From IMG/VR virus record IMGVR_UViG_3300028920_000037, positions 64,001 to 128,000 of that record: a stretch of DNA of 64,000 bases; one strand, 5' to 3'. Origin of the DNA: a virus. Of the stretch, positions 1 to 64,000 are shown piece by piece (positions within the stretch are counted from its first letter, which is position 1; the number at the start of each line of letters is the position of its first letter). The notes beneath the pieces are model-generated. The model searched no databases and was not told the DNA's origin. It worked only from the letters and a program-made list of their open reading frames with translations. A program made the translations under genes and the position numbers.

Positions 1-159
1 GACCGTGTATTCGTCCTTGAGCTCGGCACGCAACGTACGTGTGATCTTGTTGCGTCCCAACGAGAAGATCGTCATCAATTCTGGTATTGATGTCCCTTGT
101 TTGAACAGTGACGTCATTTCATTGATCGTCTCTGTGCTTAGTACAATTGGTCTTGCCAT
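1..159 (-). CDS. partial HTH-domain protein (runs off window), possibly the N-terminus of a homing endonuclease
   Basis: Manual translation from ATG at 159: MARPIVLSTETINEMTSLFKQGTSIPELMTIFSLGRNKITRTLRAEL..., an HTH-like pattern. A TATTTA motif abuts the start on the minus strand. Confidence 0.6.
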   Translation of the reverse strand, partial: MARPIVLSTETINEMTSLFKQGTSIPELMTIFSLGRNKITRTLRAELKDEYTV

Positions 160-187
160 AAATAGTATCTTATACAAAGAAGGCTGT

Positions 188-1147
188 ATGTCTAACGGCG
201 AACGTCCAATTCTACTAGTTGATATGCTCAACCTCTTTGTCAGGTCATGGGCAGCATATCCCTCAATGTCTGCACACGGCTATCAAATGGGAGGTGTGGT
301 TGGAACACTGAAAACACTCGCTCGTATTTGCAACGAGTTGAATCCCAGGATGGTCTACATTGCGTGGGAAGGCGGAGGATCTACGAAACGTCGGCAGATC
401 TATTCTGAATATAAGCTGAATAGAAAGCCTGAGAAACTGAATCGCTTCTATGAAGACGACATTCCAGAGTCTGAAGAGAACAGGAAGCACCAGATCATGG
501 TGCTGTTGGCGTTGCTGAAGCACACCCCCGTATGCCAGCTCTACGCATCGGACTGTGAAGGCGATGATATCATCGCGTACCTAGCTCGCGGCAGGTTCAA
601 AGGTAAAAACAAGGTCATTGCGTCATCTGACAAGGACATGTATCAACTGCTTGACGATGAGTCAACGAGGATCTACAACCTTCACAAGAAGATCTATGTC
701 GTCGCCGAAGATGTCTTTGAGGAGTTCAAAGTCCTTGCAAGCAACTTTGCAATAGCAAAGGCTCTGTGTGGAGACGTAAGCGACAATATCCCAGGCATCA
801 AAGGTCTCGGTTTCAAGTCTCTTGTGCGTAGGCTACCTTTCGTTGGGCTGGAGCACGATATCACACTTGACAAGGTATTTGACTACTGTGAAGCACATTC
901 AAAGGAATCAATTCACTATAGACGTATCCTTGAGGGAAAAGAAGACATCAAGAGGAACTGGCGTCTTGTGTACCTTGATGATCATACGCTTTCCAACGAT
1001 CAGGCAAAACGTATAGACTACGCATTGGACACCTTTGTTCCTGGGACCAATCGCATCGAGTTTATGAGGGTCCTTACAAAAGAGGGCCTGAATGATTTTG
1101 ATGTTCCGGGGTTTTACTACGCATTAAATGGGATCAGTAACTCATGA
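188..1147 (+). CDS. 5'-3' exonuclease / RNase H (FEN, PolI 5'-exo family)
   Basis: LLVDMLNLFVR, YKLNR, EGDD, SSDKDMYQL, GDVSDNIPGIKGLG (H3TH). Start reassigned to ATG 188. Confidence 0.9.
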   Translation: MSNGERPILLVDMLNLFVRSWAAYPSMSAHGYQMGGVVGTLKTLARICNELNPRMVYIAWEGGGSTKRRQIYSEYKLNRKPEKLNRFYEDDIPESEENRKHQIMVLLALLKHTPVCQLYASDCEGDDIIAYLARGRFKGKNKVIASSDKDMYQLLDDESTRIYNLHKKIYVVAEDVFEEFKVLASNFAIAKALCGDVSDNIPGIKGLGFKSLVRRLPFVGLEHDITLDKVFDYCEAHSKESIHYRRILEGKEDIKRNWRLVYLDDHTLSNDQAKRIDYALDTFVPGTNRIEFMRVLTKEGLNDFDVPGFYYALNGISNS

Positions 1148-1593
1148 TGAAGATCGTTTTTCTTGATATCGACGGTGTCTTAAATAGCAGACAGTCATTG
1201 CCGCTCGACGCAGGATCGATGCATCCGCCACTCATCTCAAAATTGAACAGACTGCTTCAGGAAACGGGCGCAAACGTAGTTATTAGCTCTTCATGGCGTA
1301 TGCATACGCCGCTAAACGAACTTGCAAACTACCTTGTTAAGTCGGGATTTGAATATCCAGAACGCATCATCGGTGCAACGAGGTACCTTGACGGTCGAAG
1401 GTCGCGTGGTTACGAGATCACCCTTTGGTTGCGGCAGGTCAAGGGATGCGTTGATAGTTTTGTCGTCCTTGATGACGTTGCCGCAGGACTGGACGAAGTC
1501 AACGGTAACGTTGTGGTGACGGACAATAGGATTGGTTTGTCGGATAAAAACGTCGAAAATGCCATCAAGATCTTGAACGAAGGTAACGCATGA
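1144..1593 (+). CDS. HAD-superfamily phosphatase (HAD_SAK_2-like)
   Basis: FLDIDGVLN motif I, ISSSWR, RGYEI, FVVLDD. Confidence 0.8.
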   Translation: MMKIVFLDIDGVLNSRQSLPLDAGSMHPPLISKLNRLLQETGANVVISSSWRMHTPLNELANYLVKSGFEYPERIIGATRYLDGRRSRGYEITLWLRQVKGCVDSFVVLDDVAAGLDEVNGNVVVTDNRIGLSDKNVENAIKILNEGNA

Positions 1594-3011
1594 GTGAAGA
1601 CACATTCGCAGTCTACGGAAAATCGTTTCAGGAGAAGGTCGTCCAGGCGCTGATCACTGATCATGCATGGGGGGAACAGATGCTCGAGGTATTCAATCCT
1701 GAATACCTGGAACTGAAGTACCTACAGTTCCTAGCGCGGGCATACTTTGAACACGCAAAGAAGTACCGCGTCTTTCCAACGATGCAGTTGCTTATCACGA
1801 TTATCCGTGACAAACTTAAAAAAGGGTCAGACAAGATCCTTGCCGATCAGATCGTCGAGTATCTCACGAGGATGAAAGCAAATCCAGACGTAGGAGACCT
1901 TTCGTACGTCAAGGACAAGTCGCTCGATTTCTGTCGAAAACAGGCCCTGAAGAAGGCGATGGAGGACGCCATCGATCTTATGGCGACGGAGAAGTACGAT
2001 GCCATCGTTGACGTGATGAAGAAGGCCGTTGTCGTAGGAACGACACCTTCTCTTGGACACGAGTTCTTTGACGAAGCGTGTAGAGAATCACGTTTCATTG
2101 AACAGTCACGCAACGCCGTTGCGACAGGTATACCAGAGCTGGATCATAGGGACATTTTAAATGGTGGGCTCGGTATGGGCGAGCTCGGTATCTGCATTGC
2201 GAACACAGGCGTCGGTAAGTCGCACATGCTTGTTCAGATCGGTGCCGCGGCACTAAGGCTAGGGATCGATGTTGTACACTACACTTGTGAGTTGTCGGAA
2301 CACATCATCGGTAAGCGATACGATTCGCACCTTGCCAAAGTTGACTTCAGCGACCTGATTGATTTCAAGGAACATGTCGTCAAGTACTATGATGACAACC
2401 AAGATCTCGGGCGCCTGATCATCAAGCACTATCCTGTTGGGTTTCCGACAGCGTATACACTCAGAAGTCACATCGAACGTGCGGCAACACGTGAGTTCAA
2501 ACCTGGGCTGATGATCATCGATTCGCTTGATAACATGCGTTCGACGCGACAGCTCGAAGCGCTCAGGCTCGAGCTGAAGCACGTCTATGAAGAAGTGCGA
2601 GCGTATGTTGACGAGCTTCGCATCCCGTGTTGGAGCGTCAGTCAATCAAACAAAGAAGGATCGAACAACGATATCGTTGATCTGACAAACATGTCAGAGG
2701 CATACGGAAAGGCGATGGTCGCAGACGTGGTCATCTCGATCTCACGGAAGTCTCACGAAAAAGCAAGTGGCTTCGGACGCATCTACATGGCAAAGAATAG
2801 GGCGGGTCGAGACGGTTTGGTCTGGCCAGTCAAGATCGATACCGCTCAGTCGCGGTTCACCATCGCAGGTTATGCAAATACCGCAGAGGAAGAAACGCAA
2901 AAAGATGAAAATCAAATGAAGCGTCAGATCCGTTCTAAGCTTCGCGAGCTTGAACAAGATCCGTCTCTCAGCGTCAAGAAGCCGTCTGAAGATGATCAAT
3001 CAGGATCTTGA
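1590..3011 (+). CDS. replicative DNA helicase (DnaB/gp41-like)
   Basis: Walker A ANTGVGKS, YTCE, MIIDSLD, SVSQSN, AKNRAG. Confidence 0.9.
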   Translation: MSEDTFAVYGKSFQEKVVQALITDHAWGEQMLEVFNPEYLELKYLQFLARAYFEHAKKYRVFPTMQLLITIIRDKLKKGSDKILADQIVEYLTRMKANPDVGDLSYVKDKSLDFCRKQALKKAMEDAIDLMATEKYDAIVDVMKKAVVVGTTPSLGHEFFDEACRESRFIEQSRNAVATGIPELDHRDILNGGLGMGELGICIANTGVGKSHMLVQIGAAALRLGIDVVHYTCELSEHIIGKRYDSHLAKVDFSDLIDFKEHVVKYYDDNQDLGRLIIKHYPVGFPTAYTLRSHIERAATREFKPGLMIIDSLDNMRSTRQLEALRLELKHVYEEVRAYVDELRIPCWSVSQSNKEGSNNDIVDLTNMSEAYGKAMVADVVISISRKSHEKASGFGRIYMAKNRAGRDGLVWPVKIDTAQSRFTIAGYANTAEEETQKDENQMKRQIRSKLRELEQDPSLSVKKPSEDDQSGS

Positions 3012-3090
3012 GGTTGCGGCGATAGTTAAAAGAACGGTACGCATGTTTGCTTTGATGTGTGCAAAATTTGGATCCTTCTAGGAGCAGAAA

Positions 3091-5787
3091 TTGATGAAGA
3101 CGTATACTCGCGATGAGGTGCGGCAGGCCTCACTCGCCTTTTTTTCGGGAGACGAACTTGCAACTGATGTTTTCATTGAAAAGTACGCGTTAAGAAACGA
3201 AGATGTCTACTACGAAAGTAAGCCTCCTGAAACTTCTGCTCGTCTGGCACAAGAGCTCGCTCGTGCCGAAGCCAAGTTCGCAAATCCAATGTCGCTACGC
3301 GAGGTATTCACATCATTGATGGATATCGACGAGTCGATCCCAGGCATTGAGGAACTACCATGTCTTATTGATGCCGCAACAGGTTACGGGCCGATCATGC
3401 CGCAAGGCTCGCCCACCGCCGCGGTGGGAAATCCGTTTCAGATCCAGTCGCTATCAAATTGCTTTGTTATTGAATCGCCGTACGATTCATACGGGGGTAT
3501 CTGTCGTATGGACGAGGAAACGGCGCAGATCATGAAGCGCCGTGGGGGCGTTGGATTCGACATCTCTACTATCAGGCCAAAGGGACAGCCTACGACAAAC
3601 GCCGCTCGCACGACAGACGGCATCGGAATCTTCATGAAGAGGTATTCTGATACGACAGAAGAGGTTGCGCAGAACGGTCGTCGTGGGGCACTCATGCTGA
3701 CGATCTCGATCAATCATCCAGAGGTCGAAACGTTCATCAACATCAAGCGCAACAAGAAGAACGTTACCGGCGCAAATGTTTCTGTCAAGGTGACCGATGA
3801 GTTCATGCAGGCAGTACAGGACGATGCAGAGTTTGTGCATCGTTTTCCTGTAGACGTACCTCCTGAGGAGGCCAAGATCACGAAGGTCGTCAGGGCTCGC
3901 GATGTCTGGGATCAGATCATTGATGCAGCTTGGTATTCCGCAGAACCCGGAATCCTCTTTTGGGACACCGCGCGTTTACTATCGCCGGCAGACGCCTATG
4001 CTAGCCTTGGTTATACGTCTTTGTCGACAAATCCCTGCGGTGAAATAATTCTTAGTGCATATGATTCCTGCCGCCTGCAGGTCATTGATGTACGAAGGTT
4101 TGTCGTCAATCCATGGACTGAAAAGGCATACTTTGATCACGAGGCGTTCGACGCATGTACGCAGAAGGCCATGCGACTCATGGATGACCTCGTCGAGCTA
4201 GAGATCGAAGCTGTCGATCGAATCCTTTCAAAGATTGATTCTGACGTTGAGCCAGAACATATCAAACTGAACGAACGAACGCTCTGGGAAAGAATCAGAA
4301 ATTCGGCAATAAACGGTCGTCGAACAGGGTTGGGCCCAACTGCGGTAGGAGACGCCGTCGCGATGCTAGGCGTCAAGTACGGTTCTAAGGAGAGCGTTGA
4401 TCTCGTTGAACAGATCTACAGGACCCTTGCGCTCGCTACGTACAAGGCGAGCATTGACATGGCTGAAGAACGTGGATCATTTCCAATATGGAGCTGGGAC
4501 GTTGACAAGCAGCATCCGTTCCTGCAACGCATCTTCAGCGCGTTGCCAAAGGAGTATGCTACAAAGTGGAAGAAGTTCGGTAGACGAAACATCGCAAACA
4601 CGACAACGGCGCCCGTAGGTACGGGATCGATCGTATTGAAGAGCACGTCAGGAATCGAGCCGCTGTTCAACGTCCTACCATGGCGCCGTCGAAGGAAGAT
4701 CGACTCTAATTCAAGCGTCAAACCAGACTTTGTTGACGATAATGGTGTTGCGTGGCAGGAATATGACGTCTATCATCCAGGAATCCAAGCATGGATGGAC
4801 GCGACTGGAGAAACGGACGTAGCAAAGTCGCCGTACTTCGGTGCGTGTGCAGCTGACTTTGATTGGACGATGGGAGTGAAGATCCAGGCGGCAGCCCAGA
4901 AGTGGGTGTGTCATTCGATCTCTAGGACAGCAAACCTTCCAAAACACGCCACGCATGACCTGATCTCAGACGTTTACATGGATGCCTGGAGGCTTGGGTG
5001 CAAGGGCTTCACGGCGTACAGGGACGGTTCACGGACGGGTGTGCTTTTGACGGGTGCAGAGGCGCTTGGATGGATGGATGGGATCCCAAGCGAAGAGCTC
5101 GAGAAGATGATTGATGTCGGTGAGAGGTTCAAAGGATCAATGCCATCCGAATACCTCGAGTTCCTTGAAGAGGCGTCTCAAGAATTGGCAAGAAGGGTTG
5201 AAGGGGGCAATAGGCAACCTATCGAGATTTTTCAGGCAGCCAAGAAGAGGCCCAAGAAGCTGCTTTGTGACATACACAGAGTAAGGGTCATGGTGAACGG
5301 AGAATCCGAATCGTACCTTGCGCTTGTCGGTCTAATGAACGGCGAACCGTATGAAATCTTCTGTGGGCTTTCGAAACACGTTGACCTTCCGCGAAAATAC
5401 ACGCAGGGGTGGATCATCAAGAACGGTCGCAAGAAGGGAAACATCGCGACGTACAATCTGGTGATCGGAGAAGGCGACGACGCGATTGTCTTCAAGGATA
5501 TCGTCGAACAGTTTGACAATCCGAACTACGGAGCATTCTCAAGGACGCTGTCGCTTGTGCTTCGACACAAGATCCCGATCCAGTTTCTGACAGAGCAGCT
5601 ACAGAAGGACAAGCACAGCGATATTTCATCGTGGTCGAGGGCGATCGCTCGCGTCATCAAGGGATACATCCCAGACGGGACGTCAACCACGCTCGATAAG
5701 GTTTGTCCACAGTGCGGGTCAGAGGGATTAATTTATCAGTCGGGATGTCCTTCGTGTAAGGTTTGTGGATTTTCAAAATGTCTCTAA
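3091..5787 (+). CDS. nrdJ: ribonucleotide reductase, class II (B12-dependent), with C-terminal TSCPD/zinc-ribbon region
   Basis: SLSNCFV, RGGVG, RRGALM, TNPCGEI, TTAPVGT, YRDGSR, C-terminal CPQCG...CKVCGFSKC. No beta subunit is adjacent. Confidence 0.88.
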   Translation: MMKTYTRDEVRQASLAFFSGDELATDVFIEKYALRNEDVYYESKPPETSARLAQELARAEAKFANPMSLREVFTSLMDIDESIPGIEELPCLIDAATGYGPIMPQGSPTAAVGNPFQIQSLSNCFVIESPYDSYGGICRMDEETAQIMKRRGGVGFDISTIRPKGQPTTNAARTTDGIGIFMKRYSDTTEEVAQNGRRGALMLTISINHPEVETFINIKRNKKNVTGANVSVKVTDEFMQAVQDDAEFVHRFPVDVPPEEAKITKVVRARDVWDQIIDAAWYSAEPGILFWDTARLLSPADAYASLGYTSLSTNPCGEIILSAYDSCRLQVIDVRRFVVNPWTEKAYFDHEAFDACTQKAMRLMDDLVELEIEAVDRILSKIDSDVEPEHIKLNERTLWERIRNSAINGRRTGLGPTAVGDAVAMLGVKYGSKESVDLVEQIYRTLALATYKASIDMAEERGSFPIWSWDVDKQHPFLQRIFSALPKEYATKWKKFGRRNIANTTTAPVGTGSIVLKSTSGIEPLFNVLPWRRRRKIDSNSSVKPDFVDDNGVAWQEYDVYHPGIQAWMDATGETDVAKSPYFGACAADFDWTMGVKIQAAAQKWVCHSISRTANLPKHATHDLISDVYMDAWRLGCKGFTAYRDGSRTGVLLTGAEALGWMDGIPSEELEKMIDVGERFKGSMPSEYLEFLEEASQELARRVEGGNRQPIEIFQAAKKRPKKLLCDIHRVRVMVNGESESYLALVGLMNGEPYEIFCGLSKHVDLPRKYTQGWIIKNGRKKGNIATYNLVIGEGDDAIVFKDIVEQFDNPNYGAFSRTLSLVLRHKIPIQFLTEQLQKDKHSDISSWSRAIARVIKGYIPDGTSTTLDKVCPQCGSEGLIYQSGCPSCKVCGFSKCL

Positions 5788-5805
5788 CCACATTGAATAC
5801 ATTTC

Positions 5806-6837
5806 GTGCATCCAAGATATGATCATCTTGTGATCGAGTGTAATCTTTGTGATACGAAATTCACTAACAACAAGTCTGGAGCGTTTACACGTCACATTGT
5901 TGACGTTCATGAGATGTCGCTAGAAGACTATGTTGTAAAATTCGAGTTATGTGGCATTGAACCTCGATGTGCTTGTGGCTTGTGTGATGAACGACCTTTA
6001 TTCAGACGCGGAAAGTTTTCAAGGTATGCGTTGGACCACGATAAGCATGAGAAACGTAGAGAACTTTACATTAGAAGGTACGGTAAACCTACGTGTGAGA
6101 TTTGTGGAGCAGAGTGCAAATTTGATCGTGTAACACCACGTAAGCGATGCGATCGTTGTCGAATGATTGGTAAAGGATTTGGTGATCCTAACGTTCAACA
6201 GAAGATACGAAATGTTGTCAAAGAACGCTATGACGTAGACAACGTAGGGCAACTTGAACATGTCCGTGAGTTGAATCGTCGTCTTAAAACTGGACGACGA
6301 TTCAAGTTATCTCAAAATGCAAAGAAAAGAATCTCATTAGGAATTAGTAAATGTTGGAAGAGAGTTGATTATCGTAATCGATGTTCGCAAAGCTTGAAAA
6401 TAGCATGTAACACCCCAAGGGAACGTAAGCGTCGTTCTGACGCGATGAAGAAGATGTTTGCAGATGGTCGGCTTTCACCACCTGATCCACGTTGGCGTTT
6501 GTCGCGCTTGCACCAAAGGTTACGCAATGAACTTTGCCTTGATGAACTTGGATTTGTGTCCGAACAACGCATTGGATCGTTGATCGTTGATGAGCTCAAT
6601 GAAGATAAAAAGATTATCATTGAAATCAATGGAGATTACATCCACGCAAATCCAAAGTTTTACAAATCTGATGATGTCATCATAACAAAATTTGGATCAT
6701 ACGCAGCAAGTGAGAAGTGGGCTCGTGATGTACATCGAAAGAAAGTACTTGAAGATCTTGGTTACAAGGTGATCGTTGTCTGGGAAAGCGACTGTGTTGA
6801 ATTGTTGCAGAAACAAATCAATGAAAGTTTACTATGA
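5806..6837 (+). mobile_element. free-standing homing-endonuclease-like gene (Zn-finger arrays + Vsr/DUF559-type nuclease)
   Basis: C2H2 and CxCGxC motifs, then SEQRIG..VDEL..IIIEINGDYIH...LGYKVIVVWE. Visibly AT-richer than flanks and directly downstream of nrdJ. Confidence 0.75.
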
Positions 6838-7061
6838 AGATTTTTCTAGGTGTGTTGGCGATTGTGATTTTTTGGGTAGGAATTTTCTTTGCAAGGAATT
6901 CGTTTACATCAAAGAAAACACGCCAAAAATTAGCCGCAACATTCTGGGGAGCTAATCCACACATAATTCCATTTCTTGTTCGGCAACACAATTCTGCGAT
7001 TGTGGGATTTGTTCTTTATGCGCTTGCGTCAACCATACAAATCATTGCTCTATTTCTGTAG
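6834..7061 (+). CDS. small two-TM membrane protein
   Basis: Two hydrophobic segments. ATGA overlap with the upstream gene. Confidence 0.5.
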   Translation: MKIFLGVLAIVIFWVGIFFARNSFTSKKTRQKLAATFWGANPHIIPFLVRQHNSAIVGFVLYALASTIQIIALFL

Positions 7062-7077
7062 AGGATAGTTATCAATC

Positions 7078-7350
7078 GTGACACCAGCAGAGGACGCAAA
7101 GCTACGTTTGCTCATCAGGGAACACGTCTTGTCGGCAGCTGTACCTGATTTTGTCATGATTGAGGCACTCGACATCGTCGAACAGAAGCTTAGGTTCGCG
7201 TTCGAAAAGTACATCCAACAGTACAAGTCGCACTCACCTGAAGAACGAGCGACCGCTGAAGATGCTGTGAACGTCCTGCTCGCGGGCCTCAAGGAAGACG
7301 TTAAGGAGTCCTTCGAACAGCGTCTACTCGACTTCCTACAGTCCGTGTAG
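7078..7350 (+). CDS. hypothetical protein with LRxxIRE N-terminal peptide
   Basis: ORF preceded by TAGTTA (7066-7071). Confidence 0.65.
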   Translation: MTPAEDAKLRLLIREHVLSAAVPDFVMIEALDIVEQKLRFAFEKYIQQYKSHSPEERATAEDAVNVLLAGLKEDVKESFEQRLLDFLQSV

Positions 7351-7379
7351 TTGAACATTGGGCCTGCGTGTGTTAGTAT
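7351..7379 (+). promoter_or_regulatory. sigma70-like promoter for thyX (leaderless)
   Basis: TTGAAC-N17-TAGTAT, with ATG at 7386. Confidence 0.65.
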
Positions 7380-7385
7380 GTGCTC

Positions 7386-8228
7386 ATGCAAGAGCAAAGG
7401 TGCATCGATGTCCTTGATCATGGCTATGTGAAATTCATCGAATCGTGGGGGTCTGATGAACGTATCATCGAATCAGCACGCATGAGCACCGACGGAGCAT
7501 TCCGTGGATGGGGACCGTACTACCAGTGTACGGTGTGTAAGTGCAAGCGGAGGGAAAACTTTGACGGCACGTGGTTGCCCTACGATGGAGACCAGCAACC
7601 AGGTCAGTGCTGTGACAACAACGACGATTTTCTCGATCGGCTTAGTAACGCCCAACCGGGAGACGAAAAGCTCCTGCGCTACCTCTACAAACACAGGCAC
7701 CACACACCGTTTGAGATGGCTGGGATGACGATCGAAGTCCAAGCACCGATCTTTGTTTTCCGCGAGTGGCACAGGCACAGGACGCAGTCATACAACGAGC
7801 TTTCAGCAAGGTATACACCGCTTCCCAGCCTGTACTATATGCCAGCTCTCGATCGACTGCTGATCAACGCTCGTTCTGATAAGAACAAACAGGCTGGTCT
7901 TGCGAGGGGTGCTCGCCAGTTGACGACAGAACGAGCCCTCAGGTTCCAGGACGACCTCGAGCGCCAGTACGAAACGTTTGAAGAACACTATCAAGAAGCA
8001 CTTCGTGACGGTGTTCCCAAGGAGCTCGCACGAGCAGGTATGCCGGTCGGGCACTACAGCAGGATGCGAGCGACTGCGAATCTTCGCAACTGGCTCGCAT
8101 TTTTGACGCTGCGGATGGACCCAGCTGCTCAGTGGGAGATCAGGCAATTCGCAAACACTGTTGGAATGTTCATTGAATCTGAGTACCCACGTACGTGGGA
8201 GCTCTTTGTGGAAGGCAGGCAGAAATGA
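7386..8228 (+). CDS. thyX: flavin-dependent thymidylate synthase
   Basis: HHTPFE, REWHRHRTQSYNELSARY, NLRNWLAFLTLR..AQWEIR. Confidence 0.95.
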   Translation: MQEQRCIDVLDHGYVKFIESWGSDERIIESARMSTDGAFRGWGPYYQCTVCKCKRRENFDGTWLPYDGDQQPGQCCDNNDDFLDRLSNAQPGDEKLLRYLYKHRHHTPFEMAGMTIEVQAPIFVFREWHRHRTQSYNELSARYTPLPSLYYMPALDRLLINARSDKNKQAGLARGARQLTTERALRFQDDLERQYETFEEHYQEALRDGVPKELARAGMPVGHYSRMRATANLRNWLAFLTLRMDPAAQWEIRQFANTVGMFIESEYPRTWELFVEGRQK

Positions 8229-8830
8229 AGAAGGCACCTCACAAGAGGACACAGCTCATCGTGATCGAAGGTCCTGATCGCGTGGGCAAGGAAACACAGT
8301 CAAAGCTCCTCGTCAAGACGCTTCAGGGCCTCGGTTACTCTGCAACGCGTATCGAGATCCCGTTCAACGACGGTGTTACGTACAAGCTCATCTACTGGAT
8401 GCTTGGCAATGGCCTCGCGAAGAAGTTCAACAACCTATTCCAGGCAATCCAGATTCTGAACAAGTACGTCTGTCAGACGCTTGAGCTACCGAGGTATGAG
8501 GAGCAGTACGACTACGTTATCCTTGATAGATGGCATCTCTCGTCTGAGGTCTATGGTGAAGCCAGCGCTGTGAACAAGGAACTTCTTGATATCGTTGCAA
8601 GGGTCCTGACAAGGGTCGATACGACGTTTGTCCTCTTGGGTCCTCCACACATGAAGGAAGGCCGCGACGTCTACGAAAGAGACACAGAATTTCAACAGAA
8701 CGTCAGAAAGATCTACAAGGGCATGACAGAAAAGGACCCGAGCCTTGTTCAGATCAAGGCCGACCAACCTATAGAAAGCGTACATGATGCAATCATGTCG
8801 TACCTCTCGTTGCGAGGAAAGTTGGAATAG
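8225..8830 (+). CDS. tmk: thymidylate kinase
   Basis: EGPDRVGKETQ P-loop, ILDRW..S..VYG. Start at the ATGA overlap with thyX. Confidence 0.85.
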   Translation: MKKAPHKRTQLIVIEGPDRVGKETQSKLLVKTLQGLGYSATRIEIPFNDGVTYKLIYWMLGNGLAKKFNNLFQAIQILNKYVCQTLELPRYEEQYDYVILDRWHLSSEVYGEASAVNKELLDIVARVLTRVDTTFVLLGPPHMKEGRDVYERDTEFQQNVRKIYKGMTEKDPSLVQIKADQPIESVHDAIMSYLSLRGKLE

Positions 8831-8835
8831 GATAA

Positions 8836-9480
8836 GTGCCCTATCAAATCATAGTAGCAGATCCGCCTTGGAAGTTCAGCGATAGGCTGAAGAACATGGG
8901 CAACAAGGTGAAACGCGGCGCTGAACACGTCTACAAAGGACACGTATTGTCGATCGCGGATATCAAGGCGCTCCCGATTAGGCAGTATGCCGATCCAAAC
9001 GGTTCAGTGCTTGCGCTGTGGGTTCCGAGTACGATGCTTCAAGACGGCCTCGATACAATGAAGGCATGGGGTTTCGTGCAAAAGCAAACGTTCGTTTGGG
9101 TGAAGCTTAAAAGGGCGTTTTTGAACGAGGTCGATGCAAATCATGCTCTTCGCATGGGCATGGGTCACCTGCAGAGGCAGTGCCATGAAATCGGACTGAT
9201 CGGAACGATGGGCAGCCCGTATGGGTTGCTCATGAACAGAGCACAGCGTTCAACGTTCTTCGATGAAGCGTTTGAAGAAGAAGAGCTGAAGGGAGTGACG
9301 ATGTTCGATCTGAACCACCGTCACTCCCAGAAACCAGAGGTGCTACAGGATCGGTTCGATATGATGTTCCCAACGTCGCAGAAGCTCGAGCTGTTCGCAA
9401 GGCGTACCAGGCCTAGTTGGACGTGTCTCGGGAACGAAATTGATGGAAAAGACATCCGTCAGGCGCTATCAGAGATCTAG
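8836..9480 (+). CDS. MT-A70 family N6-adenine methyltransferase
   Basis: ADPPW, LALWV, FVWVK, HSQKPE, LELFAR, W..LGNE. Confidence 0.9.
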   Translation: MPYQIIVADPPWKFSDRLKNMGNKVKRGAEHVYKGHVLSIADIKALPIRQYADPNGSVLALWVPSTMLQDGLDTMKAWGFVQKQTFVWVKLKRAFLNEVDANHALRMGMGHLQRQCHEIGLIGTMGSPYGLLMNRAQRSTFFDEAFEEEELKGVTMFDLNHRHSQKPEVLQDRFDMMFPTSQKLELFARRTRPSWTCLGNEIDGKDIRQALSEI

Positions 9481-9506
9481 ACAGAGTAGAATTGCTCTTG
9501 GAGGAA

Positions 9507-9776
9507 ATGTATATGTCTCAGAAGTTCAAGCACAGCGACCAGGTCTGGCACAGAGTCGTGCAAATCGTGCAAGAGGCAATGATCATGGGCGTTGATTGTG
9601 TCGACCTTCTTCGACAGATTGAGGTCATGTCAGACGACAAGGACAACCTTGTTCTGACGCCAGAATACATCAGATCGGTCGGAAAGATGCACGAGAAGTG
9701 GCTCGCGGATGCCGTTCGACTTCAGGAAGATCAGACCAACGCGAAGAACGTGGTCATTGATCCGAACATGAACTAG
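9507..9776 (+). CDS. hypothetical protein
   Basis: ORF with GGAGG RBS, tightly packed between neighbours. Confidence 0.6.
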   Translation: MYMSQKFKHSDQVWHRVVQIVQEAMIMGVDCVDLLRQIEVMSDDKDNLVLTPEYIRSVGKMHEKWLADAVRLQEDQTNAKNVVIDPNMN

Positions 9777-9778
9777 GT

Positions 9779-10150
9779 ATGGCGCAGGATAAGCTCAAGG
9801 CGATGTGGGATCAGCAGTTCGCGTTTATGCGGTTGCTTCAACAGGAACGCGACTTTCCGCAGTTTCCTGTTGATCTTTCTGAAAAGAAAGGACAACGGTT
9901 TTTAAAGGACATCACACATGAATGCATGGGTGAGCTCTTTGAGGCAAACCAACACCTCAAGAATTCAAAAAAGCACCGCGTCACAGAGGTCACAGAATTT
10001 GAACGTGAAAAATACATTGAAGAATTGTGCGATTCATTGCACTATTTTTTCGAAATCTGTATTGCCAGTGGGATCTCACTTGATGAATTATACACAGCGT
10101 ACATGACAAAGGGTGAGATCAACGTCGAGAGAATCAAAGGCGGTTATTGA
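9779..10150 (+). CDS. all-alpha NTP pyrophosphatase (MazG/dimeric dUTPase/dCTPase-like)
   Basis: ECMGELFE and EELCDSLHY acidic metal-binding helices, K..IN..R tail. Confidence 0.75.
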   Translation: MAQDKLKAMWDQQFAFMRLLQQERDFPQFPVDLSEKKGQRFLKDITHECMGELFEANQHLKNSKKHRVTEVTEFEREKYIEELCDSLHYFFEICIASGISLDELYTAYMTKGEINVERIKGGY

Positions 10151-10164
10151 ATAGGTACACAAGC

Positions 10165-10477
10165 ATGGCCGCAAAGAAGAAGAACAGGTGAGGTCTGAAG
10201 GTCTCGTTCGACTGGTCACAGACAGACGACGATGAGAACGACATTTGAGATCGACGTACCTGGCGCTGAGGCTGCGTCGATAACGGTTGAGTTCAAGGGC
10301 AACAAGTTGATCGTCTTCGTCGAACGAGTCGGTGGTTCTGCGATCGATAGGTTCAATGTACCGCGTCGAGAGTACAATGCCCCCGCAGCGACGGCAACCT
10401 TAACGAACGGTGTGCTCACTATCGATGTACCAAAGATGTCCAAGCAGGGCGATGTGAACATCCCTGTAACAGGGTGA
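10165..10477 (+). pseudogene. small heat-shock protein (HSP20), apparently disrupted at the 5' end
   Basis: Alpha-crystallin motifs IDVPG and ATLTNGVLTIDVPK lie in 10232-10477. An upstream frame reads MAAKKKNR*GLKVSFDWSQTDDDE, which implies an in-frame TGA plus a +1 shift near 10235. Confidence 0.55.
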
Positions 10478-10545
10478 CAAATCCTGTGTACACCACTCGA
10501 TCATAGGGTACCTTGATCACACCCTGATGGAGGAAAGTATACAAG

Positions 10546-11016
10546 ATGAGCAATCAAAACATTGAGAAGTACGGCACACAGTCCGAGTGTGATGGTGACT
10601 GTGAGAGCTGTGAGAGCTGTGAAAAGGCAGGAAGCATCCTTGCTACATTCGAAAAGGTCGGCCTTGCGCCGATCGGCGCAGCTGCCATATCACCCGTAGA
10701 CCTGTTAGCGTTTCTGAAGCCACCACCACCATCGCGAGGCGACATGCCCAAGCTGTCCAACAATGTTGTCGGCAACGAGCTGATCATCACCGTCGACCTA
10801 CCTGGTGTTGCAAAGGAGACCGTCAGCGTCGAGGTCCCACCGCAGGATCCCGCGGCGCTAAAGATCGGTTGGACTCGCAACAGCGAAGAACACAGGTTTG
10901 GGTACACGTCCGTTTCTCCGGAATATGATGCCACTGCGGCGCGTGCTACGCTTGCGAATGGTGTGTTATCGATCACCATTCCTGCGAAGCCTTCGGTTAC
11001 GATCGAGGTCAAATAG
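10546..11016 (+). CDS. small heat-shock protein (HSP20) with Cys-rich N-terminus
   Basis: VDLPGV, ATLANGVLSITIP. The N-terminus reads ECDGDCESCESCEK. Confidence 0.8.
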   Translation: MSNQNIEKYGTQSECDGDCESCESCEKAGSILATFEKVGLAPIGAAAISPVDLLAFLKPPPPSRGDMPKLSNNVVGNELIITVDLPGVAKETVSVEVPPQDPAALKIGWTRNSEEHRFGYTSVSPEYDATAARATLANGVLSITIPAKPSVTIEVK

Positions 11017-11044
11017 GTATCGTTCAGCGACCGCTGCAGCAAGG

Positions 11045-11067
11045 TGGGTGCCCTCATTGGGCACCCA
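11045..11067 (+). terminator. hairpin, probable terminator
   Basis: Perfect 9-bp stem TGGGTGCCC-tcatt-GGGCACCCA after sHSP-2. Confidence 0.6.
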
Positions 11068-11149
11068 TCGTCGTTTCAAAAAAGTGCGTTTAGGGCCTGT
11101 ACCTTCGACGCTGTAGACTTATCATGTGTTTGCACACAAGGAGGAAACA

Positions 11150-11497
11150 ATGTCTCTAGCTCTCTATCAAGGTGGATTGTCTACACGTTCATTTGATGAC
11201 CTCTTCGACACCTTCTGGAGCGGCGCCGCGGTGTCGCTACCACGCTACACATCACGGGTCGAAGACGATACGTACGTCATTGAAGTCGACCTACCTGGCA
11301 CCAAGAAGGACGACATCGATGCGACTGTGCTGAGTGGAAAAGTTCACGTAAAGGCAAAACGCGGCGGCTCTGACGTTGCGTTTGTCGTCAACATACCGCA
11401 CACATATGACATCGAGACGGTTCAAGCGAGCATGTTGAACGGCGTCCTCACGCTCAAGGCAAAGAAGGTACTTGGTCGAAAGTTGGAAATCACATAG
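11150..11497 (+). CDS. small heat-shock protein (HSP20)
   Basis: FDDLF, VDLPGTKKDDI, ASMLNGVLTL. AAGGAGG RBS. Confidence 0.88.
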   Translation: MSLALYQGGLSTRSFDDLFDTFWSGAAVSLPRYTSRVEDDTYVIEVDLPGTKKDDIDATVLSGKVHVKAKRGGSDVAFVVNIPHTYDIETVQASMLNGVLTLKAKKVLGRKLEIT

Positions 11498-11518
11498 CGT
11501 CAGATCCGTGCAGAACTT

Positions 11519-11544
11519 CGAATGGGCTCATTTGGGCCCCTTCG
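11519..11544 (+). terminator. hairpin, probable terminator
   Basis: CGAA-t-GGGCTC-attt-GGGCCC-c-TTCG after sHSP-3. Confidence 0.45.
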
Positions 11545-11579
11545 TGCATTTGTGATACGCGTGGTGTAGCCTTATACAC

Positions 11580-11888
11580 ATGCACGGCATTCATACATAC
11601 GCCTACAGGTCACCAGCAGTTATAGATGATGATCCTGAAGATAGGTGGACGTTTGCACGTTTCATGCGCATTGTGCATAGAAGGTCAAGGTTTCGACGTC
11701 TTTGTCGATCATTGTTGATCGTTTTGTACGGTACGTGGAAAAGCAGGTTTTACAGGTGCACGTGTGACGAATGTTACGAAAAAAGCGATAACAAAGAGGT
11801 ACATCACAAGATGAGGTGCCCTGCATTGCGTTGTCAATCGGGAGCGCGGGTCCCGGTCCATGAAGGACGGTCCAAGAATGAAATTTGA
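11580..11888 (+). CDS. hypothetical protein
   Basis: ORF directly after GTGCAT-N17-TAGCCT promoter. Confidence 0.5.
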   Translation: MHGIHTYAYRSPAVIDDDPEDRWTFARFMRIVHRRSRFRRLCRSLLIVLYGTWKSRFYRCTCDECYEKSDNKEVHHKMRCPALRCQSGARVPVHEGRSKNEI

Positions 11889-12870
11889 TATCGAGTCACG
11901 TACGATCTACCTCGCTCGGCACGGGTCTCACGCGTACGGGACAAACCTACCTACAAGCGACATTGACGTGAAGGGGATCTGTATCCCACCCCTTGCTGTG
12001 CACTTTGGGTTCCTGCATACGTTCGAGCAGTACGAACGTATGGGAAACAACGAGGGCGGCAACCTACACAGGCTTCGTGGGCTTGTGAGCAGCGACTGCG
12101 ACCTTGTCATCTACTCGTTGAAGAAGTTTGCAAAGCTTGCTGCCGACTGCAACCCGAACATCATCGAGGTGCTGTTCTGTAGTGACGAGGACGTCCTCGA
12201 AGCGACTCCAGAAGGAGAATACCTCAGAAGCATCCGTGAACGCTTCTTGTCAAAGAAGGCAAAGCATACGTTCTCCGGATACGCCCACGCCCAGTTGAAG
12301 CGCATCAAGACGCATAGGGGGTGGCTGCTCAACCCTCCGATGGAGCCATCTCGAGGAGCGTTTGGCCTCAGCGAGAAGCGAGAGGTCTCGAAGTCTGACC
12401 TAGGCGCGTACAACGCTGTCGTGGAGCGAGGCGACGAGCTCAACCTCCCGCCGAATATCGTTGAGCTACTAAAGGCGGAGAACGCATACGCCCAGGCACA
12501 ACGAACGTGGCAGCAGTACCTCGACTGGCAGACGAACAGGAACAGTGCTCGCCACGAGCTAGAAGCCCAGTTTGGGTATGATACGAAGCACGCGATGCAC
12601 CTCATCAGGCTCATGCGGATGTGCAGGGAAATCCTGCTAGGAAAGGGTGTTATCGTCAAGCGTCCTGATGCCGAGGAGTTGCTCGAGATCCGCGCCGGAC
12701 GACGCTCGTACGAAGACGTTGTCGCAGAGGCAGAGAGCCTTAACGCTGAGTGCGACGAGCTCTACAAGACAACGTCCTACCTACCACATAAGCCTGATGT
12801 CGCCGCCCTCGACGCCCAAGTCGTTGAAATGACGCTCAAGTATCACTTTCGAAAGGATTTTTCGCTTTGA
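11878..12870 (+). CDS. predicted nucleotidyltransferase (YcgL/RlaP-like, Pol-beta superfamily)
   Basis: HGSHAYGTNLPTSDIDVKGI, NPNIIE, YDTKHAMHLIRL. Confidence 0.85.
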   Translation: MKFDIESRTIYLARHGSHAYGTNLPTSDIDVKGICIPPLAVHFGFLHTFEQYERMGNNEGGNLHRLRGLVSSDCDLVIYSLKKFAKLAADCNPNIIEVLFCSDEDVLEATPEGEYLRSIRERFLSKKAKHTFSGYAHAQLKRIKTHRGWLLNPPMEPSRGAFGLSEKREVSKSDLGAYNAVVERGDELNLPPNIVELLKAENAYAQAQRTWQQYLDWQTNRNSARHELEAQFGYDTKHAMHLIRLMRMCREILLGKGVIVKRPDAEELLEIRAGRRSYEDVVAEAESLNAECDELYKTTSYLPHKPDVAALDAQVVEMTLKYHFRKDFSL

Positions 12871-12895
12871 CCACTAAACCGAAGCACCAGACTAT

Positions 12896-13159
12896 GTGTG
12901 GGAACACGACTGCTCAACGTCGATGACGCAGTCGCCAGAACCCATGCTGATGAAGGACGGCAAACCGTTCGAAGCGGTGAACGAGCTTCTGTGTGTCATC
13001 GAAGCAGCATCCGGTGAGGAAGCGTCTGCAATCTTCAACCTTCGCATGGGCTTCGGAGCGTACCATCCGATGGGCGAATCGCAGGAGTGTCCAAGGTGTG
13101 GAGCTTGGTTCTATCCGAGTGGTTCTGGACAGTGTTGGAGCTGCGGGCACTCGCAGTGA
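12896..13159 (+). CDS. small zinc-ribbon protein
   Basis: CPRCG...CWSCG. Confidence 0.5.
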   Translation: MWEHDCSTSMTQSPEPMLMKDGKPFEAVNELLCVIEAASGEEASAIFNLRMGFGAYHPMGESQECPRCGAWFYPSGSGQCWSCGHSQ

Positions 13160-13198
13160 TCGTTTAACACGATGCATCTGCGTCTGCTATTTAGATGC

Positions 13199-14191
13199 AT
13201 GGACAACGTTGTCGACCCAGGAGCTCAGAGGATCCTCCGGCCGTTCATGCGCTACATCAGGACGGGAAACGTACCTCAGGAGTTCGATCACAATAGCAAG
13301 TTTCGTGCGCTCGCTCAGGCGCTTCGTGACTCTGGACGCTGGGAAGGCTACAAGGACGAATATTCTTCGCTGTATAATGCGTGGATCAAGCAGGATGTTA
13401 CTGCGAACATGAATGATTACAAGGAACTCGAGAAGGCGGCGATGCACGACATTGAGGATCTGCAGCTCAAGCAGCGCTTTGCTGTACGGCGCTTTGTGAA
13501 CACGGCGCTGTACAAGGGTCTTGGCTCTGATGCGAATCCGGTGCTCGCAGCTGCGTGGGCCGCGACAGACTTCAACATGGGCAATAGGAACGAGCTTGAG
13601 AATTCTGTCGACGCGAGGTTGCTTACGTGGTTGAAGGACAACGCATACGACCTCGCTGAGCTCGCCGAAGAGTTCGGTCGTCAGGTGAATACGCTCATCT
13701 CGAGGTACGAAAACACGCCATCGGCGCAGTCGAACGGTGGGCTACGTCGGGCGATTGAACTCGCGAACGACTATCGCCATGCGAAGAACGTCTTTTACGA
13801 TCTTACCCAGGGAATGATTCGTTCGGCGCGATCGTTTACACCCGATCGCGCTCGCGACATGGCCGCAGAGTTCTGGTCGTCTGCGGCCAGCGAGAGCGAT
13901 CCAGGAAACGATACGAGGATCATGGCAGTGATTGAACCGTTACTTCCACAGAGCACGTCAGCATTATCCGACCTCATCTCGTTTCTTGAGGATGCGTACA
14001 ACCAGGTAGTAAACATCTTGTATTTCGGAAACGATACGTCAGATGTCCTGCAAAAGCCAGAATCGTTGCTCGTCGCGTACCTCCTTGACAGAAACAAGGA
14101 CGAGCTCGTGCAGCGCTGGCAGCAATTTTTACCGATTGATGACCTTGAAACGATTGCAAACGCGTTCGGTGACACCGTCATGAATGCCTAG
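13199..14191 (+). CDS. hypothetical protein
   Basis: Long ORF. TATTTA (13188-13193) lies upstream of ATG 13199. Confidence 0.7.
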   Translation: MDNVVDPGAQRILRPFMRYIRTGNVPQEFDHNSKFRALAQALRDSGRWEGYKDEYSSLYNAWIKQDVTANMNDYKELEKAAMHDIEDLQLKQRFAVRRFVNTALYKGLGSDANPVLAAAWAATDFNMGNRNELENSVDARLLTWLKDNAYDLAELAEEFGRQVNTLISRYENTPSAQSNGGLRRAIELANDYRHAKNVFYDLTQGMIRSARSFTPDRARDMAAEFWSSAASESDPGNDTRIMAVIEPLLPQSTSALSDLISFLEDAYNQVVNILYFGNDTSDVLQKPESLLVAYLLDRNKDELVQRWQQFLPIDDLETIANAFGDTVMNA

Positions 14192-14429
14192 TGCACTTCC
14201 GTTCGTCGAGCCATACTATTGGTTGAACATCCACGGTTGGAAGGATAAGATGAGCAAAGAGAAGAATACTACGCAACGTCCTGTAAGCGATCTACGGCTG
14301 CAAAGTACCTCGCATTTCTTGAAAATGCTCCGCCAGTCGAACCTTGCGTTCTATGCGGAGCATGGAGAGGATCCTGAGGCACGTCGCAAGGCACAGAAGA
14401 TCCTTGCAGGTGAACGTCTTTAAGACGCT

Positions 14430-15371
14430 ATGAGAACTAAAACGATTCTCTTGCTTGTCGGACTTCCGGCGAGTGGCAAGTCAACATACGCTTTCGACCT
14501 GATGAAGAGGGAACGCAGGTGGAAGCGTGTTTCACGCGACGATATCAGGTTGATGCTCGATGGAGTCGAGTTCGATCCAAAGAACGAGTCATTCGTCACG
14601 AAGATTGAGGATGCCTCCGTCGAGGCGGTACTTCGTGCTGGATACGATGTTATCATCGATGCAACACATTTGAATGTGCAGTCGCGGAACAAGTGGTTGC
14701 AGTTCGCGGCGCACTTTGGTGACGTTAAGATCATTTCGAAGAACTTTGATATCAGTCTGGAAGATGCGCTGCGAAGGAACGATCTACGCAACCAAGCAGG
14801 TGCACAAAATGTTTCACCCGATGTCATTGAAAGGATGTACGATAGGTACGTCAAGAAAAACGGCCTTCCAAAGGAACTCGATGAATACTTCCCGAGTCCA
14901 GCATTCGTGCAGGCAGAGGTAGATGAATCGCTTCCTTATTGCGTCGTGTGCGACCTTGACGGGACGCTTGCGGACAACTCATGGAGGAACGTTTACGAGG
15001 CTACCGATTGTGAGCGTGATCCAGTGATCAGATATGTTAAGGATGTGCTTTTTGCCGTACATGAAAAGTTCGGCGATTCAATCATATTTGTAACAGGTCG
15101 TGAGGAACAGTTTCGTGAAGGAACAGAAGAGTTCCTTACAAATGCTGGATTTATGTGGACCAGTAGTGACAGATCTATGCGGGCAAACGAGCTTCATATG
15201 CGCTCCAACACAGATAAGCGCAAGGACTACGTTGTTAAAAAAGAAATTATCACTGAATTTCGCAAGAGGTTTAATATCAGGTTCTGCCTCGAGGACAGGC
15301 CACGAAACTGTCGCATGATGCGGTACGAACTCGGCCTTCCGGTCCTCCAGGTTGCAGATGTGGAGTTCTGA
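14430..15371 (+). CDS. pseT: polynucleotide 5'-kinase/3'-phosphatase (T4 PseT-like)
   Basis: GLPASGKST, SRDDIR, IIDAT kinase domain, followed by a DLDGTL...VTGR...EDR HAD domain. Confidence 0.9.
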   Translation: MRTKTILLLVGLPASGKSTYAFDLMKRERRWKRVSRDDIRLMLDGVEFDPKNESFVTKIEDASVEAVLRAGYDVIIDATHLNVQSRNKWLQFAAHFGDVKIISKNFDISLEDALRRNDLRNQAGAQNVSPDVIERMYDRYVKKNGLPKELDEYFPSPAFVQAEVDESLPYCVVCDLDGTLADNSWRNVYEATDCERDPVIRYVKDVLFAVHEKFGDSIIFVTGREEQFREGTEEFLTNAGFMWTSSDRSMRANELHMRSNTDKRKDYVVKKEIITEFRKRFNIRFCLEDRPRNCRMMRYELGLPVLQVADVEF

Positions 15372-15605
15372 TGCACGAAACAGTGAAGCAGATCATCCTT
15401 AAAAGGTCATCGACACAGTATCTACTCGCCCTGAAGGTTCGTGCAAACAGGAACGGAGGCGAAGCCGTAGAATGCGGTGGGATTGTCATCTCAGTCGAAG
15501 AACTCAAGAAGGAGCTCGCTCTGAGGCCTCACATTCCAAATAAGGCGGAATCTCCGAGCGGCAGACGTCTGCCGCTCGGAGATCAAAGGAAAGAAAGAAG
15601 CGTCG

Positions 15606-15842
15606 ATGAACATTATTGAACGTGCCGTTGCAGGTGAGTTCGACGGGAAGCCCATTGACGAGCTCCTTGAGGCCATAGACGATGAGATTGACAAATGGCA
15701 CTCGCCTGAACACGATGACGATGATTCTAAACTTCATGAGTTCCTTGGCATGTCGTGGGAAGAGTACAAGTTCTTTGTAGAAAAGCCAACATACTTCATG
15801 AGTTCCTTGGTATGTCGTGGGAAGAGTACGGGTTCTTTGTAG
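15606..15842 (+). CDS. hypothetical protein with C-terminus altered by a tandem duplication
   Basis: IDKWH...LHEFLGMSWEEY motif. The 62-bp duplication changes frame. Confidence 0.6.
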   Translation: MNIIERAVAGEFDGKPIDELLEAIDDEIDKWHSPEHDDDDSKLHEFLGMSWEEYKFFVEKPTYFMSSLVCRGKSTGSL

Positions 15843-15854
15843 AAAAGCCAACAT
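15731..15854 (+). repeat. 62-bp tandem duplication (2 copies, 3 mismatches)
   Basis: acttcatgagttccttgg(c/t)atgtcgtgggaagagtac(aa/gg)gttctttgtagaaaagccaacat at 15731 and 15793. Confidence 0.95.
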
Positions 15855-15870
15855 CTAAAGAGGTTCAGCA

Positions 15871-16185
15871 ATGATTGAAAGCGACTTCTACGAACAGAGT
15901 GTCAAGAACAAGGAAAAGTTCCCACAGAATGCAATGTACATCGCCCTTGTTTTTAAGCAGGGATCTCAACACGTTCCAGCGTATGATCGCCACGATCCTC
16001 CTGAAGGCACGTACTGTCCAACGGAAGAGTGCGACGCGTATGTCTTTGGAGACAAGGAAACGCTCGACATGTTTGCCATGCGAGCGATGCACCTCAACAT
16101 GAAGTACGTCATGTTTGAGCTAGGAAGCCAGCTTACAACGCATGTTACAGTCGACGTCAAACCGAAGATGGAGCCTACGCGATGA
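15871..16185 (+). CDS. hypothetical protein
   Basis: ORF with GAGG RBS and ATGA overlap with the next gene. Confidence 0.6.
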   Translation: MIESDFYEQSVKNKEKFPQNAMYIALVFKQGSQHVPAYDRHDPPEGTYCPTEECDAYVFGDKETLDMFAMRAMHLNMKYVMFELGSQLTTHVTVDVKPKMEPTR

Positions 16186-16982
16186 TTGTTAAGTACCCGC
16201 GGACGCAACACGTCAGGGGCTCGCACCTTCAATACGGTGATGAGGACCTCGATGCGGTGTCGTTCGATGATCTGCGAGGCAAGCACCTCGTTGTCGAAGA
16301 AAAGATCGATGGAACAAACTCTGGAATCTCGTTCGAATCAGGACGACTCATGCTCCAGTCACGAGACCACTACCTACGTGGAGGCCCACGTGAAAAGCAG
16401 TTCGATCTTCTGAAGCAGTGGTCTAGCATGTGGCGGCAGGACCTGAACGACATCCTCGACGAGCGCTACGTGATGTACGGAGAGTGGATGTTCGCGAAGC
16501 ACACATGTTTTTACGACATGCTTCCACACTACTTCATGGAGTTCGACGTTTGGGACAAGGAACGAGGCTTCTTTCTTGATACATCTTCTCGATACGCGCT
16601 GTTGCGTAGCAGGAATCACGGTGTAAACATCGAACCTGTTCTTGTTGTCGCTGAAGGAATGTTCGGTTCGCTCGACGCCCTGAAGGAGCTGGTGTGTGAT
16701 TCACACTTCAAGTCTCGGCAGTGGCGTGCTGACCTAACAAGGCAAGCGTTGCTCGCTGATGTCGATCCTGATGTTGCCAAATTTCACACCGACATGAGTG
16801 ACCTGATGGAAGGTCTCTACGTCAAGTGGGAAGAGGACGGCATCGTCAAGGGACGCTACAAGTTCGTACGTGAATCGTTTACGAACCACGTCCTCAGTCA
16901 GGACCAACACTGGCACGACAGGCCAATCATACAAAATTCGCTGCGTCCAGGTGCCTTTAACGCGATGTTTGGTACAATGTAG
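16182..16982 (+). CDS. RNA ligase family (Rnl2-like nucleotidyltransferase domain)
   Basis: KYPRT.H, EEKIDGTN (motif I), YGEW (III), FDV (IIIa), EGLYVK (IV), RYKFV (V). Confidence 0.85.
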   Translation: MIVKYPRTQHVRGSHLQYGDEDLDAVSFDDLRGKHLVVEEKIDGTNSGISFESGRLMLQSRDHYLRGGPREKQFDLLKQWSSMWRQDLNDILDERYVMYGEWMFAKHTCFYDMLPHYFMEFDVWDKERGFFLDTSSRYALLRSRNHGVNIEPVLVVAEGMFGSLDALKELVCDSHFKSRQWRADLTRQALLADVDPDVAKFHTDMSDLMEGLYVKWEEDGIVKGRYKFVRESFTNHVLSQDQHWHDRPIIQNSLRPGAFNAMFGTM

Positions 16983-16984
16983 CA

Positions 16985-17815
16985 ATGGCACGTTACGCTT
17001 GGGCAACAGACGTACATCTAGATCACCTGAGAGACTCGTCTCAGGTGATTGCATTTGCAGAGATGATCGTCGCAACGAACTGCGACGGGGTCATCATCTC
17101 AGGGGACATCTCGATCGCGAAGCATGTGACGTATCACCTTGCGGCGATCGAAAAGGTTCTTCAGAGGCCGATCTACTTCGTTCTTGGGAACCATGACTAC
17201 TATGGCGGGACGATCGAGGCAGTTCGCAAGGAGATGAGCAACCTTGCGAGGATCTCACCGTTCCTCAAGTACCTCCCATTGCAGAGCTACCACATGCTCA
17301 ACAGCTCGACGGCGATCGTCGGTCATGATTGTTGGTACGACGGGATCCTCGGCAACCCGCAGGGATCGAAGTTTCATCTGACCGATTGGAGCGCCATCAG
17401 TGATTACAGGAACGACTACATGAATCCTCGAAAGTCCGAGGAAGAGAAGCGCAACCTGATCATCGGAACATCGAGGGACCTTGCGACCGAAGGCGTCATA
17501 CACATCCAGAAGGGCATCAAGGACGCGTTCAGGTACGCTCGTAGGGTGATCGTCGTCAGCCACGTCCCGCCGTATGCTGAATCACACATCTACGAAGGCA
17601 AGATCGGCAACGACGATGCGATGCCGTGGTTCACATGCAAGCTGTTGGGCGACATGCTGTCTGATGCATCGAAGGCATTCCCAGACAGGAAGATTGTTTC
17701 GCTCTCGGGTCACACACATGGCCAGTACCAAGGCAAGAAGACAGACAACCTCGACGTCCTTGTTGGTGGTGCTAGGTACGGAAATCCAATGATCGAAACA
17801 ATCATTGATATCTGA
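16985..17815 (+). CDS. calcineurin-like metallophosphoesterase
   Basis: TDVH, SGDI, LGNHD, SHVPP, SGHTH. Confidence 0.9.
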   Translation: MARYAWATDVHLDHLRDSSQVIAFAEMIVATNCDGVIISGDISIAKHVTYHLAAIEKVLQRPIYFVLGNHDYYGGTIEAVRKEMSNLARISPFLKYLPLQSYHMLNSSTAIVGHDCWYDGILGNPQGSKFHLTDWSAISDYRNDYMNPRKSEEEKRNLIIGTSRDLATEGVIHIQKGIKDAFRYARRVIVVSHVPPYAESHIYEGKIGNDDAMPWFTCKLLGDMLSDASKAFPDRKIVSLSGHTHGQYQGKKTDNLDVLVGGARYGNPMIETIIDI

Positions 17816-18594
17816 TGACTGACGAGATTATCAGCGTCGATGGAGGCTGGCTTATCAAAGCAGATGCGGCGGTCCAACAGACCGTCTGGGACGTGCTCGA
17901 CCTCGTCGGTCAGAATAGGTGGATGATCTACACAGATCCTCCTTACGGCAGCATCGTCAAGGAGGGCTGGGACGTCAAACTTCAGGGTGAGGAACACGGT
18001 GAGTGGATGCTCAACTGGACGAACATGTGGGCGCACCACCTCAATGAAGGAGCTGCGTTCTACGTTTGGGGAGGCGTGGGAAAGCACTTGAATAGGTCGT
18101 TCTTCTACTACGCTGCGAAGGTCGAGCACCGCACACAGCTCAAGATCCAGAACGTGATCACCTGGAAGAAGCGTCGAGGCATAGGGACGGCCTACAATTA
18201 TCTCTTCACGCGTGAGGAGTTGCTCTTTATGCTCAAGGAAGGCAAAAACGTGCAGCCTCTCGTGTTCAACGTGCCACTGCTAGATGAGCTCCGCGGCTAT
18301 GCGGGTTACAACAACAAGTACCCAGCCAAGAGCCCGTACAAGAGGCGATCGAACGTTTGGACAGACGTCACCGAAATCCTTCGTGGTAAGAAACACCCTG
18401 CACAGAAACCCGTTCGTCTCGCGGAGATCGCGATCGAGACATCATCCCATAGGAAGGACGTCGTTGTTGACCTTTTCGCTGGTTCGGGTTCTACGGGTGT
18501 CGCCGCTCACCGCTTAGGTCGCGATTTCGTCCTTGTAGAGAACGATGACGCTACGTTTGAAGAACTCAAGCGAACCTTCTCTTGTAAAGCGTAA
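17815..18594 (+). CDS. DNA amino-methyltransferase (N4-C/N6-A, beta class)
   Basis: TDPPY precedes HPAQKP and DLFAGSGSTG. Confidence 0.88.
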   Translation: MTDEIISVDGGWLIKADAAVQQTVWDVLDLVGQNRWMIYTDPPYGSIVKEGWDVKLQGEEHGEWMLNWTNMWAHHLNEGAAFYVWGGVGKHLNRSFFYYAAKVEHRTQLKIQNVITWKKRRGIGTAYNYLFTREELLFMLKEGKNVQPLVFNVPLLDELRGYAGYNNKYPAKSPYKRRSNVWTDVTEILRGKKHPAQKPVRLAEIAIETSSHRKDVVVDLFAGSGSTGVAAHRLGRDFVLVENDDATFEELKRTFSCKA

Positions 18595-18616
18595 TGCGGT
18601 GTATTAGGGTGTATCT

Positions 18617-18901
18617 ATGACGCCCGAACAGCACAAAGAGCGCGAGAATCAACAGGCACGCCTCAAGTGGCTCGAGGAGAACCTCGCTCAATCCATCAAG
18701 GAGGAAGGCTTTGCACGTAGCCGCAAGGAACGCCAAGAAAAGCTCATGCTAAGGGTTGGTTACGCAAAGAAACCAAAACATAAGCAGGAACAGATCAGGC
18801 GTAGGCACTATAATGCAACCGTTCAAGAATCCCAGTTGTCTGAAGTTGCCCAGCTCCTTGGTTCAGAGATCGGAGGCCTCCGTCGAGAAATCGAAGGCTG
18901 A
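18617..18901 (+). CDS. hypothetical coiled-coil protein
   Basis: ORF begins 7 nt after TTGTAA-N17-TAGGGT. Confidence 0.55.
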   Translation: MTPEQHKERENQQARLKWLEENLAQSIKEEGFARSRKERQEKLMLRVGYAKKPKHKQEQIRRRHYNATVQESQLSEVAQLLGSEIGGLRREIEG

Positions 18902-19820
18902 GGATGACATCATAAAGGTCGAGTTTGACCTCCTCGAACCCCTGCGTGACGCGCCCAAGTGGGGAGTCGTCACAGAGATCATCGAGTCCGCAGCTCCGTA
19001 CGGAGGGTTCCTTGCGGGAGGTTTTGCTTCGCAGCTGGCAAGGATAGCACTCGCACCAAATCGTCCTCGTCGGGCGCACCTCAAGGATCTCGAATCAACG
19101 TACATTGATGTTGAAAAGGCATTTGGTCCTTCTGACATCGATATGTTTTTCGACGATAACGAATCTCTTGAGTGTTTTGTTTACACAAAACCGTTCACAC
19201 GACCGAACAAGATCAACATTGTTGAAAGTTCGGGTGGAGAAGCGTACGAGTTCAAGGTCAAGGTCGGAAATGATCGTAATTCACCTCTATACGTACGTTT
19301 CCAGCTGATCAAGCGTTGGCTTGGTACACCAAAGCACGTTGTGGGTGACTTTGACCTTGTGAACGCGATGGTTGGGTACAGGCGTCTCAAGAACACCCAC
19401 ACGACGTTTGTTCACAAGGACTGGAAGAGGTATGAAGACGCTCGTCAGGTCCATGTTCTGAACTGGAACAGCCCGATGGTCATCAAGCGCGTCGTGAAGT
19501 ACGTCAAACGCAAGGGTTACAGCGGGCTTTCGCAGGAGACCGCCGACCAGCTCAGTGCGGCATCGATGGAATTCATTAACGGGATACGTTCTGGAAAGTA
19601 TTCGTTCGAGTTCTGTCCGACTGAATCGAGCTTTGCATCGAACCTGTCGACGCTCATGCCATACCTTTCGATCGATCAATTACTAACGTTGTCGATGATC
19701 AATGTGAAGTTTGATGAGTACGAACGTGACAAGACGTTCCACGAGCGCGTAATGCGGACGATCGTCGATAGACATGCGCGCGAGCTCGAGGAGCGACACG
19801 CTGCAGCAATCTCTGTGTGA
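18756..19820 (+). CDS. nucleotidyltransferase-like protein (CCA/polyA-polymerase head-like), start uncertain
   Basis: GGFLAGG...SDIDMFF...FQLI...FDL..AM motifs. Confidence 0.6.
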   Translation: MVTQRNQNISRNRSGVGTIMQPFKNPSCLKLPSSLVQRSEASVEKSKAEDDIIKVEFDLLEPLRDAPKWGVVTEIIESAAPYGGFLAGGFASQLARIALAPNRPRRAHLKDLESTYIDVEKAFGPSDIDMFFDDNESLECFVYTKPFTRPNKINIVESSGGEAYEFKVKVGNDRNSPLYVRFQLIKRWLGTPKHVVGDFDLVNAMVGYRRLKNTHTTFVHKDWKRYEDARQVHVLNWNSPMVIKRVVKYVKRKGYSGLSQETADQLSAASMEFINGIRSGKYSFEFCPTESSFASNLSTLMPYLSIDQLLTLSMINVKFDEYERDKTFHERVMRTIVDRHARELEERHAAAISV

Positions 19821-19902
19821 ACAAGCTCGTTGTGTGTTGTAGATATCGATAGGGTGCGCCACACACCCGTCGTTGCTGCTTTGCAACGAAAAGGAGAGAA
19901 CC

Positions 19903-20436
19903 GTGAAGCGCGCACTGCTGCTGAATGCAGACTACACACCGATGCACTTCGTTGACGAGGAAGAGGCAATCTACCTGCTCTACCTCAACAAGGCGGAGAT
20001 GATCACAATGTTGAACGGTACGCCCAGCTCGTGGCCTGAGGGTCACGGTCTCGTGAACGGCGGAACGTTCCCAGCTGGAGCAACGCTCAGGCTCATGGAA
20101 CGTGTCACGAAGAAGTGGAAGTCACCTCGCTTCCGCAAGCGTGTCCTGTTCAACAGGGACGATTGGAAGTGCCAGTACTGTGGTACGCCAGTCACAACGT
20201 CCACGGCGACGATCGAACACGTGTTTCCACAGTCAAGGGGCGGCATGACAACGTGGCAGAACTGCGTCACTGCGTGTTCACCGTGTAACAGACGGAAGAA
20301 GAACAGGACGCCAGAAGAGGCAGGAATGTGCCTGTTGTCGCAGCCAAAGGCTCCATCGCCGCTGCACTTCTGGGACCTGAGAAGGACGAGCACCTGGCAC
20401 TCTGACTGGGATACGTTCCTTCGCGTTGACAACTGA
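19903..20436 (+). CDS. HNH endonuclease (McrA/HNH_5-like)
   Basis: LLLNADY, RD.WKCQYCG, TIEHVFPQSRGG..TWQNCVTAC..CN..K. AAGGAG RBS before GTG. Confidence 0.9.
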   Translation: MKRALLLNADYTPMHFVDEEEAIYLLYLNKAEMITMLNGTPSSWPEGHGLVNGGTFPAGATLRLMERVTKKWKSPRFRKRVLFNRDDWKCQYCGTPVTTSTATIEHVFPQSRGGMTTWQNCVTACSPCNRRKKNRTPEEAGMCLLSQPKAPSPLHFWDLRRTSTWHSDWDTFLRVDN

Positions 20437-20452
20437 TGCATACTTACTGGCT

Positions 20453-20830
20453 ATGAGGACGACCCTCAGCCAGGTTAGGAGTATCATCAGAGAGGAATTG
20501 GCCCGCCATCTTAATGAGGAATGGTGGGCTGAGTCATATTCTGGTAAGCTGTACGATGAGCCCGCGCTTGATCCAGAAAAAGAGACGCTCTGGATCGAAA
20601 AGGATTCGAAGCGCAAGATCAAGAAGTGGATGAAGGACATGGGCCTCGCCGAGGCTGTGTCCAACAGAGACATCCTCGCAAGGCTTCAAAACCTGAGTGA
20701 TAGCAATGTTGAGTACATAAAGGATCCCTTGAGCTATAGGGCCGGATCGCTCAGGTTCAACGAGCTCGAATACATCACGAGTAACGCTGATCCTACTACG
20801 ATCGCGTTGAAACAACACCCATCTGCCTAA
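20453..20830 (+). CDS. hypothetical protein with LRxxIRE-like N-terminus
   Basis: TACTTA at 20441. N-terminus MRTTLSQVRSIIREEL. Confidence 0.65.
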   Translation: MRTTLSQVRSIIREELARHLNEEWWAESYSGKLYDEPALDPEKETLWIEKDSKRKIKKWMKDMGLAEAVSNRDILARLQNLSDSNVEYIKDPLSYRAGSLRFNELEYITSNADPTTIALKQHPSA

Positions 20831-21127
20831 ACGTTTGGGCAGGCGATGATGAGTTGAAGTTTTATCTGAACGACGGTCGCCACCGCTGGTTGCCTGCACG
20901 GATGTACGGTGCGTCAAAGATACGTGCGGATGTCACGATCGACTATAGTGAGAATGATTCGATGCCGGTCGGTGTAATGACGATCGGAATTGCTTCCGAT
21001 GATCTAGGACGATTGATCAAGATCGCAGACAAGGTCTACAGAAAGGACCGCGAAAGACCTCCCGATCGCTCTTTGAGGTTCAATTGAGCGCTCGCCCGAG
21101 TCGTTATACTTATAGCGAGGAGTCCTC

Positions 21128-22282
21128 ATGAAGTTGAAGCTGCAACAGCTGCGTGCCGTGGCACGCAGCACCTTGGTAGAAGTCAAGGCAACCGAGGCGC
21201 TGCGTAACGCTATGCCGAAGGTTTTTGGTCCTGCTATGCGCGTAGATGGTGACCTCAAGGTGCTCGCTCGTAGGGTAAACGAGCGCCTCGATGTCATGGA
21301 GCGTACAGGAAACACCGCGATCATTGAGATTGCTACGGCGGTGCTTGCGCCGCTCGCAAGGAACCGATCAGCAGAAGTACGCAAGATGGTTGCAAGGCTT
21401 CTACCCAAGAACCTTACGACGAAGCTGTGTGAGGACAGGCATCCAGCTGTTAGGGCAGCAGTAGCTCGTAGGGTTCCATACGATGCGCTTTGTAAGATGT
21501 GTGAGAGGTTTCCAAACGACGACCAGCTGACAACCATCAAGGCAGAGCGCATCGACGAGGTGCTTGAACCCGTTGAAGAGCTTGATTCAAAAGCAATAGG
21601 TGAGACAGTCATGACGAACGTCAGCGAGTTGTCGAAGCAGTGGTACATGGAGGCTGCGCGCAAGCTCCTTGAGGACTACGGCGAGTTTACGAGGACTCCG
21701 GTACTCGCCGAACGTCACTGGAACCCGAAGGCGGTCGCTCGGTACTGTGCGAGCCTGAAGGCCTCGTGGGGCGTCGAGATCGATGCAAAGAAGCTTCAGG
21801 AGGCGGTCGATATGCTGCTTAGGGAGCTCGACGATCGCAGGGAGAATCAGTATGGAAACTCGCTGTCAGAGATCAAGAAGAACCTCGAACGTCTCGTTGA
21901 AAGTGACGACCGCGGCAAGCTTCCGATCATGCCAATCGTTGCTGAAGAGCGGACAGATCCGGTCAAGTCGTTGCTCGAGAACAGGTGCACGAACGCTGAG
22001 TACTTGAAGTTCTTTGAGTCAATGTTCAATGTTCGCAAGTCAACGATTCCAGCGACGATCAGGAAGTACAGACTCGGCGAAGGAATGTCAAAGGAGACGT
22101 TCGTTCCGATGAAGGCGCAGCTTCCACACGGTGTTTTGAATGAGGTGACTGAACAGGCGCTCAACAGGTACGTTGAGTGTTGGAACGCGGCGGTTGCGCT
22201 CGCTGGTGAGCCACTGAAGCTTGGTTGGAACATTGATCCGGCGAACATTGCGTCGGTCGGATTTGACCTGGAGCTCTTCTGA
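21128..22282 (+). CDS. protein with HEAT/LRV-like repeats
   Basis: SAEVRKMVARLL and DRHPAVRAAVARRV repeats. TACTTA and a GAGGAG RBS lie upstream. Confidence 0.65.
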   Translation: MKLKLQQLRAVARSTLVEVKATEALRNAMPKVFGPAMRVDGDLKVLARRVNERLDVMERTGNTAIIEIATAVLAPLARNRSAEVRKMVARLLPKNLTTKLCEDRHPAVRAAVARRVPYDALCKMCERFPNDDQLTTIKAERIDEVLEPVEELDSKAIGETVMTNVSELSKQWYMEAARKLLEDYGEFTRTPVLAERHWNPKAVARYCASLKASWGVEIDAKKLQEAVDMLLRELDDRRENQYGNSLSEIKKNLERLVESDDRGKLPIMPIVAEERTDPVKSLLENRCTNAEYLKFFESMFNVRKSTIPATIRKYRLGEGMSKETFVPMKAQLPHGVLNEVTEQALNRYVECWNAAVALAGEPLKLGWNIDPANIASVGFDLELF

Positions 22283-22836
22283 TGAGCAAAAAGAACATTC
22301 TAGAATCGCTCGAAGCGCAGATCATGATTCCGCCCGATGCTGACGCAAAGCTTCAGAGCCTGCTGCAGCACTGGGAAAGCACGTACTACGGAGCGCTGTC
22401 TGTCCTGCTTGCAAACCTTCGCTTCCTTGCGCTCCTTCATCAGTTTCATCACTGGACGGTTTCCGGTAGCTCGTACTACGGTGACCATCTGCTGTTTCAA
22501 CGCCTCTATGAGGGCGTCACTGAAGAGATTGACAGCCTTGCAGAAAGGGCAATCGGCCTGGGTTCAGAGTGCAACGTTGACCTCAGGATGCAGTTTGATA
22601 CGATCTACGCGTTCATCAAGGACTACAGCATGGCTGGGGTCACGTACGCTCGTGACGGAGACCTTGCATACAAGTCACTCGATGCAGAGTACAACTTCCT
22701 CCGTGTTGCTCAGGTAATCAGAGAGTATCTCGATGCGAACGGCATGCTGACAGGTGGCCTTGAGGACCTACTTCCTGCGATCGAAGGTAAGCACGAGGAA
22801 CACATCTATCTTCTGAAACAAAGGGTTGGTGGATGA
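22282..22836 (+). CDS. dps: Dps/ferritin-like protein
   Basis: HHWTVSG..YYGDHLLFQRLY....EIDSLAERAIGLG ferroxidase signature. Confidence 0.8.
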   Translation: MSKKNILESLEAQIMIPPDADAKLQSLLQHWESTYYGALSVLLANLRFLALLHQFHHWTVSGSSYYGDHLLFQRLYEGVTEEIDSLAERAIGLGSECNVDLRMQFDTIYAFIKDYSMAGVTYARDGDLAYKSLDAEYNFLRVAQVIREYLDANGMLTGGLEDLLPAIEGKHEEHIYLLKQRVGG

Positions 22837-23329
22837 CATGGAAGAGATTGCAGGAATCTGGGATGTATTAGCGCGACATGTCAAGTCGGACACAGGCAAG
22901 GAGCTGGATTCGCTTCAGCTCCAGCAGACGTTGGCCCCGTTTGATAGGCAGGACATCTCAGAAGAAGAACTTGCAAACATCGTTGCTGATGCTATCTCAG
23001 GCGGCGGTTCGTGGTTCGAAACAGACACGATCATCCAGGACATGGAACTGATGGGATTTCTGCTTCCGACGACGATTGATACGTCTGCGGCGAATCAGGT
23101 CTACACGCTCAACCTGACAGAGACGATTGACGTTGCGACAGCGTTGCTCCGTGAGAGGTTCGGTTGGCCGGTCAAGGCGACAGAACAGATGGTTGGAGTC
23201 GCTGACGAGGGCCCTGATGGAAAGACAACGTACGACGATGAGCCAAAGCCAGGAGATTGGGACGATTCTGTTTTTCGTGAGGACTTCAAGCGCTACGTCA
23301 GGTTCATCGCCGCCAGTTTGAACGATTGA
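22826..23329 (+). CDS. hypothetical acidic protein
   Basis: Packed ORF. Confidence 0.6.
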   Translation: MVDDMEEIAGIWDVLARHVKSDTGKELDSLQLQQTLAPFDRQDISEEELANIVADAISGGGSWFETDTIIQDMELMGFLLPTTIDTSAANQVYTLNLTETIDVATALLRERFGWPVKATEQMVGVADEGPDGKTTYDDEPKPGDWDDSVFREDFKRYVRFIAASLND

Positions 23330-23354
23330 ACAGCGTGTGCTCGTAGCATAGAAT
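23326..23354 (+). promoter_or_regulatory. sigma70-like promoter (leaderless)
   Basis: TTGAAC-N17-TAGAAT, with ATG at 23361. Confidence 0.7.
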
Positions 23355-23360
23355 CGGTCT

Positions 23361-23888
23361 ATGGAACACGACGAGGAACCGATCAACGCACTGTGTAGGA
23401 CGGCAAACATGGTCGATGTGTTTGCTGTTCTGATCTACAAGCACGACCCGATGTCGCTCCAGTCTCCCGATCCACTCGAGTATGAATCTGAAGCGTTATC
23501 GATCACCGCACGGTTCATTGAGTCGGGCGTGCACGCTGCAAACGATGACGTTGCTGTGCCTGCTGCAGTCGAGATCGTAAGGAACGCGTTTATCTTCTGG
23601 TTTGAAGACGATGATGCAGCACTCAGCGCTCGTGCAAAGGGAGCGGACTACGGTCCGCTCGCAAAGGAGCTTGTTGAAGCGCTTCGCACAGAATTTGTGG
23701 AGGAGTTTGCAGAGCTCGATGAAGAATCGCCCACTGGCGTGCAGGCAGAGTTTGCTGCCGCTGTTGGCTTGAACGTTGAGTTTCCGCTGAGCGAACGTAC
23801 AACGCCCGGAACGCCTCGTGCCAAGGTCGTTGCAGAGGATAACATGGATCTTGATGGTCCACCAATCATCATCAGGGAGAAAAAGTGA
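23361..23888 (+). CDS. hypothetical protein
   Basis: ORF with GTGA overlap with the next gene. Confidence 0.65.
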   Translation: MEHDEEPINALCRTANMVDVFAVLIYKHDPMSLQSPDPLEYESEALSITARFIESGVHAANDDVAVPAAVEIVRNAFIFWFEDDDAALSARAKGADYGPLAKELVEALRTEFVEEFAELDEESPTGVQAEFAAAVGLNVEFPLSERTTPGTPRAKVVAEDNMDLDGPPIIIREKK

Positions 23889-24862
23889 AGAACGTTCTCA
23901 TCACCGGTGCCGCAGGGTTCCTAGGTAGTCACCTTGCCCAAAGGTTCATCAACAACGGAGACTTCGTCATAGGAGTCGACAACTTTTCGACGGCACTCGG
24001 CGTAGATGCAATTCACTTCACTGCGCTTCAGGTGCAGAAGCACTTTGAGTTCTATAGGATGGACATCCGTGATCTTTTAAAGATCGGCACCCTCATCGCA
24101 AGGTTCAAGCCGTCGCTCATCCTGAACTTTGCGTGTCCAGCATCACCACCAAGGTACCAGGCTGAACCGATCCAAACCTTGATGACGAGCGTTCAGGGAC
24201 TAAACAACGTGCTTTCGGCCGTCAGGCTGGCCTGTATCAGGCCCACGATCATCCACGCGTCGACCAGCGAGGTCTATGGAGACCCAGAGATGTCTCCACA
24301 ACCTGAGACGTACTTCGGTCGCGTGAACTCGTATGGACCGCGTAGCTGCTACGATGAGGGCAAGCGTGCTGCAGAGGCACTGTGTTTCGACTATGCGAAC
24401 CTGGGTATGGATATCAGGCCGGTCCGCATCTTCAACACCTATGGTCCTCACATGGACCCCGATGACGGCCGCGTCGTCAGCAATTTCATCTGCCAGATGC
24501 TTCGCGACGAACCGATGACAATCTACGGCGACGGTGAGCAGACGCGTTCGTTTTGCTACGTTGACGACCTCGTAGAAGGGATCTATCGTGTCAGTGAGCT
24601 TCCTGTCGGAGTATTGAACGGACCGATCAACCTGGGGAATCCAAACGAGTTCACGATCAAGGAACTCGCGTTCAAGGTTGCAAAGGCACTTGGCAAGAAG
24701 CCTCAGATCACGTTTGACGCGTTTCCCATCAACGACCCGCTTCAGCGCAAGCCTGACATCACGCTTGCGAAACAATTTCTCAATGGGTGGGGACCAAAGG
24801 TCCAGCTCGACGATGGACTTCCTCCGACGATTGAGTGGTTTAAGAATCTTCTAGAGAAGTGA
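23885..24862 (+). CDS. UDP-glucuronate decarboxylase (UDP-xylose synthase), extended SDR
   Basis: TGAAGFLGS, ACPASP..YQ, ASTSEVYGDP, YDEGKR, RIFNTYGP, DGRVVSNF. Confidence 0.9.
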   Translation: MKNVLITGAAGFLGSHLAQRFINNGDFVIGVDNFSTALGVDAIHFTALQVQKHFEFYRMDIRDLLKIGTLIARFKPSLILNFACPASPPRYQAEPIQTLMTSVQGLNNVLSAVRLACIRPTIIHASTSEVYGDPEMSPQPETYFGRVNSYGPRSCYDEGKRAAEALCFDYANLGMDIRPVRIFNTYGPHMDPDDGRVVSNFICQMLRDEPMTIYGDGEQTRSFCYVDDLVEGIYRVSELPVGVLNGPINLGNPNEFTIKELAFKVAKALGKKPQITFDAFPINDPLQRKPDITLAKQFLNGWGPKVQLDDGLPPTIEWFKNLLEK

Positions 24863-24995
24863 CGTCTTCGTAGGTACAACGTAGGAATGACCCGTCCCGC
24901 CCGAGAAGCTAGACGTGAAGCCGCCAGTAGGTACGATTCTGAGCGTCACGGAGGTGGTAGAAATTGATGCTTGGCACACCGTGAGCTCCGGGTGC

Positions 24996-25415
24996 TCAAG
25001 CATGGACATAGTAGGACACGTGGACCGTCACCCCAGCGAGAGCGTAGGAGGATTCAGCTTCTGACATATTAGGAATGTGTCCCTCTGCGAGCAAGCGGAA
25101 GCCCAGGTCGATCCCGCGGAGGCGCGACGCACTCCCAGGAACCATCTTGACCTTGCAGATTGAGACGACATCGAGTTCCAAGAGCGCGTCGCTCGCCACC
25201 TGGCAGGTTGGATGTTGAGGGTCGAGCCAGTGTTGCGCAGCCTCTTCAACCAACTCAGCGGTATCAGGCCGCCGGTCGAGCAACAATTCATAATCACGCG
25301 GCGTGTACTGAATCACAGCGTCGGTTTCGTTGAGTTGGTGGTCAGCGGCGAGTATCTTTCGCTTTGATCTCTTAGAGAGCCTGTTCGCCGCGTACAGGAT
25401 TTTAAGCATGGTCAA
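24996..25415 (-). CDS. hypothetical protein (rare minus-strand gene)
   Basis: Only ORF filling the gap between + strand genes. Confidence 0.45.
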   Translation of the reverse strand: MTMLKILYAANRLSKRSKRKILAADHQLNETDAVIQYTPRDYELLLDRRPDTAELVEEAAQHWLDPQHPTCQVASDALLELDVVSICKVKMVPGSASRLRGIDLGFRLLAEGHIPNMSEAESSYALAGVTVHVSYYVHA

Positions 25416-25466
25416 TTGTAGGCCTTACGCAGTGTAGCTGCACCTCACGTATGGTAGTGTTGTTGC

Positions 25467-25670
25467 ATGGTCTATGAATACAAGTGTGCATCTTGTGGGA
25501 AGATGCACGAGATCGAACATGCAATCAGCGAAGAACCTCGAACAGTGTGTCCTGCGTGTGGTAAAGATTCACTTAGGAGGCAGATCAGTGGAGCACCCAG
25601 GTTTATCCTGAAGGGTCGTGGGTGGGCGTCAGACGGATATTCTTTGCCAGAAAAGGTGTCCTCTGACTGA
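25467..25670 (+). CDS. FmdB-family zinc-ribbon regulatory protein
   Basis: YEYKC..CG...CPACG....R.IS...F.LKG.GW..DGY. Starts 7 nt after GTGTAG-N17-TAGTGT. Confidence 0.85.
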   Translation: MVYEYKCASCGKMHEIEHAISEEPRTVCPACGKDSLRRQISGAPRFILKGRGWASDGYSLPEKVSSD

Positions 25671-25708
25671 TCGAACTACAGCCCTGTGGCTGCATAGAGG
25701 AACGCTCA

Positions 25709-26053
25709 ATGTTTGTTCCAATCCTAAGCACAGAAGAAGCACTAGTTCGGATTGCGTTGTTCTGGATGAAAATGGATAACTTGGGTCTGTGTCGACCTTA
25801 CAACCATGTAGCTCAGCTTTGTGTTGAATCCGCGCTGGCTCGTGGTGATCAAAAAAGTGCGGAAACCTTGGTTGTTGATAACCAGCCAAGATGCAATGTT
25901 AAGCAGATTTCTAGGTTTGTCCCTGGAAGACACTACTATGCGCTTGATCGTAAGTTTTTAACCTACGATTTGGCTGTGACGTATTTACGAGATCGTGGAT
26001 ATACAGTTCATCCTGAGGTGTTTGAGTACAGAATCCTTAGAGAAGGAGATTGA
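25709..26053 (+). CDS. hypothetical protein
   Basis: ORF with GAGG RBS. Confidence 0.5.
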   Translation: MFVPILSTEEALVRIALFWMKMDNLGLCRPYNHVAQLCVESALARGDQKSAETLVVDNQPRCNVKQISRFVPGRHYYALDRKFLTYDLAVTYLRDRGYTVHPEVFEYRILREGD

Positions 26054-26316
26054 TTTGGATGCTTACGGGATAAGCAAGGAAGAACGAACATGGCAATGTC
26101 AGGGGACCTTCTTGGTCCCCTGCGTCGTATGCAGGCGATGATGCAGTGACGTATAATCAAGCTATGGTACACAGATACCTACGGACGACGTTCAGGATAG
26201 ATTGACACTTGAAAAGTTTAGGAAGCTTGAAGAATTTGCTTGTCAGTTGTGAACATCCGCGTCATCTACGGTTTGTCAATTCATATTTCTCCAGGAACAC
26301 TTTCAAAACTTGTTAG

Positions 26317-26751
26317 GTGCAGATGATATCAAACGAAAAAGAACCTCCTCACACCCTTCGGGCGTGCGAGAACCATCCAACAGTACAGAAGATCAACAAG
26401 CTCTGTGAAGTCGCTCAAGAGCTCGGTGTCTACGTTCAGTTCTTTGGGCACCGTACGTTTGTTACTGACAAAGAATTTCCTGGTCGCCTTTACGATATCA
26501 GCGACATTGGGAATTCAGACGAAGCGATCAGCGATTTCCCACCTCAGCTTGACTACAAGCTTACGTTTGAGAATCCAAAGTGGACGAACTGGAACAATGA
26601 AAATAACGCTCGCCGCGAAAAAGAACGTAGACAGGCTGAGGCTGAGGAGCGACGCGTTCGCGAGGAAGAAGAACGTCAAAAGGCACGAGCTCTCGAAGAG
26701 CGTGAGCGGCAAGAACTCGCTCGTCTGAAGGAGAAGTATAGAGATGAGTAG
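26317..26751 (+). CDS. hypothetical protein with charged coiled-coil tail
   Basis: EERERQELARLKEKY tail. Confidence 0.65.
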   Translation: MQMISNEKEPPHTLRACENHPTVQKINKLCEVAQELGVYVQFFGHRTFVTDKEFPGRLYDISDIGNSDEAISDFPPQLDYKLTFENPKWTNWNNENNARREKERRQAEAEERRVREEEERQKARALEERERQELARLKEKYRDE

Positions 26752-27241
26752 CATGAAGCACAAGTTCAGGTTTCCTGTCGGTGACTGGTCGGGTGACGGT
26801 CATGGTAAGTGTGAATGGTTTCAAGTTCGAAGCAACCAACCTGTCGAGAAATGGCGTGAGGCGTACTTTGCATCATTGATCAAATTCAATGAACACGACA
26901 TCGCACCTGATAGTCACCACAATGGCAGGAAGGATAGAGGCTGGCCTCTGCACAAGATGCGTGAGCTCGTTGGTTTCAAATTTCCAAATACCGATTATGA
27001 CTGGCAGTATGACCAGCAAAGGGGAGAAAAGATCGAAGTCATACAAGATATTCCAAGGGTTGGATTTCCGGATCCGAAGGACGCCGTAGGGTACACGCTC
27101 GCGTTCTGCCAGGCGTCTGATTCGTCGCTGAAGTTCGAGATCATTGAAAAAGAAACTGAGATGTTTCAGTTCTACGGTTTCGACGAGCAGGAAAGGCACA
27201 TCGGTCACATCGGTTACGAAATCTTCATGGATGGTTGGTGA
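26744..27241 (+). CDS. hypothetical protein
   Basis: GDWSGDGHG motif. Overlapping start. Confidence 0.65.
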   Translation: MSSMKHKFRFPVGDWSGDGHGKCEWFQVRSNQPVEKWREAYFASLIKFNEHDIAPDSHHNGRKDRGWPLHKMRELVGFKFPNTDYDWQYDQQRGEKIEVIQDIPRVGFPDPKDAVGYTLAFCQASDSSLKFEIIEKETEMFQFYGFDEQERHIGHIGYEIFMDGW

Positions 27242-27310
27242 TGAATTCCGTGTCATATGCGTGTACAATCGTCAGTCCACAGGAGATATTGAAGATCTGC
27301 GGAGGTACAC

Positions 27311-27532
27311 ATGAAAGCAACGGCTGAATTCACGATCATCGAGCTAGAGCCAGGTACGTATTTTTCAGGATACGTCGGTACGTTGCCTCTTACGATTGAG
27401 TGGGCAAGCGTCGGTAACCCGCTGCTTGCGACAAGAGCACAACCAGGGTCGCTCGATGCTATTAAGGAAATGTTTCCGCATGCAAGGTACATGAGGGTCG
27501 AGGCAACCGCAGAGTGCGAGTACTATGAGTGA
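27311..27532 (+). CDS. hypothetical protein
   Basis: GGAGG RBS. Overlaps the dnaE start. Confidence 0.55.
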   Translation: MKATAEFTIIELEPGTYFSGYVGTLPLTIEWASVGNPLLATRAQPGSLDAIKEMFPHARYMRVEATAECEYYE

Positions 27533-29792
27533 GAAAACAATCAAGCGTGGTGCTCGAGTTGTCGATCCTGAATGCGTTTTACCGAAACGATTTGTTTCGC
27601 TTCATAACCATAGTGGATTTTCCACATATGATGGTTTGGGACCTCCGGAAGCTCACTTTGATTTTTGTATGGAAAATGGCTTAGATGCTCATGCCATTAC
27701 GGATCATGGCCATATGAATGGGTATGCAGCATCTCAATTGTACTATGAGAAGCTTAAGGATCAAGGGAGAGATTTTAAGTTCATACCTGGATGTGAATTT
27801 TATGTCCATCCTGACCTCGATGACTGGGCTCGCTACAGAGCACAGGAAGAGCAGAACAAGGAAGAGCGCAAGAAGGCTGAGCGTGCTGCGAGGAAACGTG
27901 GTGATGCTCCTGATAACGATGTTGACAATGCAAATGCATTGACAGTTGAGAACGAAGAGGCGTCTAAGACCAATAAGTACCGTGACCCATTGAAGCGCCG
28001 CCATCACCTTGTGGTGCTGCCTAAGAACACAGCAGGCCTCAAGAAAATCTTTTCACTGGTCTCCTATGGCTACTTGGATGGGTTTTATCGGTTCCCTAGG
28101 ATTGACATCAAGAGGATAAAGGCTGTCGCAGATGATGACATCATCCTCTCGTCGGCATGCATCGGTGGGCCCCTAGCATACGAGATCTTCGGTGTATTTG
28201 CAGACGCACAGTGGGATGAGATGGGCCCACACCTGCTCAACGACTCATCGAACTACGAAAAGGTGATGCGTGCCCTGGGCAACGCACACGACATGTACGC
28301 TGACTCTGTGGGTGTTCACAACATGTTCCTCGAGCTGCAGTTCAACAAGATGCCACAGCAGGACCTAGTAAACCTAGCGCTGCTCAGATACGCAGTCGCA
28401 AACGGCATACAGGATCAGCTCATCGTCACATGCGACGCCCACTATCCAGGACCAGACCTCTGGCGTCAGAGGATCATGTACAAGAAGCTTGGGTACCTGA
28501 ACTACACAGAGATCGATCCGTCGGCGATCCCTAAGTCGAAGGACGAGCTCGAGTGTGAACTCTATCCCAAAAATGCCCAGCAGCTCTGGGAGGAGTATGT
28601 GGGTTGTAAGGCTAGGTCGTCCGAGTACGAGGCGATCGAGGGCATCGATGAGATCGTCTGTGCCGCCGTAGAGCGTACGTACGACATCGCTCATACTGTC
28701 ATAGACGAGCTTCCTCCAGACAGAGAGGCAAAGTTTCCTCACATCAGTGCAGAGGGTGATAAGCCATTCAACTACCTCGTTCAGATGTGCAAGAAGGGCT
28801 TGAAGAAGCGTGGACACGCCCACAAGCTCGAATATGTTGATCGCCTAAAGGAAGAGCTCGGGGTCATGAAGGAGCTCGGAGTCTCGAGGTACTTCAACAC
28901 CCTTGCTGTCGTCATGCAGCTTGCACGTACGAAGGTGCTTACGGGACCGTGCAGAGGATCTGGTGGTGGTTCGCTCGTGAACTACTGCCTGTACATCACG
29001 GATGTCGATCCGATCAAGTACGACCTGTACTTCTCGAGGTTCATGTCGGTGTACCGAAAGGGTATGCCTGACGTTGACATCGACATCGATGATCGCGATA
29101 CTGTCCTTGACCTGTTGCGCAGCGAGTTTGGCTACACAAACGTCGTTCCGATCTCAAACTATAACCTCTTGAAGCTCAAGAGCCTGACAAAGGATGTGTG
29201 CAAGTTCTTTGGCGTGCCGTTCGAAGAGGTGAATGCCGCGATGCGTACCGTCGAGGACGACGTCAGGAAGTCGACCCTCAAGGAAGGCGACGACAAAAAC
29301 CTGTTTCAGCTGACGTTTGACGAGGCGATGGAACATTCGCCGAGTTATCGCGAGTTCATCGAAAAGCTTGCCGAAGACTTCCCAGAGGCCGTGGAGTCAA
29401 TCCAGGCGCTCTATAAAGAACAACGTTCGCTCGGACGCCATGCGGGTGGAGTCCTTGTTGTTGACGATCTGCGAGACAAGATGCCTCTCATTACCTCGGG
29501 TGGCGAACCACAGTCGCCGTGGGTCGAAGGCATGGCCGTAAAACATTTAGAAAAAATTGGTAATTTCATCAAATACGATTTATTGGGTCTACTTACTCTT
29601 CGTTTGATTAGGCGAACAATTGAATTAGTGCTTGAGAAACAGGTTCGAATTGATATTGACGGTCAAACGTTGTTTCTTGCGCCCGAGGAAAAGGTCGAAC
29701 TTACAGCAGGCATGTTCAAAAAAGCCAAAGATATCATAGAAGGTGATGAAATTGACGACGATTGGCTCAGAACTTACACAGAAGGTGCTTGA
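27525..29792 (+). CDS. dnaE: DNA polymerase III alpha, fragment 1 (PHP + palm), with a 50-aa degenerate Hint-like tail
   Basis: HNHS..STYDG, TDHG, GCE, CDAHY (PHP), then RGSGGGSL, MPDVDID, RHAGG, KYDLLGL. Confidence 0.92.
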   Translation: MSEKTIKRGARVVDPECVLPKRFVSLHNHSGFSTYDGLGPPEAHFDFCMENGLDAHAITDHGHMNGYAASQLYYEKLKDQGRDFKFIPGCEFYVHPDLDDWARYRAQEEQNKEERKKAERAARKRGDAPDNDVDNANALTVENEEASKTNKYRDPLKRRHHLVVLPKNTAGLKKIFSLVSYGYLDGFYRFPRIDIKRIKAVADDDIILSSACIGGPLAYEIFGVFADAQWDEMGPHLLNDSSNYEKVMRALGNAHDMYADSVGVHNMFLELQFNKMPQQDLVNLALLRYAVANGIQDQLIVTCDAHYPGPDLWRQRIMYKKLGYLNYTEIDPSAIPKSKDELECELYPKNAQQLWEEYVGCKARSSEYEAIEGIDEIVCAAVERTYDIAHTVIDELPPDREAKFPHISAEGDKPFNYLVQMCKKGLKKRGHAHKLEYVDRLKEELGVMKELGVSRYFNTLAVVMQLARTKVLTGPCRGSGGGSLVNYCLYITDVDPIKYDLYFSRFMSVYRKGMPDVDIDIDDRDTVLDLLRSEFGYTNVVPISNYNLLKLKSLTKDVCKFFGVPFEEVNAAMRTVEDDVRKSTLKEGDDKNLFQLTFDEAMEHSPSYREFIEKLAEDFPEAVESIQALYKEQRSLGRHAGGVLVVDDLRDKMPLITSGGEPQSPWVEGMAVKHLEKIGNFIKYDLLGLLTLRLIRRTIELVLEKQVRIDIDGQTLFLAPEEKVELTAGMFKKAKDIIEGDEIDDDWLRTYTEGA

Positions 29793-31707
29793 CGCCTCTA
29801 CACGGCACACATCTGCAAACGCGATCGCCCGCGAGCTTGGAACGTCTGCATATAAGGTGCGAAGGGTCCTGAGCGATAATAACGTAACGCTTAAGCAGCA
29901 CATCGATCCAAACGCGATTCCAGAACACGAACATGAGCATGTTGTTGAACTACTTCGTGGTGGTATGTCGCGTGTTGACGTTGCAAAGAGGTTCAATTCG
30001 ACCATCAATGCCGTCAAAAAGGTACAAGATACCACGGGGTTTCGCAAACGTGCCGTAAGTCAGCCCAAGCGTTCCAATCACCTCGACGGCAAAGAACGCC
30101 AGATTATTGTGATGTATGAGTCTGGTTGTTCCGTCAATGAGATCGTCACCGCGCTTACAACGACAAAGACGTTTTTGAGACACAAGTTTCAAGAGCTTGG
30201 CATTATGCCATCGGAACGTCGAAAAAGAAAGGCCTTGACGAAGGCGGAGATGCTGGAATGTATCTCCCTTCGTTTGACCACCAAGGAGTCAATCAAAAGG
30301 TTGAAGACTACTCCAGCGGTGTTTCGCAAGTTCAGAAAGAAGTACGAGTTGTCATTTAGATACGATCTTGCGCCTAAGGGCGAGGACTTAGATCGTCTTA
30401 TTGCGTTGTTCAAACTTGGTAAAACTGCGCATGAAATTGCTGTTGAGATTTCATCGACTCCATCCTTGGTTACACGAGCCGCACGTCAGCAAGGATTGAT
30501 TTTTCGTGATCGTGTCAAGCAGAGGAAGATCATTCCAGAACATAGGATCAAAGATTTTAAACGCTTGTTCGAACGTGGGGATACAAAGCAACAGCTCGCA
30601 ACCACGTTTAAAACGACGACATATGTTGTCAATGCGACTGTTGCCCACATTGGACTGTCATTTGATGCTCGTGATGTACAGATTGCGCGTAACAACGCAG
30701 TTGAGCGCATAAACACGTTCGAACATTTAAACGTCATTGATGCGTCAGCATACAGGACGATGTACGGCCTCGACATACACGTTGAGTGTCTCAAATGTGG
30801 CCATAAATGGTGGGACTGCTACAATACGCTTCGAAATGGATTCTGTAGAGGGTGTTCTGTTAGGAGCAAACCGGAACTGGAAATATCACAGTTCATCGAT
30901 TCGATCGAAGGTATCTCTGTCGTTCGAAACACTCGAACGATCATTTCACCGCTCGAACTCGATGTCTATGTACCTGAACTTAAGCTTGCTGTTGAGTTCA
31001 ACGGGATATACTGGCATTCTGAAAAGGCAGGTACACCAAATAACTACCACGATCAAAAGATGCGTCGATGTCTAGAAAAAGGCATCATGCTTCTGCAATT
31101 TTTTGAAGATGAATGGTGGCACAAGCGTAACATTGTTGAAAGCATGATTATGCATCGTTTGGGGCGCTCAACGCGACGCGTGTTTGCAAGAAAGACCAGT
31201 GTAGTTGAAGTTCATAGCAAACAAAGGCAGGAGTTTTTTGCTCGAAATCACATAGATGGAGACGTCCCAGCAACAAAGGCGTGGGGGCTTGAATTAGATG
31301 GTGAACTCGTATCTGTGATCAGCGTGCGGCAGCCAAAACACAAGAAATACAATAACGCGATTGAAATCGCACGTTTTGCGTCAGTGTTGGGAACCGTCGT
31401 ACCCGGTGCGCTCGGCAGGTTGATGGTGCGTGTTTGTGAATTTTCTAATGACATGAACATTTCACAGATTGTTACATATGTCGATCTACGCCACGGTACA
31501 GGTAGGGGATACGAAGGCGTTGGATTTAGGCTCGATCATCTGACACCACCCAGATTTTGGTGGACAGACTTCAAACAACGCTATGATAGGTTCAAGTTCA
31601 AGGCAGACAAGGAGAATAATCTGACGCAGGAACAGGTCGCTAAGACCGCTGGAGTATGGCGAATTTTTGGTTGTTCGAATGCTTTGTATATCATGGATGT
31701 GCGCTAG
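29743..31707 (+). mobile_element. homing-endonuclease-like gene (tandem HTHs + Zn ribbon + PD-(D/E)xK/Hef-like nuclease + GNAT-like tail)
   Basis: Multiple HTH repeats, CLKCG/CRGC, SKPE, ELDVYVPELKLAVEFNGIYWH, IARFAS. Overlaps the end of dnaE fragment 1. Confidence 0.78.
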
Positions 31708-31747
31708 TTAAAATAACACTGTGTGATATACCCCCAATCAGGAACGT

Positions 31748-32407
31748 TTGATGATCATACCGAGTGGAAAGAAGCACGTTGTCTGGGCACGTATAGCAAA
31801 GACGGGTTCTATGTCAACAGAAAGAACGCTCACTGCATTGGGTGTGTTTATGCCACTGCGAAACGTGCTTCGTCGCCGAGAGGCGTACAAACCAAACAAG
31901 CACATCCTTGTCGTTGATGACCTTGGAAAGCTAGCTGACGTCGGCGTGAACGTTGACGATTGCTTCATCTTTACGATCGTTCGATCGCCTTACTCACGTG
32001 CGATGTCAGCGTGGTGTGGACACACCTTCTTCAAGGAAAAGAACAGGGACAACTTTGCCGACTGCATCAGGAACCCTCCCCAGCGTCCAGACAAGGGCTA
32101 CAGAGAGCTTGGGAACAAGAAGGAAAAGGCTATCGAGGGCGCATGGAGACATTTCACAAAAACGATGTCGCAGTCGACGTCAATAGACGGTGCCTTACGC
32201 GTTGACAGGATCATCAAGCTCGAGGACTACAAGAACGGGCTGACTGCGGTGCTCGAAGAGCTAGGATTCAAGAAGATCAAGTTCTTCAAGGAGAACAAGA
32301 GTCGCTTTCGCAAGAAGCGTGACCTGAAGCCGGAAGAGATCAGGCTCATCAATGCAAACTATTCTGAAGACTTCGACAATTTCAAATACGAAAAGAAAGA
32401 GGGCTGA
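31748..32407 (+). CDS. sulfotransferase (Sulfotransfer_2-like)
   Basis: RIAKTGSMS (5'-PSB-like), FTIVRSPYSRAMSAW (3'-PB-like), IIKLED, YSEDF..FKY. Confidence 0.72.
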   Translation: MMIIPSGKKHVVWARIAKTGSMSTERTLTALGVFMPLRNVLRRREAYKPNKHILVVDDLGKLADVGVNVDDCFIFTIVRSPYSRAMSAWCGHTFFKEKNRDNFADCIRNPPQRPDKGYRELGNKKEKAIEGAWRHFTKTMSQSTSIDGALRVDRIIKLEDYKNGLTAVLEELGFKKIKFFKENKSRFRKKRDLKPEEIRLINANYSEDFDNFKYEKKEG

Positions 32408-32662
32408 CTGCATTGTACCCGGTGACATCGTCGGCGATGAAGATGTCACCGTTGGTCCTCGCTTGTTCCTTGTGCTTTCAGTCGTGCCACGTATGTGGAT
32501 GATCGATTTTACCGTGTTGAACCCTTTGGGTGGAACGCAGATATGCTGTTCAACGCCTTACAAAGGACACAAAGTCCTTTAGGGACTTACCCAACATTCC
32601 AGTTGCATACAACGCAACGCCTCAGCTGCTCAGTGGAACGTACATTACTGAAGATTAACACA

Positions 32663-32691
32663 GTGTAGATCGTGCCGTCGTATTGTAGGAT
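32663..32691 (+). promoter_or_regulatory. dedicated promoter for dnaE fragment 2 (leaderless)
   Basis: GTGTAG-N17-TAGGAT, with ATG at 32698. Confidence 0.65.
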
Positions 32692-32697
32692 AAACAC

Positions 32698-33624
32698 ATG
32701 GCTCTAGTAAAAGCTGTCAGGACGAGTACGCCCGACTTTCCTGAGATCCAGACGTTCTACAACGAACACCTTCATCCAGATGTGATCGACTTTGAAGACC
32801 AAGACGTCTACAAGTATGTTTTTCACGGCGGACGTTGGGCTGGCATCTTTCAGGCAACACAGAGGCCGACACAGAACTTCTTCGTCCAGTGCAAGCCGAC
32901 GACCGTAACAGACCTTGCAGCGATCACATCAATCTGGCGTCCGGGTCCACTCGCCGGCAAGATGCACGAGCTGTACGTCGATGCAAAGTTCAACAAACCG
33001 TACGATTGGGGACATCCACTCCTGAACGAGACACTGGCAGATACGTACGGTCTCTTGATCTTTCAGGAGCAGATCATGCTCCTTGCAAACAAGGTTGCTG
33101 GGTATGACATGGCCCAATGTGACCAGGTCCGCCGCGCAATCCTAAAGCGCTCTCTCGCGACAGGTGAAGCAGCAAAAAAGGAGGCAGCTGAGCTCGAGGA
33201 GAGCTTTACGGACGGCTGCGTGAAGAACGGTGTGCCCCTCACCGTTGCAAAGAAGCTCTATCAAAACATCCTTGCTTGGGGTGGGTACGGTTTCAATAAA
33301 AGTCTGTGTAGAGAGGATATGGTGATAGTTAATAACTATGAAACCAAACAACTCGATCAAGTTATTCCTGGCGACCAAGTCCTTACCCGAGACGAAGAGA
33401 GCGGACAAAACGTTTATACAGAGGTGCAAGAAGTCCATGACCATGGTACGCTTGAGCTCGTGGAGGTTGAACTAGACACAGGAGAAACGATCAGGTGTAC
33501 GTTGGATCACAAGTTCAGGACGAAGGAGACGGGAGAGATGCTTCCTCTATGGTTGATAGCGAAGCAGCAGTACAGCATCGTTGTAGACGATGCGGCAAAG
33601 AATTCAAATCAGATATCTGGCTGA
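32698..33624 (+). CDS. dnaE: DNA polymerase III alpha, fragment 2 (fingers) fused to split-intein N half (33301-33621)
   Basis: GIFQ, SIWRPGP, TYGLLIFQEQIM, GYGFNK|SLCRED...IRCTLDHKF (intein blocks A and B). Confidence 0.92.
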   Translation: MALVKAVRTSTPDFPEIQTFYNEHLHPDVIDFEDQDVYKYVFHGGRWAGIFQATQRPTQNFFVQCKPTTVTDLAAITSIWRPGPLAGKMHELYVDAKFNKPYDWGHPLLNETLADTYGLLIFQEQIMLLANKVAGYDMAQCDQVRRAILKRSLATGEAAKKEAAELEESFTDGCVKNGVPLTVAKKLYQNILAWGGYGFNKSLCREDMVIVNNYETKQLDQVIPGDQVLTRDEESGQNVYTEVQEVHDHGTLELVEVELDTGETIRCTLDHKFRTKETGEMLPLWLIAKQQYSIVVDDAAKNSNQISG

Positions 33625-34607
33625 ACAAACACGAAGCCAGGTGCAATGAACCCATCTACCTTCCTGAGGAAGAAGGAAAGAAGTGGGTTGCTTGCAAAAT
33701 CTGTGGTCACAAAGGCGTTCGCATTGGTAAACACCTGAAATCTGCGCACGGGCTGACGACCAAAGAATACACAGCACAATTCCCAGATGCTTTGACGTCA
33801 GCGCTCGATGAAATTCAGAAGATGAGTGAGGCGTGCAACTGGATTGATCGTGCCAAAGAAAACGGCGACGATCTCAGCGAGTATCGTCAACGAATGGGTG
33901 CTGCAGTTTCTCAGTCGATCATGTCAAATCCAGAAGAGCGAGCTCGTCGCTCGGTCCAGATGGCCGTGAACAACCAAACACCTGAAGCTCGTGAAAAGTC
34001 ACGTGTTACCGCAAAGAAGACATCTCAGCGTCAAGATATACTTGATCAACGTACACATAATCTTGCAAATTGGCGTGAAAAACATCCTGATGATTTTGCA
34101 AAGTGTACAAACGCGATGTTACAAACTAGTGTTTCATCACCAGAGCTTGAGTTGTTTTACATTATTGATGTTTTATCCTCAATGAAAGTTATTTGTTGTG
34201 ATGTGAAACGTCAACAAAGGATTCAAGATGTTAGTTTTACAGCAAGTAAAACACATATGTTTTGTGTTGACATTACCTGCATTTTTCAAAACGTATGTGT
34301 TCATATTGAGATTGATGGTATCCATCATTTTCAACAAATTGCAAGTTTTGATCTCAACAAACGACAACGACGTGATCAAGAATTTGAAAACTGGATCAAT
34401 GCTCGAAATGATGTGATGCTTGTTCGATTGTCATACGATACGTGGGAAACACGTCGCTGGCAAGAAAACAAAGAAAAGATGAGTAGGACATTTTTCTCCC
34501 AACCTGCTCTCGAGGCCCTCTTCAGCCTTCTCAAGAATCCTAAACCTGGCGTCCACTGTATCGGCCAGGCATACGGTGAAAGGAACCTGCTGTGTGGAAG
34601 CCAATAA
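33495..34607 (+). mobile_element. free-standing homing endonuclease between split-intein halves (C2H2 fingers + Vsr/DUF559-like nuclease)
   Basis: CRRCG..H, CKICG..HLKSAHG, SSPE, VDI, IEIDGIHH, RD. AT-rich 3' half. True start is probably near 33549. Confidence 0.75.
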
Positions 34608-34810
34608 GCTCAATTCCTAGGAAAAAGTGTTTCGTTTTAACGCGACGGATGCACATCATTACAGTAATTCCAGATGCTGACGGTTCATGGTGCATTCCAA
34701 CATCGTCGGGGTGGGAAGAGGTTTCAATTGAAAACGATCTTGCTTGGTCACCGTTTCCTGATATGGAAGAATTTGCATCATGCCTGAGCCTGTTGACAAA
34801 GAACAGTTGA
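34592..34810 (+). CDS. small hypothetical protein
   Basis: MWKPISS...W.PFP pattern typical of small phage proteins. Confidence 0.45.
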   Translation: MWKPISSIPRKKCFVLTRRMHIITVIPDADGSWCIPTSSGWEEVSIENDLAWSPFPDMEEFASCLSLLTKNS

Positions 34811-36108
34811 AGACATTCCTTGGCGCCCTCGGCGAGGCGATCGCAAAGGGTGATTTTCCTGATTCTGACATTGTGAATGACACGTCGTTGTCAGAGGAAG
34901 AATTTGAACGTATTCTAAAAGAACGTGTTGCGGCGAGGTACAACAGACCCCGCAAGAAGCTAACGATTGAAGAGATCGAACTTGCGGTTTTAAAAGGTCC
35001 ACAGCCTACAGGTAGGATCGTTTCGATCAGAGAGGTCGGCGAGCATCCTACCCGAGACCTATCTGTGGCGCATCCAGATCATCAGTTCTACCTTGCAAAC
35101 GGCGTGTTAACAAGCAACAGCCATGCCACGGGATACGCGATGATCTCGTACCAGTGTGCCTACCTCATGACGTATTACGAGGCGGAATGGCTGTGTTCAT
35201 ACCTCGAATCGATGAGCGGGAACGAGAACTCTCGCGCAAAGGCATTCGCGGAGGTCAGGTCACTCGGATACAACATCGTTCCGATCGACATCAATTCGGC
35301 ACGTGTAGGGTGGACAAGCATTCTCGGAAAGAAGTTCATGCCCTCGTTCACAACGTGCAAGGGAGTAGGTGCCGCTGCTGTCCAGGAGATCGTCGAGGCT
35401 CGCCCGTACGAGAAGTTCGAAGATGTTCTCTGGGACGACGAAGGAAATTGGCGTCACAGCAAGTTCAACAAGAGGGCGTTCGAGGCGTTGGTAAATATCG
35501 GAGCGTTTGCGAGCCTCGACTGTGTAGGTGAAGGTAAGCTCTTTGAATCGTACGCCCAGATGCACTGGGTTCTGTTTGGTTCTCACACGGCGAAGGTCAA
35601 GAAGAAGCGCAAAGGCGCTGAGGTCGAAGTGGAGAAGAAGTTCGACCATTTTGCCTGGATCAAACGTAATCCAACAATGGATCCTCACGAAGGTCGTAGG
35701 AACTTCTACGAGCTCATCAGGATGTCAAGCGGACAGATCGAACCTTGGACGCGGAGGGAGTGGGCTCTGAAGAACATCGAGCACTTCGGCTCACTCGACG
35801 TTCGAAGCCTCGTGGAGCCAAGCGTCCTTGAAGTCTTTGAAGAGAAGGGTCTACGTTCAATCGATGAGTACGAGGACGAGGACGTCTACTGGTTTTGCAT
35901 TGTCAAGGTCGAAAAGAAGACAACACGGAACGGTAAGAAGTACCTCCTGTTGTACGCCCAAGGACCTGCAGGGAAGGTCTTCAGGATATACGCCTGGGGG
36001 TGGAACGGAAAGCGTATAGTTGACCTCTACGCGGTCTGTTTTGCCGAACTTAAGAAGTCGGACTTTGGGTTCGCAACGAGCATGTACAAGCTGCGTGAGC
36101 TTGAGTAG
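34780..36108 (+). CDS. dnaE: split-intein C half (to 35118) fused to DNA polymerase III alpha fragment 3 (HhH + OB)
   Basis: GRIVSIREVGEHPTRDLSV..DHQFYLANGVLTSN|SHATGYAMISYQCAYL, DINS, KGVG, GAF. Confidence 0.92.
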   Translation: MPEPVDKEQLKTFLGALGEAIAKGDFPDSDIVNDTSLSEEEFERILKERVAARYNRPRKKLTIEEIELAVLKGPQPTGRIVSIREVGEHPTRDLSVAHPDHQFYLANGVLTSNSHATGYAMISYQCAYLMTYYEAEWLCSYLESMSGNENSRAKAFAEVRSLGYNIVPIDINSARVGWTSILGKKFMPSFTTCKGVGAAAVQEIVEARPYEKFEDVLWDDEGNWRHSKFNKRAFEALVNIGAFASLDCVGEGKLFESYAQMHWVLFGSHTAKVKKKRKGAEVEVEKKFDHFAWIKRNPTMDPHEGRRNFYELIRMSSGQIEPWTRREWALKNIEHFGSLDVRSLVEPSVLEVFEEKGLRSIDEYEDEDVYWFCIVKVEKKTTRNGKKYLLLYAQGPAGKVFRIYAWGWNGKRIVDLYAVCFAELKKSDFGFATSMYKLRELE

Positions 36109-36127
36109 GACGATACTTAACTCTGCC

Positions 36128-36373
36128 ATGGCAGACAAGAAGATCGTTAGGCTGACAGAAGGTCAGCTTCGCAACATCATCCGCAAGGTCCTCAATGAGG
36201 ACATCGTACAGTCGAACGACATCATTGACACGATCGATACGATCGAGGATACTGATACGCTCGTTGCAATCAACGACAAGATCAAAGCGAGGTATGGGTA
36301 CCTCATGCGCCTCTCACGTTCGCAGCGCCAAACGTCTCGCAAGCCTCCCCCTCCGCCTCAAAGGCGACGTTGA
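36128..36373 (+). CDS. hypothetical protein with LRxxIR N-terminus
   Basis: TACTTA at 36114. N-terminus MADKKIVRLTEGQLRNIIRKVLNE. Confidence 0.65.
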   Translation: MADKKIVRLTEGQLRNIIRKVLNEDIVQSNDIIDTIDTIEDTDTLVAINDKIKARYGYLMRLSRSQRQTSRKPPPPPQRRR

Positions 36374-36577
36374 GCAGGCGGACACGTCAGCACCTGCTTG
36401 ACTTCCTGGCGTTTGGACTACCAGGAGTTTTACTCCTGGGTCTGGATGGATACCTTTGGGTTGCGACGAACGCCGATGTCAACGGTCTTGTTGGGACGCT
36501 CATCTGTTCTTTGGCGTCCATTGGCATCTACTGCCTTGTTCTGCGTCACAGTTTGCAGTGGCGCATATTTAGGCATC

Positions 36578-36967
36578 ATGCAGACAACGATCGGAAAGAT
36601 CAGAGGGCTCGTCAGAAAGACGCTGATACTGACAGAGATGAGAGGTCCAACAGGAAACCTCCGCCGCGTTAGGAGCGGCGGCCAGCGGCACAAGATCGGA
36701 AAGATTGAAGATGAGAACAGGGAGGTTTCGTTCGCTGAAGCCGAGATGTTGTTTCCAGGTTCGACGAACGCATGGGCAGAGATCGTTCCAGAGCTGTTCC
36801 CACAGTTCCCGTTTGACGATCCGTTCTCCATTAAGAGGAATTCCGTTTTCTTCAAGGAAGGAGACGGGTTAACGGTCGCGTTTGCTGACCACCCACAGTT
36901 CAATCTCGCTACGTGGGATCCAACCAGAGAAGATTGGATCGAAAACGAGCTCGCCGGCACGGGCTGA
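36578..36967 (+). CDS. hypothetical protein with IRxxVR N-terminus
   Basis: TATTTA at 36566. N-terminus MQTTIGKIRGLVRKTLILTE. Confidence 0.6.
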   Translation: MQTTIGKIRGLVRKTLILTEMRGPTGNLRRVRSGGQRHKIGKIEDENREVSFAEAEMLFPGSTNAWAEIVPELFPQFPFDDPFSIKRNSVFFKEGDGLTVAFADHPQFNLATWDPTREDWIENELAGTG

Positions 36968-37253
36968 TGCAAACCACGTCCACTTATTGTAAAGTGGACG
37001 TATGGGCTTCTTTAAGAGATGGTTCGGCTACGTGCGAGTCGAGCTGTTTAAATGCGCTGGCGTCGTAACTCTTTGGAATGATGCACCGGGGTGACCACTC
37101 AATGAAACCATTTGATGGAACATCGTGGTCGCTGCACCTCGGTGTCTATCTGTCGTTCTGGGTATGGGGAAGAGCTGACGATGCCATCGAGTATGATGGC
37201 ATCGTAATTCCAAATTGGGGCTTCGGTCCCCTGTTCCTCTTCAATTACTACTG

Positions 37254-37811
37254 ATGGAACAAATGCCAAAGACACGTCAACACATCATCTGCTTCGTCGG
37301 TCCTGATATGACCGGCAAGACAAACATCTCTCGTGAGCTTTCGCGTAGGACGAGCATCCCGCGGTTCAAGGCGTCATCCGAACACATGACGTTCACCGAT
37401 GAACAGGATCGTTTCCTTACTCAGCTTCGCGTTGCGGACGTCAGGCAGCTCGACCTCCTGCAGCAGGTCGGATTTTCGATGATCATGGACCGTGGTTGGC
37501 CGTGTGAATACGTGTATGCGAAGTTCTTCGATAGGACAACTGACATCGAACAGCTTCGTTCGAACGATAGGAGCTACGCAGCGCTCGGAGCACAGGTCGT
37601 CTTCTGTTATCACGATGATTATAATGGATTCCGTGACGATCTCAATCCAAAAATCGGTCCCGCTGAACTGAGGCGACTACACGACCTGTATGAAGAATTC
37701 TTTGAGCTAACTAGGTGTCCAGTAGTGCGGCTATGTGTGGATGACCTGAACCTCGATCGTCAGATGCGCGATCTAAGGGATGGGCTTCACATCGAACTTG
37801 TAAGGAAGTGA
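37254..37811 (+). CDS. second deoxynucleotide monophosphate kinase (TMK-like, divergent)
   Basis: VGPDMTGKTN P-loop, MDRGWPCEYVY. Confidence 0.75.
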   Translation: MEQMPKTRQHIICFVGPDMTGKTNISRELSRRTSIPRFKASSEHMTFTDEQDRFLTQLRVADVRQLDLLQQVGFSMIMDRGWPCEYVYAKFFDRTTDIEQLRSNDRSYAALGAQVVFCYHDDYNGFRDDLNPKIGPAELRRLHDLYEEFFELTRCPVVRLCVDDLNLDRQMRDLRDGLHIELVRK

Positions 37812-38173
37812 TCATGTCAGAAAGAGTGATTCACTGGAGCAACTGGGCGTCTCAGCCGTGCATACAGATCGCGTGTACAGGTGAGACGTTTCATCCTTGG
37901 GGGTGCGACAGCACGTTGCCGAAGGATGTCTTCAATGCTGATTTGAAGTTTCATCCTGAAATTCTCTATGCATTCGATGAGTCCCTCGTGACGTGCAACA
38001 AGTGCAAGAAGATCGATGGCTTTCAAGAGGGGCTCGATCGCGTCCTTGCGTACAGGCAGAAGGTCAGGGAGTCCGGGTTGACCGAACGTGAATACGCAGA
38101 GCGCGAAACACGTAGGACACTCAAAATGCTGCGTGAGAAAGGAAGACTTGTACATGATGTTCTAGGAGGGTAG
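37808..38173 (+). CDS. hypothetical protein
   Basis: VTCNKC motif. Packed ORF. Confidence 0.55.
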   Translation: MIMSERVIHWSNWASQPCIQIACTGETFHPWGCDSTLPKDVFNADLKFHPEILYAFDESLVTCNKCKKIDGFQEGLDRVLAYRQKVRESGLTEREYAERETRRTLKMLREKGRLVHDVLGG

Positions 38174-38183
38174 GTTTTCATGC

Positions 38184-38734
38184 ATGGAAGTCTACTTTTC
38201 GCGTGACGTCGAGGCAGACGGGCCGATCCCTGGTCCAAATTCAATGCTGTCGCTTGGATGTGCGGCGTTCAAGGACGACAGGCTGCAGAATACATTCAGC
38301 GTCAACCTCGAGTTTCTCGACGGGGCAACGCCAGACGAACACACGACGGAGGAATTCTGGGACAGGAATAAATCGGCGTACGCCGCAACGAGGACAATCT
38401 CAAACGCCCCAGCACTGCGATGTTGATGTTTGTGAAGTGGGTAGAGTCGTTCAACGGGAGACCCGTGTTTGTAGGTTACCCGGCGACGTATGATTTCATG
38501 TTTGTCTACTGGTACCTGATGCGTTTCGCAGGCAGGAGCCCGTTCTCGTTCAGCGGTCTGGACATCAAGACGATGGCTATGGTGATGCTAAAGAAGGAGT
38601 TTCGGGCATCTACAAAGCGAAACATGCCGAAGCGCTGGTTTTCAAGGTCGCCTCATACGCACGTCGCTGTCGATGATGCAATCGAGCAGGGTGAGATGTT
38701 CTGCAACATGAGACAGGAGCTGTTTGGACGATGA
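38184..38734 (+). pseudogene. DEDDh 3'-5' exonuclease (Rv2179c-like) split by a single-base frameshift near 38396
   Basis: DVEADGP in one frame, then YDF, LDIKT and H.A.DDA in the other. Adding one A restores ...[15 protein letters not shown]. Confidence 0.75.
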
Positions 38735-39093
38735 ACGACTTAGATGTTGTTATCACTGTTCGTGCAGAAGGACATGGTAATACATTTAAGATCGCAAAAA
38801 TCCTTGAAGAAGTGGGCGGACTTACTGTATACACGGTGCTAAACACGACACATACGATCTTTGGGCACTGCGATAAGTCAGTGTTTGTCTTGCTGTCCGC
38901 CCACCCGAGCGTTGAGCGAATCGAAGAGAATGAGTAGCTACTGTGATCCAGGCGCAGACAGAGCGGTTCTTTTGGAGATGAAGTTCGGCCAGACTTCGGT
39001 ACGTTTTCGAAAAAACGTGTTGAGGATCTATGCTGGATGGTGGGTCATCTCTACGCTGTGTGAGATCAACGATGCAGTATCACGAGTACTGTT

Positions 39094-39327
39094 TTAGTCG
39101 TCGGACTTCTTTTCATCCTCTGCCTGAGGGGCGATCAGGATCGTGTCAGTCGGTCCTTGGATCCATGCTATGTTGTCGTTTGTTTCGGCAACGACCATGC
39201 CATGCGTTTCATGAAAGATCGCTCGGATGACAGTACAAATTACGTCGATGTCGTCGCTTTCGATCGTGACGACGTCTGGCACCTTCTTAAGCAGGTTGTA
39301 CTTCATCCTTACTTTCATCTCAATCAT
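39094..39327 (-). CDS. hypothetical protein
   Basis: Minus-strand ORF with TACTTA at its 5' end (39327-39332). Confidence 0.55.
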   Translation of the reverse strand: MIEMKVRMKYNLLKKVPDVVTIESDDIDVICTVIRAIFHETHGMVVAETNDNIAWIQGPTDTILIAPQAEDEKKSDD

Positions 39328-39355
39328 AAGTAAGCAACAACGTTAGGCAAACAAC

Positions 39356-39721
39356 ATGCGATTGACTGTACTGAAGAGTAAGATCCACGGCGCCATTGTT
39401 ACGGGAGCAAACCAAGAGTACATGGGGAGCATCTCGATCGATCCTGTTCTCATGGAGGGCGCAAACATCCTATCGAACGAGCAGGTACACGTCTGGAACG
39501 TCACAAACGGTGAGCGCATCATTACGTATGCGATTCCGGCGTCTGAACAGCAAGGTTCGATCTGCATCAACGGCGCAGCTGCACACCTGTTCTCGTCTGG
39601 CGACAAGGTGATCATCGCTACGTTCTGTGAGATGGACGCCTGGAAGGCGAACGAATACACACCTATCGTTTTAATCATGGATGGGCTGAACAGCAACCGC
39701 GTTAAGGAGAAGCGTCAGTGA
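39356..39721 (+). CDS. panD: aspartate 1-decarboxylase (pyruvoyl)
   Basis: LKSKIH, Y.G|SISID autocleavage site, NGER..TY.I, ICINGAAA. Confidence 0.93.
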   Translation: MRLTVLKSKIHGAIVTGANQEYMGSISIDPVLMEGANILSNEQVHVWNVTNGERIITYAIPASEQQGSICINGAAAHLFSSGDKVIIATFCEMDAWKANEYTPIVLIMDGLNSNRVKEKRQ

Positions 39722-39963
39722 TGAATGTCTTTGAAGACGATGAAGAGCCTCACGACCGCGTTGCCGACGCCGTGTTCGAACTCATTGTACATGCGTCGAG
39801 AGATGGTGAAAATGTGTGGAAGCAGATGTGGTTGAAACTGACGCCGTCTGAGGTTAGAAACGTCATCGAAGATCCTGATGCGTACACAAAGATGATCGAA
39901 TCGCTCGCACCCAGGATCCACGACCAACTCGAGTCGATCGTGGACAAGATCGAGTACGTATGA
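39718..39963 (+). CDS. hypothetical protein
   Basis: Packed ORF. Confidence 0.5.
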   Translation: MMNVFEDDEEPHDRVADAVFELIVHASRDGENVWKQMWLKLTPSEVRNVIEDPDAYTKMIESLAPRIHDQLESIVDKIEYV

Positions 39964-40145
39964 AACCAACAGACGAAAGAGGAAGCATGAAGAAGCTTCT
40001 GGCGCAATTTGTGTTGCAAACTGATATTGTTGTTGAAATCAAATCAATCAACAACTAAAATACGCAAGTGATGCAATATCGTTTGGAAGGACATCAACGT
40101 GCCATTTCCCAACGATTGAAATTGATCGTGGATTTCCATAGAAAC

Positions 40146-41447
40146 ATGAAGAAATTACTGATACAAACACAATTAAGCAACTACGATACACAAGGTAAAT
40201 TTATCCTTGAGTGCGATAGCGGGTACAACATGATGATGGGTAGAACTAGAGTTCTCCTTCAACAAGTTCCTGACTTGAAGGTCTTCATCACAGGTCCTCA
40301 GCTAAACCAATGTAGAACCTCGCCGTATGATCTCAACGCCGATCTGTTCAATGATTTTGGCAACAGGTTGAAGTACATCCCGCTGCTGCTGATCCCGAAC
40401 GCCCTTGCTACGCGTTACGATTTTGTGTTCGAAGACATCGCACGAGCGTTGGACCTGGGCGAAGATGGGCATGAACCATTTACACACGTCTTCATCAACG
40501 ATCCGATGTTGTTGAGGAACTTTCAGGCCCTGTTCTTCCTCAAGGGAAAGTACAGACCGAAGTACATCGTCCATTCGCACTTCATCGACAATCCAGAGTG
40601 TCCGAAGTTCCCGACCGAGGCTTCGCTCTGGATGGGACAGATGGAAGCAGCGTTCAAGGCTGACTTCAACTTCTGGCAGTGCGAATCGTCGCTGCAGGTG
40701 TTCCTCAAATCTGCGATGAACTGGCTGTGTGAGGACCTGGTCGCTGTGATCAGGCACAAGTCACTTCCTTGGGACGATGGGTACAGCAGTGAGGAGATAA
40801 ACTCTCCAATCAATATGAACAACGTCAGGTTTGATGTAAATGACCTAGCACGAAAGACGGTAGGCAAGACTGTCGTTTTCGTACCGAACAGGATCGGTGG
40901 TTTTGGTCGCAGCAGCGACTACACGAACTGTGGAAGGTTCATGTTTGAGACGGTACCTCGTGTGCGGAAGATGAGGGACGACTTCGTCGTCATCGCTGGA
41001 AATCCGAGCCAGAAGATCCTGAACCACGAGCTCGAGGAGCTATGTCCGGCGTTCCTCAACCTTGTTCCGGATGCATTGAACAGAGACGAGTACAAGTACG
41101 TTGCAAGGCACATTCAGGACATCAGTGTCGGACTCTACAACCAGGACAGCTACGGTGGCACGGCAGCTCGTGAGCTCTGCGACGTAGGAACGATCCCACT
41201 GTGGGTCGACAACTATGAGTACACCCAGATTGCGCTCCTTGCCGGTTTACCGAAGGACATGATGATCGCTCCTGACCTCTCCAATATGGATGAGACGCTC
41301 GTGTTTATGCTTGACTGGATTTCTCAAGTCAAGCATGATGCTCCTGAAGAGATCAAAGGCTGGCATGATCGTCTTAGCGATGTTGTCTACAGGCGTTGTT
41401 CATACGAGGCGACATCCGACGAGGCGATCCGGCACATGGGTCTTTGA
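40146..41447 (+). CDS. putative glycosyltransferase (GT-B-like)
   Basis: About 430 aa with a two-domain alpha/beta pattern, VFVPNRI, LNRDEY...YGGTAARE...G.IPL. Adjacent to an NDP-sugar epimerase. Confidence 0.6.
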   Translation: MKKLLIQTQLSNYDTQGKFILECDSGYNMMMGRTRVLLQQVPDLKVFITGPQLNQCRTSPYDLNADLFNDFGNRLKYIPLLLIPNALATRYDFVFEDIARALDLGEDGHEPFTHVFINDPMLLRNFQALFFLKGKYRPKYIVHSHFIDNPECPKFPTEASLWMGQMEAAFKADFNFWQCESSLQVFLKSAMNWLCEDLVAVIRHKSLPWDDGYSSEEINSPINMNNVRFDVNDLARKTVGKTVVFVPNRIGGFGRSSDYTNCGRFMFETVPRVRKMRDDFVVIAGNPSQKILNHELEELCPAFLNLVPDALNRDEYKYVARHIQDISVGLYNQDSYGGTAARELCDVGTIPLWVDNYEYTQIALLAGLPKDMMIAPDLSNMDETLVFMLDWISQVKHDAPEEIKGWHDRLSDVVYRRCSYEATSDEAIRHMGL

Positions 41448-41472
41448 ACACCGTGTGCGTGAGTTGTACAAT
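41444..41472 (+). promoter_or_regulatory. sigma70-like promoter
   Basis: TTGAAC-N17-TACAAT, with ATG at 41481. Confidence 0.7.
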
Positions 41473-41480
41473 ATTCATGT

Positions 41481-42440
41481 ATGTCAAAACGTGTCTTGAT
41501 CACAGGTGGCGCGGGCTTCATCGGTAGCAACCTAGCCCGTCGCTGTGTTGATGAAGGATATAAGGTTGTCGTAGTCGATAACCTTTCAAATGGCCATAGG
41601 GAGTTCCTGCCCTATGGTCTCGATGAGTTTTGGGAGGACGACTTCTCGGCGGAGTGGGTCCTTGGCGTCGTCTCATCGGGGGTGTTTGATACCATTTTCC
41701 ACGTCGCGGCTGTACCGCGTGTCAGCTACTCGGTCGAACACCCGATTGAGACGAACGAGACGAACGTATCGAAGACACTCGCTTTGATAGACGCTGCAAA
41801 AGAGAAGACGCGAAGGTTCATCTTTTCGTCCTCGTCAAGCGTCTACGGCGGAGCAGACGTGCTGCCGACGCCAGAGACCGAACCGTTCAACGCAAAATCA
41901 CCTTACGCGTTGCAGAAGGTCATCATTGAGCAGTACCTGAAACTGTATCACGACATCTACGGGCTCGATAGCTGCAGCCTGCGCTACTTCAACGTCTTCG
42001 GACCGAACCAGCTAGGAGATTCTCCTTACGCGACTGCTGTAAGCGCGTGGTTGACGGCGATCTTCAAGGGAGGTGAATGCCGAAGTGATGGCAACGGTGG
42101 GCAGTCAAGGGATATGTGCTATGTTGACAACGTTGTTGAAGCAAACATGCTTGCGATGAAGAAGTCAAGCTACCTCGGTGCAGAATCATACAACGTTGCG
42201 TGTGGCGACAGTACGACGAATAACGAGATCCTTGAACACCTCAAGGAACGCTTCGGTAACAAGGTCAAGGTCAAGAACGCACCGTGGCGACCCGGCGATG
42301 TCATGCACACCCAGGCTGACATCACAAAGATCCACAACGACCTTGGATACGATGTGAAGGTTAGGTTTTGGGACGGCCTCGACAGGACAATCGCGTGGTT
42401 CGAGGGTTCGAAGCTTGCAAAGCTTAACGGGAAGGTGTAG
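41481..42440 (+). CDS. NAD-dependent NDP-sugar epimerase (GalE/WbpP-like)
   Basis: TGGAGFIGS, SSSSVYG, YALQK, LRYFNVFGP. Confidence 0.9.
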   Translation: MSKRVLITGGAGFIGSNLARRCVDEGYKVVVVDNLSNGHREFLPYGLDEFWEDDFSAEWVLGVVSSGVFDTIFHVAAVPRVSYSVEHPIETNETNVSKTLALIDAAKEKTRRFIFSSSSSVYGGADVLPTPETEPFNAKSPYALQKVIIEQYLKLYHDIYGLDSCSLRYFNVFGPNQLGDSPYATAVSAWLTAIFKGGECRSDGNGGQSRDMCYVDNVVEANMLAMKKSSYLGAESYNVACGDSTTNNEILEHLKERFGNKVKVKNAPWRPGDVMHTQADITKIHNDLGYDVKVRFWDGLDRTIAWFEGSKLAKLNGKV

Positions 42441-42449
42441 GTTGTAAGC

Positions 42450-42689
42450 ATGTCCGCTGAGCTGCTCTCCATGCTCGATGGCAAGAGAGGTACGTCTGTT
42501 TTGCTGTCAATGAACGTACACGGATACGCGTTCCTGACGCTCATGGAACCGATTGGACTCGATATGTCTCCGGGAGGAAGCATTTCGTATACGTTCGCTC
42601 CAGATGAGGACGGCCTGAGAAACGCTCGATCGTTTGTTGAATCGCTACAACAGTGGATCGAGCACATCGAGTTAACGGAAAAGAAATGA
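42450..42689 (+). CDS. hypothetical protein
   Basis: Packed ORF. Confidence 0.5.
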   Translation: MSAELLSMLDGKRGTSVLLSMNVHGYAFLTLMEPIGLDMSPGGSISYTFAPDEDGLRNARSFVESLQQWIEHIELTEKK

Positions 42690-42891
42690 GCACATACGTG
42701 ACAAGTGATGCGTGGCATCGTCTCTGCTGTGAGTTAGACCTTCGAAAAGCTGTCTTTGAAACGCTTGCAAACATTGGCAGCGAAATGAATTTTCAGCTTC
42801 CACCAGAAGAGTTACTAAAACTTGTGATGAAACGTTCGAAGGGAACATTGGATCCTGCGGTCGCAAAGACGTACATTGAAGGGCTTTACAA

Positions 42892-43923
42892 ATGACGTTG
42901 CACATATATGAAAACTTCACCGATGCATACCGTGGCCTTCTTGAGGACGTCTATTCTTCTCCTGAATTTGTTTGCGCGCCGCGCGCGCAAAAGATAAAGG
43001 AAAAGCTCGGTGTTCGATTCGTGATTACGAATCCACTCGCCAGGCTTCCATTCATCAGACCCCGCGACTTTGCAGTCAACTACATTGTCGCTGAAGGTAT
43101 CTGGTACTTCGCCGGTATTGAGCTCACAGAGTGGATCTCGTACTACAGCAAGTTCTGGGAAAAGATCAGCGATGACGGTAGGAACGCGAATTCTGCGTAC
43201 GGCGCGAGGATATTCAAACCTCACAAACGAGCGGGAAAAGATCCAACAAACCAGCTTGATAGCTGGACACAGTGGGACTGGTGCATTAAGGAGCTGGTGA
43301 ACGATAACGACTCGCGTAGGGCGGTCGTGCACATCAGGAACCCTCTCGATTCTCGGTACGCTGTGAAGGATGTTCCTTGTACCCTCACGTTGCAGTTTTT
43401 CCTGAGGGACGACAAGGTCCACCTCTGTGTGGCGATGCGATCGTCTGACCTTTGGTTGGGCATCGCAAATGACGTTCCGGCGTTCACGCTCTTTCAAGAG
43501 CTAATGGCGATCGACCTTGAAAAAAGGCTTCGTCGTCCAATCGACGTCGGCACGTACACCCACATCAGCAACTCACTGCACATCTACGAACGTAACTTCA
43601 AGAAAGTTGAAGAGGTGATCGAGGAACCAGAATCCGAGCGCTCTGGGTCGATATCTATGCCCAAGATGCCGTCAGCCCCGCCGCTTGAAATGCTTCTCAT
43701 AGCAGAACAGGACATTCGAGGTGCTACGTCTACCGAAGAGGTTGGACGTCATGTCGCTGTCTTCTCTGATCTGGCAGCGTTGCATGGGACCATCGAACGC
43801 TACTGGGTCGATTGGATCAAGGTGCTTGCAAGTCATCGCTGCGGCAAGCTCGACGACAAAGATGCTCAGAGGCGTTTTCTTGATGAAACATCATGGGAAG
43901 GCTACCACTTCTTCGACAGGTGA
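42892..43923 (+). CDS. thymidylate-synthase homolog, probable dCMP hydroxymethylase/methylase
   Basis: SRRA, DVPCT (catalytic Cys), MRSSDLWLGIAND (Asp at the specificity position), SLHIYE. Confidence 0.8.
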   Translation: MTLHIYENFTDAYRGLLEDVYSSPEFVCAPRAQKIKEKLGVRFVITNPLARLPFIRPRDFAVNYIVAEGIWYFAGIELTEWISYYSKFWEKISDDGRNANSAYGARIFKPHKRAGKDPTNQLDSWTQWDWCIKELVNDNDSRRAVVHIRNPLDSRYAVKDVPCTLTLQFFLRDDKVHLCVAMRSSDLWLGIANDVPAFTLFQELMAIDLEKRLRRPIDVGTYTHISNSLHIYERNFKKVEEVIEEPESERSGSISMPKMPSAPPLEMLLIAEQDIRGATSTEEVGRHVAVFSDLAALHGTIERYWVDWIKVLASHRCGKLDDKDAQRRFLDETSWEGYHFFDR

Positions 43924-43926
43924 CAC

Positions 43927-44508
43927 ATGACATGCATCATTGGGCTTGAGTGCGACGGCGAGGTCTACGTTGGAACCGACAGTGCGTTGAGTGACACATG
44001 GACGATCTCGTCACTTGCGGCTCGTGAGAAGGTTTTCGTCAAGCACGACATGATCTTCGGAGTCTGTGGCTCGATGAGGTTGGCGCAGCTGCTACACCAC
44101 GCCTTGGAGGTTCCAGAGCACGAGGAAGAAAAGGATGTCATGTCATACCTTGTTGTTGACTTTGTCGACTCTCTGAGGGAGATGCTCAAGGACAAGGGAA
44201 CTCTGTACACGTCGGATGATGAAGGCAAAGTTGAGTACCTGCCGAACTCAGCGTTCATCCTTGGATACGGTGGCAAGGTCTATGTCGTTGATGAGGACAT
44301 GCAGGTGTCTCGTTCGGTCGGTGGGTTCATGTGCGAAGGCTCGGGCAAGGAGGTCGCAACCGGAGCGATGCAGGTCCTAAAGGACAGGCACGACCTCACG
44401 CCCGAGGATAAGATCAGAAAGGCGCTCGAGGCGAGTGCCCTTCACACGTGCTATGTCCAAGGACCCTTCCATGTCATGAAACTGTCGGACGATGACGATG
44501 ACGACTGA
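43927..44508 (+). CDS. HslV/proteasome beta-like Ntn peptidase
   Basis: M-TCIIG N-terminal Thr, GTDS, KVF, GSG. Confidence 0.75.
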   Translation: MTCIIGLECDGEVYVGTDSALSDTWTISSLAAREKVFVKHDMIFGVCGSMRLAQLLHHALEVPEHEEEKDVMSYLVVDFVDSLREMLKDKGTLYTSDDEGKVEYLPNSAFILGYGGKVYVVDEDMQVSRSVGGFMCEGSGKEVATGAMQVLKDRHDLTPEDKIRKALEASALHTCYVQGPFHVMKLSDDDDDD

Positions 44509-44777
44509 TATTTGTGGCGTTTGTGGAGCCTTGCTGTTACGAAACAGTGGCTACAGTCTACCTTCGGACGAGATGTGTAGGGCGTCAGGGAAAAGGGGCG
44601 GTGAGCTGAAGATCTGCGCTGACGGATCGATCAAGATCTGGCACTATGGGCTACGTAAGTGGGTCGAGACCGAACCTTGCGGCACGTACGGATGCGCAAG
44701 GTTGAAGGTAAACGACCTTCTGTCGGTCGTGCATCAAAGAATACCTGGAAGATCCAGATGCATTCAAGTGAGATGAG

Positions 44778-45347
44778 ATGAATCCTGAGTTCATAATTTA
44801 TTGTGGCCCAATGTTTTCGACGAAGACCACTTCAATGTTCTTACGTCTAGAACGCTTTGAGCTCCAACATAGAGCCACACGGCTCTTCAAACCGATCGGC
44901 GATGAACGGTATAGCACCGACGAGGTCGTTACGCACTCTGGCTGGAAACGTCCGGCAACAAGGGTCTCTAAGGGCCTTGACATCCTGAAGCAGATCGAAG
45001 AGGACCCGCCGAGCATTGTTGCAGTCGATGAGGCGTTTATGATACAGGACGTCTACAAGGTCCTCCCGTGGTTGTTCAAGAACGGTGTGACGATTGTCGT
45101 CGCTAGTCTTGATCTTGCGTTCAACGGAAAGTCGTTCAAGGAGGTCGAAAAGATGCTGCCGTGGGCGACAGAGGTACACAAGTGTCCTGCGGTATGTACT
45201 GTCTGTGGCGCAAATGCGTTTTATACGCATAGAAAGACGTCTGACGATGAAGACATCATCGTAGGGGGCGCTGAGATGTACGAACCTAGATGTTTTTCTC
45301 ATCACCCTGTTATAAATGAGGGATTTGGAAATGTTTCTTCGCGTTGA
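44778..45347 (+). CDS. tdk: thymidine kinase (type II)
   Basis: GPMFSTKT, FKP..D.RY, VDEAF, CTVCG, VGG.E.YEPRC. Confidence 0.92.
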   Translation: MNPEFIIYCGPMFSTKTTSMFLRLERFELQHRATRLFKPIGDERYSTDEVVTHSGWKRPATRVSKGLDILKQIEEDPPSIVAVDEAFMIQDVYKVLPWLFKNGVTIVVASLDLAFNGKSFKEVEKMLPWATEVHKCPAVCTVCGANAFYTHRKTSDDEDIIVGGAEMYEPRCFSHHPVINEGFGNVSSR

Positions 45348-46569
45348 AAAGAATGGTCGCAAAAAGAAGCATATTATCAAATGCGATAACTGTGGTATCG
45401 AAGTTGAACGTTACGCCGCACATGCAAAAGGCAATGTTCACTTTTGCTCTAGAAGATGTAGCAATGCGGCAAAACGAGCGTCGATTCTCGTAACAAAAGC
45501 GTGTGAAACTTGCGGAAAAGAATTTATAAGGATCCCATCACTTTCTGGTCGCTATTGTTCCAAATCATGCGCAATAAAGTCACGATACGTCAACAAGTCA
45601 ACTTGGACAAAGGTTGCTTGTGACACGTGTGGGAAAACAATCGAAAAACGTAAGATCCACGTTGGCCAACGTTCATACTGTTCACGAGAGTGTTTGAGTA
45701 TTGGGCATGCTAAGACTCACTCTTCACATAACGTTCGATGTAACAAGGCAAAGGGTATAAAACGTGGAATCTATTTAACACTTGATGGTCGTTCGATCAA
45801 GTATGATTCTTCGTATGAACTTCGTCGTATGCGAGAATACGACTACATCATCGATGATGAACTTGAATCATGGGAACGATGTGATCTAATCGTACCTTAC
45901 ATCGATGTGAACGGCAAAAAGAGAAGTTATAATCCAGATTTTTTGCTTCGATACACTGATGGTTCTGTTGTTATCGAAGAAGTTAAGGGGCGTTTAACAG
46001 ACAATGATGTTTTGAAATTCAACGCGTTGATTTCGTATTGTGCACATCAAGGAGATAACGTACAGGCTAGGATGTTTTCAAATCCAGATTTTGATGATAT
46101 TGAGGTCAAAACAAGCGTGTACAAAAACGATTACGGTGTGTTTTCTAGGCCGACATTAGAGTACATCTTTATAAAGATGGCGCTTCTTCTCGCAGAACGT
46201 TCAACATGCCTTCGAAAGAAGGTAGGTGTTGTGTTTACAGATTCAGAGATGCGTCATGCGTACTGCGTTGGTTATAACGGAGATGAAAAGGGTGGCAAAA
46301 ATCAATGTGAATCCCTTGATCCCGGGAAGTGTAACTGCATACACGCAGAAATTAACGCATTGACGAAGAATAATATTGACATTACAGGATGTACGTGTTT
46401 TGTCACCCTGGCACCATGTCCGGTTTGTGCTAAGGTTTTGATTAATCGTGGCGTCAAAAAAGTGATTTATCACGAAGCATATAGAAATTCGAGAGGATTA
46501 CAACTGCTTCATCAGCGTGGTGTTGAAGTCGTAAAGTATGCTTCTTTAGAAACAACGTCTGGTTCCTAG
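45331..46569 (+). CDS. fusion of Zn-finger repeats, a TnsA-like endonuclease and dCMP deaminase
   Basis: Three CxxC...CSxxC repeats, YDSSYE..YNPDF..EEVKG, then RSTC, GYNG, HAE.NA, PC..C. Confidence 0.82.
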   Translation: MFLRVEKNGRKKKHIIKCDNCGIEVERYAAHAKGNVHFCSRRCSNAAKRASILVTKACETCGKEFIRIPSLSGRYCSKSCAIKSRYVNKSTWTKVACDTCGKTIEKRKIHVGQRSYCSRECLSIGHAKTHSSHNVRCNKAKGIKRGIYLTLDGRSIKYDSSYELRRMREYDYIIDDELESWERCDLIVPYIDVNGKKRSYNPDFLLRYTDGSVVIEEVKGRLTDNDVLKFNALISYCAHQGDNVQARMFSNPDFDDIEVKTSVYKNDYGVFSRPTLEYIFIKMALLLAERSTCLRKKVGVVFTDSEMRHAYCVGYNGDEKGGKNQCESLDPGKCNCIHAEINALTKNNIDITGCTCFVTLAPCPVCAKVLINRGVKKVIYHEAYRNSRGLQLLHQRGVEVVKYASLETTSGS

Positions 46570-46584
46570 TAGGTAAGTACTTCT

Positions 46585-46905
46585 ATGCAACTAGATGAGG
46601 GTGTTGTCATCAGGATCATCCGCGAGGAGTATTCTCAACAGGTCGCTGAGGCGCTGAACGCTATCAAGTCTGTTTCCGGTGAGGACAAGAACGTCCTTGA
46701 CGCGGGCCTGAAGCTCAAGCTAAAGAAGAACGATACAGAACGGAAGCTTCCGAAGGGCACGCTGTATACCATCAAGTCGGTCGGAAACGACGGGGTCGTT
46801 GTCATTCGTATTAAGTCTGACGAGGAACCCGAGGTCGACTCATACGAGGCAAAGGAACGAGTAGTTTCATACGAAGACCTCGAACGTGACTTTGAACTCG
46901 ACTGA
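46585..46905 (+). CDS. hypothetical protein with IRIIREE N-terminus
   Basis: MQLDEGVVIRIIREEY. Confidence 0.65.
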   Translation: MQLDEGVVIRIIREEYSQQVAEALNAIKSVSGEDKNVLDAGLKLKLKKNDTERKLPKGTLYTIKSVGNDGVVVIRIKSDEEPEVDSYEAKERVVSYEDLERDFELD

Positions 46906-46926
46906 CGCGCTATTTAAGGTGAGGAC

Positions 46927-47652
46927 ATGGGCAAGAAAAAAAACGATGAACGTCCTGTCGTGAGCATCAGTGACAACAAACTGAGGCAGTTCGTTAAGGA
47001 CGCGGTATCCAAGCACGGAAACCTGAGTCCATTGGAGGAAGCGTACGTCTCTGAACCAAAGCCATTCAAGCAGGTTACAGACATGGTTTCTCAACGAACC
47101 AAGGACGGGCACCAGGAACTCTATAAGGGGTACGTTGACGCGTTGAACAGGACAGTCGCCGAGCTTGAGGCGATCGAAACGACCGGTGCAAACGCGATGC
47201 ATTCCGAATATAGGTCCGCTCGCCTTGATGAAACGTATAACCTGAACGCAAAGTGGCTGCATGAACTTTACTTTGCGAACTGCTTTGACCCGAATAGCAA
47301 CGTCTATATGGACTCTCAGGCGTTTATCAGGTTATCGCGCGACTTCGGAAACTTCGAACGTTGGCAGAAGGATTTCATCGCGTGTGCTCTAAGCGCCGGC
47401 GAAGGCTGGGCAGTCTGCGGCTACAACATGCACTTGAGGCGTTACACCAACACGTTCATCAGCCACCATTCTGGTGATGTGATGCTTGGGATGTTCCCGA
47501 TCGTCGTCCTCGACATGTGGTCGCATGCGTATCATAAGGACTACGTCATCGACAGGCAGAGCTACATTGTTGCAATGATGCGAGAGCTGAATTGGAATGT
47601 CATTGAGGACAGGATCGGTGTGGCCGAAAAGATCGCAGGAGTATTGAAGTGA
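46927..47652 (+). CDS. Fe/Mn superoxide dismutase-like protein
   Basis: H..LY.GYV, LHELYF, FG.FE.W..DF, GW, LDMWSHAY..DY, LNW. Confidence 0.8.
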   Translation: MGKKKNDERPVVSISDNKLRQFVKDAVSKHGNLSPLEEAYVSEPKPFKQVTDMVSQRTKDGHQELYKGYVDALNRTVAELEAIETTGANAMHSEYRSARLDETYNLNAKWLHELYFANCFDPNSNVYMDSQAFIRLSRDFGNFERWQKDFIACALSAGEGWAVCGYNMHLRRYTNTFISHHSGDVMLGMFPIVVLDMWSHAYHKDYVIDRQSYIVAMMRELNWNVIEDRIGVAEKIAGVLK

Positions 47653-48290
47653 AGACACTGAGCTTTGTAAAGCAGTACCTCAAGGACATGGTCCTCAAGG
47701 ACATGGTCCTCAAAGAAGCTGATGAGGGTGACGATGCCGTAACAGCTCCTGAACCTCCATCGACTGTTGAAGGCAACGATTCTCTCGATGTCCAGGTCGA
47801 TGGTTACCTTTCAGGGTACGAACAGGAAGCAGCTGAGATGGCTGCTACGGCCGAGGACCCCGGATCGCAGCTTGAGCACGTCGATTTCAGGCAAATGACG
47901 CGTGAGTTCCTGTTTGAGGCACCTGAGGACGAACAACCCGACGCCGCCGAACAGCAGGACGAAGAAGAACCAACGGGTGATGAGGAAGGCGACACCCATG
48001 TCGCTCCACCCGAGCCTCAAAAAAAGACACTCGGTGAAATCGACGTGCGAACATACGCTGAAAGCGTCTCACGGCTCATTGAGAACATCAACAGCTTGAT
48101 CGAGGTCAGGAATACTGTTCTGCGCCGAGCGATCAATCACCTCGGAAAGACGTACGACGAATCTGTGCAGGGGCAGCTTGAGATCGTACTTGAAGAGGAA
48201 TTTGGACTTGCAGTAGGCAAGTCACAGAAGGACCTCGAGGACGAAATTCAAGCCCCTCCAGCGGCGAACGCAGGCCCGTTGGGAGGGTGA
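47649..48290 (+). CDS. acidic hypothetical protein
   Basis: Packed ORF with a 15-bp in-frame duplication near the start. Confidence 0.65.
   Translation: MKTLSFVKQYLKDMVLKDMVLKEADEGDDAVTAPEPPSTVEGNDSLDVQVDGYLSGYEQEAAEMAATAEDPGSQLEHVDFRQMTREFLFEAPEDEQPDAAEQQDEEEPTGDEEGDTHVAPPEPQKKTLGEIDVRTYAESVSRLIENINSLIEVRNTVLRRAINHLGKTYDESVQGQLEIVLEEEFGLAVGKSQKDLEDEIQAPPAANAGPLGG
47678..47707 (+). repeat. 15-bp tandem duplication (LKDMV x2)
   Basis: cctcaaggacatggt x2. Confidence 0.9.
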
Positions 48291-48294
48291 CAAA

Positions 48295-48603
48295 TTGCGA
48301 ACCGATCTTTTTCAAGATCGAAAGTGCGTGCATGTAAAGCTCGAGAAGGAAACACACGCAGCGTTTCGTACGAGGTTGTTCACACATAACCTGAGCATGC
48401 AGGAAGTGTTTGACGCCTTTGCAAAGCTTGTTGTCGGTGGGGACAGCAGGGCGACAAGGATAATCGAAGACATCGTCGTCAAGAAGGTCGAAGCGCAGGT
48501 CAACGGAAAGATCAAGAGGCGACGTAAAAAGAACCATGTCTCTGAAAATGACAGGGACGTGCTGTATAACATGATAGAAGGGCAGGGACAATGCCAGGTT
48601 TGA
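48295..48603 (+). CDS. ribbon-helix-helix-like DNA-binding protein
   Basis: KCVHVKL..ETH..FR.......SMQEVF pattern. Confidence 0.5.
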   Translation: MRTDLFQDRKCVHVKLEKETHAAFRTRLFTHNLSMQEVFDAFAKLVVGGDSRATRIIEDIVVKKVEAQVNGKIKRRRKKNHVSENDRDVLYNMIEGQGQCQV

Positions 48604-48905
48604 TGGACAGGGCGAAATCGCTGGTTGAAGGAGCACGAAATAGAGTCGAGGTTGCTACCTTTCATGTGCTGAGGCACGTTCCAGGGTTTCGCGCCATCTA
48701 CGTCGACATCATGCGTCTTGCATACGGCGTGCAGTCGACGACTCAAGCTATCCAACACAATCACGCAATGATGGTGCGCCTCTTCAAGGAGGTTGCCGAG
48801 GCTCGAGATATGACGCAGCTCGTCCTGCGCAAGCTAGACGATGTATCGACAGACACCTCATTGCCACAGCTCTCCTCTGACAAGGTCGAGGATAAACCGA
48901 ATTGA
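48591..48905 (+). CDS. hypothetical protein
   Basis: Packed ORF. Confidence 0.55.
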   Translation: MPGLMDRAKSLVEGARNRVEVATFHVLRHVPGFRAIYVDIMRLAYGVQSTTQAIQHNHAMMVRLFKEVAEARDMTQLVLRKLDDVSTDTSLPQLSSDKVEDKPN

Positions 48906-49309
48906 GGTGTCTTATGCTACTTTGGTGGAAGAAGTTTTGGGTTGACGCCAAGAAGTACTGGCAGTTGATTGCGCTTGGGTTGGGTCTCGTCGTCACGATG
49001 CTTTTGCTACGCACTCAGCGTACGAACTTTGCTGATAGGCTTAAGGAGATCAACGACGCCCACAAGGACGAGGTCGACCGGATCAACACCATCCGTGACA
49101 CCGAACGCAAAAGGTACGAAGAGAATAGGGTCGAGCTCGAAAAGAAGCTGACAAGCATCAAACGCCAGTACGAAAAGAGGATCGCCGAGCTCGACGTGAA
49201 GACGCAGCAACGTGCTGAACAGATCCTCAAAGAAAACGAATCAGATCCAGACAGGCTTGCTGCAAAACTGTCGCAGGTACTTGGGTTCGAGATCGAAACA
49301 GGAGGTTGA
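48902..49309 (+). CDS. N-anchored coiled-coil membrane protein (i-spanin-like)
   Basis: Single N-terminal TM followed by a long coiled coil. Confidence 0.5.
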   Translation: MRCLMLLWWKKFWVDAKKYWQLIALGLGLVVTMLLLRTQRTNFADRLKEINDAHKDEVDRINTIRDTERKRYEENRVELEKKLTSIKRQYEKRIAELDVKTQQRAEQILKENESDPDRLAAKLSQVLGFEIETGG

Positions 49310-49310
49310 A

Positions 49311-49784
49311 GTGAAGAAGTTTATCGCTGCTGTACTGATTGCGTTGACGTTGCTGTCACCTGCGACGGCATTCGCCGATCCACCCGTCCAACCACCGGGA
49401 AAGATCGCCCCACTACATGAAACAGACCCCGCACCGTTCGACGGCGTGTTGTTTTCTGCAGAAGCTGTGGCGTGGGTCGCCGCACAGTCAGAATCATTTG
49501 AGGAACGCGTTCAGATCGAACGTCAGGATGCGACCGCTCAGGCCACAGCACACTGCGACCGCAGGATCGCTGATGCTGATGCCAGATCTGAGGCGGACCG
49601 CGCAACGATGCAGGCGCAGCTGGACGCCCAACAGGCCCGACTCGAGACGATGGAACGGGCGCTTCGAGACGAAGAAAAGAAGCGCAAACCCGGTACGATT
49701 GCGCTCTGGACATCACTTGGCACCGGCGGAGGTATCCTACTTACGCTGGGAACCATCTTTCTGGTAAACCAGGCGACCAAGTGA
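49311..49784 (+). CDS. secreted coiled-coil protein with C-terminal TM (spanin-like)
   Basis: Signal peptide MKKFIAAVL...AFA, coiled coil, C-terminal hydrophobic helix. GGAGG RBS. Confidence 0.5.
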   Translation: MKKFIAAVLIALTLLSPATAFADPPVQPPGKIAPLHETDPAPFDGVLFSAEAVAWVAAQSESFEERVQIERQDATAQATAHCDRRIADADARSEADRATMQAQLDAQQARLETMERALRDEEKKRKPGTIALWTSLGTGGGILLTLGTIFLVNQATK

Positions 49785-49817
49785 GCCAGTGCTGCCTATT
49801 TAGACCTGAGGCAGCAC

Positions 49818-50138
49818 ATGTCTGAAGAAACAAAAGAAGAGACGGCAGTCGTTCCTGCCGACGAAGTAAAAGTGCCAGACACCTGGTTCTGGATCCGTGA
49901 CAGCAAGGGCTACGGCTCGGTTACAGTCACGTTCGTCACGATCGCGTTCTGGGTTACGACCCTCGCATACGTGGCGTCGATCTTTTCGAAGATCGGGCCC
50001 GTTGAGATCAGGCCTTTCGATGTCGCTGCGTGCAGCGCGTACTTCATCCCAATTTTGACCCTATACTTCGGTCGCAAGTTCACTGAAGCGAAGTGGGGAC
50101 ACGGTCCAGGGCCAGGGAGCACCAACAAGGCAGAGTGA
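49818..50138 (+). CDS. two-TM membrane protein (holin-like)
   Basis: Two TM helices ending LYFGRK. TATTTA upstream. Confidence 0.5.
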   Translation: MSEETKEETAVVPADEVKVPDTWFWIRDSKGYGSVTVTFVTIAFWVTTLAYVASIFSKIGPVEIRPFDVAACSAYFIPILTLYFGRKFTEAKWGHGPGPGSTNKAE

Positions 50139-51226
50139 TGCACGGGATCACGGTCACTGAGGGTGCGATCAGAAAACTCGTCAGGAAGGCGCTTAATGGA
50201 ACACAACGGCTTGCTGAGATGGGTGGACTACAACCTCAGGAACCAGTCAGGGTCGTCAATGTTGTCGACCCTCAGGCTGCAGAAACAGACCCAAAGAATC
50301 CGAGGTACCTTCCTCAAGATAAGGTAGAATTTACTGTAGCGATACGCCAGCTCCTGGATGCAAACCCAGAGGCTGACTACCAAGAGATTTTCCGAATCGT
50401 CAAGATGAAGCTCGACGACGATGAGGGCGGAGGAGAAACAATGAACGTCAAGGAACAGGTGGAGGCAGCTCTTCGCAGGAAGGTTCGAGCTGTCATCAAG
50501 GAGGCGATGCCGGCGTACGCGCGAGGCGGCCAGTACGGTCAGGAAGACTTCGAACGCGACAAGGCGTGGTTGCAGCGTAAGTTTGGAGAAGAGGAAGAGC
50601 CTGAAGGCAAGGACAACTACACGCCGAAACGTGTCCGCGGAAGCAAAAATAACGACGAACAAGCGTCACAGATCATTCGGGTGCTGAACTCTGAGTTCGG
50701 CATCGATATGAAGGGTTCGCAGTTCCAGTCGTTCGACAAAGCAACGAAGCTTCGTTGGTTTGCGACTGCGTACATCTCGGAACACGATCCTCGGTTCCTG
50801 GAACGCACAGTCGCCGACTACATCGAAGCGCTCGAAGAGGCCGCGGATGAGTCGGGCGTCCTAGACGATACACTCATCGAGGAATTGAAGGACCTTGAGA
50901 GGGAACTGCTGAAGAATCCGTCGATCTCTGATGCGTTCTCAGAGTACCTCCAACAAGAGGTCCAGACGACGATCAACTCGATGGATCCAGAGCAGTACAA
51001 GACGTTCATGGGTCTAGCACAGCTCGCGTTCGACGATGTACCAGGCGGCATCATGAAGTTTGGTGCCGGCGGCGCTGAGAAGCCAGAGGATGTACGTACC
51101 TGGGCAGCTCGTCGTCAATCGAGCAAGCAGTTCACAGGAGGCGGAGATCCGAAGACCGGTGGCGGAAGCGCAGTTGACAGATTCAGAGCGGCCGTTGATC
51201 ATCCGGCGGTCCCACCAGAGAAGTAG
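50138..51226 (+). CDS. hypothetical protein with two LRxxVR-like peptides
   Basis: VTEGAIRKLVRKAL and EAALRRKVRAVIKE. Confidence 0.65.
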   Translation: MHGITVTEGAIRKLVRKALNGTQRLAEMGGLQPQEPVRVVNVVDPQAAETDPKNPRYLPQDKVEFTVAIRQLLDANPEADYQEIFRIVKMKLDDDEGGGETMNVKEQVEAALRRKVRAVIKEAMPAYARGGQYGQEDFERDKAWLQRKFGEEEEPEGKDNYTPKRVRGSKNNDEQASQIIRVLNSEFGIDMKGSQFQSFDKATKLRWFATAYISEHDPRFLERTVADYIEALEEAADESGVLDDTLIEELKDLERELLKNPSISDAFSEYLQQEVQTTINSMDPEQYKTFMGLAQLAFDDVPGGIMKFGAGGAEKPEDVRTWAARRQSSKQFTGGGDPKTGGGSAVDRFRAAVDHPAVPPEK

Positions 51227-51242
51227 GTGATTTTTCACCTGG

Positions 51243-51677
51243 ATGCAAGACGAGGGATCTATGGGCGTGTTGTTGGAGATGCATGAGCGGCTCGCTTCCG
51301 ACGTAGGAAGCACAATAGCACCCAGGTTTCCAGTCGTTCCACAGAATCCTTCTGCGCCTGTTGTGAAGACGAACAGGTGGATCGTCTCTCGTGATGATGT
51401 CATGGGCGGTGTTCAGAAGCTCAGCAAGACGTACGACTTTGATGATTCGTTCCAACGAAACATGTTTGTCAGTGAGCTGTTTTCGTACGAAGAACGTACG
51501 CAGCACCGTGCAGACATCTCCATCAGGAACAACGAAGACTCTCCAATGTTCACGGTCGCTGTGACGCTGTGGACGAGAAACATCGGCCAGGTGACAAACC
51601 TCGACAAGGAATACGCAGCCTACGCTGATTCCATTTACCGCGAGGTGATGTACAATCTAATGAATGAATCGATCTGA
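51243..51677 (+). CDS. pterin-4a-carbinolamine dehydratase-like protein
   Basis: W.......L.KTY.F, F.......E..QH.ADI, V.V.LWT.....VT.LD...A...D. Confidence 0.65.
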   Translation: MQDEGSMGVLLEMHERLASDVGSTIAPRFPVVPQNPSAPVVKTNRWIVSRDDVMGGVQKLSKTYDFDDSFQRNMFVSELFSYEERTQHRADISIRNNEDSPMFTVAVTLWTRNIGQVTNLDKEYAAYADSIYREVMYNLMNESI

Positions 51678-52104
51678 AGTTAGGCCTGATGCCGATTCGT
51701 CGCTCCTCATGTCGCAGGAACTGTACGACGAGATCGACCTAGAGGATGGAGCGAAGGAGCTCATCCAGGCGCGGTCGAAGATCATCGTCCTGAAGATCAA
51801 GACGAAGGACGGCAAGAACGACCTTGTTCTTGCTCCACTTCGTGGTATGGGGTCCGCAATCGAGGACGAGCTGCTTACGCTCGAGCTCGAGCTTCCAGAG
51901 GCCCAGGCTCTCGAGTTCCTCCTTGACATTCGTAGCGGTGGGACAGGTATTTACGGGATCGACATGCACTGGCGTCAGGATGTTGTCACGATCCTTAAGG
52001 AGAGCGACGAACGCTACAGTATACAGAAGGTGAACATCTACGATGTCTCTGTAGAATCAGAGGCATCTACGTTGGTCATCGTGCTCAATGATGCGTTTCA
52101 TTGA
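51664..52104 (+). CDS. hypothetical protein
   Basis: Packed ORF. Confidence 0.55.
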   Translation: MNRSEVRPDADSSLLMSQELYDEIDLEDGAKELIQARSKIIVLKIKTKDGKNDLVLAPLRGMGSAIEDELLTLELELPEAQALEFLLDIRSGGTGIYGIDMHWRQDVVTILKESDERYSIQKVNIYDVSVESEASTLVIVLNDAFH

Positions 52105-52135
52105 AGGTCGGCCTATTTAGAGATCACGGGTCATC

Positions 52136-52336
52136 ATGTTAGAAGAAGGTACACAGTTTGATAAGTTCATGGACGATATCCTCATAAAAGAGGCTCGTCA
52201 GGTCAAGCGCGATGCAAAGGAAGAGGAACTACCTCTACATGTCAGAGCAAACGGTCTTCGTCGCGAGAATCCAGGTCACCTGATCAGGTACGGTGGAACA
52301 TTCTCCAGGCATCCTGGGATCAGGTACAGAGGGTGA
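52136..52336 (+). CDS. hypothetical protein
   Basis: TATTTA at 52114. Confidence 0.55.
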   Translation: MLEEGTQFDKFMDDILIKEARQVKRDAKEEELPLHVRANGLRRENPGHLIRYGGTFSRHPGIRYRG

Positions 52337-52878
52337 ACCGAGTGGAACTCAGAACGGCAAAATCGATCGAGCAATTCATCGATGGGATCACTACGTCTGT
52401 GCTGCGGCATCGGCTACGGGAAGGTCTAGACGATGACCTAAAGGTCATTAAGCCCGACGTAAAGAAGGACCCCAACACCGCGAATGTCAGCGGACAGGCA
52501 AAGACTGTCGGCGATGAGCGCGACGGTGAGATCATGTCTCAGGGAGACGTTGAGGTCGGTGACATCATCGAAAAGCTCAACGCAATCAGGGCAGGACGTT
52601 CGGTCCGCAACCCGGCCATCGCTCAGGAGCTCGAAACGTACTTTGGCGACCTCGACGCTGAAGAGAGGATCGCCTTGTTTGCGTATTTGAAGGGAATCGC
52701 TGAAGTCGTAAGTGGCGAGCATCCTGGTAAGAGTGCCGAAGAACCCAGCGATCCAGACCCTAGGATCGAAATGGACCGCGAAGGTGGATCGTCTGACAAG
52801 GCCCGGGTGACAGTCAAGTCAGGAGGCGGGGGCGAAGATACGTCTCCTCCTGTGCCTATTGCGGTGAAAAATCGATAG
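52333..52878 (+). CDS. hypothetical protein
   Basis: LNAIRAGRS motif. Packed ORF. Confidence 0.65.
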   Translation: MNRVELRTAKSIEQFIDGITTSVLRHRLREGLDDDLKVIKPDVKKDPNTANVSGQAKTVGDERDGEIMSQGDVEVGDIIEKLNAIRAGRSVRNPAIAQELETYFGDLDAEERIALFAYLKGIAEVVSGEHPGKSAEEPSDPDPRIEMDREGGSSDKARVTVKSGGGGEDTSPPVPIAVKNR

Positions 52879-52900
52879 CTTGGAAAGTAGAATGGTAGAA

Positions 52901-53107
52901 ATGGAAGCTAGAAAGATCAACCTGCCAAAGGGTGAGACGCTCGAAATCGAGATGGATCCAAAGTTCTTGAGCTATGTGGCCCGGCATTTTGGTCTTCCTG
53001 GGACTTCTGCTGTGAAGGATGATCACATCCGAATGTTCATCTGGGGAGCCACCAAGAATGCCATCGACAAGTCCGAAAAACAGCAAGCGATCGCCCATGT
53101 CAGGTAG
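52901..53107 (+). CDS. hypothetical protein
   Basis: Starts 8 nt after TAGAAT. Confidence 0.55.
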   Translation: MEARKINLPKGETLEIEMDPKFLSYVARHFGLPGTSAVKDDHIRMFIWGATKNAIDKSEKQQAIAHVR

Positions 53108-54335
53108 TCGAACAAAGACAAGCATCGATCACATCTACTGCAATTCAACCCTCACGCTTCAGGACGTGAAGGACATCACATGGCTCGCCTTACGAGGCAA
53201 GCTCAATACTCCGACGGAGAAGGTTGATGGAAGCAACTTGTATGTGACGTACGACGGACACGCTGTCTACGTTGCACGCAGGAAGCAAGATATCATCGAT
53301 GGAGGGCTTGATTCATCGAGGATCAATGAGTTGTACAAGGACCACCCGAAGGTCCGAGACGCGTTTCTCCACGCGATGGAAACAGTCGAGCTTGCGATCA
53401 AACGACTCTTACCAAGGTTCATTGGGCACCTCACCGAGGACGTCTTTGCAAACGGTGATCGTTGGTTATCGATCGAGGTCGTCTATCCCAACCTAGATCA
53501 CATCATTGCATACGACAAGAACTGCGTGATCGTACATCGCACTCCAACGCTTTTCTTCTATGACGGTGAGGTCGTAGTTGAGGACAGCAATATGAGCGCG
53601 TTGAACCTGCTGTTGAACATGCTGTACGACGAAGAAGAACGTAGCTTTGACATGTTCCAAGTTGAGAACGGATGGTTCTTCTCAGGACCGTTGATCGCCG
53701 AGCTCACCGACCTGGGCGAAGAGCTTGCGAGCTCATACACAGACGGGTTGGACGCAGCGATGCGTATCGTCGGTGCAACGAACGACGATACGATCAAGGA
53801 TTTCATCATCGCTTGCGCGACAAACACGATCAAGAAGACGATCGTCAACGACGAAGCAGTCGCTCGCAAGGTTGCAGAACGCTTCGCAGGGTTCCCAGGC
53901 GGCCCGAACGTACGTGCGTTGAAGAAGCTGTTCGAGGAGAAGGGCTACGATCCAAACGTCATCGATGAGCTCAGGGCGAATCAGAACGACGTCGCTCGTA
54001 TGTTCAGGGCAACGCTTGAGCTGTTCGTCCACGCGGTTGCGCTCGAAGTCCTGAGCCACGTCAAGCCGTCACTAAAGTCGAACGTTGACTCTGTCAAGCG
54101 CACCCTTCTCAAGGTCATCGAAAGGCTGACAGCAGCCCCACGTGGTACCATCGTTGCCCTCACGCGGCAGCTAGAAAAATTGGGACCCATCGAGGGTATT
54201 GTTCCCCTTGAGGGCATCGTATTTTTCTACAATGGTCACCAGTATAAGCTCACTGGGAACTTTGCTCCTGCGAACCAGATCATGAACATTTACCGTCGAG
54301 CCGTTAGGGAAGGCTACGTCCAGGCGCTCGCGTAG
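53097..54335 (+). CDS. ligase-fold (covalent nucleotidyltransferase) protein
   Basis: TEKVDG (motif I), EGIV (IV), YKLTG.FAP.NQI (V). Confidence 0.65.
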   Translation: MSGSRTKTSIDHIYCNSTLTLQDVKDITWLALRGKLNTPTEKVDGSNLYVTYDGHAVYVARRKQDIIDGGLDSSRINELYKDHPKVRDAFLHAMETVELAIKRLLPRFIGHLTEDVFANGDRWLSIEVVYPNLDHIIAYDKNCVIVHRTPTLFFYDGEVVVEDSNMSALNLLLNMLYDEEERSFDMFQVENGWFFSGPLIAELTDLGEELASSYTDGLDAAMRIVGATNDDTIKDFIIACATNTIKKTIVNDEAVARKVAERFAGFPGGPNVRALKKLFEEKGYDPNVIDELRANQNDVARMFRATLELFVHAVALEVLSHVKPSLKSNVDSVKRTLLKVIERLTAAPRGTIVALTRQLEKLGPIEGIVPLEGIVFFYNGHQYKLTGNFAPANQIMNIYRRAVREGYVQALA

Positions 54336-54348
54336 CAAGGAGTGAAAC

Positions 54349-55203
54349 ATGGGCGGAAATGCTTTCGGGAGCGTGTCATCGATTGACGTTGACACGCTCC
54401 GCGAGGAGTACAGGCGCATCGTCATCTTCCTCGAAGGCCATGGATTCAGTAACGTAAATGCGATCGGTTCGACGTTCAAAAAGGACGTCATGAGCGACGT
54501 AGACGTTGTTGCCGAGTTCGATGGAACGCGTGACGATGCGTACGCCGAGCTCCTCAAAGACATGTCCGAAGATCAGCTTCGTCGCATCGGATCGAACATC
54601 GTTAGCATCGCTTGGCAGCGCGCCGATGAGAAGTGGGTTCAGGTTGACATCGTTGTTGGAAATGTTGATCTTGTCAAATGGACAAGGTTCGGACCCTTCG
54701 ACTCGAACTTCAAGGGCACGATGCGTCAGGTTTTCCTGTCTGCGATCCTTACAGCAATGTCTGAGAGGGACTTTGGTAAGGAGTGGACGGATGATCACCG
54801 TATGAAGTACGTGCTCGATCTCGACAACGGAATGTTCAAGGTCGTTCAGACAAAGCGCGGCGTCCGCGGAGGTATGCTTCGTAAGTGGAAGACGATCAAA
54901 CGTGAGTTGGTGTCTCGCTCTCCTCGAGACATTGTTAGGATCGTCTTTCACGGTGGCGTGATGCCCGAGGATGTGTTATCCTTTGAAAGTGCTGTTTACG
55001 AATCCAAAAAGTCTGCCCAGCTGCGACCCATCGAGACAAGGATTGTTGAGATCTTTTGTGAGGATGTGGATGAAATTGCGAAAAAACAACCCTTGCGTAT
55101 CGCAAGGACACGGAACGATGCACTTGCTCAGGCTTTCGTTGCAAAACAGCTATTGAAGGACTCTATCATGAAAAAACCAAGTTCGGTCGGAGGTTCACAG
55201 TGA
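54349..55203 (+). CDS. Pol-beta-type nucleotidyltransferase
   Basis: MGGNAF start, IGST..K....DVDVV, VQVD. Confidence 0.7.
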   Translation: MGGNAFGSVSSIDVDTLREEYRRIVIFLEGHGFSNVNAIGSTFKKDVMSDVDVVAEFDGTRDDAYAELLKDMSEDQLRRIGSNIVSIAWQRADEKWVQVDIVVGNVDLVKWTRFGPFDSNFKGTMRQVFLSAILTAMSERDFGKEWTDDHRMKYVLDLDNGMFKVVQTKRGVRGGMLRKWKTIKRELVSRSPRDIVRIVFHGGVMPEDVLSFESAVYESKKSAQLRPIETRIVEIFCEDVDEIAKKQPLRIARTRNDALAQAFVAKQLLKDSIMKKPSSVGGSQ

Positions 55204-55475
55204 ACGCTAAATGTCCACTCTGCAATGCTACCCTCTACAACGAGCGTCGCAAAGAACATCATTCCATCGATTACCAGGCACCCGCGTTGGCGGTCAGTTG
55301 GATTTGTGCTGGTTGTGGAGTCGAGGTCACCGCTCAGCGCGGTTGCGTTCCTTGTTCGCAACTTCCACCAACAATCGTAGCTGCGGCGAAACGCCCAGGT
55401 GAGTTAGGCGACAGGGGTAGCAAATGGCCAGCTGTGTGGTTTGAGGAGAGAGGTGACCTGCATGGACCATTTTAG
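55200..55475 (+). CDS. small zinc-ribbon protein
   Basis: CPLC...CAGC. Confidence 0.45.
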   Translation: MNAKCPLCNATLYNERRKEHHSIDYQAPALAVSWICAGCGVEVTAQRGCVPCSQLPPTIVAAAKRPGELGDRGSKWPAVWFEERGDLHGPF

Positions 55476-55496
55476 GCAACCTTATGGAGGTAACAG

Positions 55497-57398
55497 GTGA
55501 TAGTCGATAAAAAGGTTATACCTCAACTCGATTTTTCGGTCTACAAACCAAAAGAAGAGTACTTCAAGGCGTATGCTGAGCTCGGCAAGGCACAGGCGGC
55601 CCGGCAGCTGATCGGTGAGATCAAGTTTGCGTATTTGAATGTCTATTCACACCTGAGGTCGACGTTCCTCGACGGCGAAGAGTTGAAGCCAAACGATGAG
55701 ATCATCACGAGGGTGTATTCTGGCAAACACCTCGTTATCTTGGACGATGACAAGCTCGTAAAGTACACAAACTTCCTGCGTGACAACTGGCCCAAGCGCG
55801 GAACCACGCTCGTGAACTCATCGTCAACGCTCTTTGACATCAAGAAGGCGGTTACGAGTTCGACAAGACGCGTCCCAGAATACAAGCAACACCCCAAGGC
55901 AGGTGAACCTGTCGTCTACAAGTCGACGAACAAGGCAAAGGGATACGTAAAAGGCGAGCAGCAGGTTGACAAGGATGGAAATCCAAAGTTCTATCCAATG
56001 AAGGTGAAGACAGGCTGGCGGTACGTGATCGACAGAAAAGCGATCCGTTTGTGGCTCGATATGTGGAGCCGACAGGAGGAACTCCTTGATGCTGAAGTCC
56101 ACAACAGGACTCACGCTGTAGATACTGTTGTCAAGGCGATCGACAAGTTTGAAGTGAATACCGGCAGCATCAAATTCGAACGCAACGCGTCGACGGATGT
56201 GAAGCCTCCGGACCCGCGAGCACACAGGTGGATCTCACTTGCCGGCCTTGTTCCACTGATGTGGTATGAGTGGCCGAAGGGCATCGACATCTACTCTGAC
56301 ACAAGGTTCAGATCGTCAGAATCGGGCATCGGCGCGGGAGAAAGGTGGCTTGGGTTCCTCCTCGGTGCACAGGTCCAGGGCCCAACAATTACGTTTGATC
56401 TCGCAGTTCCTGGAGAGGCAGGGTTCGACTCATGGGAGGTCAAGGAGTACGATGAAAAGATCAGAGTCGTCAGGTTGGGTTCGTGTGGCACTGATACCGT
56501 TGCCGCAATGGCCGATGATGTCTCTGACATCATCAGGCAGATTAAGAACATCGTCACTGCATACGATACGCTTAATATTCGCAGCGTCTATGGTCCCGAG
56601 ACGTGGTTGGGTAGGTTCGTTATAAGCCTCAACGACTATATCGATGAACGATACAAGAAGATCGTCATCCGCGGCGAGCTAGGCAACTCTGAGCTCCGTG
56701 AGCTGCAGTACGTAGCGAACGGCGTTGCCAAGATGTTCAGGTTGATCCACGAGAACCACGCTGTCTCAATAGACACCGTCAAGGTCAGAGAGCAGAGGAT
56801 CAACCTGACACCGTCACAGTACGCGCGGATGCTCTACCTCGTACACAGCGAAGAACCGATGGCGCTCTCGCACGATGAACGGATGTTCGCGTTTGGATCA
56901 TGCGTGGAACACGCATTGCTCAAGGGCGAGATGACATTCGACGACTACCTACATGAGTGGTTGTCTACGCTGAAGCCTAGCGATGCGTTCGGAAACGTCA
57001 AGGGTGTGTTCCTCGTCAACAAGAAGGGATTCATGCTCGTCCCGAACGACAGGTTGAACGATGTCTTCAGTTACTACAGGATGTCCCAAGGTCGTCGATT
57101 AAACTTCAAGGTGAACAACATCCCATCGCTGGATGAAGCGATACAGTTATCGAGCATGTTGCCGCTGTCTGGCATGTTTGAGTACCCGCCAGTAGACGTT
57201 GACAGCGGCATATTTGAAGGTATCGACGAATATGTACTCGCAGGAGGACCTCCAATGCCGTCCGAAGAGTCGCCTTGGTTTGAGCCTGAGTTTGTTTGGA
57301 CGATCCGAGAAGAGGATTTCGTCGTGCTGCCCTTCGACGATGAGACGTTGCTCTACGATCCACGCAGGTTCGTCAATGTTGATGCATTCTTGCATTGA
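55497..57398 (+). CDS. large hypothetical protein with possible PD-(D/E)xK nuclease core
   Basis: GAGE....FDL....WEVK. GGAGG RBS. Confidence 0.55.
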   Translation: MIVDKKVIPQLDFSVYKPKEEYFKAYAELGKAQAARQLIGEIKFAYLNVYSHLRSTFLDGEELKPNDEIITRVYSGKHLVILDDDKLVKYTNFLRDNWPKRGTTLVNSSSTLFDIKKAVTSSTRRVPEYKQHPKAGEPVVYKSTNKAKGYVKGEQQVDKDGNPKFYPMKVKTGWRYVIDRKAIRLWLDMWSRQEELLDAEVHNRTHAVDTVVKAIDKFEVNTGSIKFERNASTDVKPPDPRAHRWISLAGLVPLMWYEWPKGIDIYSDTRFRSSESGIGAGERWLGFLLGAQVQGPTITFDLAVPGEAGFDSWEVKEYDEKIRVVRLGSCGTDTVAAMADDVSDIIRQIKNIVTAYDTLNIRSVYGPETWLGRFVISLNDYIDERYKKIVIRGELGNSELRELQYVANGVAKMFRLIHENHAVSIDTVKVREQRINLTPSQYARMLYLVHSEEPMALSHDERMFAFGSCVEHALLKGEMTFDDYLHEWLSTLKPSDAFGNVKGVFLVNKKGFMLVPNDRLNDVFSYYRMSQGRRLNFKVNNIPSLDEAIQLSSMLPLSGMFEYPPVDVDSGIFEGIDEYVLAGGPPMPSEESPWFEPEFVWTIREEDFVVLPFDDETLLYDPRRFVNVDAFLH

Positions 57399-57957
57399 TG
57401 ACACGAGCGTGGAGCTTGCACCAGATCGCGTGCTTCTCGCTTTCGTTGAGCACATCAGGTAGGTTCGTTTTGAACGACGCCTCGTCGCTGTTCCACAGGA
57501 ACCGTCGCATCATCGTTCCAGAGATGTTGCTTGTCTCTGACCGCGGGACCCTGCGAACGCTGACGCGCTCGACGATGTCTGGTACGTAGCGCCTGAAGTG
57601 TTCTGTCGAAAATTTTTGTTCAACGTCGGTATCGTCACCTACGAAGATCAAGATCTCTAGGTCCTTGGATTCCAACGTGCCAAGCTCAGCTATGTTGCCG
57701 AGCGCGCTCCATGTTTTTCTGATGGGTGAAACCTCGCTGAGGTAAACGGTGACGTTTCCTGGGATGTGATGAAGGATGTACTCTTGCCAGATGTCCTCCA
57801 TGTCTCGTCCAAGGATCGTGTGTTCGCCACGCCGCACCCTATCGGTCGTGGAGACAAAGACGATGACGCTTTCACATTCTGTTGCGGCTGTAACAATCAG
57901 GTTGTGATGCCCACGTTGGTAGGGTTTTGCCGACATCGGTATAAGACCTAGCTTCAT
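57373..57957 (-). CDS. HIGH-motif nucleotidyl/cytidylyltransferase
   Basis: SAKPYQRGH, V.VS...R, ISGT.MR. Start reassigned to ATG 57957. Confidence 0.78.
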   Translation of the reverse strand: MKLGLIPMSAKPYQRGHHNLIVTAATECESVIVFVSTTDRVRRGEHTILGRDMEDIWQEYILHHIPGNVTVYLSEVSPIRKTWSALGNIAELGTLESKDLEILIFVGDDTDVEQKFSTEHFRRYVPDIVERVSVRRVPRSETSNISGTMMRRFLWNSDEASFKTNLPDVLNESEKHAIWCKLHARVINARMHQH

Positions 57958-57976
57958 GTGTTGTACTATACAACAG

Positions 57977-58258
57977 ATGGTTGAGCGCGACACACGAGTT
58001 GATGAAGAGATTATCGATGCAATGAATTTATTTTGCGGTTACGCCCCCTTCGTCAACTCGTGGATCGACGTCAAAAAGAACCTGCTGTTGTTGCTGCCGC
58101 CGAAGAAACGTTCGTTGTTCTCACGCAGGGACGAGAAAACAAAGCAGCAGATTCCCAACGCGATGGAATATGAACTGATGCAGATGTGGGCCGACCTCAC
58201 GGGTCGTCCGGTCATATTTACCAATGATGGACAACATGGACAGATCGATCCTACGTGA
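57977..58258 (+). CDS. hypothetical protein
   Basis: Starts 8 nt after TACTAT. Confidence 0.5.
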   Translation: MVERDTRVDEEIIDAMNLFCGYAPFVNSWIDVKKNLLLLLPPKKRSLFSRRDEKTKQQIPNAMEYELMQMWADLTGRPVIFTNDGQHGQIDPT

Positions 58259-59390
58259 GTACGTCCGTTCTGTCATCGTTGAGGACGGTGACGGCGGTGG
58301 AGCCGGTGACGGCTTCGGCGGCTGGGGAGGCATGGGCGGTTACGGCGGTGGAATGGGAGGCATGGGCGGAGGTTTTGGCATCGGTGATGACGTCATCTAT
58401 AGGACGTTTGTCGCTGGGTGGGTTGACCTCTTCAAGACTGCTACGTCTGCAACGAAATCGGTCCTCGGCTCAGCGTATGCCACTGCACGAGTTGTCTTTG
58501 ATTCAATCGCATCATCTGTGATCCCTTTCTACAGATCGAGGTACAAGGCGATCGCTGAACAACACCGCGAGACGCAAGAACAAATCAGGAACGAACACCA
58601 TGCGGCGTATAGCTCGATCACGAGCGCCCTCGTCAGCAACGATGACTTCCTGGTCAGTGCATTCATGTTCGATCCGGCGAGGTTCTTTAAGACTGCGTTG
58701 TCGAACCCATCGGCGTTCGTTACAGCAGTAGGCGTAGCAAACGCACCTGACGCGATCGCAAATACGTTTGACGTCCTGTCGGGTGGTGGGATGCTCGGCA
58801 GGATTATCAAGCGTGCCCACGCTGAGAAGTCGGATTGGGAGTCGATTCAAGACAAGCTCAAGCATGTCCTTGGTGAAAAGACGCTTAGGGGCATGTTCGG
58901 AGAGTCAACCGGCAGGCGAGTGAATCCAAGCCAGTTTATCATCGTTGAAGAAGACGCTCCGCGAAAGCGCGACAAGGAACCCGAAAAGGGGCAAAACCTT
59001 GAAGAGGACCAACTCGACGTCATCAAAATCCTGCTCGATCCAGCGGTGATCGACATGGTCATGCAGGGTCGTGAGGCTGAAGCGATGTCAAGGGACATGC
59101 GCAAGGCAACAGAGAAGTTCCTTAAAAAGATCGTTGAAACCGTGGAGCAGTCACGGCAGATCAGGTCCCTCGATGATGTCCAAAAGATCACCGGCAAGCC
59201 GATCAAGGGTGACGAAGACTTGACGCCTGAGGTTGAGGAACGCATGGTTCAAGAGACGAAGAAATCGATCAAGAAGATGTACGCTGAGATGCTTGCTGCG
59301 GAGGCGAAACATGTCGCGAAAGTGCTCGATCCTGATCACGATATGGTGAAGGCATACAAGGTGGCGCTCAAGGCGATACACGACGCGTGA
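58236..59390 (+). CDS. hypothetical protein with LREYVR N-terminus and Gly/Met-rich linker
   Basis: TATTTA at 58215. GGMGGYGGGMGG tract. Confidence 0.7.
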   Translation: MDRSILREYVRSVIVEDGDGGGAGDGFGGWGGMGGYGGGMGGMGGGFGIGDDVIYRTFVAGWVDLFKTATSATKSVLGSAYATARVVFDSIASSVIPFYRSRYKAIAEQHRETQEQIRNEHHAAYSSITSALVSNDDFLVSAFMFDPARFFKTALSNPSAFVTAVGVANAPDAIANTFDVLSGGGMLGRIIKRAHAEKSDWESIQDKLKHVLGEKTLRGMFGESTGRRVNPSQFIIVEEDAPRKRDKEPEKGQNLEEDQLDVIKILLDPAVIDMVMQGREAEAMSRDMRKATEKFLKKIVETVEQSRQIRSLDDVQKITGKPIKGDEDLTPEVEERMVQETKKSIKKMYAEMLAAEAKHVAKVLDPDHDMVKAYKVALKAIHDA

Positions 59391-59408
59391 CTGTTGTAGG
59401 ATCGGAGC

Positions 59409-59702
59409 ATGGCTAGAGTGGCTAAGAAGGCTCCGAAGCAGTACAACATCGCGAACCTCCAACCCGATGAGATCAACGACCTGCGTCGTGTGGTGCGTGA
59501 GTACGCGCAACGCAAACAGAACATTTTAAACGAGATTGAAACTCTCAAGGAGGACCTCAAGACGCTGGACCAGGAGTTCGCCGAGAAGCTCGACCTGAAG
59601 ACGTTAAAGCTTGTCGAACGACACCTCAACGTGATGCAAGGCGTTGCTCACAAGGATACCTTCGATCTTTTTGTTGAGGCATTGGAGGATCAAATATGCT
59701 AA
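59409..59702 (+). CDS. small dsDNA-binding protein (GapR/DsbA-like)
   Basis: LR..V......I.NEIETLKEDLK......LDLKTLK pattern. Confidence 0.5.
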   Translation: MARVAKKAPKQYNIANLQPDEINDLRRVVREYAQRKQNILNEIETLKEDLKTLDQEFAEKLDLKTLKLVERHLNVMQGVAHKDTFDLFVEALEDQIC

Positions 59703-60220
59703 CAGAGACAACCGGATCGCTGCCGGTTGATCGCTCTACGAGCGAAGGTCCAACGCTCCTGTCTGTTGCACAGGAGCCCAACGGCGGGTGGTCGTTTGGG
59801 ATTCCACCCGTGCCAAACATCAATGTCGAAGAAGAAGTATCAGTTCCAGACACCGTTTACGAACCGATCAGGGAACCGCGAAGCCTTCATATACTCAGGT
59901 TGACGACAGTCGAGCTCATACACCTACGTGACATCCTTAGCATCGCCCTACCACCCGCGCTCGAAAAGACAGTGTCTCAGGCACTCGCTGAGAAGGAAAA
60001 CCACGTGCTTTCGGAAGCAAACCTTTGGAAGAAGGTCACCTCCGCGTGCGTAGACGCGGAGGTGCCGATCAACGACAACGCACCTGACTTTATCGTTGCA
60101 CCTGGTGGGATGCCTGAGATGCGTGTTTTTGAGATCTCAGCAGAACCTATGGATCAGTCAGATGAAGGTTCGGGTCTTGTTGTCGACCCGTTCGGGTCGA
60201 AGAAGGGAAGCGATGATTAG
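59696..60220 (+). CDS. hypothetical protein
   Basis: GGAGG RBS. Confidence 0.6.
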   Translation: MLTETTGSLPVDRSTSEGPTLLSVAQEPNGGWSFGIPPVPNINVEEEVSVPDTVYEPIREPRSLHILRLTTVELIHLRDILSIALPPALEKTVSQALAEKENHVLSEANLWKKVTSACVDAEVPINDNAPDFIVAPGGMPEMRVFEISAEPMDQSDEGSGLVVDPFGSKKGSDD

Positions 60221-60662
60221 GTTAAAGGTTGGGCAGATCGTCTACGTCCTGTTCGAAGAGCACAGGACCGTGCTCCCCGCGCGGGTCGTTGCTGAGAACA
60301 GGGCAAAGACCCTTGAAGGGACAAAGATCACATACGAGATCGTCCTAGGTGCTGGTGACCAACGTAAGGAGATGCAGGTCAACGATTCGAACTGTGAACG
60401 TGTCTTTGATTCTGCAAAGAAGGTCCAAAACTACCTGACGCAGCAGGCGACGACTTCGATCGGTGAGATCGTTTCTCAGGCAGAGAACCTTGCCGAGGAG
60501 TGGTACGGGGGTGATGCTCCTGCGTCTGCGGACGATGATGAAGAAGACGAACAACCTCGCAAACCTCTTACTCCCACCCGACCCATGCATCCTGGGCCAA
60601 AGGTCGATCTTGGCAATGGTCAGGTTGCTAACATCATTGTCAGTGAGCCTCGCTCAGAATAA
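60213..60662 (+). CDS. hypothetical protein (SH3/KOW-like N-terminus)
   Basis: LKVGQIVYV...P.RV. Confidence 0.55.
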   Translation: MIRLKVGQIVYVLFEEHRTVLPARVVAENRAKTLEGTKITYEIVLGAGDQRKEMQVNDSNCERVFDSAKKVQNYLTQQATTSIGEIVSQAENLAEEWYGGDAPASADDDEEDEQPRKPLTPTRPMHPGPKVDLGNGQVANIIVSEPRSE

Positions 60663-60665
60663 CGA

Positions 60666-60694
60666 GTGTAGCACTACGAGGCTCGGTGTAGAAT
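60666..60694 (+). promoter_or_regulatory. sigma70-like promoter (leaderless)
   Basis: GTGTAG-N17-TAGAAT, with ATG at 60702. Confidence 0.65.
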
Positions 60695-60701
60695 GGTCGA
60701 G

Positions 60702-61139
60702 ATGGCCACAATTGAAGCCGACCAACACTACAAGAACGTAAAACAGCAGGTTATGGCGTGGCATAGGACGATGCTTTGTCAGCCTTCGTGGGATGAGGTA
60801 AGAGAGTTCCATGCGATCATGGTGCTCGGCTACTACACGATGTCGATGAAGTCGTTCGAGCCGAAGATACAGGTGATTGAAAAGGGTTACGTCAAGGCGC
60901 TTGAATGGATTGCAAGGTGTAAGCAACACGGTATCTGGATCTTTGGAATTTACGATACCGCAGCAATAAACTACGAGACAGAATATGGGCCACGCGATGT
61001 GTGGCCGCTCGAACCCGCGTCGGCATTCACAGATGTGAATGGATCGATCGTTGAATTAAGACAAAGCTACAGAAAGAACCTGCGAGAGGCAACGAAGGAA
61101 CATGGCAGTACTACTGAAAAGGGTAAGATACGCAGTTAG
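60702..61139 (+). CDS. hypothetical protein
   Basis: ORF after promoter. Confidence 0.6.
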   Translation: MATIEADQHYKNVKQQVMAWHRTMLCQPSWDEVREFHAIMVLGYYTMSMKSFEPKIQVIEKGYVKALEWIARCKQHGIWIFGIYDTAAINYETEYGPRDVWPLEPASAFTDVNGSIVELRQSYRKNLREATKEHGSTTEKGKIRS

Positions 61140-62211
61140 GAAGCCGATGTCTGACACTGACATCAACGGAGATAGCATCACGTCGGTGCCGACGTTTCCG
61201 TACAATCCAGAGTCAAAGACGCAGCCAACGACCGCAAAACGTTGGGCAACGTCGGGTTGGATGATCGGAGGAGCCAAATTCGTTGCACCGGAGGTTGAGT
61301 TCAACAACGACCCATTCTCAGTTCGCATCATCGCGCTCGACAAGCGTGCCGAAGGCGGTCGAGCGTACAAGGTCATTGACGATCAGGGACGTAAGTTTGA
61401 CCTCCGTGAAGATCAGCTGATGGAGGCGATCAGGCTTGGAGGCATCGAGGCAGGTGGTCAGATCATCGGTGGTTTCGTCTGGGGAATTCGTGGTAGCCAG
61501 ATGACGCTGACGTTCCACGGAGGTAGGCTTTACGAGGAGATGAAGGCCGAACTCGACAAGAGAGAGAGCAAGAAGACGCCCGAAGGAAAGAAGAGCCTGA
61601 TTACGGCACGAAATGTGGTTGCTGGTGGAATTTACCTTGGGAAGCAAAGGCGCTATGGTACAGACGCCTTCATCTACGTCGGCAGGTTGAGGATCCCCGG
61701 TGAGAAGACACCCAAACATGCTGTTGTCGAGTTCTACAATACCATGCACAGAAACGACGGGCGGTACGTCTGGCAGGACAAGGTTCCGGCTGATATTGAT
61801 ATATCAAAGCTAACAGACGAGCAGCTCTTCAAATACGTATGTGAGTTCGACAAAAGATTCATCAATGAGCGACTACAGTCGACCCAACGTGGTCCACACT
61901 TCTACTGCCTCTACCTTCGCGGAAACGTTTCGTTTGAGGAACAGGTCGGTAAAGTCAACGATGTAACACCGCTCAGGGAGCTCGCGGCGGCTGGAACGAT
62001 GCAGTTTACAAACGGTCACCACAATGACTATGCTAAAAAGGCATACATTGCAAACAAGAGTGAAGAAGATCCCAAGCCTGATGGCAGCGCACCACCCTAC
62101 CAGGGGTGGAGCAGCCACGTCTACGAACGTTATCGAAAAAACACGGCTTTTTGGGAAGAGCACGCAAAGGCGTGGTTCATCGAGAACATGCAATGGGCAG
62201 ACAAGAAGTGA
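61102..62211 (+). CDS. hypothetical protein
   Basis: Long ORF, GGRAYKV...FDLRED. Confidence 0.7.
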   Translation: MAVLLKRVRYAVRKPMSDTDINGDSITSVPTFPYNPESKTQPTTAKRWATSGWMIGGAKFVAPEVEFNNDPFSVRIIALDKRAEGGRAYKVIDDQGRKFDLREDQLMEAIRLGGIEAGGQIIGGFVWGIRGSQMTLTFHGGRLYEEMKAELDKRESKKTPEGKKSLITARNVVAGGIYLGKQRRYGTDAFIYVGRLRIPGEKTPKHAVVEFYNTMHRNDGRYVWQDKVPADIDISKLTDEQLFKYVCEFDKRFINERLQSTQRGPHFYCLYLRGNVSFEEQVGKVNDVTPLRELAAAGTMQFTNGHHNDYAKKAYIANKSEEDPKPDGSAPPYQGWSSHVYERYRKNTAFWEEHAKAWFIENMQWADKK

Positions 62212-62606
62212 ACGATCCAGAGCTGCTGCGGGCAATGACACTGTTTGTTTCGGCGATCAGGCGATCTACAGAGACTAGATACGTTTGGTACGACAAACAC
62301 ACGATCGTCATGGCGTGTGCTGAGAACTCTGAAAAGGTTGATGACGTCGATCCTGCGTGTCATCCGCTACAGGCGCTCGTCAACCTCGCTCACACGCACA
62401 ACTACGAGTATGCAGCAAGCACGCTGTCACACGAGATGTCGATTGCCCTCGTTGCAGGACTCATCAGCCGGGAGTGTCCGACGTACACACACTTCATCGT
62501 CAGGATCTCACCAAGGCTCGCGAACAAGTACCTCTCTGGGCCTGATGAGCGGGAACTCGCGCTCAAGATCGTAAAGAGATACTTCGAGGAGATCAAGACA
62601 AGATGA
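62208..62606 (+). CDS. hypothetical protein
   Basis: GTGA/ATGA overlaps on both sides. Confidence 0.55.
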   Translation: MNDPELLRAMTLFVSAIRRSTETRYVWYDKHTIVMACAENSEKVDDVDPACHPLQALVNLAHTHNYEYAASTLSHEMSIALVAGLISRECPTYTHFIVRISPRLANKYLSGPDERELALKIVKRYFEEIKTR

Positions 62607-63466
62607 CGGTCCTCATCATCGACGGTCACAACTTCATACACCGTGCCCGAACTGGATTCGGCAAGGGCGAGTTCAACGTTGTCTTCAACTTCTTCAGGAA
62701 CCTACGATACTTTGTTGGGCTTATGAAGCCAACGCGTGTCATCTTCCCGCTCGAAGGACACCCGCAGCATCGTTATGACCTGCTACCCGAGTACAAGGGA
62801 AACAGGATCGTCGTCGAAGGGACACCTGCTCACGAGGAGCTGGCGGACTTCCACCGCCAAAAGGACCTGATCGTCGACCTGATGATGAGGCACTTTCCTG
62901 TCTCAATCATGCGGCATCCACGGTTCGAGTGTGACGATGTTGTCTTCAACATCATCAACAACGCAGCGACATCAACTCAGTTCGTCGTCGCATCGAACGA
63001 TAGCGATTTTATTCAATTGCTGCAGCATTTCGACAACGTCCGATTGTACAACCCGATGCAGAAGAAGTACATTGATGAAGGTCCGCCGTACGACTACGTC
63101 TCGTGGAAGGCGCTCGTAGGAGACGGTAGCGACAATATCGATGGCTTCAAGAGCATAGGAGGCAAGCGTGCTAAGGCTCTTCTGGATGATAATCAGCTTC
63201 TTGAGAGGTTTTTTCGCGAGGATCCTACACGGGCTACGAAGTTCCTGCGAAACAGAAAACTCATCAAGTTCGCAAGGTGGTCCGAGTCAGACGCAATGGA
63301 AGCAACCAGTTCGAATCCAACCCGAAACTGGGACGTTGTTCGAACAACGTTCTACAGGTGGGGATTCAACTCGATCGCAAATGACAAGTCCTGGGCAAAG
63401 TACGTTTCAACATTCGATCCACTCTGGGGTGAGGAAGAGGCTGTACAACGATCCGAAGATGGCTGA
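62603..63466 (+). CDS. second 5'-3' exonuclease (FEN/PolI 5'-exo family)
   Basis: IIDGHN..HR, YKGNR, ECDD, SNDSDFIQL, GDGSDNI.G..IG.K.A. Confidence 0.9.
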   Translation: MTVLIIDGHNFIHRARTGFGKGEFNVVFNFFRNLRYFVGLMKPTRVIFPLEGHPQHRYDLLPEYKGNRIVVEGTPAHEELADFHRQKDLIVDLMMRHFPVSIMRHPRFECDDVVFNIINNAATSTQFVVASNDSDFIQLLQHFDNVRLYNPMQKKYIDEGPPYDYVSWKALVGDGSDNIDGFKSIGGKRAKALLDDNQLLERFFREDPTRATKFLRNRKLIKFARWSESDAMEATSSNPTRNWDVVRTTFYRWGFNSIANDKSWAKYVSTFDPLWGEEEAVQRSEDG

Positions 63467-63686
63467 GCGCGAGCGTTGGATTAAGCTGCATAATAACCTG
63501 ACAGATGAGAAGCGCGCAGCAGCAAAGTGTAAGTGTTGCAGCGACACCGGTGTCGTGATTGCATTCTCTATATTTGGTTCTTCTGCGATGGCGACGTGCA
63601 CATGTTCTGCATCAAAGAACGTGTTGCACTGAAAAGGACGATCTATCGCAGTCCTTTAATTTAGTTAATGATCGGAGGTTGAAGCA

Positions 63687-64000
63687 ATGTGGAACAAGGT
63701 ACTGAGCGTACTTGGATACCTGAACGCTTCACCGATCACGCTGATCGGGTTCATCTACGTGCTGTTCTGCACCATGATGGGATGGTTCAGATTCGTCGGA
63801 TCAAAGGAACACGCACTCGTTTGGGCGACATGTCCAGAAAACATGCCCAAGTGGTTGTACAGGCGTTGGGAAGGTGAGAAGTTCGACCTCTACGGTCGGT
63901 GTATCGGTAACGTTGTTATTCTCGATTCGAGTGACTTCAAGATCGATAGCCCAAACGACATCAAGAACATCAGAACATTCACGCACGAGATGGGTCACGT
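63687..64000 (+). CDS. partial ORF (runs off window) with HExxH zincin motif
   Basis: Manual translation MWNKVLSVLGYLNASP...RTFTHEMGH. GGAGG RBS and TAGTTA upstream. Confidence 0.6.
   Translation, partial: MWNKVLSVLGYLNASPITLIGFIYVLFCTMMGWFRFVGSKEHALVWATCPENMPKWLYRRWEGEKFDLYGRCIGNVVILDSSDFKIDSPNDIKNIRTFTHEMGH

Follow-up and report, generated by a model that had tools for sequence, protein, structure and literature searches.

An intein-derived tail and a short head flank a homing endonuclease gene at a break in a phage DnaE polymerase: a candidate non-covalent clasp on a mobile cassette

The replicative DNA polymerase gene dnaE of a giant marine-sediment phage lies in three pieces, and the first break probably holds a mobile tail-endonuclease-head cassette, whose dead half-intein segments dock fragments 1 and 2 non-covalently. 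The window, by which we mean the whole 64,000-nucleotide stretch analysed here, covers positions 64,001 to 128,000 of IMG/VR record IMGVR_UViG_3300028920_000037 (Table 1). Among public sequencing runs its DNA occurs in a marine sediment metagenome, and none of those listed with it is of RNA. As we picture it, the cassette would consist of a tail on fragment 1, a free-standing homing endonuclease gene (with a passenger sulfotransferase gene) and a head on fragment 2. In a naturally split intein, two segments sit on either side of the split point; tail and head would be their counterparts, the tail being the acidic C-terminal half of an IntN and the head the basic first strand of an IntC. The N-terminal half of the IntN and the rest of the IntC (nucleophile, blocks F/G, terminal Asn) would have been lost, and block B would have decayed. 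After translation, acidic tail and basic head would pair as such segments do when a split intein begins to assemble. Together they would form a half-Hint lobe, keeping the palm of fragment 1 against the fingers of fragment 2 with no peptide bond between them. Fragments 2 and 3 would then be joined covalently by the canonical Ser1/Ser+1 split intein at the second break. We infer the docking from conservation, from charge complementarity and from the role of the same segments in real split inteins. If tail and head do dock, the damage done by the cassette is offset by the cassette itself, with no need for a nucleophile at the site of insertion.

Table 1. Features of the broken dnaE locus, in window coordinates
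Feature	Position	Strand	Description
DnaE fragment 1	27525..29792	+	755 aa; PHP domain and palm
Tail core	29640..29753	+	aa 706-743, QVRIDI...GDEI; equivalent of the C-terminal half of IntN, block B hairpin to split point
C-terminal tail extension DDDWLRTYTEGA	29754..29789	+	lineage-specific; predicted helix
Free-standing homing endonuclease gene	29743..31707	+	654 aa; N-terminal HTH repeats and nuclease
Passenger sulfotransferase-family gene	31748..32407	+	219 aa; Pfam Sulfotransfer_2 E 2e-12; phrog_3347
AGGA Shine-Dalgarno	32687..32690	+	7 nt before the ATG of fragment 2
DnaE fragment 2	32698..33624	+	308 aa; fingers domain, then genuine IntN
Head MALVKAVRT	32698..32724	+	one short basic strand; equivalent of the first strand of split IntC; DnaE resumes directly after
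Second split intein in dnaE	33301-35118	+	canonical, Ser1/Ser+1
Genuine IntN in fragment 2	33301-33621	+	Ser1, CTLDH block B
Free-standing ORF between genuine IntN and IntC	33495..34607	+	370 aa; zinc-finger region and probable nuclease
DnaE fragment 3	34780..36108	+	442 aa; rest of fingers, HhH; Pfam HHH_6
IntC core in fragment 3	35011-35118	+	GRIVSIREVG...GVLTSN, then Ser+1 (SHATGYA)

By Pfam, the PHP, palm, fingers and HhH parts of DnaE (Pol III alpha) are all present, distributed across the three fragments. Fragment 1 matches PHP (E 3.4e-25) and DNA_pol3_alpha (E 1.8e-49), and its palm carries all three catalytic aspartates (PDVDID at aa 515, KYD at aa 683-685). The polymerase part stops 21 residues past the third of these, and a 50-aa tail is then added: ...KYDLLGLLTLRLIRRTIELVLEK is followed by QVRIDIDGQTLFLAPEEKVELTAGMFKKAKDIIEGDEIDDDWLRTYTEGA (aa 706-755, nt 29640-29789). 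Fragment 2 matches DNA_pol3_finger (E 2.7e-33), with weak Hint and Intein_splicing matches besides, and begins MALVKAVRTSTPDFPEIQTFYNEHLHPD. The closest contiguous homolog, P0002, reads VELILERKTGRTPSFDEIKAYYNAHLHPD, uninterrupted at the position of the break. Since nothing lies there between the flanking polymerase sequences, tail and head have been inserted and do not form part of an ordinary loop, and an alignment of homologs finds the 50-aa tail missing from contiguous relatives. The original prediction had described just this arrangement, with fragment 1 completing its polymerase sequence before an added tail and fragment 2 opening MALVKAVRTS before DnaE resumes, and the sequences agree with it.

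The gap between fragments 1 and 2 is 2.9 kb long and holds two full genes. The product of the first matches the homing endonuclease family phrog_3339 (E 5.8e-75) and Pfam HTH_7. Its start codon and ribosome-binding site sit within the tail coding sequence, in another frame, so the overlap of an endonuclease gene with the end of the N part, also predicted, is real. With dnaE in adjacent ORFs and a homing endonuclease gene between them, the locus has the arrangement of a 'fractured gene'. GC content is 0.42-0.47 in the endonuclease gene vs 0.51-0.55 in the polymerase parts, and over the tail it falls to 0.42. A promoter of its own, which the prediction had given to fragment 2, did not emerge: a sigma-70 scan found none on the + strand upstream of the fragment, only the AGGA Shine-Dalgarno. 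The second gene of the gap, for a sulfotransferase, and the second split intein are both left out of the earlier prediction. For the ORF between the halves of that intein, a ROS_MUCR-like region is the sole family match, and its endonuclease role is putative.

The tail is derived from a Hint domain, and its homolog is the portion of a split IntN that begins at block B and ends where the intein is split. When 40 tails were aligned by hhalign with the IntN of a related DnaE split intein (site GIFQ|C), the match reached 96.8% with an E of 2.9e-10, tail columns 8-46 pairing with IntN positions 54-91 of 97, the last 38 aligned residues. Against the IntN of the second intein in the same dnaE, the match was weak (18%). 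A profile of seven tails found residues 63-110 of the NrdJ-1 intein (8ubs_A, E 1.3e-4) and, at E 3e-3, the Hint domain of Sonic hedgehog among PDB sequences; the top two rows of that search were repeat artefacts, clostridial toxin CROP repeats, and were disregarded. Run against 1.84 billion proteins, the same profile gave 387 matches at E<=1e-3, and nine of the ten best checked carry Pfam Intein_splicing. Genuine IntNs end with the ...EL.EDDD[IV]V motif that the tails have. Structure tells the same story. The AF2 model of the tail (pLDDT 87.2) has four strands; a VIA structure search with it returned 37 of 48,161 chains at Z>=2, the top 25 of the 37 all inteins or Hint domains, and superposed it on residues 49-99 of Npu DnaE IntN (Z 4.9), while every low-rmsd Foldseek match was an intein. 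This likeness is far beyond chance. It extends to one half of the Hint fold, about 45 + 8 residues vs about 135 in a mini-intein. Beyond the core, the extension with its D.W[IL] motif is common in the alignment to P0007, P0033 and P0075, and residues 46-55 of the AF2 model form its helix. We had also entertained the tail as block-A-like, an intein start, and dropped the idea: Hint halves resemble each other, and the alignments put the tail on the block B half.

The head is a slighter thing, 7-9 aa long. Eighty-five fragment-2 relatives begin M-[AKSP]-K-[IVL]-x-S-[IV], and as a group the heads fit a matrix of IntC first strands (Mann-Whitney p 3e-26). On that matrix the window's own head scores -0.28, where the background has its median at -3.8 and its 95th percentile at 2.6. 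As a family, then, the heads appear to resemble the first IntC strand, with the window's own a modest match. The intein pattern that the prediction had read on both sides of the break is thus upheld for the tail, through its Hint homology, and for the heads as a family; taken individually, the window's head is unremarkable.

What the two segments lack are the residues that splice. No position-1 nucleophile and no block A are present, QVRIDI following directly on ...IELVLEK, and in the hhalign alignment nothing in the tail corresponds to the first ~50 residues of an IntN. Where real inteins have TxxH the tail has APEE (LFLAPEE vs LICTSDH), and this block B position is degenerate across the 40 tails. 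Blocks F/G, the terminal Asn (HN) and the +1 nucleophile are all absent from the head, with no conserved +1 Cys/Ser/Thr; genuine IntCs of relatives read MKLVSSKKVG.RHVYDIEV..HNF.ANG.VVHN|C. The alignment thereby confirms the absences first noted, of the block A Cys/Ser1, the TxxH histidine and the block F/G Asn, and judged by these residues splicing at the first break is not to be expected.

The module is widespread and horizontally mobile. Of the 120 best fragment-1 homologs about 40 carry it, as do 85 fragment-2 homologs, and a tail is always matched by a head across the same break. On the DnaE tree its presence is scattered, with 29 changes vs 31 when labels are shuffled, a picture unaffected by the counting of tail-bearing P0021, P0053 and P0058 as contiguous. 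One pair is especially telling: P0073, which has the module, and P0104, which lacks it, share 100% identity along 500 aa, after which identity falls through 92-84-76-88-58% on approaching the insertion site. Such a co-conversion tract in a near-identical pair means that the module behaves as a mobile cassette. Gene neighbourhoods drawn from IMG/VR loci of relatives show gaps wholly different in length and content, with different endonuclease families, GIY-YIG-like or Vsr-like in relatives. The module is also retained after loss of the endonuclease gene. At locus L007 a 275-bp gap has no such gene and the module is kept, and in P0076 and P0389 tail and head are joined in frame and kept as one insertion. 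Tail subfamilies share 13-27% identity and retain the fold pattern. On average tails carry a charge of -2.9 and heads one of +1.7; the same polarity, IntN acidic and IntC basic, has been reported for split inteins (PMC11766414). Part of the conservation could reflect recent horizontal spread and not selection on the module. Among cultured-phage records we found only distant DnaEs (<30% identity), none with the tail, and a single-protein search of viral contigs gave no match.

No intact intein turned up at this exact site among the relatives compared, the nearest lying ~50 residues downstream, and descent from an intein once present here is conjectural. The idea of a former split intein stripped of its splicing chemistry therefore holds for the Hint origin and the missing residues; decay as a one-off in a single lineage gives way to a widespread, moving cassette.

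Fractured-gene split inteins such as the NrdJ-1, gp41-1 and DnaE loci (Dassa et al. 2009, PMC2677866) share much with this locus: an essential replication gene is broken, a free-standing homing endonuclease gene, set between the two parts, overlaps the N part at its end, and the N piece is acidic, the C piece basic. Homology with the tail covers the final ~40 residues of the IntNs of such loci, NrdJ-1 being the tail's best PDB sequence match. Unlike those loci, only the two split-point segments are left here. Block A and blocks F/G are absent, as are the terminal Asn and the +1 nucleophile, and block B has decayed; trans-splicing is accordingly not expected, and the polymerase product should stay as two chains. 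The Ssp/Npu DnaE split intein of cyanobacteria (Wu et al. 1998, as cited in PMC2677866) sits in the same host protein but differs in its site (Y|CFNKSH), in being complete and splicing, and in having its genes far apart with no endonuclease gene between. The closest precedent is a pair of tails, borne by NrdA-a and by NrdA-b of phage Aeh1, left by insertion of mobE (Crona et al. 2011, PMC3045599). There too a mobile endonuclease gene splits an essential gene, and our module has the marks of those tails: terminal extensions absent in contiguous homologs, an endonuclease insertion, foreign composition and opposite charges. The Aeh1 tails were shown to be essential for assembly, and their authors speculated that they may be remnants of a degenerate split intein; they had no database matches and are known from one phage (PMC3045599). 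Here, in contrast, intein ancestry is demonstrable, the family is large, its fold is predicted and it moves between alleles. Charge polarity is the opposite, the C-terminal tail of Aeh1 being basic and the N-terminal one acidic. Literature on dead, degenerate or half inteins yielded no description of a tail-endonuclease-head module. New here are its wide spread, its scatter on the tree, its varied endonuclease families, its co-conversion and its persistence without an endonuclease gene.

Could palm and fingers manage on their own? Tail and head might be idle intein leftovers riding with the endonuclease gene, while fragments 1 and 2 assemble by the native palm-fingers interface of DnaE, which might suffice; many naturally split enzymes assemble without extra tails. 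Hint origin and mobility fit hitchhiking equally well, and the likeness of the window's head to IntC first strands is weak. We nevertheless consider this rather unlikely. The fold pattern has survived between very divergent subfamilies, the tail alignment gives a confident AF2 model, charge complementarity is retained, and the module outlasts the endonuclease gene in L007 and the two fusions and is not trimmed away; in the sole precedent put to the test, moreover, tails are essential (PMC3045599). Structure prediction of the pairing weighs neither way on binding. For tail (aa 696-755) and head (aa 1-32) with separate alignments, complex prediction gave ipSAE values of 0.25 and 0.17 (mark 0.32). 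For P0076, a natural fusion of 892 aa, AF2 placed the insert at a pLDDT <50, MAFFT having misaligned tails and heads; ESM Atlas neighbours of that insert include intein clusters, all at scores <0.9 and leads only.

It is improbable that the tail docks with, or regulates, something besides fragment 2, be it another replisome subunit or the overlapping endonuclease gene. Tail and head are always paired across one break and fused as one insertion in P0076 and P0389, and the tail persists without the endonuclease gene in L007, even if the start codon and ribosome-binding site of that gene within the tail, and the helix that the window's lineage adds beyond the Hint-like core, would suit such a role. 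Covalent joining of fragments 1 and 2 by an active, very atypical split intein or some other protein ligation draws on the Hint homology of the tail and on the existence of atypical split inteins with very short fragments (PMC11766414). It is very improbable all the same, given the missing splicing residues, a block B degenerate family-wide, a head of so few residues followed by a variable linker, and a module that is still an insertion in the fused forms. Hardest of all to credit is joining at the RNA level, the gap being an intron or bypassed so that one polypeptide is made. Phage polymerase genes do often contain group I introns with endonuclease genes, but an Rfam scan of 27000-36500 gave no match at E<=1, and so no group I/II intron model in the gap. 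Tail and head are moreover conserved at the level of protein, an ATG with a Shine-Dalgarno opens fragment 2, and the gap, with its two full genes, differs completely in length and content between loci.

Non-covalent docking by tail and head has a counterpart in the laboratory, where splicing-dead split-intein mutants serve as high-affinity non-covalent binding pairs. Those are engineered point mutants of full-length halves; the module here is a natural, truncated half-domain. We are evenly divided on a bolder proposal, that tail-endonuclease-head forms a class of mobile element in its own right. Such a 'splicing-free intein' would invade essential genes, offset the break with a self-associating half-Hint clasp in place of splicing chemistry and cycle between three states. 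In the first, the break would contain an endonuclease gene; in the second (L007) it would be there with no such gene; in the third (P0076, P0389) the pieces would be joined again, with the module as a small inserted domain. Needing no nucleophile at its target site, such an element could colonise positions closed to inteins. If the clasp works as pictured, it would add to splicing and decay a third natural fate of intein-type elements, the docking half domesticated for heterodimerisation, and would mean that the 'capture' half of a split intein is able to act alone. It would supply the sequence evidence missing for the 2011 proposal that endonuclease-associated assembly tails come from split inteins, and offer protein engineers a large natural library of tiny binding pairs (~45 aa + ~8 aa), probably mutually orthogonal. 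For the phage itself, it would account for how an essential polymerase tolerates a break 21 residues from a catalytic aspartate.

The window encodes its dnaE in three co-linear ORFs (Table). All three catalytic aspartates lie in fragment 1 (PDVDID at aa 515; KYD at aa 683-685), whose DnaE sequence stops 21 residues past the last of them and is followed by 50 extra residues, the tail. Fragment 2 opens with a short head, MALVKAVRT, and DnaE sequence comes directly after. In P0002, the closest homolog that is contiguous here, VELILERKTGRTPSFDEIKAYYNAHLHPD runs uninterrupted over the site of the first break, without tail or head; the two therefore represent inserted sequence rather than a polymerase loop. 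The IMG/VR record containing the window is 140 kb long with an estimated completeness of 39%, and so derives from a very large phage; among public runs only one, a marine sediment metagenome, contains the stretch.

Features of the dnaE locus in the window
Feature	Position (nt)	Length	Remarks
DnaE fragment 1	27525-29792	755 aa	PHP domain and palm
Tail	29640-29789		aa 706-755 of fragment 1
Homing endonuclease gene	29743-31707	654 aa	phrog_3339, E 5.8e-75; HTH_7 repeats
Sulfotransferase-family passenger gene	31748-32407		Pfam Sulfotransfer_2, E 2e-12; adjoins endonuclease gene
DnaE fragment 2	32698-33624	308 aa	fingers and IntN
IntN, second intein	33301-33621		Ser first, right behind GYGFNK; block B CTLDH
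DnaE fragment 3	34780-36108	442 aa	IntC, remaining fingers, HhH
IntC core, second intein	35011-35118		terminus GVLTSN, then Ser+1 (SHATGYA)

The endonuclease gene begins inside the tail coding sequence, where both its start codon and its ribosome-binding site lie in a different frame, so it does overlap the end of the N part as the original prediction held. Its product is unusually long, with HTH_7-like repeats over the first ~320 residues and the nuclease part behind them. No sulfotransferase gene occupies the gap in the other loci examined, and an Rfam scan of 27000-36500 returned no intron at E<=1. The promoter ascribed to fragment 2 went unconfirmed, a Shine-Dalgarno sequence being the only signal seen.

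The tail is intein-derived, and four independent tests agree on this. Relatives carry a genuine split intein about 50 residues further along DnaE, between GIFQ and Cys, and its N-terminal half (IntN) matched a profile of 40 tails in hhalign with 96.8% probability (E 2.9e-10), making it the tail's nearest relative; the window's own second intein is far more distant (18%). Tail columns 8-46 correspond to IntN positions 54-91 (of 97), a stretch running from the hairpin of block B up to the split point, and the earlier reading of APEE in place of TxxH was exact, since LFLAPEE of the tail lies opposite LICTSDH. Against all PDB sequences, a seven-tail profile found residues 63-110 of the NrdJ-1 split intein (E 1.3e-4) and, at E 3e-3, the Hint domain of Sonic hedgehog; the top two matches were set aside as repeat artefacts. 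Against 1.84 billion representative proteins the same profile gave 387 matches at E<=1e-3, with Pfam Intein_splicing in nine of the ten best matches checked (phage portal, Pol A, helicase), and the genuine IntNs among the matches share the tail's terminal motif, T.NRGY[VI].A.[DE]L.EDDD[IV]V. A confident AlphaFold model from a 43-row alignment (pLDDT 87.2) has four strands and ends in a helix. Of 48,161 representative PDB chains, only 37 matched it at Z>=2, the first 25 all inteins or Hint domains: PI-PfuI (Z 5.6), Npu DnaE IntN (Z 4.9, residues 49-99 of 101), NrdJ-1, gp41-1, VidaL and hedgehog are among them. Foldseek's low-rmsd matches were likewise all inteins, with weak E-values for so small a query. 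The Hint similarity anticipated for the tail was thus found by profile, PDB, protein-library and structure-model comparison.

The head is one short strand. In 85 fragment-2 homologs the protein begins M-[AKSP]-K-[IVL]-x-S-[IV]-x, followed by a linker of 3-12 residues and the DnaE motif P[TS]F..[VI][KR].W[YF]; true C-terminal halves (IntCs) of related DnaEs begin MKLVSSKKVG. On a matrix built from the IntC strands of those DnaEs, the heads as a group score far higher than 1,591 other ORF N-termini (p 3e-26 by Mann-Whitney), with 44% of them beyond the 95th percentile of this background; MALVKAV of the window is no more than a modest match. Tails are acidic, with a mean charge of -2.9; heads are basic, averaging +1.7 across their first nine residues. 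A review describes the same polarity for the IntN and IntC regions that set off split-intein assembly by electrostatic attraction (PMC11766414, citing Shah et al. 2013).

Splicing chemistry has gone, as foreseen for block A, the block B TxxH and the terminal Asn, and it has gone across the family as well as in the window. Absent from both are the first ~50 IntN residues (block A and the nucleophile at position 1 among them), the block B Thr and His, and everything of IntC beyond its first strand (blocks F/G, the terminal Asn, a conserved +1 Cys/Ser/Thr). The same genome provides a side-by-side standard for what the first break lacks, because its second dnaE break is a canonical split intein, complete over 33301-35118 with Ser at positions 1 and +1. 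One more ORF lies between its halves. Its penultimate residue is Ser, not His (VLTSN|SH), and if the first ATG is the true start, a 77-aa extension (34780-35010) precedes the IntC core.

Beyond the original picture, the module of tail and head is widespread and mobile. About 40 of the 120 best fragment-1 homologs are cut at exactly this site with the tail present, the remainder being uninterrupted there or broken elsewhere by real inteins, and the same tail and head recur in seven distinct IMG/VR loci. A tree built from the 560 residues that precede the site shows the module dispersed over its branches, requiring 29 changes as compared with 31 when labels are shuffled. P0073, which has it, and P0104, which does not, share 100% identity up to residue 500; nearer the site identity drops through 92, 84, 76, 88 and 58%, a decay that marks a co-conversion tract, the kind left by homing. 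GC falls from ~0.54 to 0.42 across the tail and remains low through the endonuclease gene, whose family varies by locus: phrog_3339 in the window and L070, GIY-YIG-like in L004, Vsr-like in L008 and L079. At locus L007, tail and head persist on either side of a 275-bp gap with no endonuclease gene; the gap (L007:8413-8690) holds only an opposite-strand ORF of ~77 aa. In P0076 and P0389 an in-frame fusion of tail and head adds 55-75 residues within DnaE; the head's own Met survives in P0389.

This DnaE family is a hot spot of mobile-element insertion (pieces mapped in L013, L017, L054, L061, L069, L070 and L079). Relatives are interrupted at five or more other positions of a 1201-aa reference, near residues 211, 516, 755 (GIFQ|C), 815 (FS|C) and 895 (GFNK|S), partly by contiguous mini-inteins and partly by split elements. 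The fragment-2 proteins P0163, P0177 and P0181 each have an N-terminal head, with a contiguous mini-intein at GIFQ|C followed by the IntN of a split intein at GFNK|S, so the three kinds can coexist in one polymerase. At L016:12394-12409 DnaE goes on in a different frame after a short overlap (reference residues 795-799), perhaps owing to a frameshift or to misassembly.

Tail and head are, then, two intein segments that flank a split point, stripped of catalysis and travelling with an endonuclease gene as a single cassette. How they arose has two possible answers. A full split intein may have decayed here, as originally proposed. Alternatively, an endonuclease gene may have inserted ectopically together with the adjoining intein segments. 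Among ~200 relatives no intact intein was seen at the site. Split inteins in fractured genes are known (PMC2677866); the literature searched yielded no account of a half-intein clasp that occurs naturally and does not splice. In phage Aeh1, where insertion of mobE into nrdA created tails, assembly required them, and the authors speculated, without sequence evidence, that they might be intein remnants (PMC3045599).

That precedent favours a function here too, as do the fold pattern kept at 13-27% identity between tail subfamilies, the conserved charge complementarity, the retention of the module after loss of the endonuclease gene and the closeness of the break to the active site. We infer that tail and head dock palm and fingers: associating after translation, they would keep the two together without a peptide bond.

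Follow-up and report, generated by a model that had tools for sequence, protein, structure and literature searches.

The T-even phages make glucosyl-hydroxymethylcytosine DNA by a pathway comprising the T4 gp56 dCTPase, the gp42 dCMP hydroxymethylase, the gp1 dNMP kinase and alpha- and beta-glucosyltransferases, together with cd and tk. Homologs of thymidylate synthase (TS) with Asp177 are enriched on environmental phage DNA with modified cytosine (PMC8670742). It has also been reported that GT-B enzymes in metagenomes often lie beside thymidylate synthase homologs and epimerases, and experiments on other phage clusters established that adjacent pairs of epimerase and glycosyltransferase (GT) are jointly required for the glycosylation of 5-hydroxymethylcytosine (5hmC) (bioRxiv 10.1101/2023.12.21.572611).

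The window analysed here is a stretch of 64,000 nucleotides from an uncultured giant phage, whose gene set most likely swaps the cytosine of its DNA for hydroxymethylcytosine (hmC) and then adds a sugar; this reading builds on gene presence, an active-site signature, homologies, fold and synteny, all of which were observed. The pathway as a whole, namely pre-replicative replacement of cytosine via hmC followed by glycosylation of the DNA with a UDP-sugar, is considered probable. A sequence-only reading had described a cluster of a kinase, a GT-like gene, an epimerase and a TS homolog, and every one of them was found as an open frame on the + strand (Table 1). Its broader proposal of cytosine hypermodification stands as regards a hydroxymethylase signature and a T4-like gene set; its pentose sugar is less likely, and the kinase that it named proved not to be gp1-like.

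Table 1. Genes of the putative cytosine modification pathway and their positions in the window
Feature	Coordinates	Strand	Length	Basis
ThyX	7380-8228	+		Pfam Thy1 7.6e-41
Canonical dTMP kinase (TMK)	8195-8830	+		Pfam Thymidylate_kin 2.5e-13
All-alpha NTP pyrophosphatase, T4 gp56 dCTPase/dUTPase relative	9779..10150	+		Pfam dUTPase_2 (MazG-like)
UDP-glucuronate decarboxylase (UDP-xylose synthase, UXS), possible sugar supplier	23885..24862	+		Human UXS1
YorR-like P-loop nucleotide kinase, candidate hm-dCMP kinase	37215..37811 (likely start 37254)	+		Pfam AAA_28; PHROG 'thymidylate kinase'
GT-B, GT4-like (retaining-type fold), candidate DNA hmC glycosyltransferase	40146..41447	+		AlphaFold2, Foldseek, VIA, hhalign
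NAD-dependent UDP-sugar 4-epimerase, WbgU/WbpP/GalE-like	41481..42440	+	319 aa	Pfam Epimerase 3e-51
TS-fold dCMP 5-hydroxymethylase candidate, MilA-like C-terminal helical extension	42892..43923	+	343 aa	Pfam Thymidylat_synt, E 1.7e-20
Thymidine kinase (TK)	44778-45347	+		Pfam TK 9.6e-41
dCMP deaminase fused to endonuclease-like N-terminal part	45316-46569	+		dCMP_cyt_deam_1 1.2e-16

The Asp that had been read at the TS specificity position was verified: the motif MRSSDLWLGIAND is present in the TS homolog, and its final Asp aligns with the N177 column of E. coli ThyA. The active-site signature, for which W80, D143, C146, T147, S167, D169, G173 and D177 are listed, equals that of T4 gp42 and of Serratia phage PS2 gp42 at 12 of the 12 sites compared, and the enzyme is a candidate for the conversion of dCMP to 5-hydroxymethyl-dCMP. 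Because residue 169 is Asp and not the Asn that marks 5-hydroxy-dCMP synthases (D169N; PMC13326640), hydroxymethylation is predicted rather than flavin-dependent hydroxylation. The nearest solved structure is MilA (1.2e-38), with T4 gp42 scoring 4.4e-13, and the MilA alignment passes the TS core and reaches residue 276 of 343; close relatives of the TS are lacking among cultured phages, the best tblastn match being 38.8% identical. In MilA, preference for deoxyribose has been defined through A176S/K133R, and S184 and R142 of the TS homolog, the counterparts of its Ala176 and Lys133, represent the deoxyribose-preferring state.

Viral metagenomes contain 71 related loci (54 distinct TS sequences) with the common gene order DnaE, kinase, variable slot, epimerase/TS, TK and dCMP deaminase. 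A TS with the identical signature occurs in 68 of them, and within 10 kb of the TS gene lie an ortholog of the epimerase (61/71), the kinase (56 to 63/71) and dCMP deaminase (62/71); since the TS homolog keeps these neighbours across the related loci, the clustering is not due to chance. The variable slot contains a GT of the window type, another GT, often beside UDP-galactopyranose mutase, or, in 9 loci, a likely 5hmC carbamoyltransferase, a 56-residue segment of which is 45% identical to a 5hmC carbamoyltransferase established by biochemistry (PMC8670742). Because these 9 loci pair the TS family with such an enzyme, it is argued that the shared TS makes 5hmC.

The MazG-like dNTPase, ThyX and TMK, which had been assigned to positions outside the cluster, are all present. 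The dNTPase is related to the T4 gp56 dCTPase: it matches a PHROG nucleotide pyrophosphohydrolase (9e-13), aligns with gp56 in hhalign over the C-terminal 69 columns (92.9%, E 3.7e-7) and is reached by phmmer with gp56 against the ORFs of the record (2.4e-5), and a homolog of it is found no more than 10 kb from TS in 32 to 33 of the related loci. ThyX and TMK occupy 7380-8830, and TMK matches the NCBIfam dTMP kinase model at 5.4e-13 with 49.1 bits, below the model cutoff of 83.25 bits. With TK and dCMP deaminase, which both come after TS in the majority of related loci, the supply of dTTP is covered; because ThyX and TMK provide dTTP, the TS homolog would be free for dCMP.

The gene taken for a divergent second dNMP kinase does encode a P-loop nucleotide kinase, but a gp1-like identity was rejected, the enzyme being YorR-like (profile against the PDB, 1e-10) and homologous to the RB69 gp45 family (hhalign, 98.5%, E 2.8e-15); Foldseek places 3kb2 first, followed by dNK and TMK structures. 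In RB69 and DLP3, the enzyme shown to phosphorylate modified dCMP was the gp1-type kinase and not the homologous cluster kinase (PMC13326640). Neither this kinase nor the GT has a BLAST match in 50,697 phage records. The GT ORF opens at 40068 (40068-41447, 459 aa), homologs beginning at the ATG at 40146, and no Pfam match was found for the 459-aa frame; the GT-like character that had been suggested is borne out by the GT-B fold of an AlphaFold2 model (pLDDT 94.9) and by structure matches, led in Foldseek and VIA by BshA, MshA and sucrose-phosphate synthase (Z up to 29). These structural neighbours are GT4 enzymes using UDP-sugars, and the protein is a candidate for the transfer of a sugar to hmC in DNA. 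The family is rare (94 representatives among 1.8 billion proteins) and hhalign relates it to arabinosyltransferases of the RB69 gp46:47 type (96.5%, E 8.8e-10, 277 columns). Base-proximal arabinosyltransferase relatives, assigned as DNA arabinosyltransferases, directly follow the TS homolog in T4-like phages.

In the proposed pathway, in which the chemistry of every step, the role of DNA as acceptor and the nature of the sugar are predictions, the gp56-like pyrophosphatase would deplete dCTP and dUTP, giving dCMP, which the TS-fold enzyme would convert with methylene-tetrahydrofolate to 5-hydroxymethyl-dCMP. The YorR-like kinase would phosphorylate hm-dCMP, host enzymes would finish hm-dCTP, and the phage DnaE polymerase would incorporate it, while dTTP would come from dCMP deaminase, ThyX, TMK and TK. 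After replication, the GT4-like enzyme would move a sugar from a UDP-sugar to the hydroxymethyl group, and the 4-epimerase would probably form the donor from a host UDP-hexose, most likely UDP-galactose or UDP-GalNAc. If this is true, the modified DNA would be shielded against restriction enzymes and other nucleases.

The sugar predicted on hmC is more likely a hexose than a pentose. The epimerase retains the catalytic Ser and Tyr-x-x-x-Lys, its PDB matches include 6dnt (5e-56) and WbgU (1e-52), and its closest solved relatives are enzymes of UDP-hexoses and UDP-HexNAc; because the module includes UDP-galactopyranose mutase in 15 to 20 related loci, nearly all of them also with the epimerase, UDP-galactose-type chemistry is indicated. 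The pentose (UDP-xylose or UDP-arabinose) was the weakest part of the sequence-only reading: hmC would be formed as above, UXS would produce UDP-xylose from UDP-glucuronate, the epimerase would produce UDP-L-arabinose, and the GT would add xylose or arabinose. This is unlikely, although the UXS at 23885 is real, matching human UXS1 at 1.6e-78 (next family 1.6e-37), and the GT of the module is the sole recognisable glycosyltransferase able to use UDP-xylose within 140 kb, the part of the 331-kb source genome covered by the gene searches. Among records carrying the GT family, 6 of 10 have a true UXS ortholog, vs 1 of 10 large records that lack the family (Fisher p 0.057, the records not being phylogenetically independent), but UXS lies 17 kb upstream of the module in a separate conserved block, which is syntenic with relative G001 and upstream of DnaE, and no UXS ortholog was found in L017 (record 78% complete), L028 and L060, whose GT orthologs are equally similar (52 to 54%). 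Epimerase orthologs adjoin the TS gene regardless, in 61 of the 71 loci, only 5 of which have UXS within 10 kb. UDP-glucose dehydrogenase (UGDH) was not found in the available 140 kb; the two closest large relatives have a UGDH-family gene, but its C-terminal domain is missing, and the copy of G002 is placed in a cluster of GDP-sugar genes and GT1.

The epimerase is retained in 8 of the 9 carbamoyltransferase-type loci, which show no recognisable GT, so it may belong to the backbone and serve a different function. This behaviour would also suit DNA with plain hmC or 5-methylcytosine in a phage whose GT, epimerase and UXS serve another glycan, for example on the virion or host surface, and giant phages do carry separate sugar clusters, such as that of GDP-mannose dehydratase and GT1 in G002; the acceptor of the GT cannot be read from its fold. 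We regard this as improbable, since the GT occupies the slot between the kinase and TS genes that elsewhere holds other hydroxyl-decorating enzymes, and is homologous to the DNA arabinosyltransferases noted above, with their position directly after TS; against 5-methylcytosine, position 143 is Asp here and a bulky hydrophobic residue in methylating enzymes. It is very improbable that the TS homolog works by flavin-dependent synthesis of 5-hydroxy-dCMP, as in RB69, DLP3 and RL38J1, and that the GT ether-links a sugar directly to 5-hydroxycytosine: the kinase and GT are homologous gene for gene to the RB69 gp45 and gp46:47 families, and MilA is the nearest solved relative for both enzyme types (PMC13326640 Table 1), but six 5hodCMP synthase-type proteins carry A80, E143, N169 and V173 in place of W80, D143, D169 and G173, and in related loci the TS family is accompanied by the likely 5hmC-specific carbamoyltransferase.

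If the preferred pathway through glycosylated hmC holds, the module is a T4-like anti-restriction strategy assembled from other enzymes. The T-even logic and the TS active-site signature are shared, a gp56 homolog is present in the phage genome, genes for dCMP deaminase and TK are in the vicinity, and the hydroxymethylase gene has a GT gene close by; however, identity between the phage TS and gp42 is only 29%, and the phage enzyme carries a MilA-like C-terminal domain of 100 residues. The kinase is instead of the YorR-like type and the GT of the GT4-like type, with neither a gp1-type kinase nor a beta-GT homolog found in 140 kb of the phage genome, dTMP comes from ThyX, and the module includes a gene for a sugar 4-epimerase. 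The glycosyl-5-hydroxycytosine clusters of RB69, DLP3, RL38J1 and their relatives (Lee et al. 2026, PMC13326640) have a homologous trio of TS, base-proximal GT and YorR/TMK-like kinase with common structural neighbours (3kb2, 3c4q, 6kih, 3mbo, 8ixp), but they differ in N169 vs D169 of the TS, in a GT about 130 residues shorter, and in sugar supply, which in the phage would involve an SDR epimerase, their arabinose-5-phosphate isomerase (SIS domain) not being found in the 140 kb. The 'subclass II' 5hmC GT clusters of Pyle et al. (bioRxiv 10.1101/2023.12.21.572611; Cell Rep 2024) resemble the locus in gene arrangement, with a GT and sugar-epimerase pair beside the 5hmC-forming enzyme, but their 5hmC arises after replication via a C5 methyltransferase and a TET-like dioxygenase, whereas that of the phage would arise before replication via the TS homolog. 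In the 5hmC carbamoyltransferase systems described from environmental phages by Yang et al. 2021 (PMC8670742), the companion genes are those of the phage's relatives, namely a TS bearing Asp177, dCMP deaminase and a PRA-PH/MazG-like gene, and these relatives have a carbamoyltransferase in the slot that holds a GT in the window. Finally, among the CMP 5-hydroxymethylases MilA and BcmA of nucleoside-antibiotic pathways, MilA is the closest solved relative and of similar length (342 aa), but its Ala176 and Lys133 confer ribose preference, and the phage enzyme stands in a replication context.

The window comes from the genome of a giant phage, with almost all genes on the plus strand, and the searchable DNA was a 140-kb record from a contig reported as 331 kb, ~39% of the genome. 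As shown in the table, the kinase, the glycosyltransferase (GT) ORF, the epimerase and the thymidylate synthase (TS) homolog, from which a sequence-only reading had assembled a pathway to pentose-modified hydroxymethylcytosine, are all present where that reading placed them. A megablast search of the region against phage records gave zero matches, and neither this phage clade nor its GT family was found described in the literature.

Genes of the proposed cytosine modification module and other features of the window
Feature	Position	Strand	Remark
DNA methyltransferase genes, MT-A70 and N6_N4_Mtase family	8836-9480 and 17815-18594		
Polynucleotide kinase-phosphatase and RNA ligase	14430-15371, 16182-16982		close together
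SDR, UDP-glucuronate decarboxylase (UXS) match	23885-24862		human UXS1, 1.6e-78
P-loop kinase	37215-37811	+	
PanD (aspartate 1-decarboxylase)	39356-39721		intact, between kinase and GT
459-aa ORF, GT	40068-41447	+	without Pfam match
NAD-dependent epimerase	41481-42440	+	
Thymidylate-synthase-fold protein (TS homolog)	42892-43923	+	
HslV/Ntn-hydrolase-like gene	43927-44508		directly 3' of TS gene; PHROG peptidase HslV family, 3e-19
Thymidine kinase			directly 3' of TS gene
dCMP deaminase fused to endonuclease-like region	45316-46569		directly 3' of TS gene
ThyX, canonical dTMP kinase, dUTPase_2/MazG-like gene			other parts of window

The nearest solved relative of the TS homolog is MilA (1.2e-38), the CMP hydroxymethylase of mildiomycin synthesis, followed by T4 gp42 (4.4e-13), while true thymidylate synthases match more weakly. 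In an alignment with E. coli ThyA, T4 gp42, SPO1 gp29, Serratia phage PS2 gp42, RB69 gp48 and five further 5-hydroxy-dCMP synthase-type proteins, it is identical to both T4 gp42 and PS2 gp42 at 12 of the 12 active-site positions compared (W80, Y94, R126, D143, C146, T147, S167, D169, G173, D177, H207 and Y209). These include the catalytic Cys146 (C163 in its own numbering), Asp143 (D160), where Asp or Glu allows water access, Asp169 (D186) and Asp177 (D194), which denotes cytosine; the last is the cytosine-type Asp already recognized in the sequence-only reading. It has been reported that Asp143 accompanies hydroxymethyl, not methyl, products (PMC13326640), and that the ribose preference of MilA is due to Ala176 and Lys133 (PMC5175136). 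These two residues align with Ser184 and Arg142 of the TS homolog, which represent the deoxyribose state and are invariant or nearly so across the TS family, and of the 71 related viral loci, 68 have the 12-site signature as well. Based on the active-site signature, Asp143, the deoxyribose-state residues and this recurrence, the TS homolog is predicted to convert dCMP to 5-hydroxymethyl-dCMP. Two other assignments are unlikely. A MilA-type ribose-preferring CMP hydroxymethylase would carry Ala176 and Lys133; a 5-hydroxy-dCMP synthase would carry D169N, the published diagnostic of 5-hydroxy-dCMP hydroxylases (PMC13326640), with Asn169 found in RB69, JS98, PM2, Acj9, Thanatos and DLP1 and Asp186 at that site in the window. 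The six proteins of the latter type also have A80, E143 and V173, unlike the TS homolog.

The enzymes that would supply and phosphorylate such a nucleotide are also encoded. The MazG-like gene is of the gp56-type dCTPase/dUTPase class of the T-even pathway, as it matches Pfam dUTPase_2 and T4 gp56 (phmmer 2.4e-5; hhalign 92.9%, E 3.7e-7, over the C-terminal 69 columns only); against the PDB it gave zero significant sequence matches, either as a single sequence or as a profile. With this gp56 relative, dCMP deaminase, ThyX, dTMP kinase and thymidine kinase, every role in the T4-type division of labour is filled. The family profile of the P-loop kinase matches the SPbeta prophage protein YorR (1e-10), and its AlphaFold2 model (pLDDT 89.9) matches YorR and then deoxynucleoside and thymidylate kinases; tblastn against 50,697 phage records gave zero matches, while profile comparison connects it with the RB69 gp45 family (hhalign 98.5%, E 2.8e-15). 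In RB69 and DLP3, a gp1-type enzyme has been demonstrated to act on the modified nucleotide (PMC13326640). No gp1-type kinase was detected in the 140-kb record, ~39% of the genome, by tblastn and phmmer with T4 gp1 as the query, and given this and the YorR-like, RB69 gp45-related sequence, the window kinase is the best candidate for phosphorylating hm-dCMP, a role that we infer.

Several neighbouring genes were noted beside the module. PanD keeps Lys9, His11, the Gly24-Ser25 self-cleavage site and Tyr58, but was rejected as a pathway part because none of the 71 related loci has a counterpart; its few database "phage" matches resemble bacterial fragments, and it is probably a lineage-specific insertion outside the module. 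Homologs of the HslV-like gene adjoin the TS gene in ~7 relatives, mostly the UXS-bearing ones. The dCMP deaminase domain (~residues 280-410) shares one reading frame with a fused N-terminal part that has HNH and TnsA-like endonuclease matches, whereas the deaminase of relatives is mostly stand-alone (140-180 aa). The polynucleotide kinase-phosphatase and RNA ligase resemble the T4-type tRNA repair pair, and the DNA methyltransferase genes indicate that the genome probably contains methylated bases besides the cytosine modification.

A search for related loci with the single TS protein returned nothing, and an alignment of TS relatives was needed to retrieve 71 loci with 54 distinct TS sequences from viral metagenome contigs. 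The loci have in common the order DnaE, kinase, a variable slot, epimerase/TS, thymidine kinase and dCMP deaminase. Among the 66 strictly clustering loci, the slot holds the GT family of the window in 11, an unrelated 351-aa GT-like protein in 39 (15 of these with UDP-galactopyranose mutase in the locus), and, in 9, a carbamoyltransferase together with an ATP-grasp protein and a cut-down TS-fold protein. The slot carbamoyltransferase contains a 56-residue stretch 45% identical to the enzyme demonstrated to convert 5hmC to 5-carbamoyloxymethylcytosine (PMC8670742), a resemblance that indirectly supports 5hmC as the product of the common TS family. In loci of this type (L007, L011-L013, L020, L030, L033 and L059), the set sits between kinase and TS, the carbamoyltransferase has 589 aa, and the 221-aa companion was assigned its cut-down thymidylate-synthase fold by ESM Atlas features and structure. 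In others (L031, L034-L037, L041, L049-L051 and others), the gene directly 3' of TS encodes UDP-galactopyranose mutase (Pfam GLF, 1e-77), in the order TS, mutase, 351-aa GT-like protein, kinase and epimerase, and this gene content suggests that the sub-clade may carry galactofuranose on its modified cytosine. A quick TS tree shows the different slot types intermingled among closely related loci, which suggests that slot contents swap frequently; the deep branches of this tree are unresolved and its reference branches long, so neither a donor nor a sequence of events is deduced from it.

The GT of the window belongs to a rare family (94 representatives in 1.8 billion), whose members begin at the position of ATG 40146. 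No Pfam GT model matched it, and tblastn against the 50,697 phage records gave zero matches. Its model (pLDDT 94.9) has a GT-B fold with two Rossmann-like domains and the C-terminal Gly-Gly...Glu nucleotide-sugar motif, in which G363, G364 and E369 vary little or not at all across the family, as is also true of R275. The nearest structures are UDP-sugar-using GT4 enzymes, among them BshA, MshA and sucrose-phosphate synthase, with a VIA Z of 27 to 29 over ~350 residues for BshA and MshA, and the same structural neighbours have been reported for phage DNA arabinosyltransferases (PMC13326640). RB69 gp46 or gp47 alone was too weak against the GT, and a gp46:47 profile of six intact homologs (JS98, PM2, Acj9, Thanatos-1, DLP1 and PS2) was required, giving hhalign 96.5% and E 8.8e-10 over 277 columns. 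In PS2, this GT type comes after a hydroxymethylase-type gp42, so its presence need not imply 5-hydroxycytosine. No homology was detectable between the window family and cluster c10, the slot GT that occurs more often (hhalign 1.5%). The protein is a candidate and predicted hmC-DNA glycosyltransferase, whose acceptor, donor and linkage are not readable from sequence. The 140-kb record, ~39% of the genome, gave zero tblastn matches to T4 beta-GT and holds no further recognizable GT; a 384-aa UXS neighbour was rejected as one, being HEAT/LRV repeat-like with a poor model.

As for the sugar, a hexose or HexNAc supplied via the epimerase is ranked ahead of a pentose. The epimerase is an extended SDR with the catalytic Ser and Tyr-x-x-x-Lys aligned, and its best PDB matches are 6dnt (5e-56), WbgU (1e-52) and T. 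maritima GalE (1e-51); although it scores under the NCBIfam GalE cutoff (175 vs 262 bits), 4-epimerases are closest, and by homology it is a predicted WbgU/WbpP/GalE-type UDP-hexose 4-epimerase. A Thr aligns with a Ser of WbgU, and a small residue at this position presumably permits N-acetylated substrates. As the epimerase is also kept in carbamoyltransferase-type loci, it may belong to the backbone and not serve specifically as donor supplier.

The pentose proposal holds that the virion DNA contains an undescribed base, 5-hydroxymethylcytosine O-linked to xylose or L-arabinose, with the donor made by the phage through UDP-glucuronate decarboxylation by UXS and subsequent 4-epimerization, and the sugar installed by the GT family common to arabinosyl-5-hydroxycytosine phages. 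Its UXS is sound, since the match to human UXS1 (1.6e-78) is full length and the next family reaches 1.6e-37, and the 140 kb hold no other recognizable GT that could use UDP-xylose. Whole-record searches also found UXS in 6 of 10 records that carry this GT vs 1 of 10 that do not (Fisher p 0.057, the records being interrelated). However, epimerase orthologs adjoin the TS gene in 61 of the 71 loci, whereas only 5 loci have a true UXS less than 10 kb from it, UXS forms part of a separate conserved block upstream of DnaE, and the records of three loci whose GT orthologs are just as similar contain no UXS ortholog, one of these records being 78% complete. UDP-glucose dehydrogenase (UGDH), for which the sequence-only reading proposed a search of the rest of the genome, was not found in the 140 kb, ~39% of the genome, and the C-terminal domain is missing from the UGDH-like genes of two relatives, so that phage-encoded UGDH was considered ambiguous as backing for a pentose. 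These genes, in the two closest large relatives (L081 2053-3027 and L082 1751-2716, both on the minus strand), encode UDP-glucose/GDP-mannose dehydrogenase-family proteins of only 321-324 aa with N-terminal and central domains; the copy in G002, one of the relatives, lies beside GDP-mannose 4,6-dehydratase, another SDR and a GT1 enzyme, a separate GDP-sugar cluster. A pentose is therefore unlikely, although the UXS on which it was built is genuine.

Throughout the module, the chemistry is one that we infer. If it is correct, a large, widespread clade of uncultured giant phages with DnaE-type polymerases throughout replaces cytosine with decorated hydroxymethylcytosine, using enzymes whose relationship to the T4 set is distant or absent. 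Its slot would swap at least three chemistries among close relatives, namely two unrelated GT families and a carbamoyltransferase, which fits an arms race with host nucleases. Such DNA would resist many restriction enzymes, so environmental virome sequencing and cloning can be biased, and the GT and epimerase are candidate 5hmC labelling tools; if the pentose were confirmed, there would be two independent ways of pentosylating cytosine in DNA.

Compared with known systems, the module follows the same logic as the T-even pathway, and its TS homolog has its chemistry in common with T4 and its scaffold in common with MilA. In the 140-kb record, ~39% of the genome, a YorR-like kinase is present and no gp1-type kinase was found, and the top structural neighbours of its GT are GT4-type. 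The RB69-type glycosyl-5-hydroxycytosine clusters have a kinase and a base-proximal GT homologous to those of the window, but D169N in their TS homolog where the window has Asp186; if the reading is correct, this homology would trace the hydroxymethyl route and the hydroxy route back to a single ancestral module whose sole change was in TS chemistry. That system has UDP-arabinofuranose genes, including arabinose-5-phosphate isomerase and AfhE-/AfhF-like genes (PMC13326640), and no SIS domain of such an isomerase was found in the 140-kb record, ~39% of the genome. Among cultured phages, Serratia phage PS2 (L090 717-3534) has three consecutive GT genes after its hydroxymethylase-signature gp42, namely an RB69-type base-proximal arabinosyltransferase homolog, an annotated beta-glucosyl-HMC-alpha-glucosyltransferase and a beta-GT. 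Lactobacillus phage ATCCB (L077 3989-7044) has a D143/D169/D177 TS homolog followed by an annotated beta-glucosyltransferase and UDP-galactopyranose mutase, and judging from these genes it may carry galactofuranosyl-hmC. The pairing of epimerase and GT in the window is also that of the TET-based clusters of Pyle et al., who had already noted metagenome GT-B enzymes adjoining TS homologs and epimerases (bioRxiv 10.1101/2023.12.21.572611).
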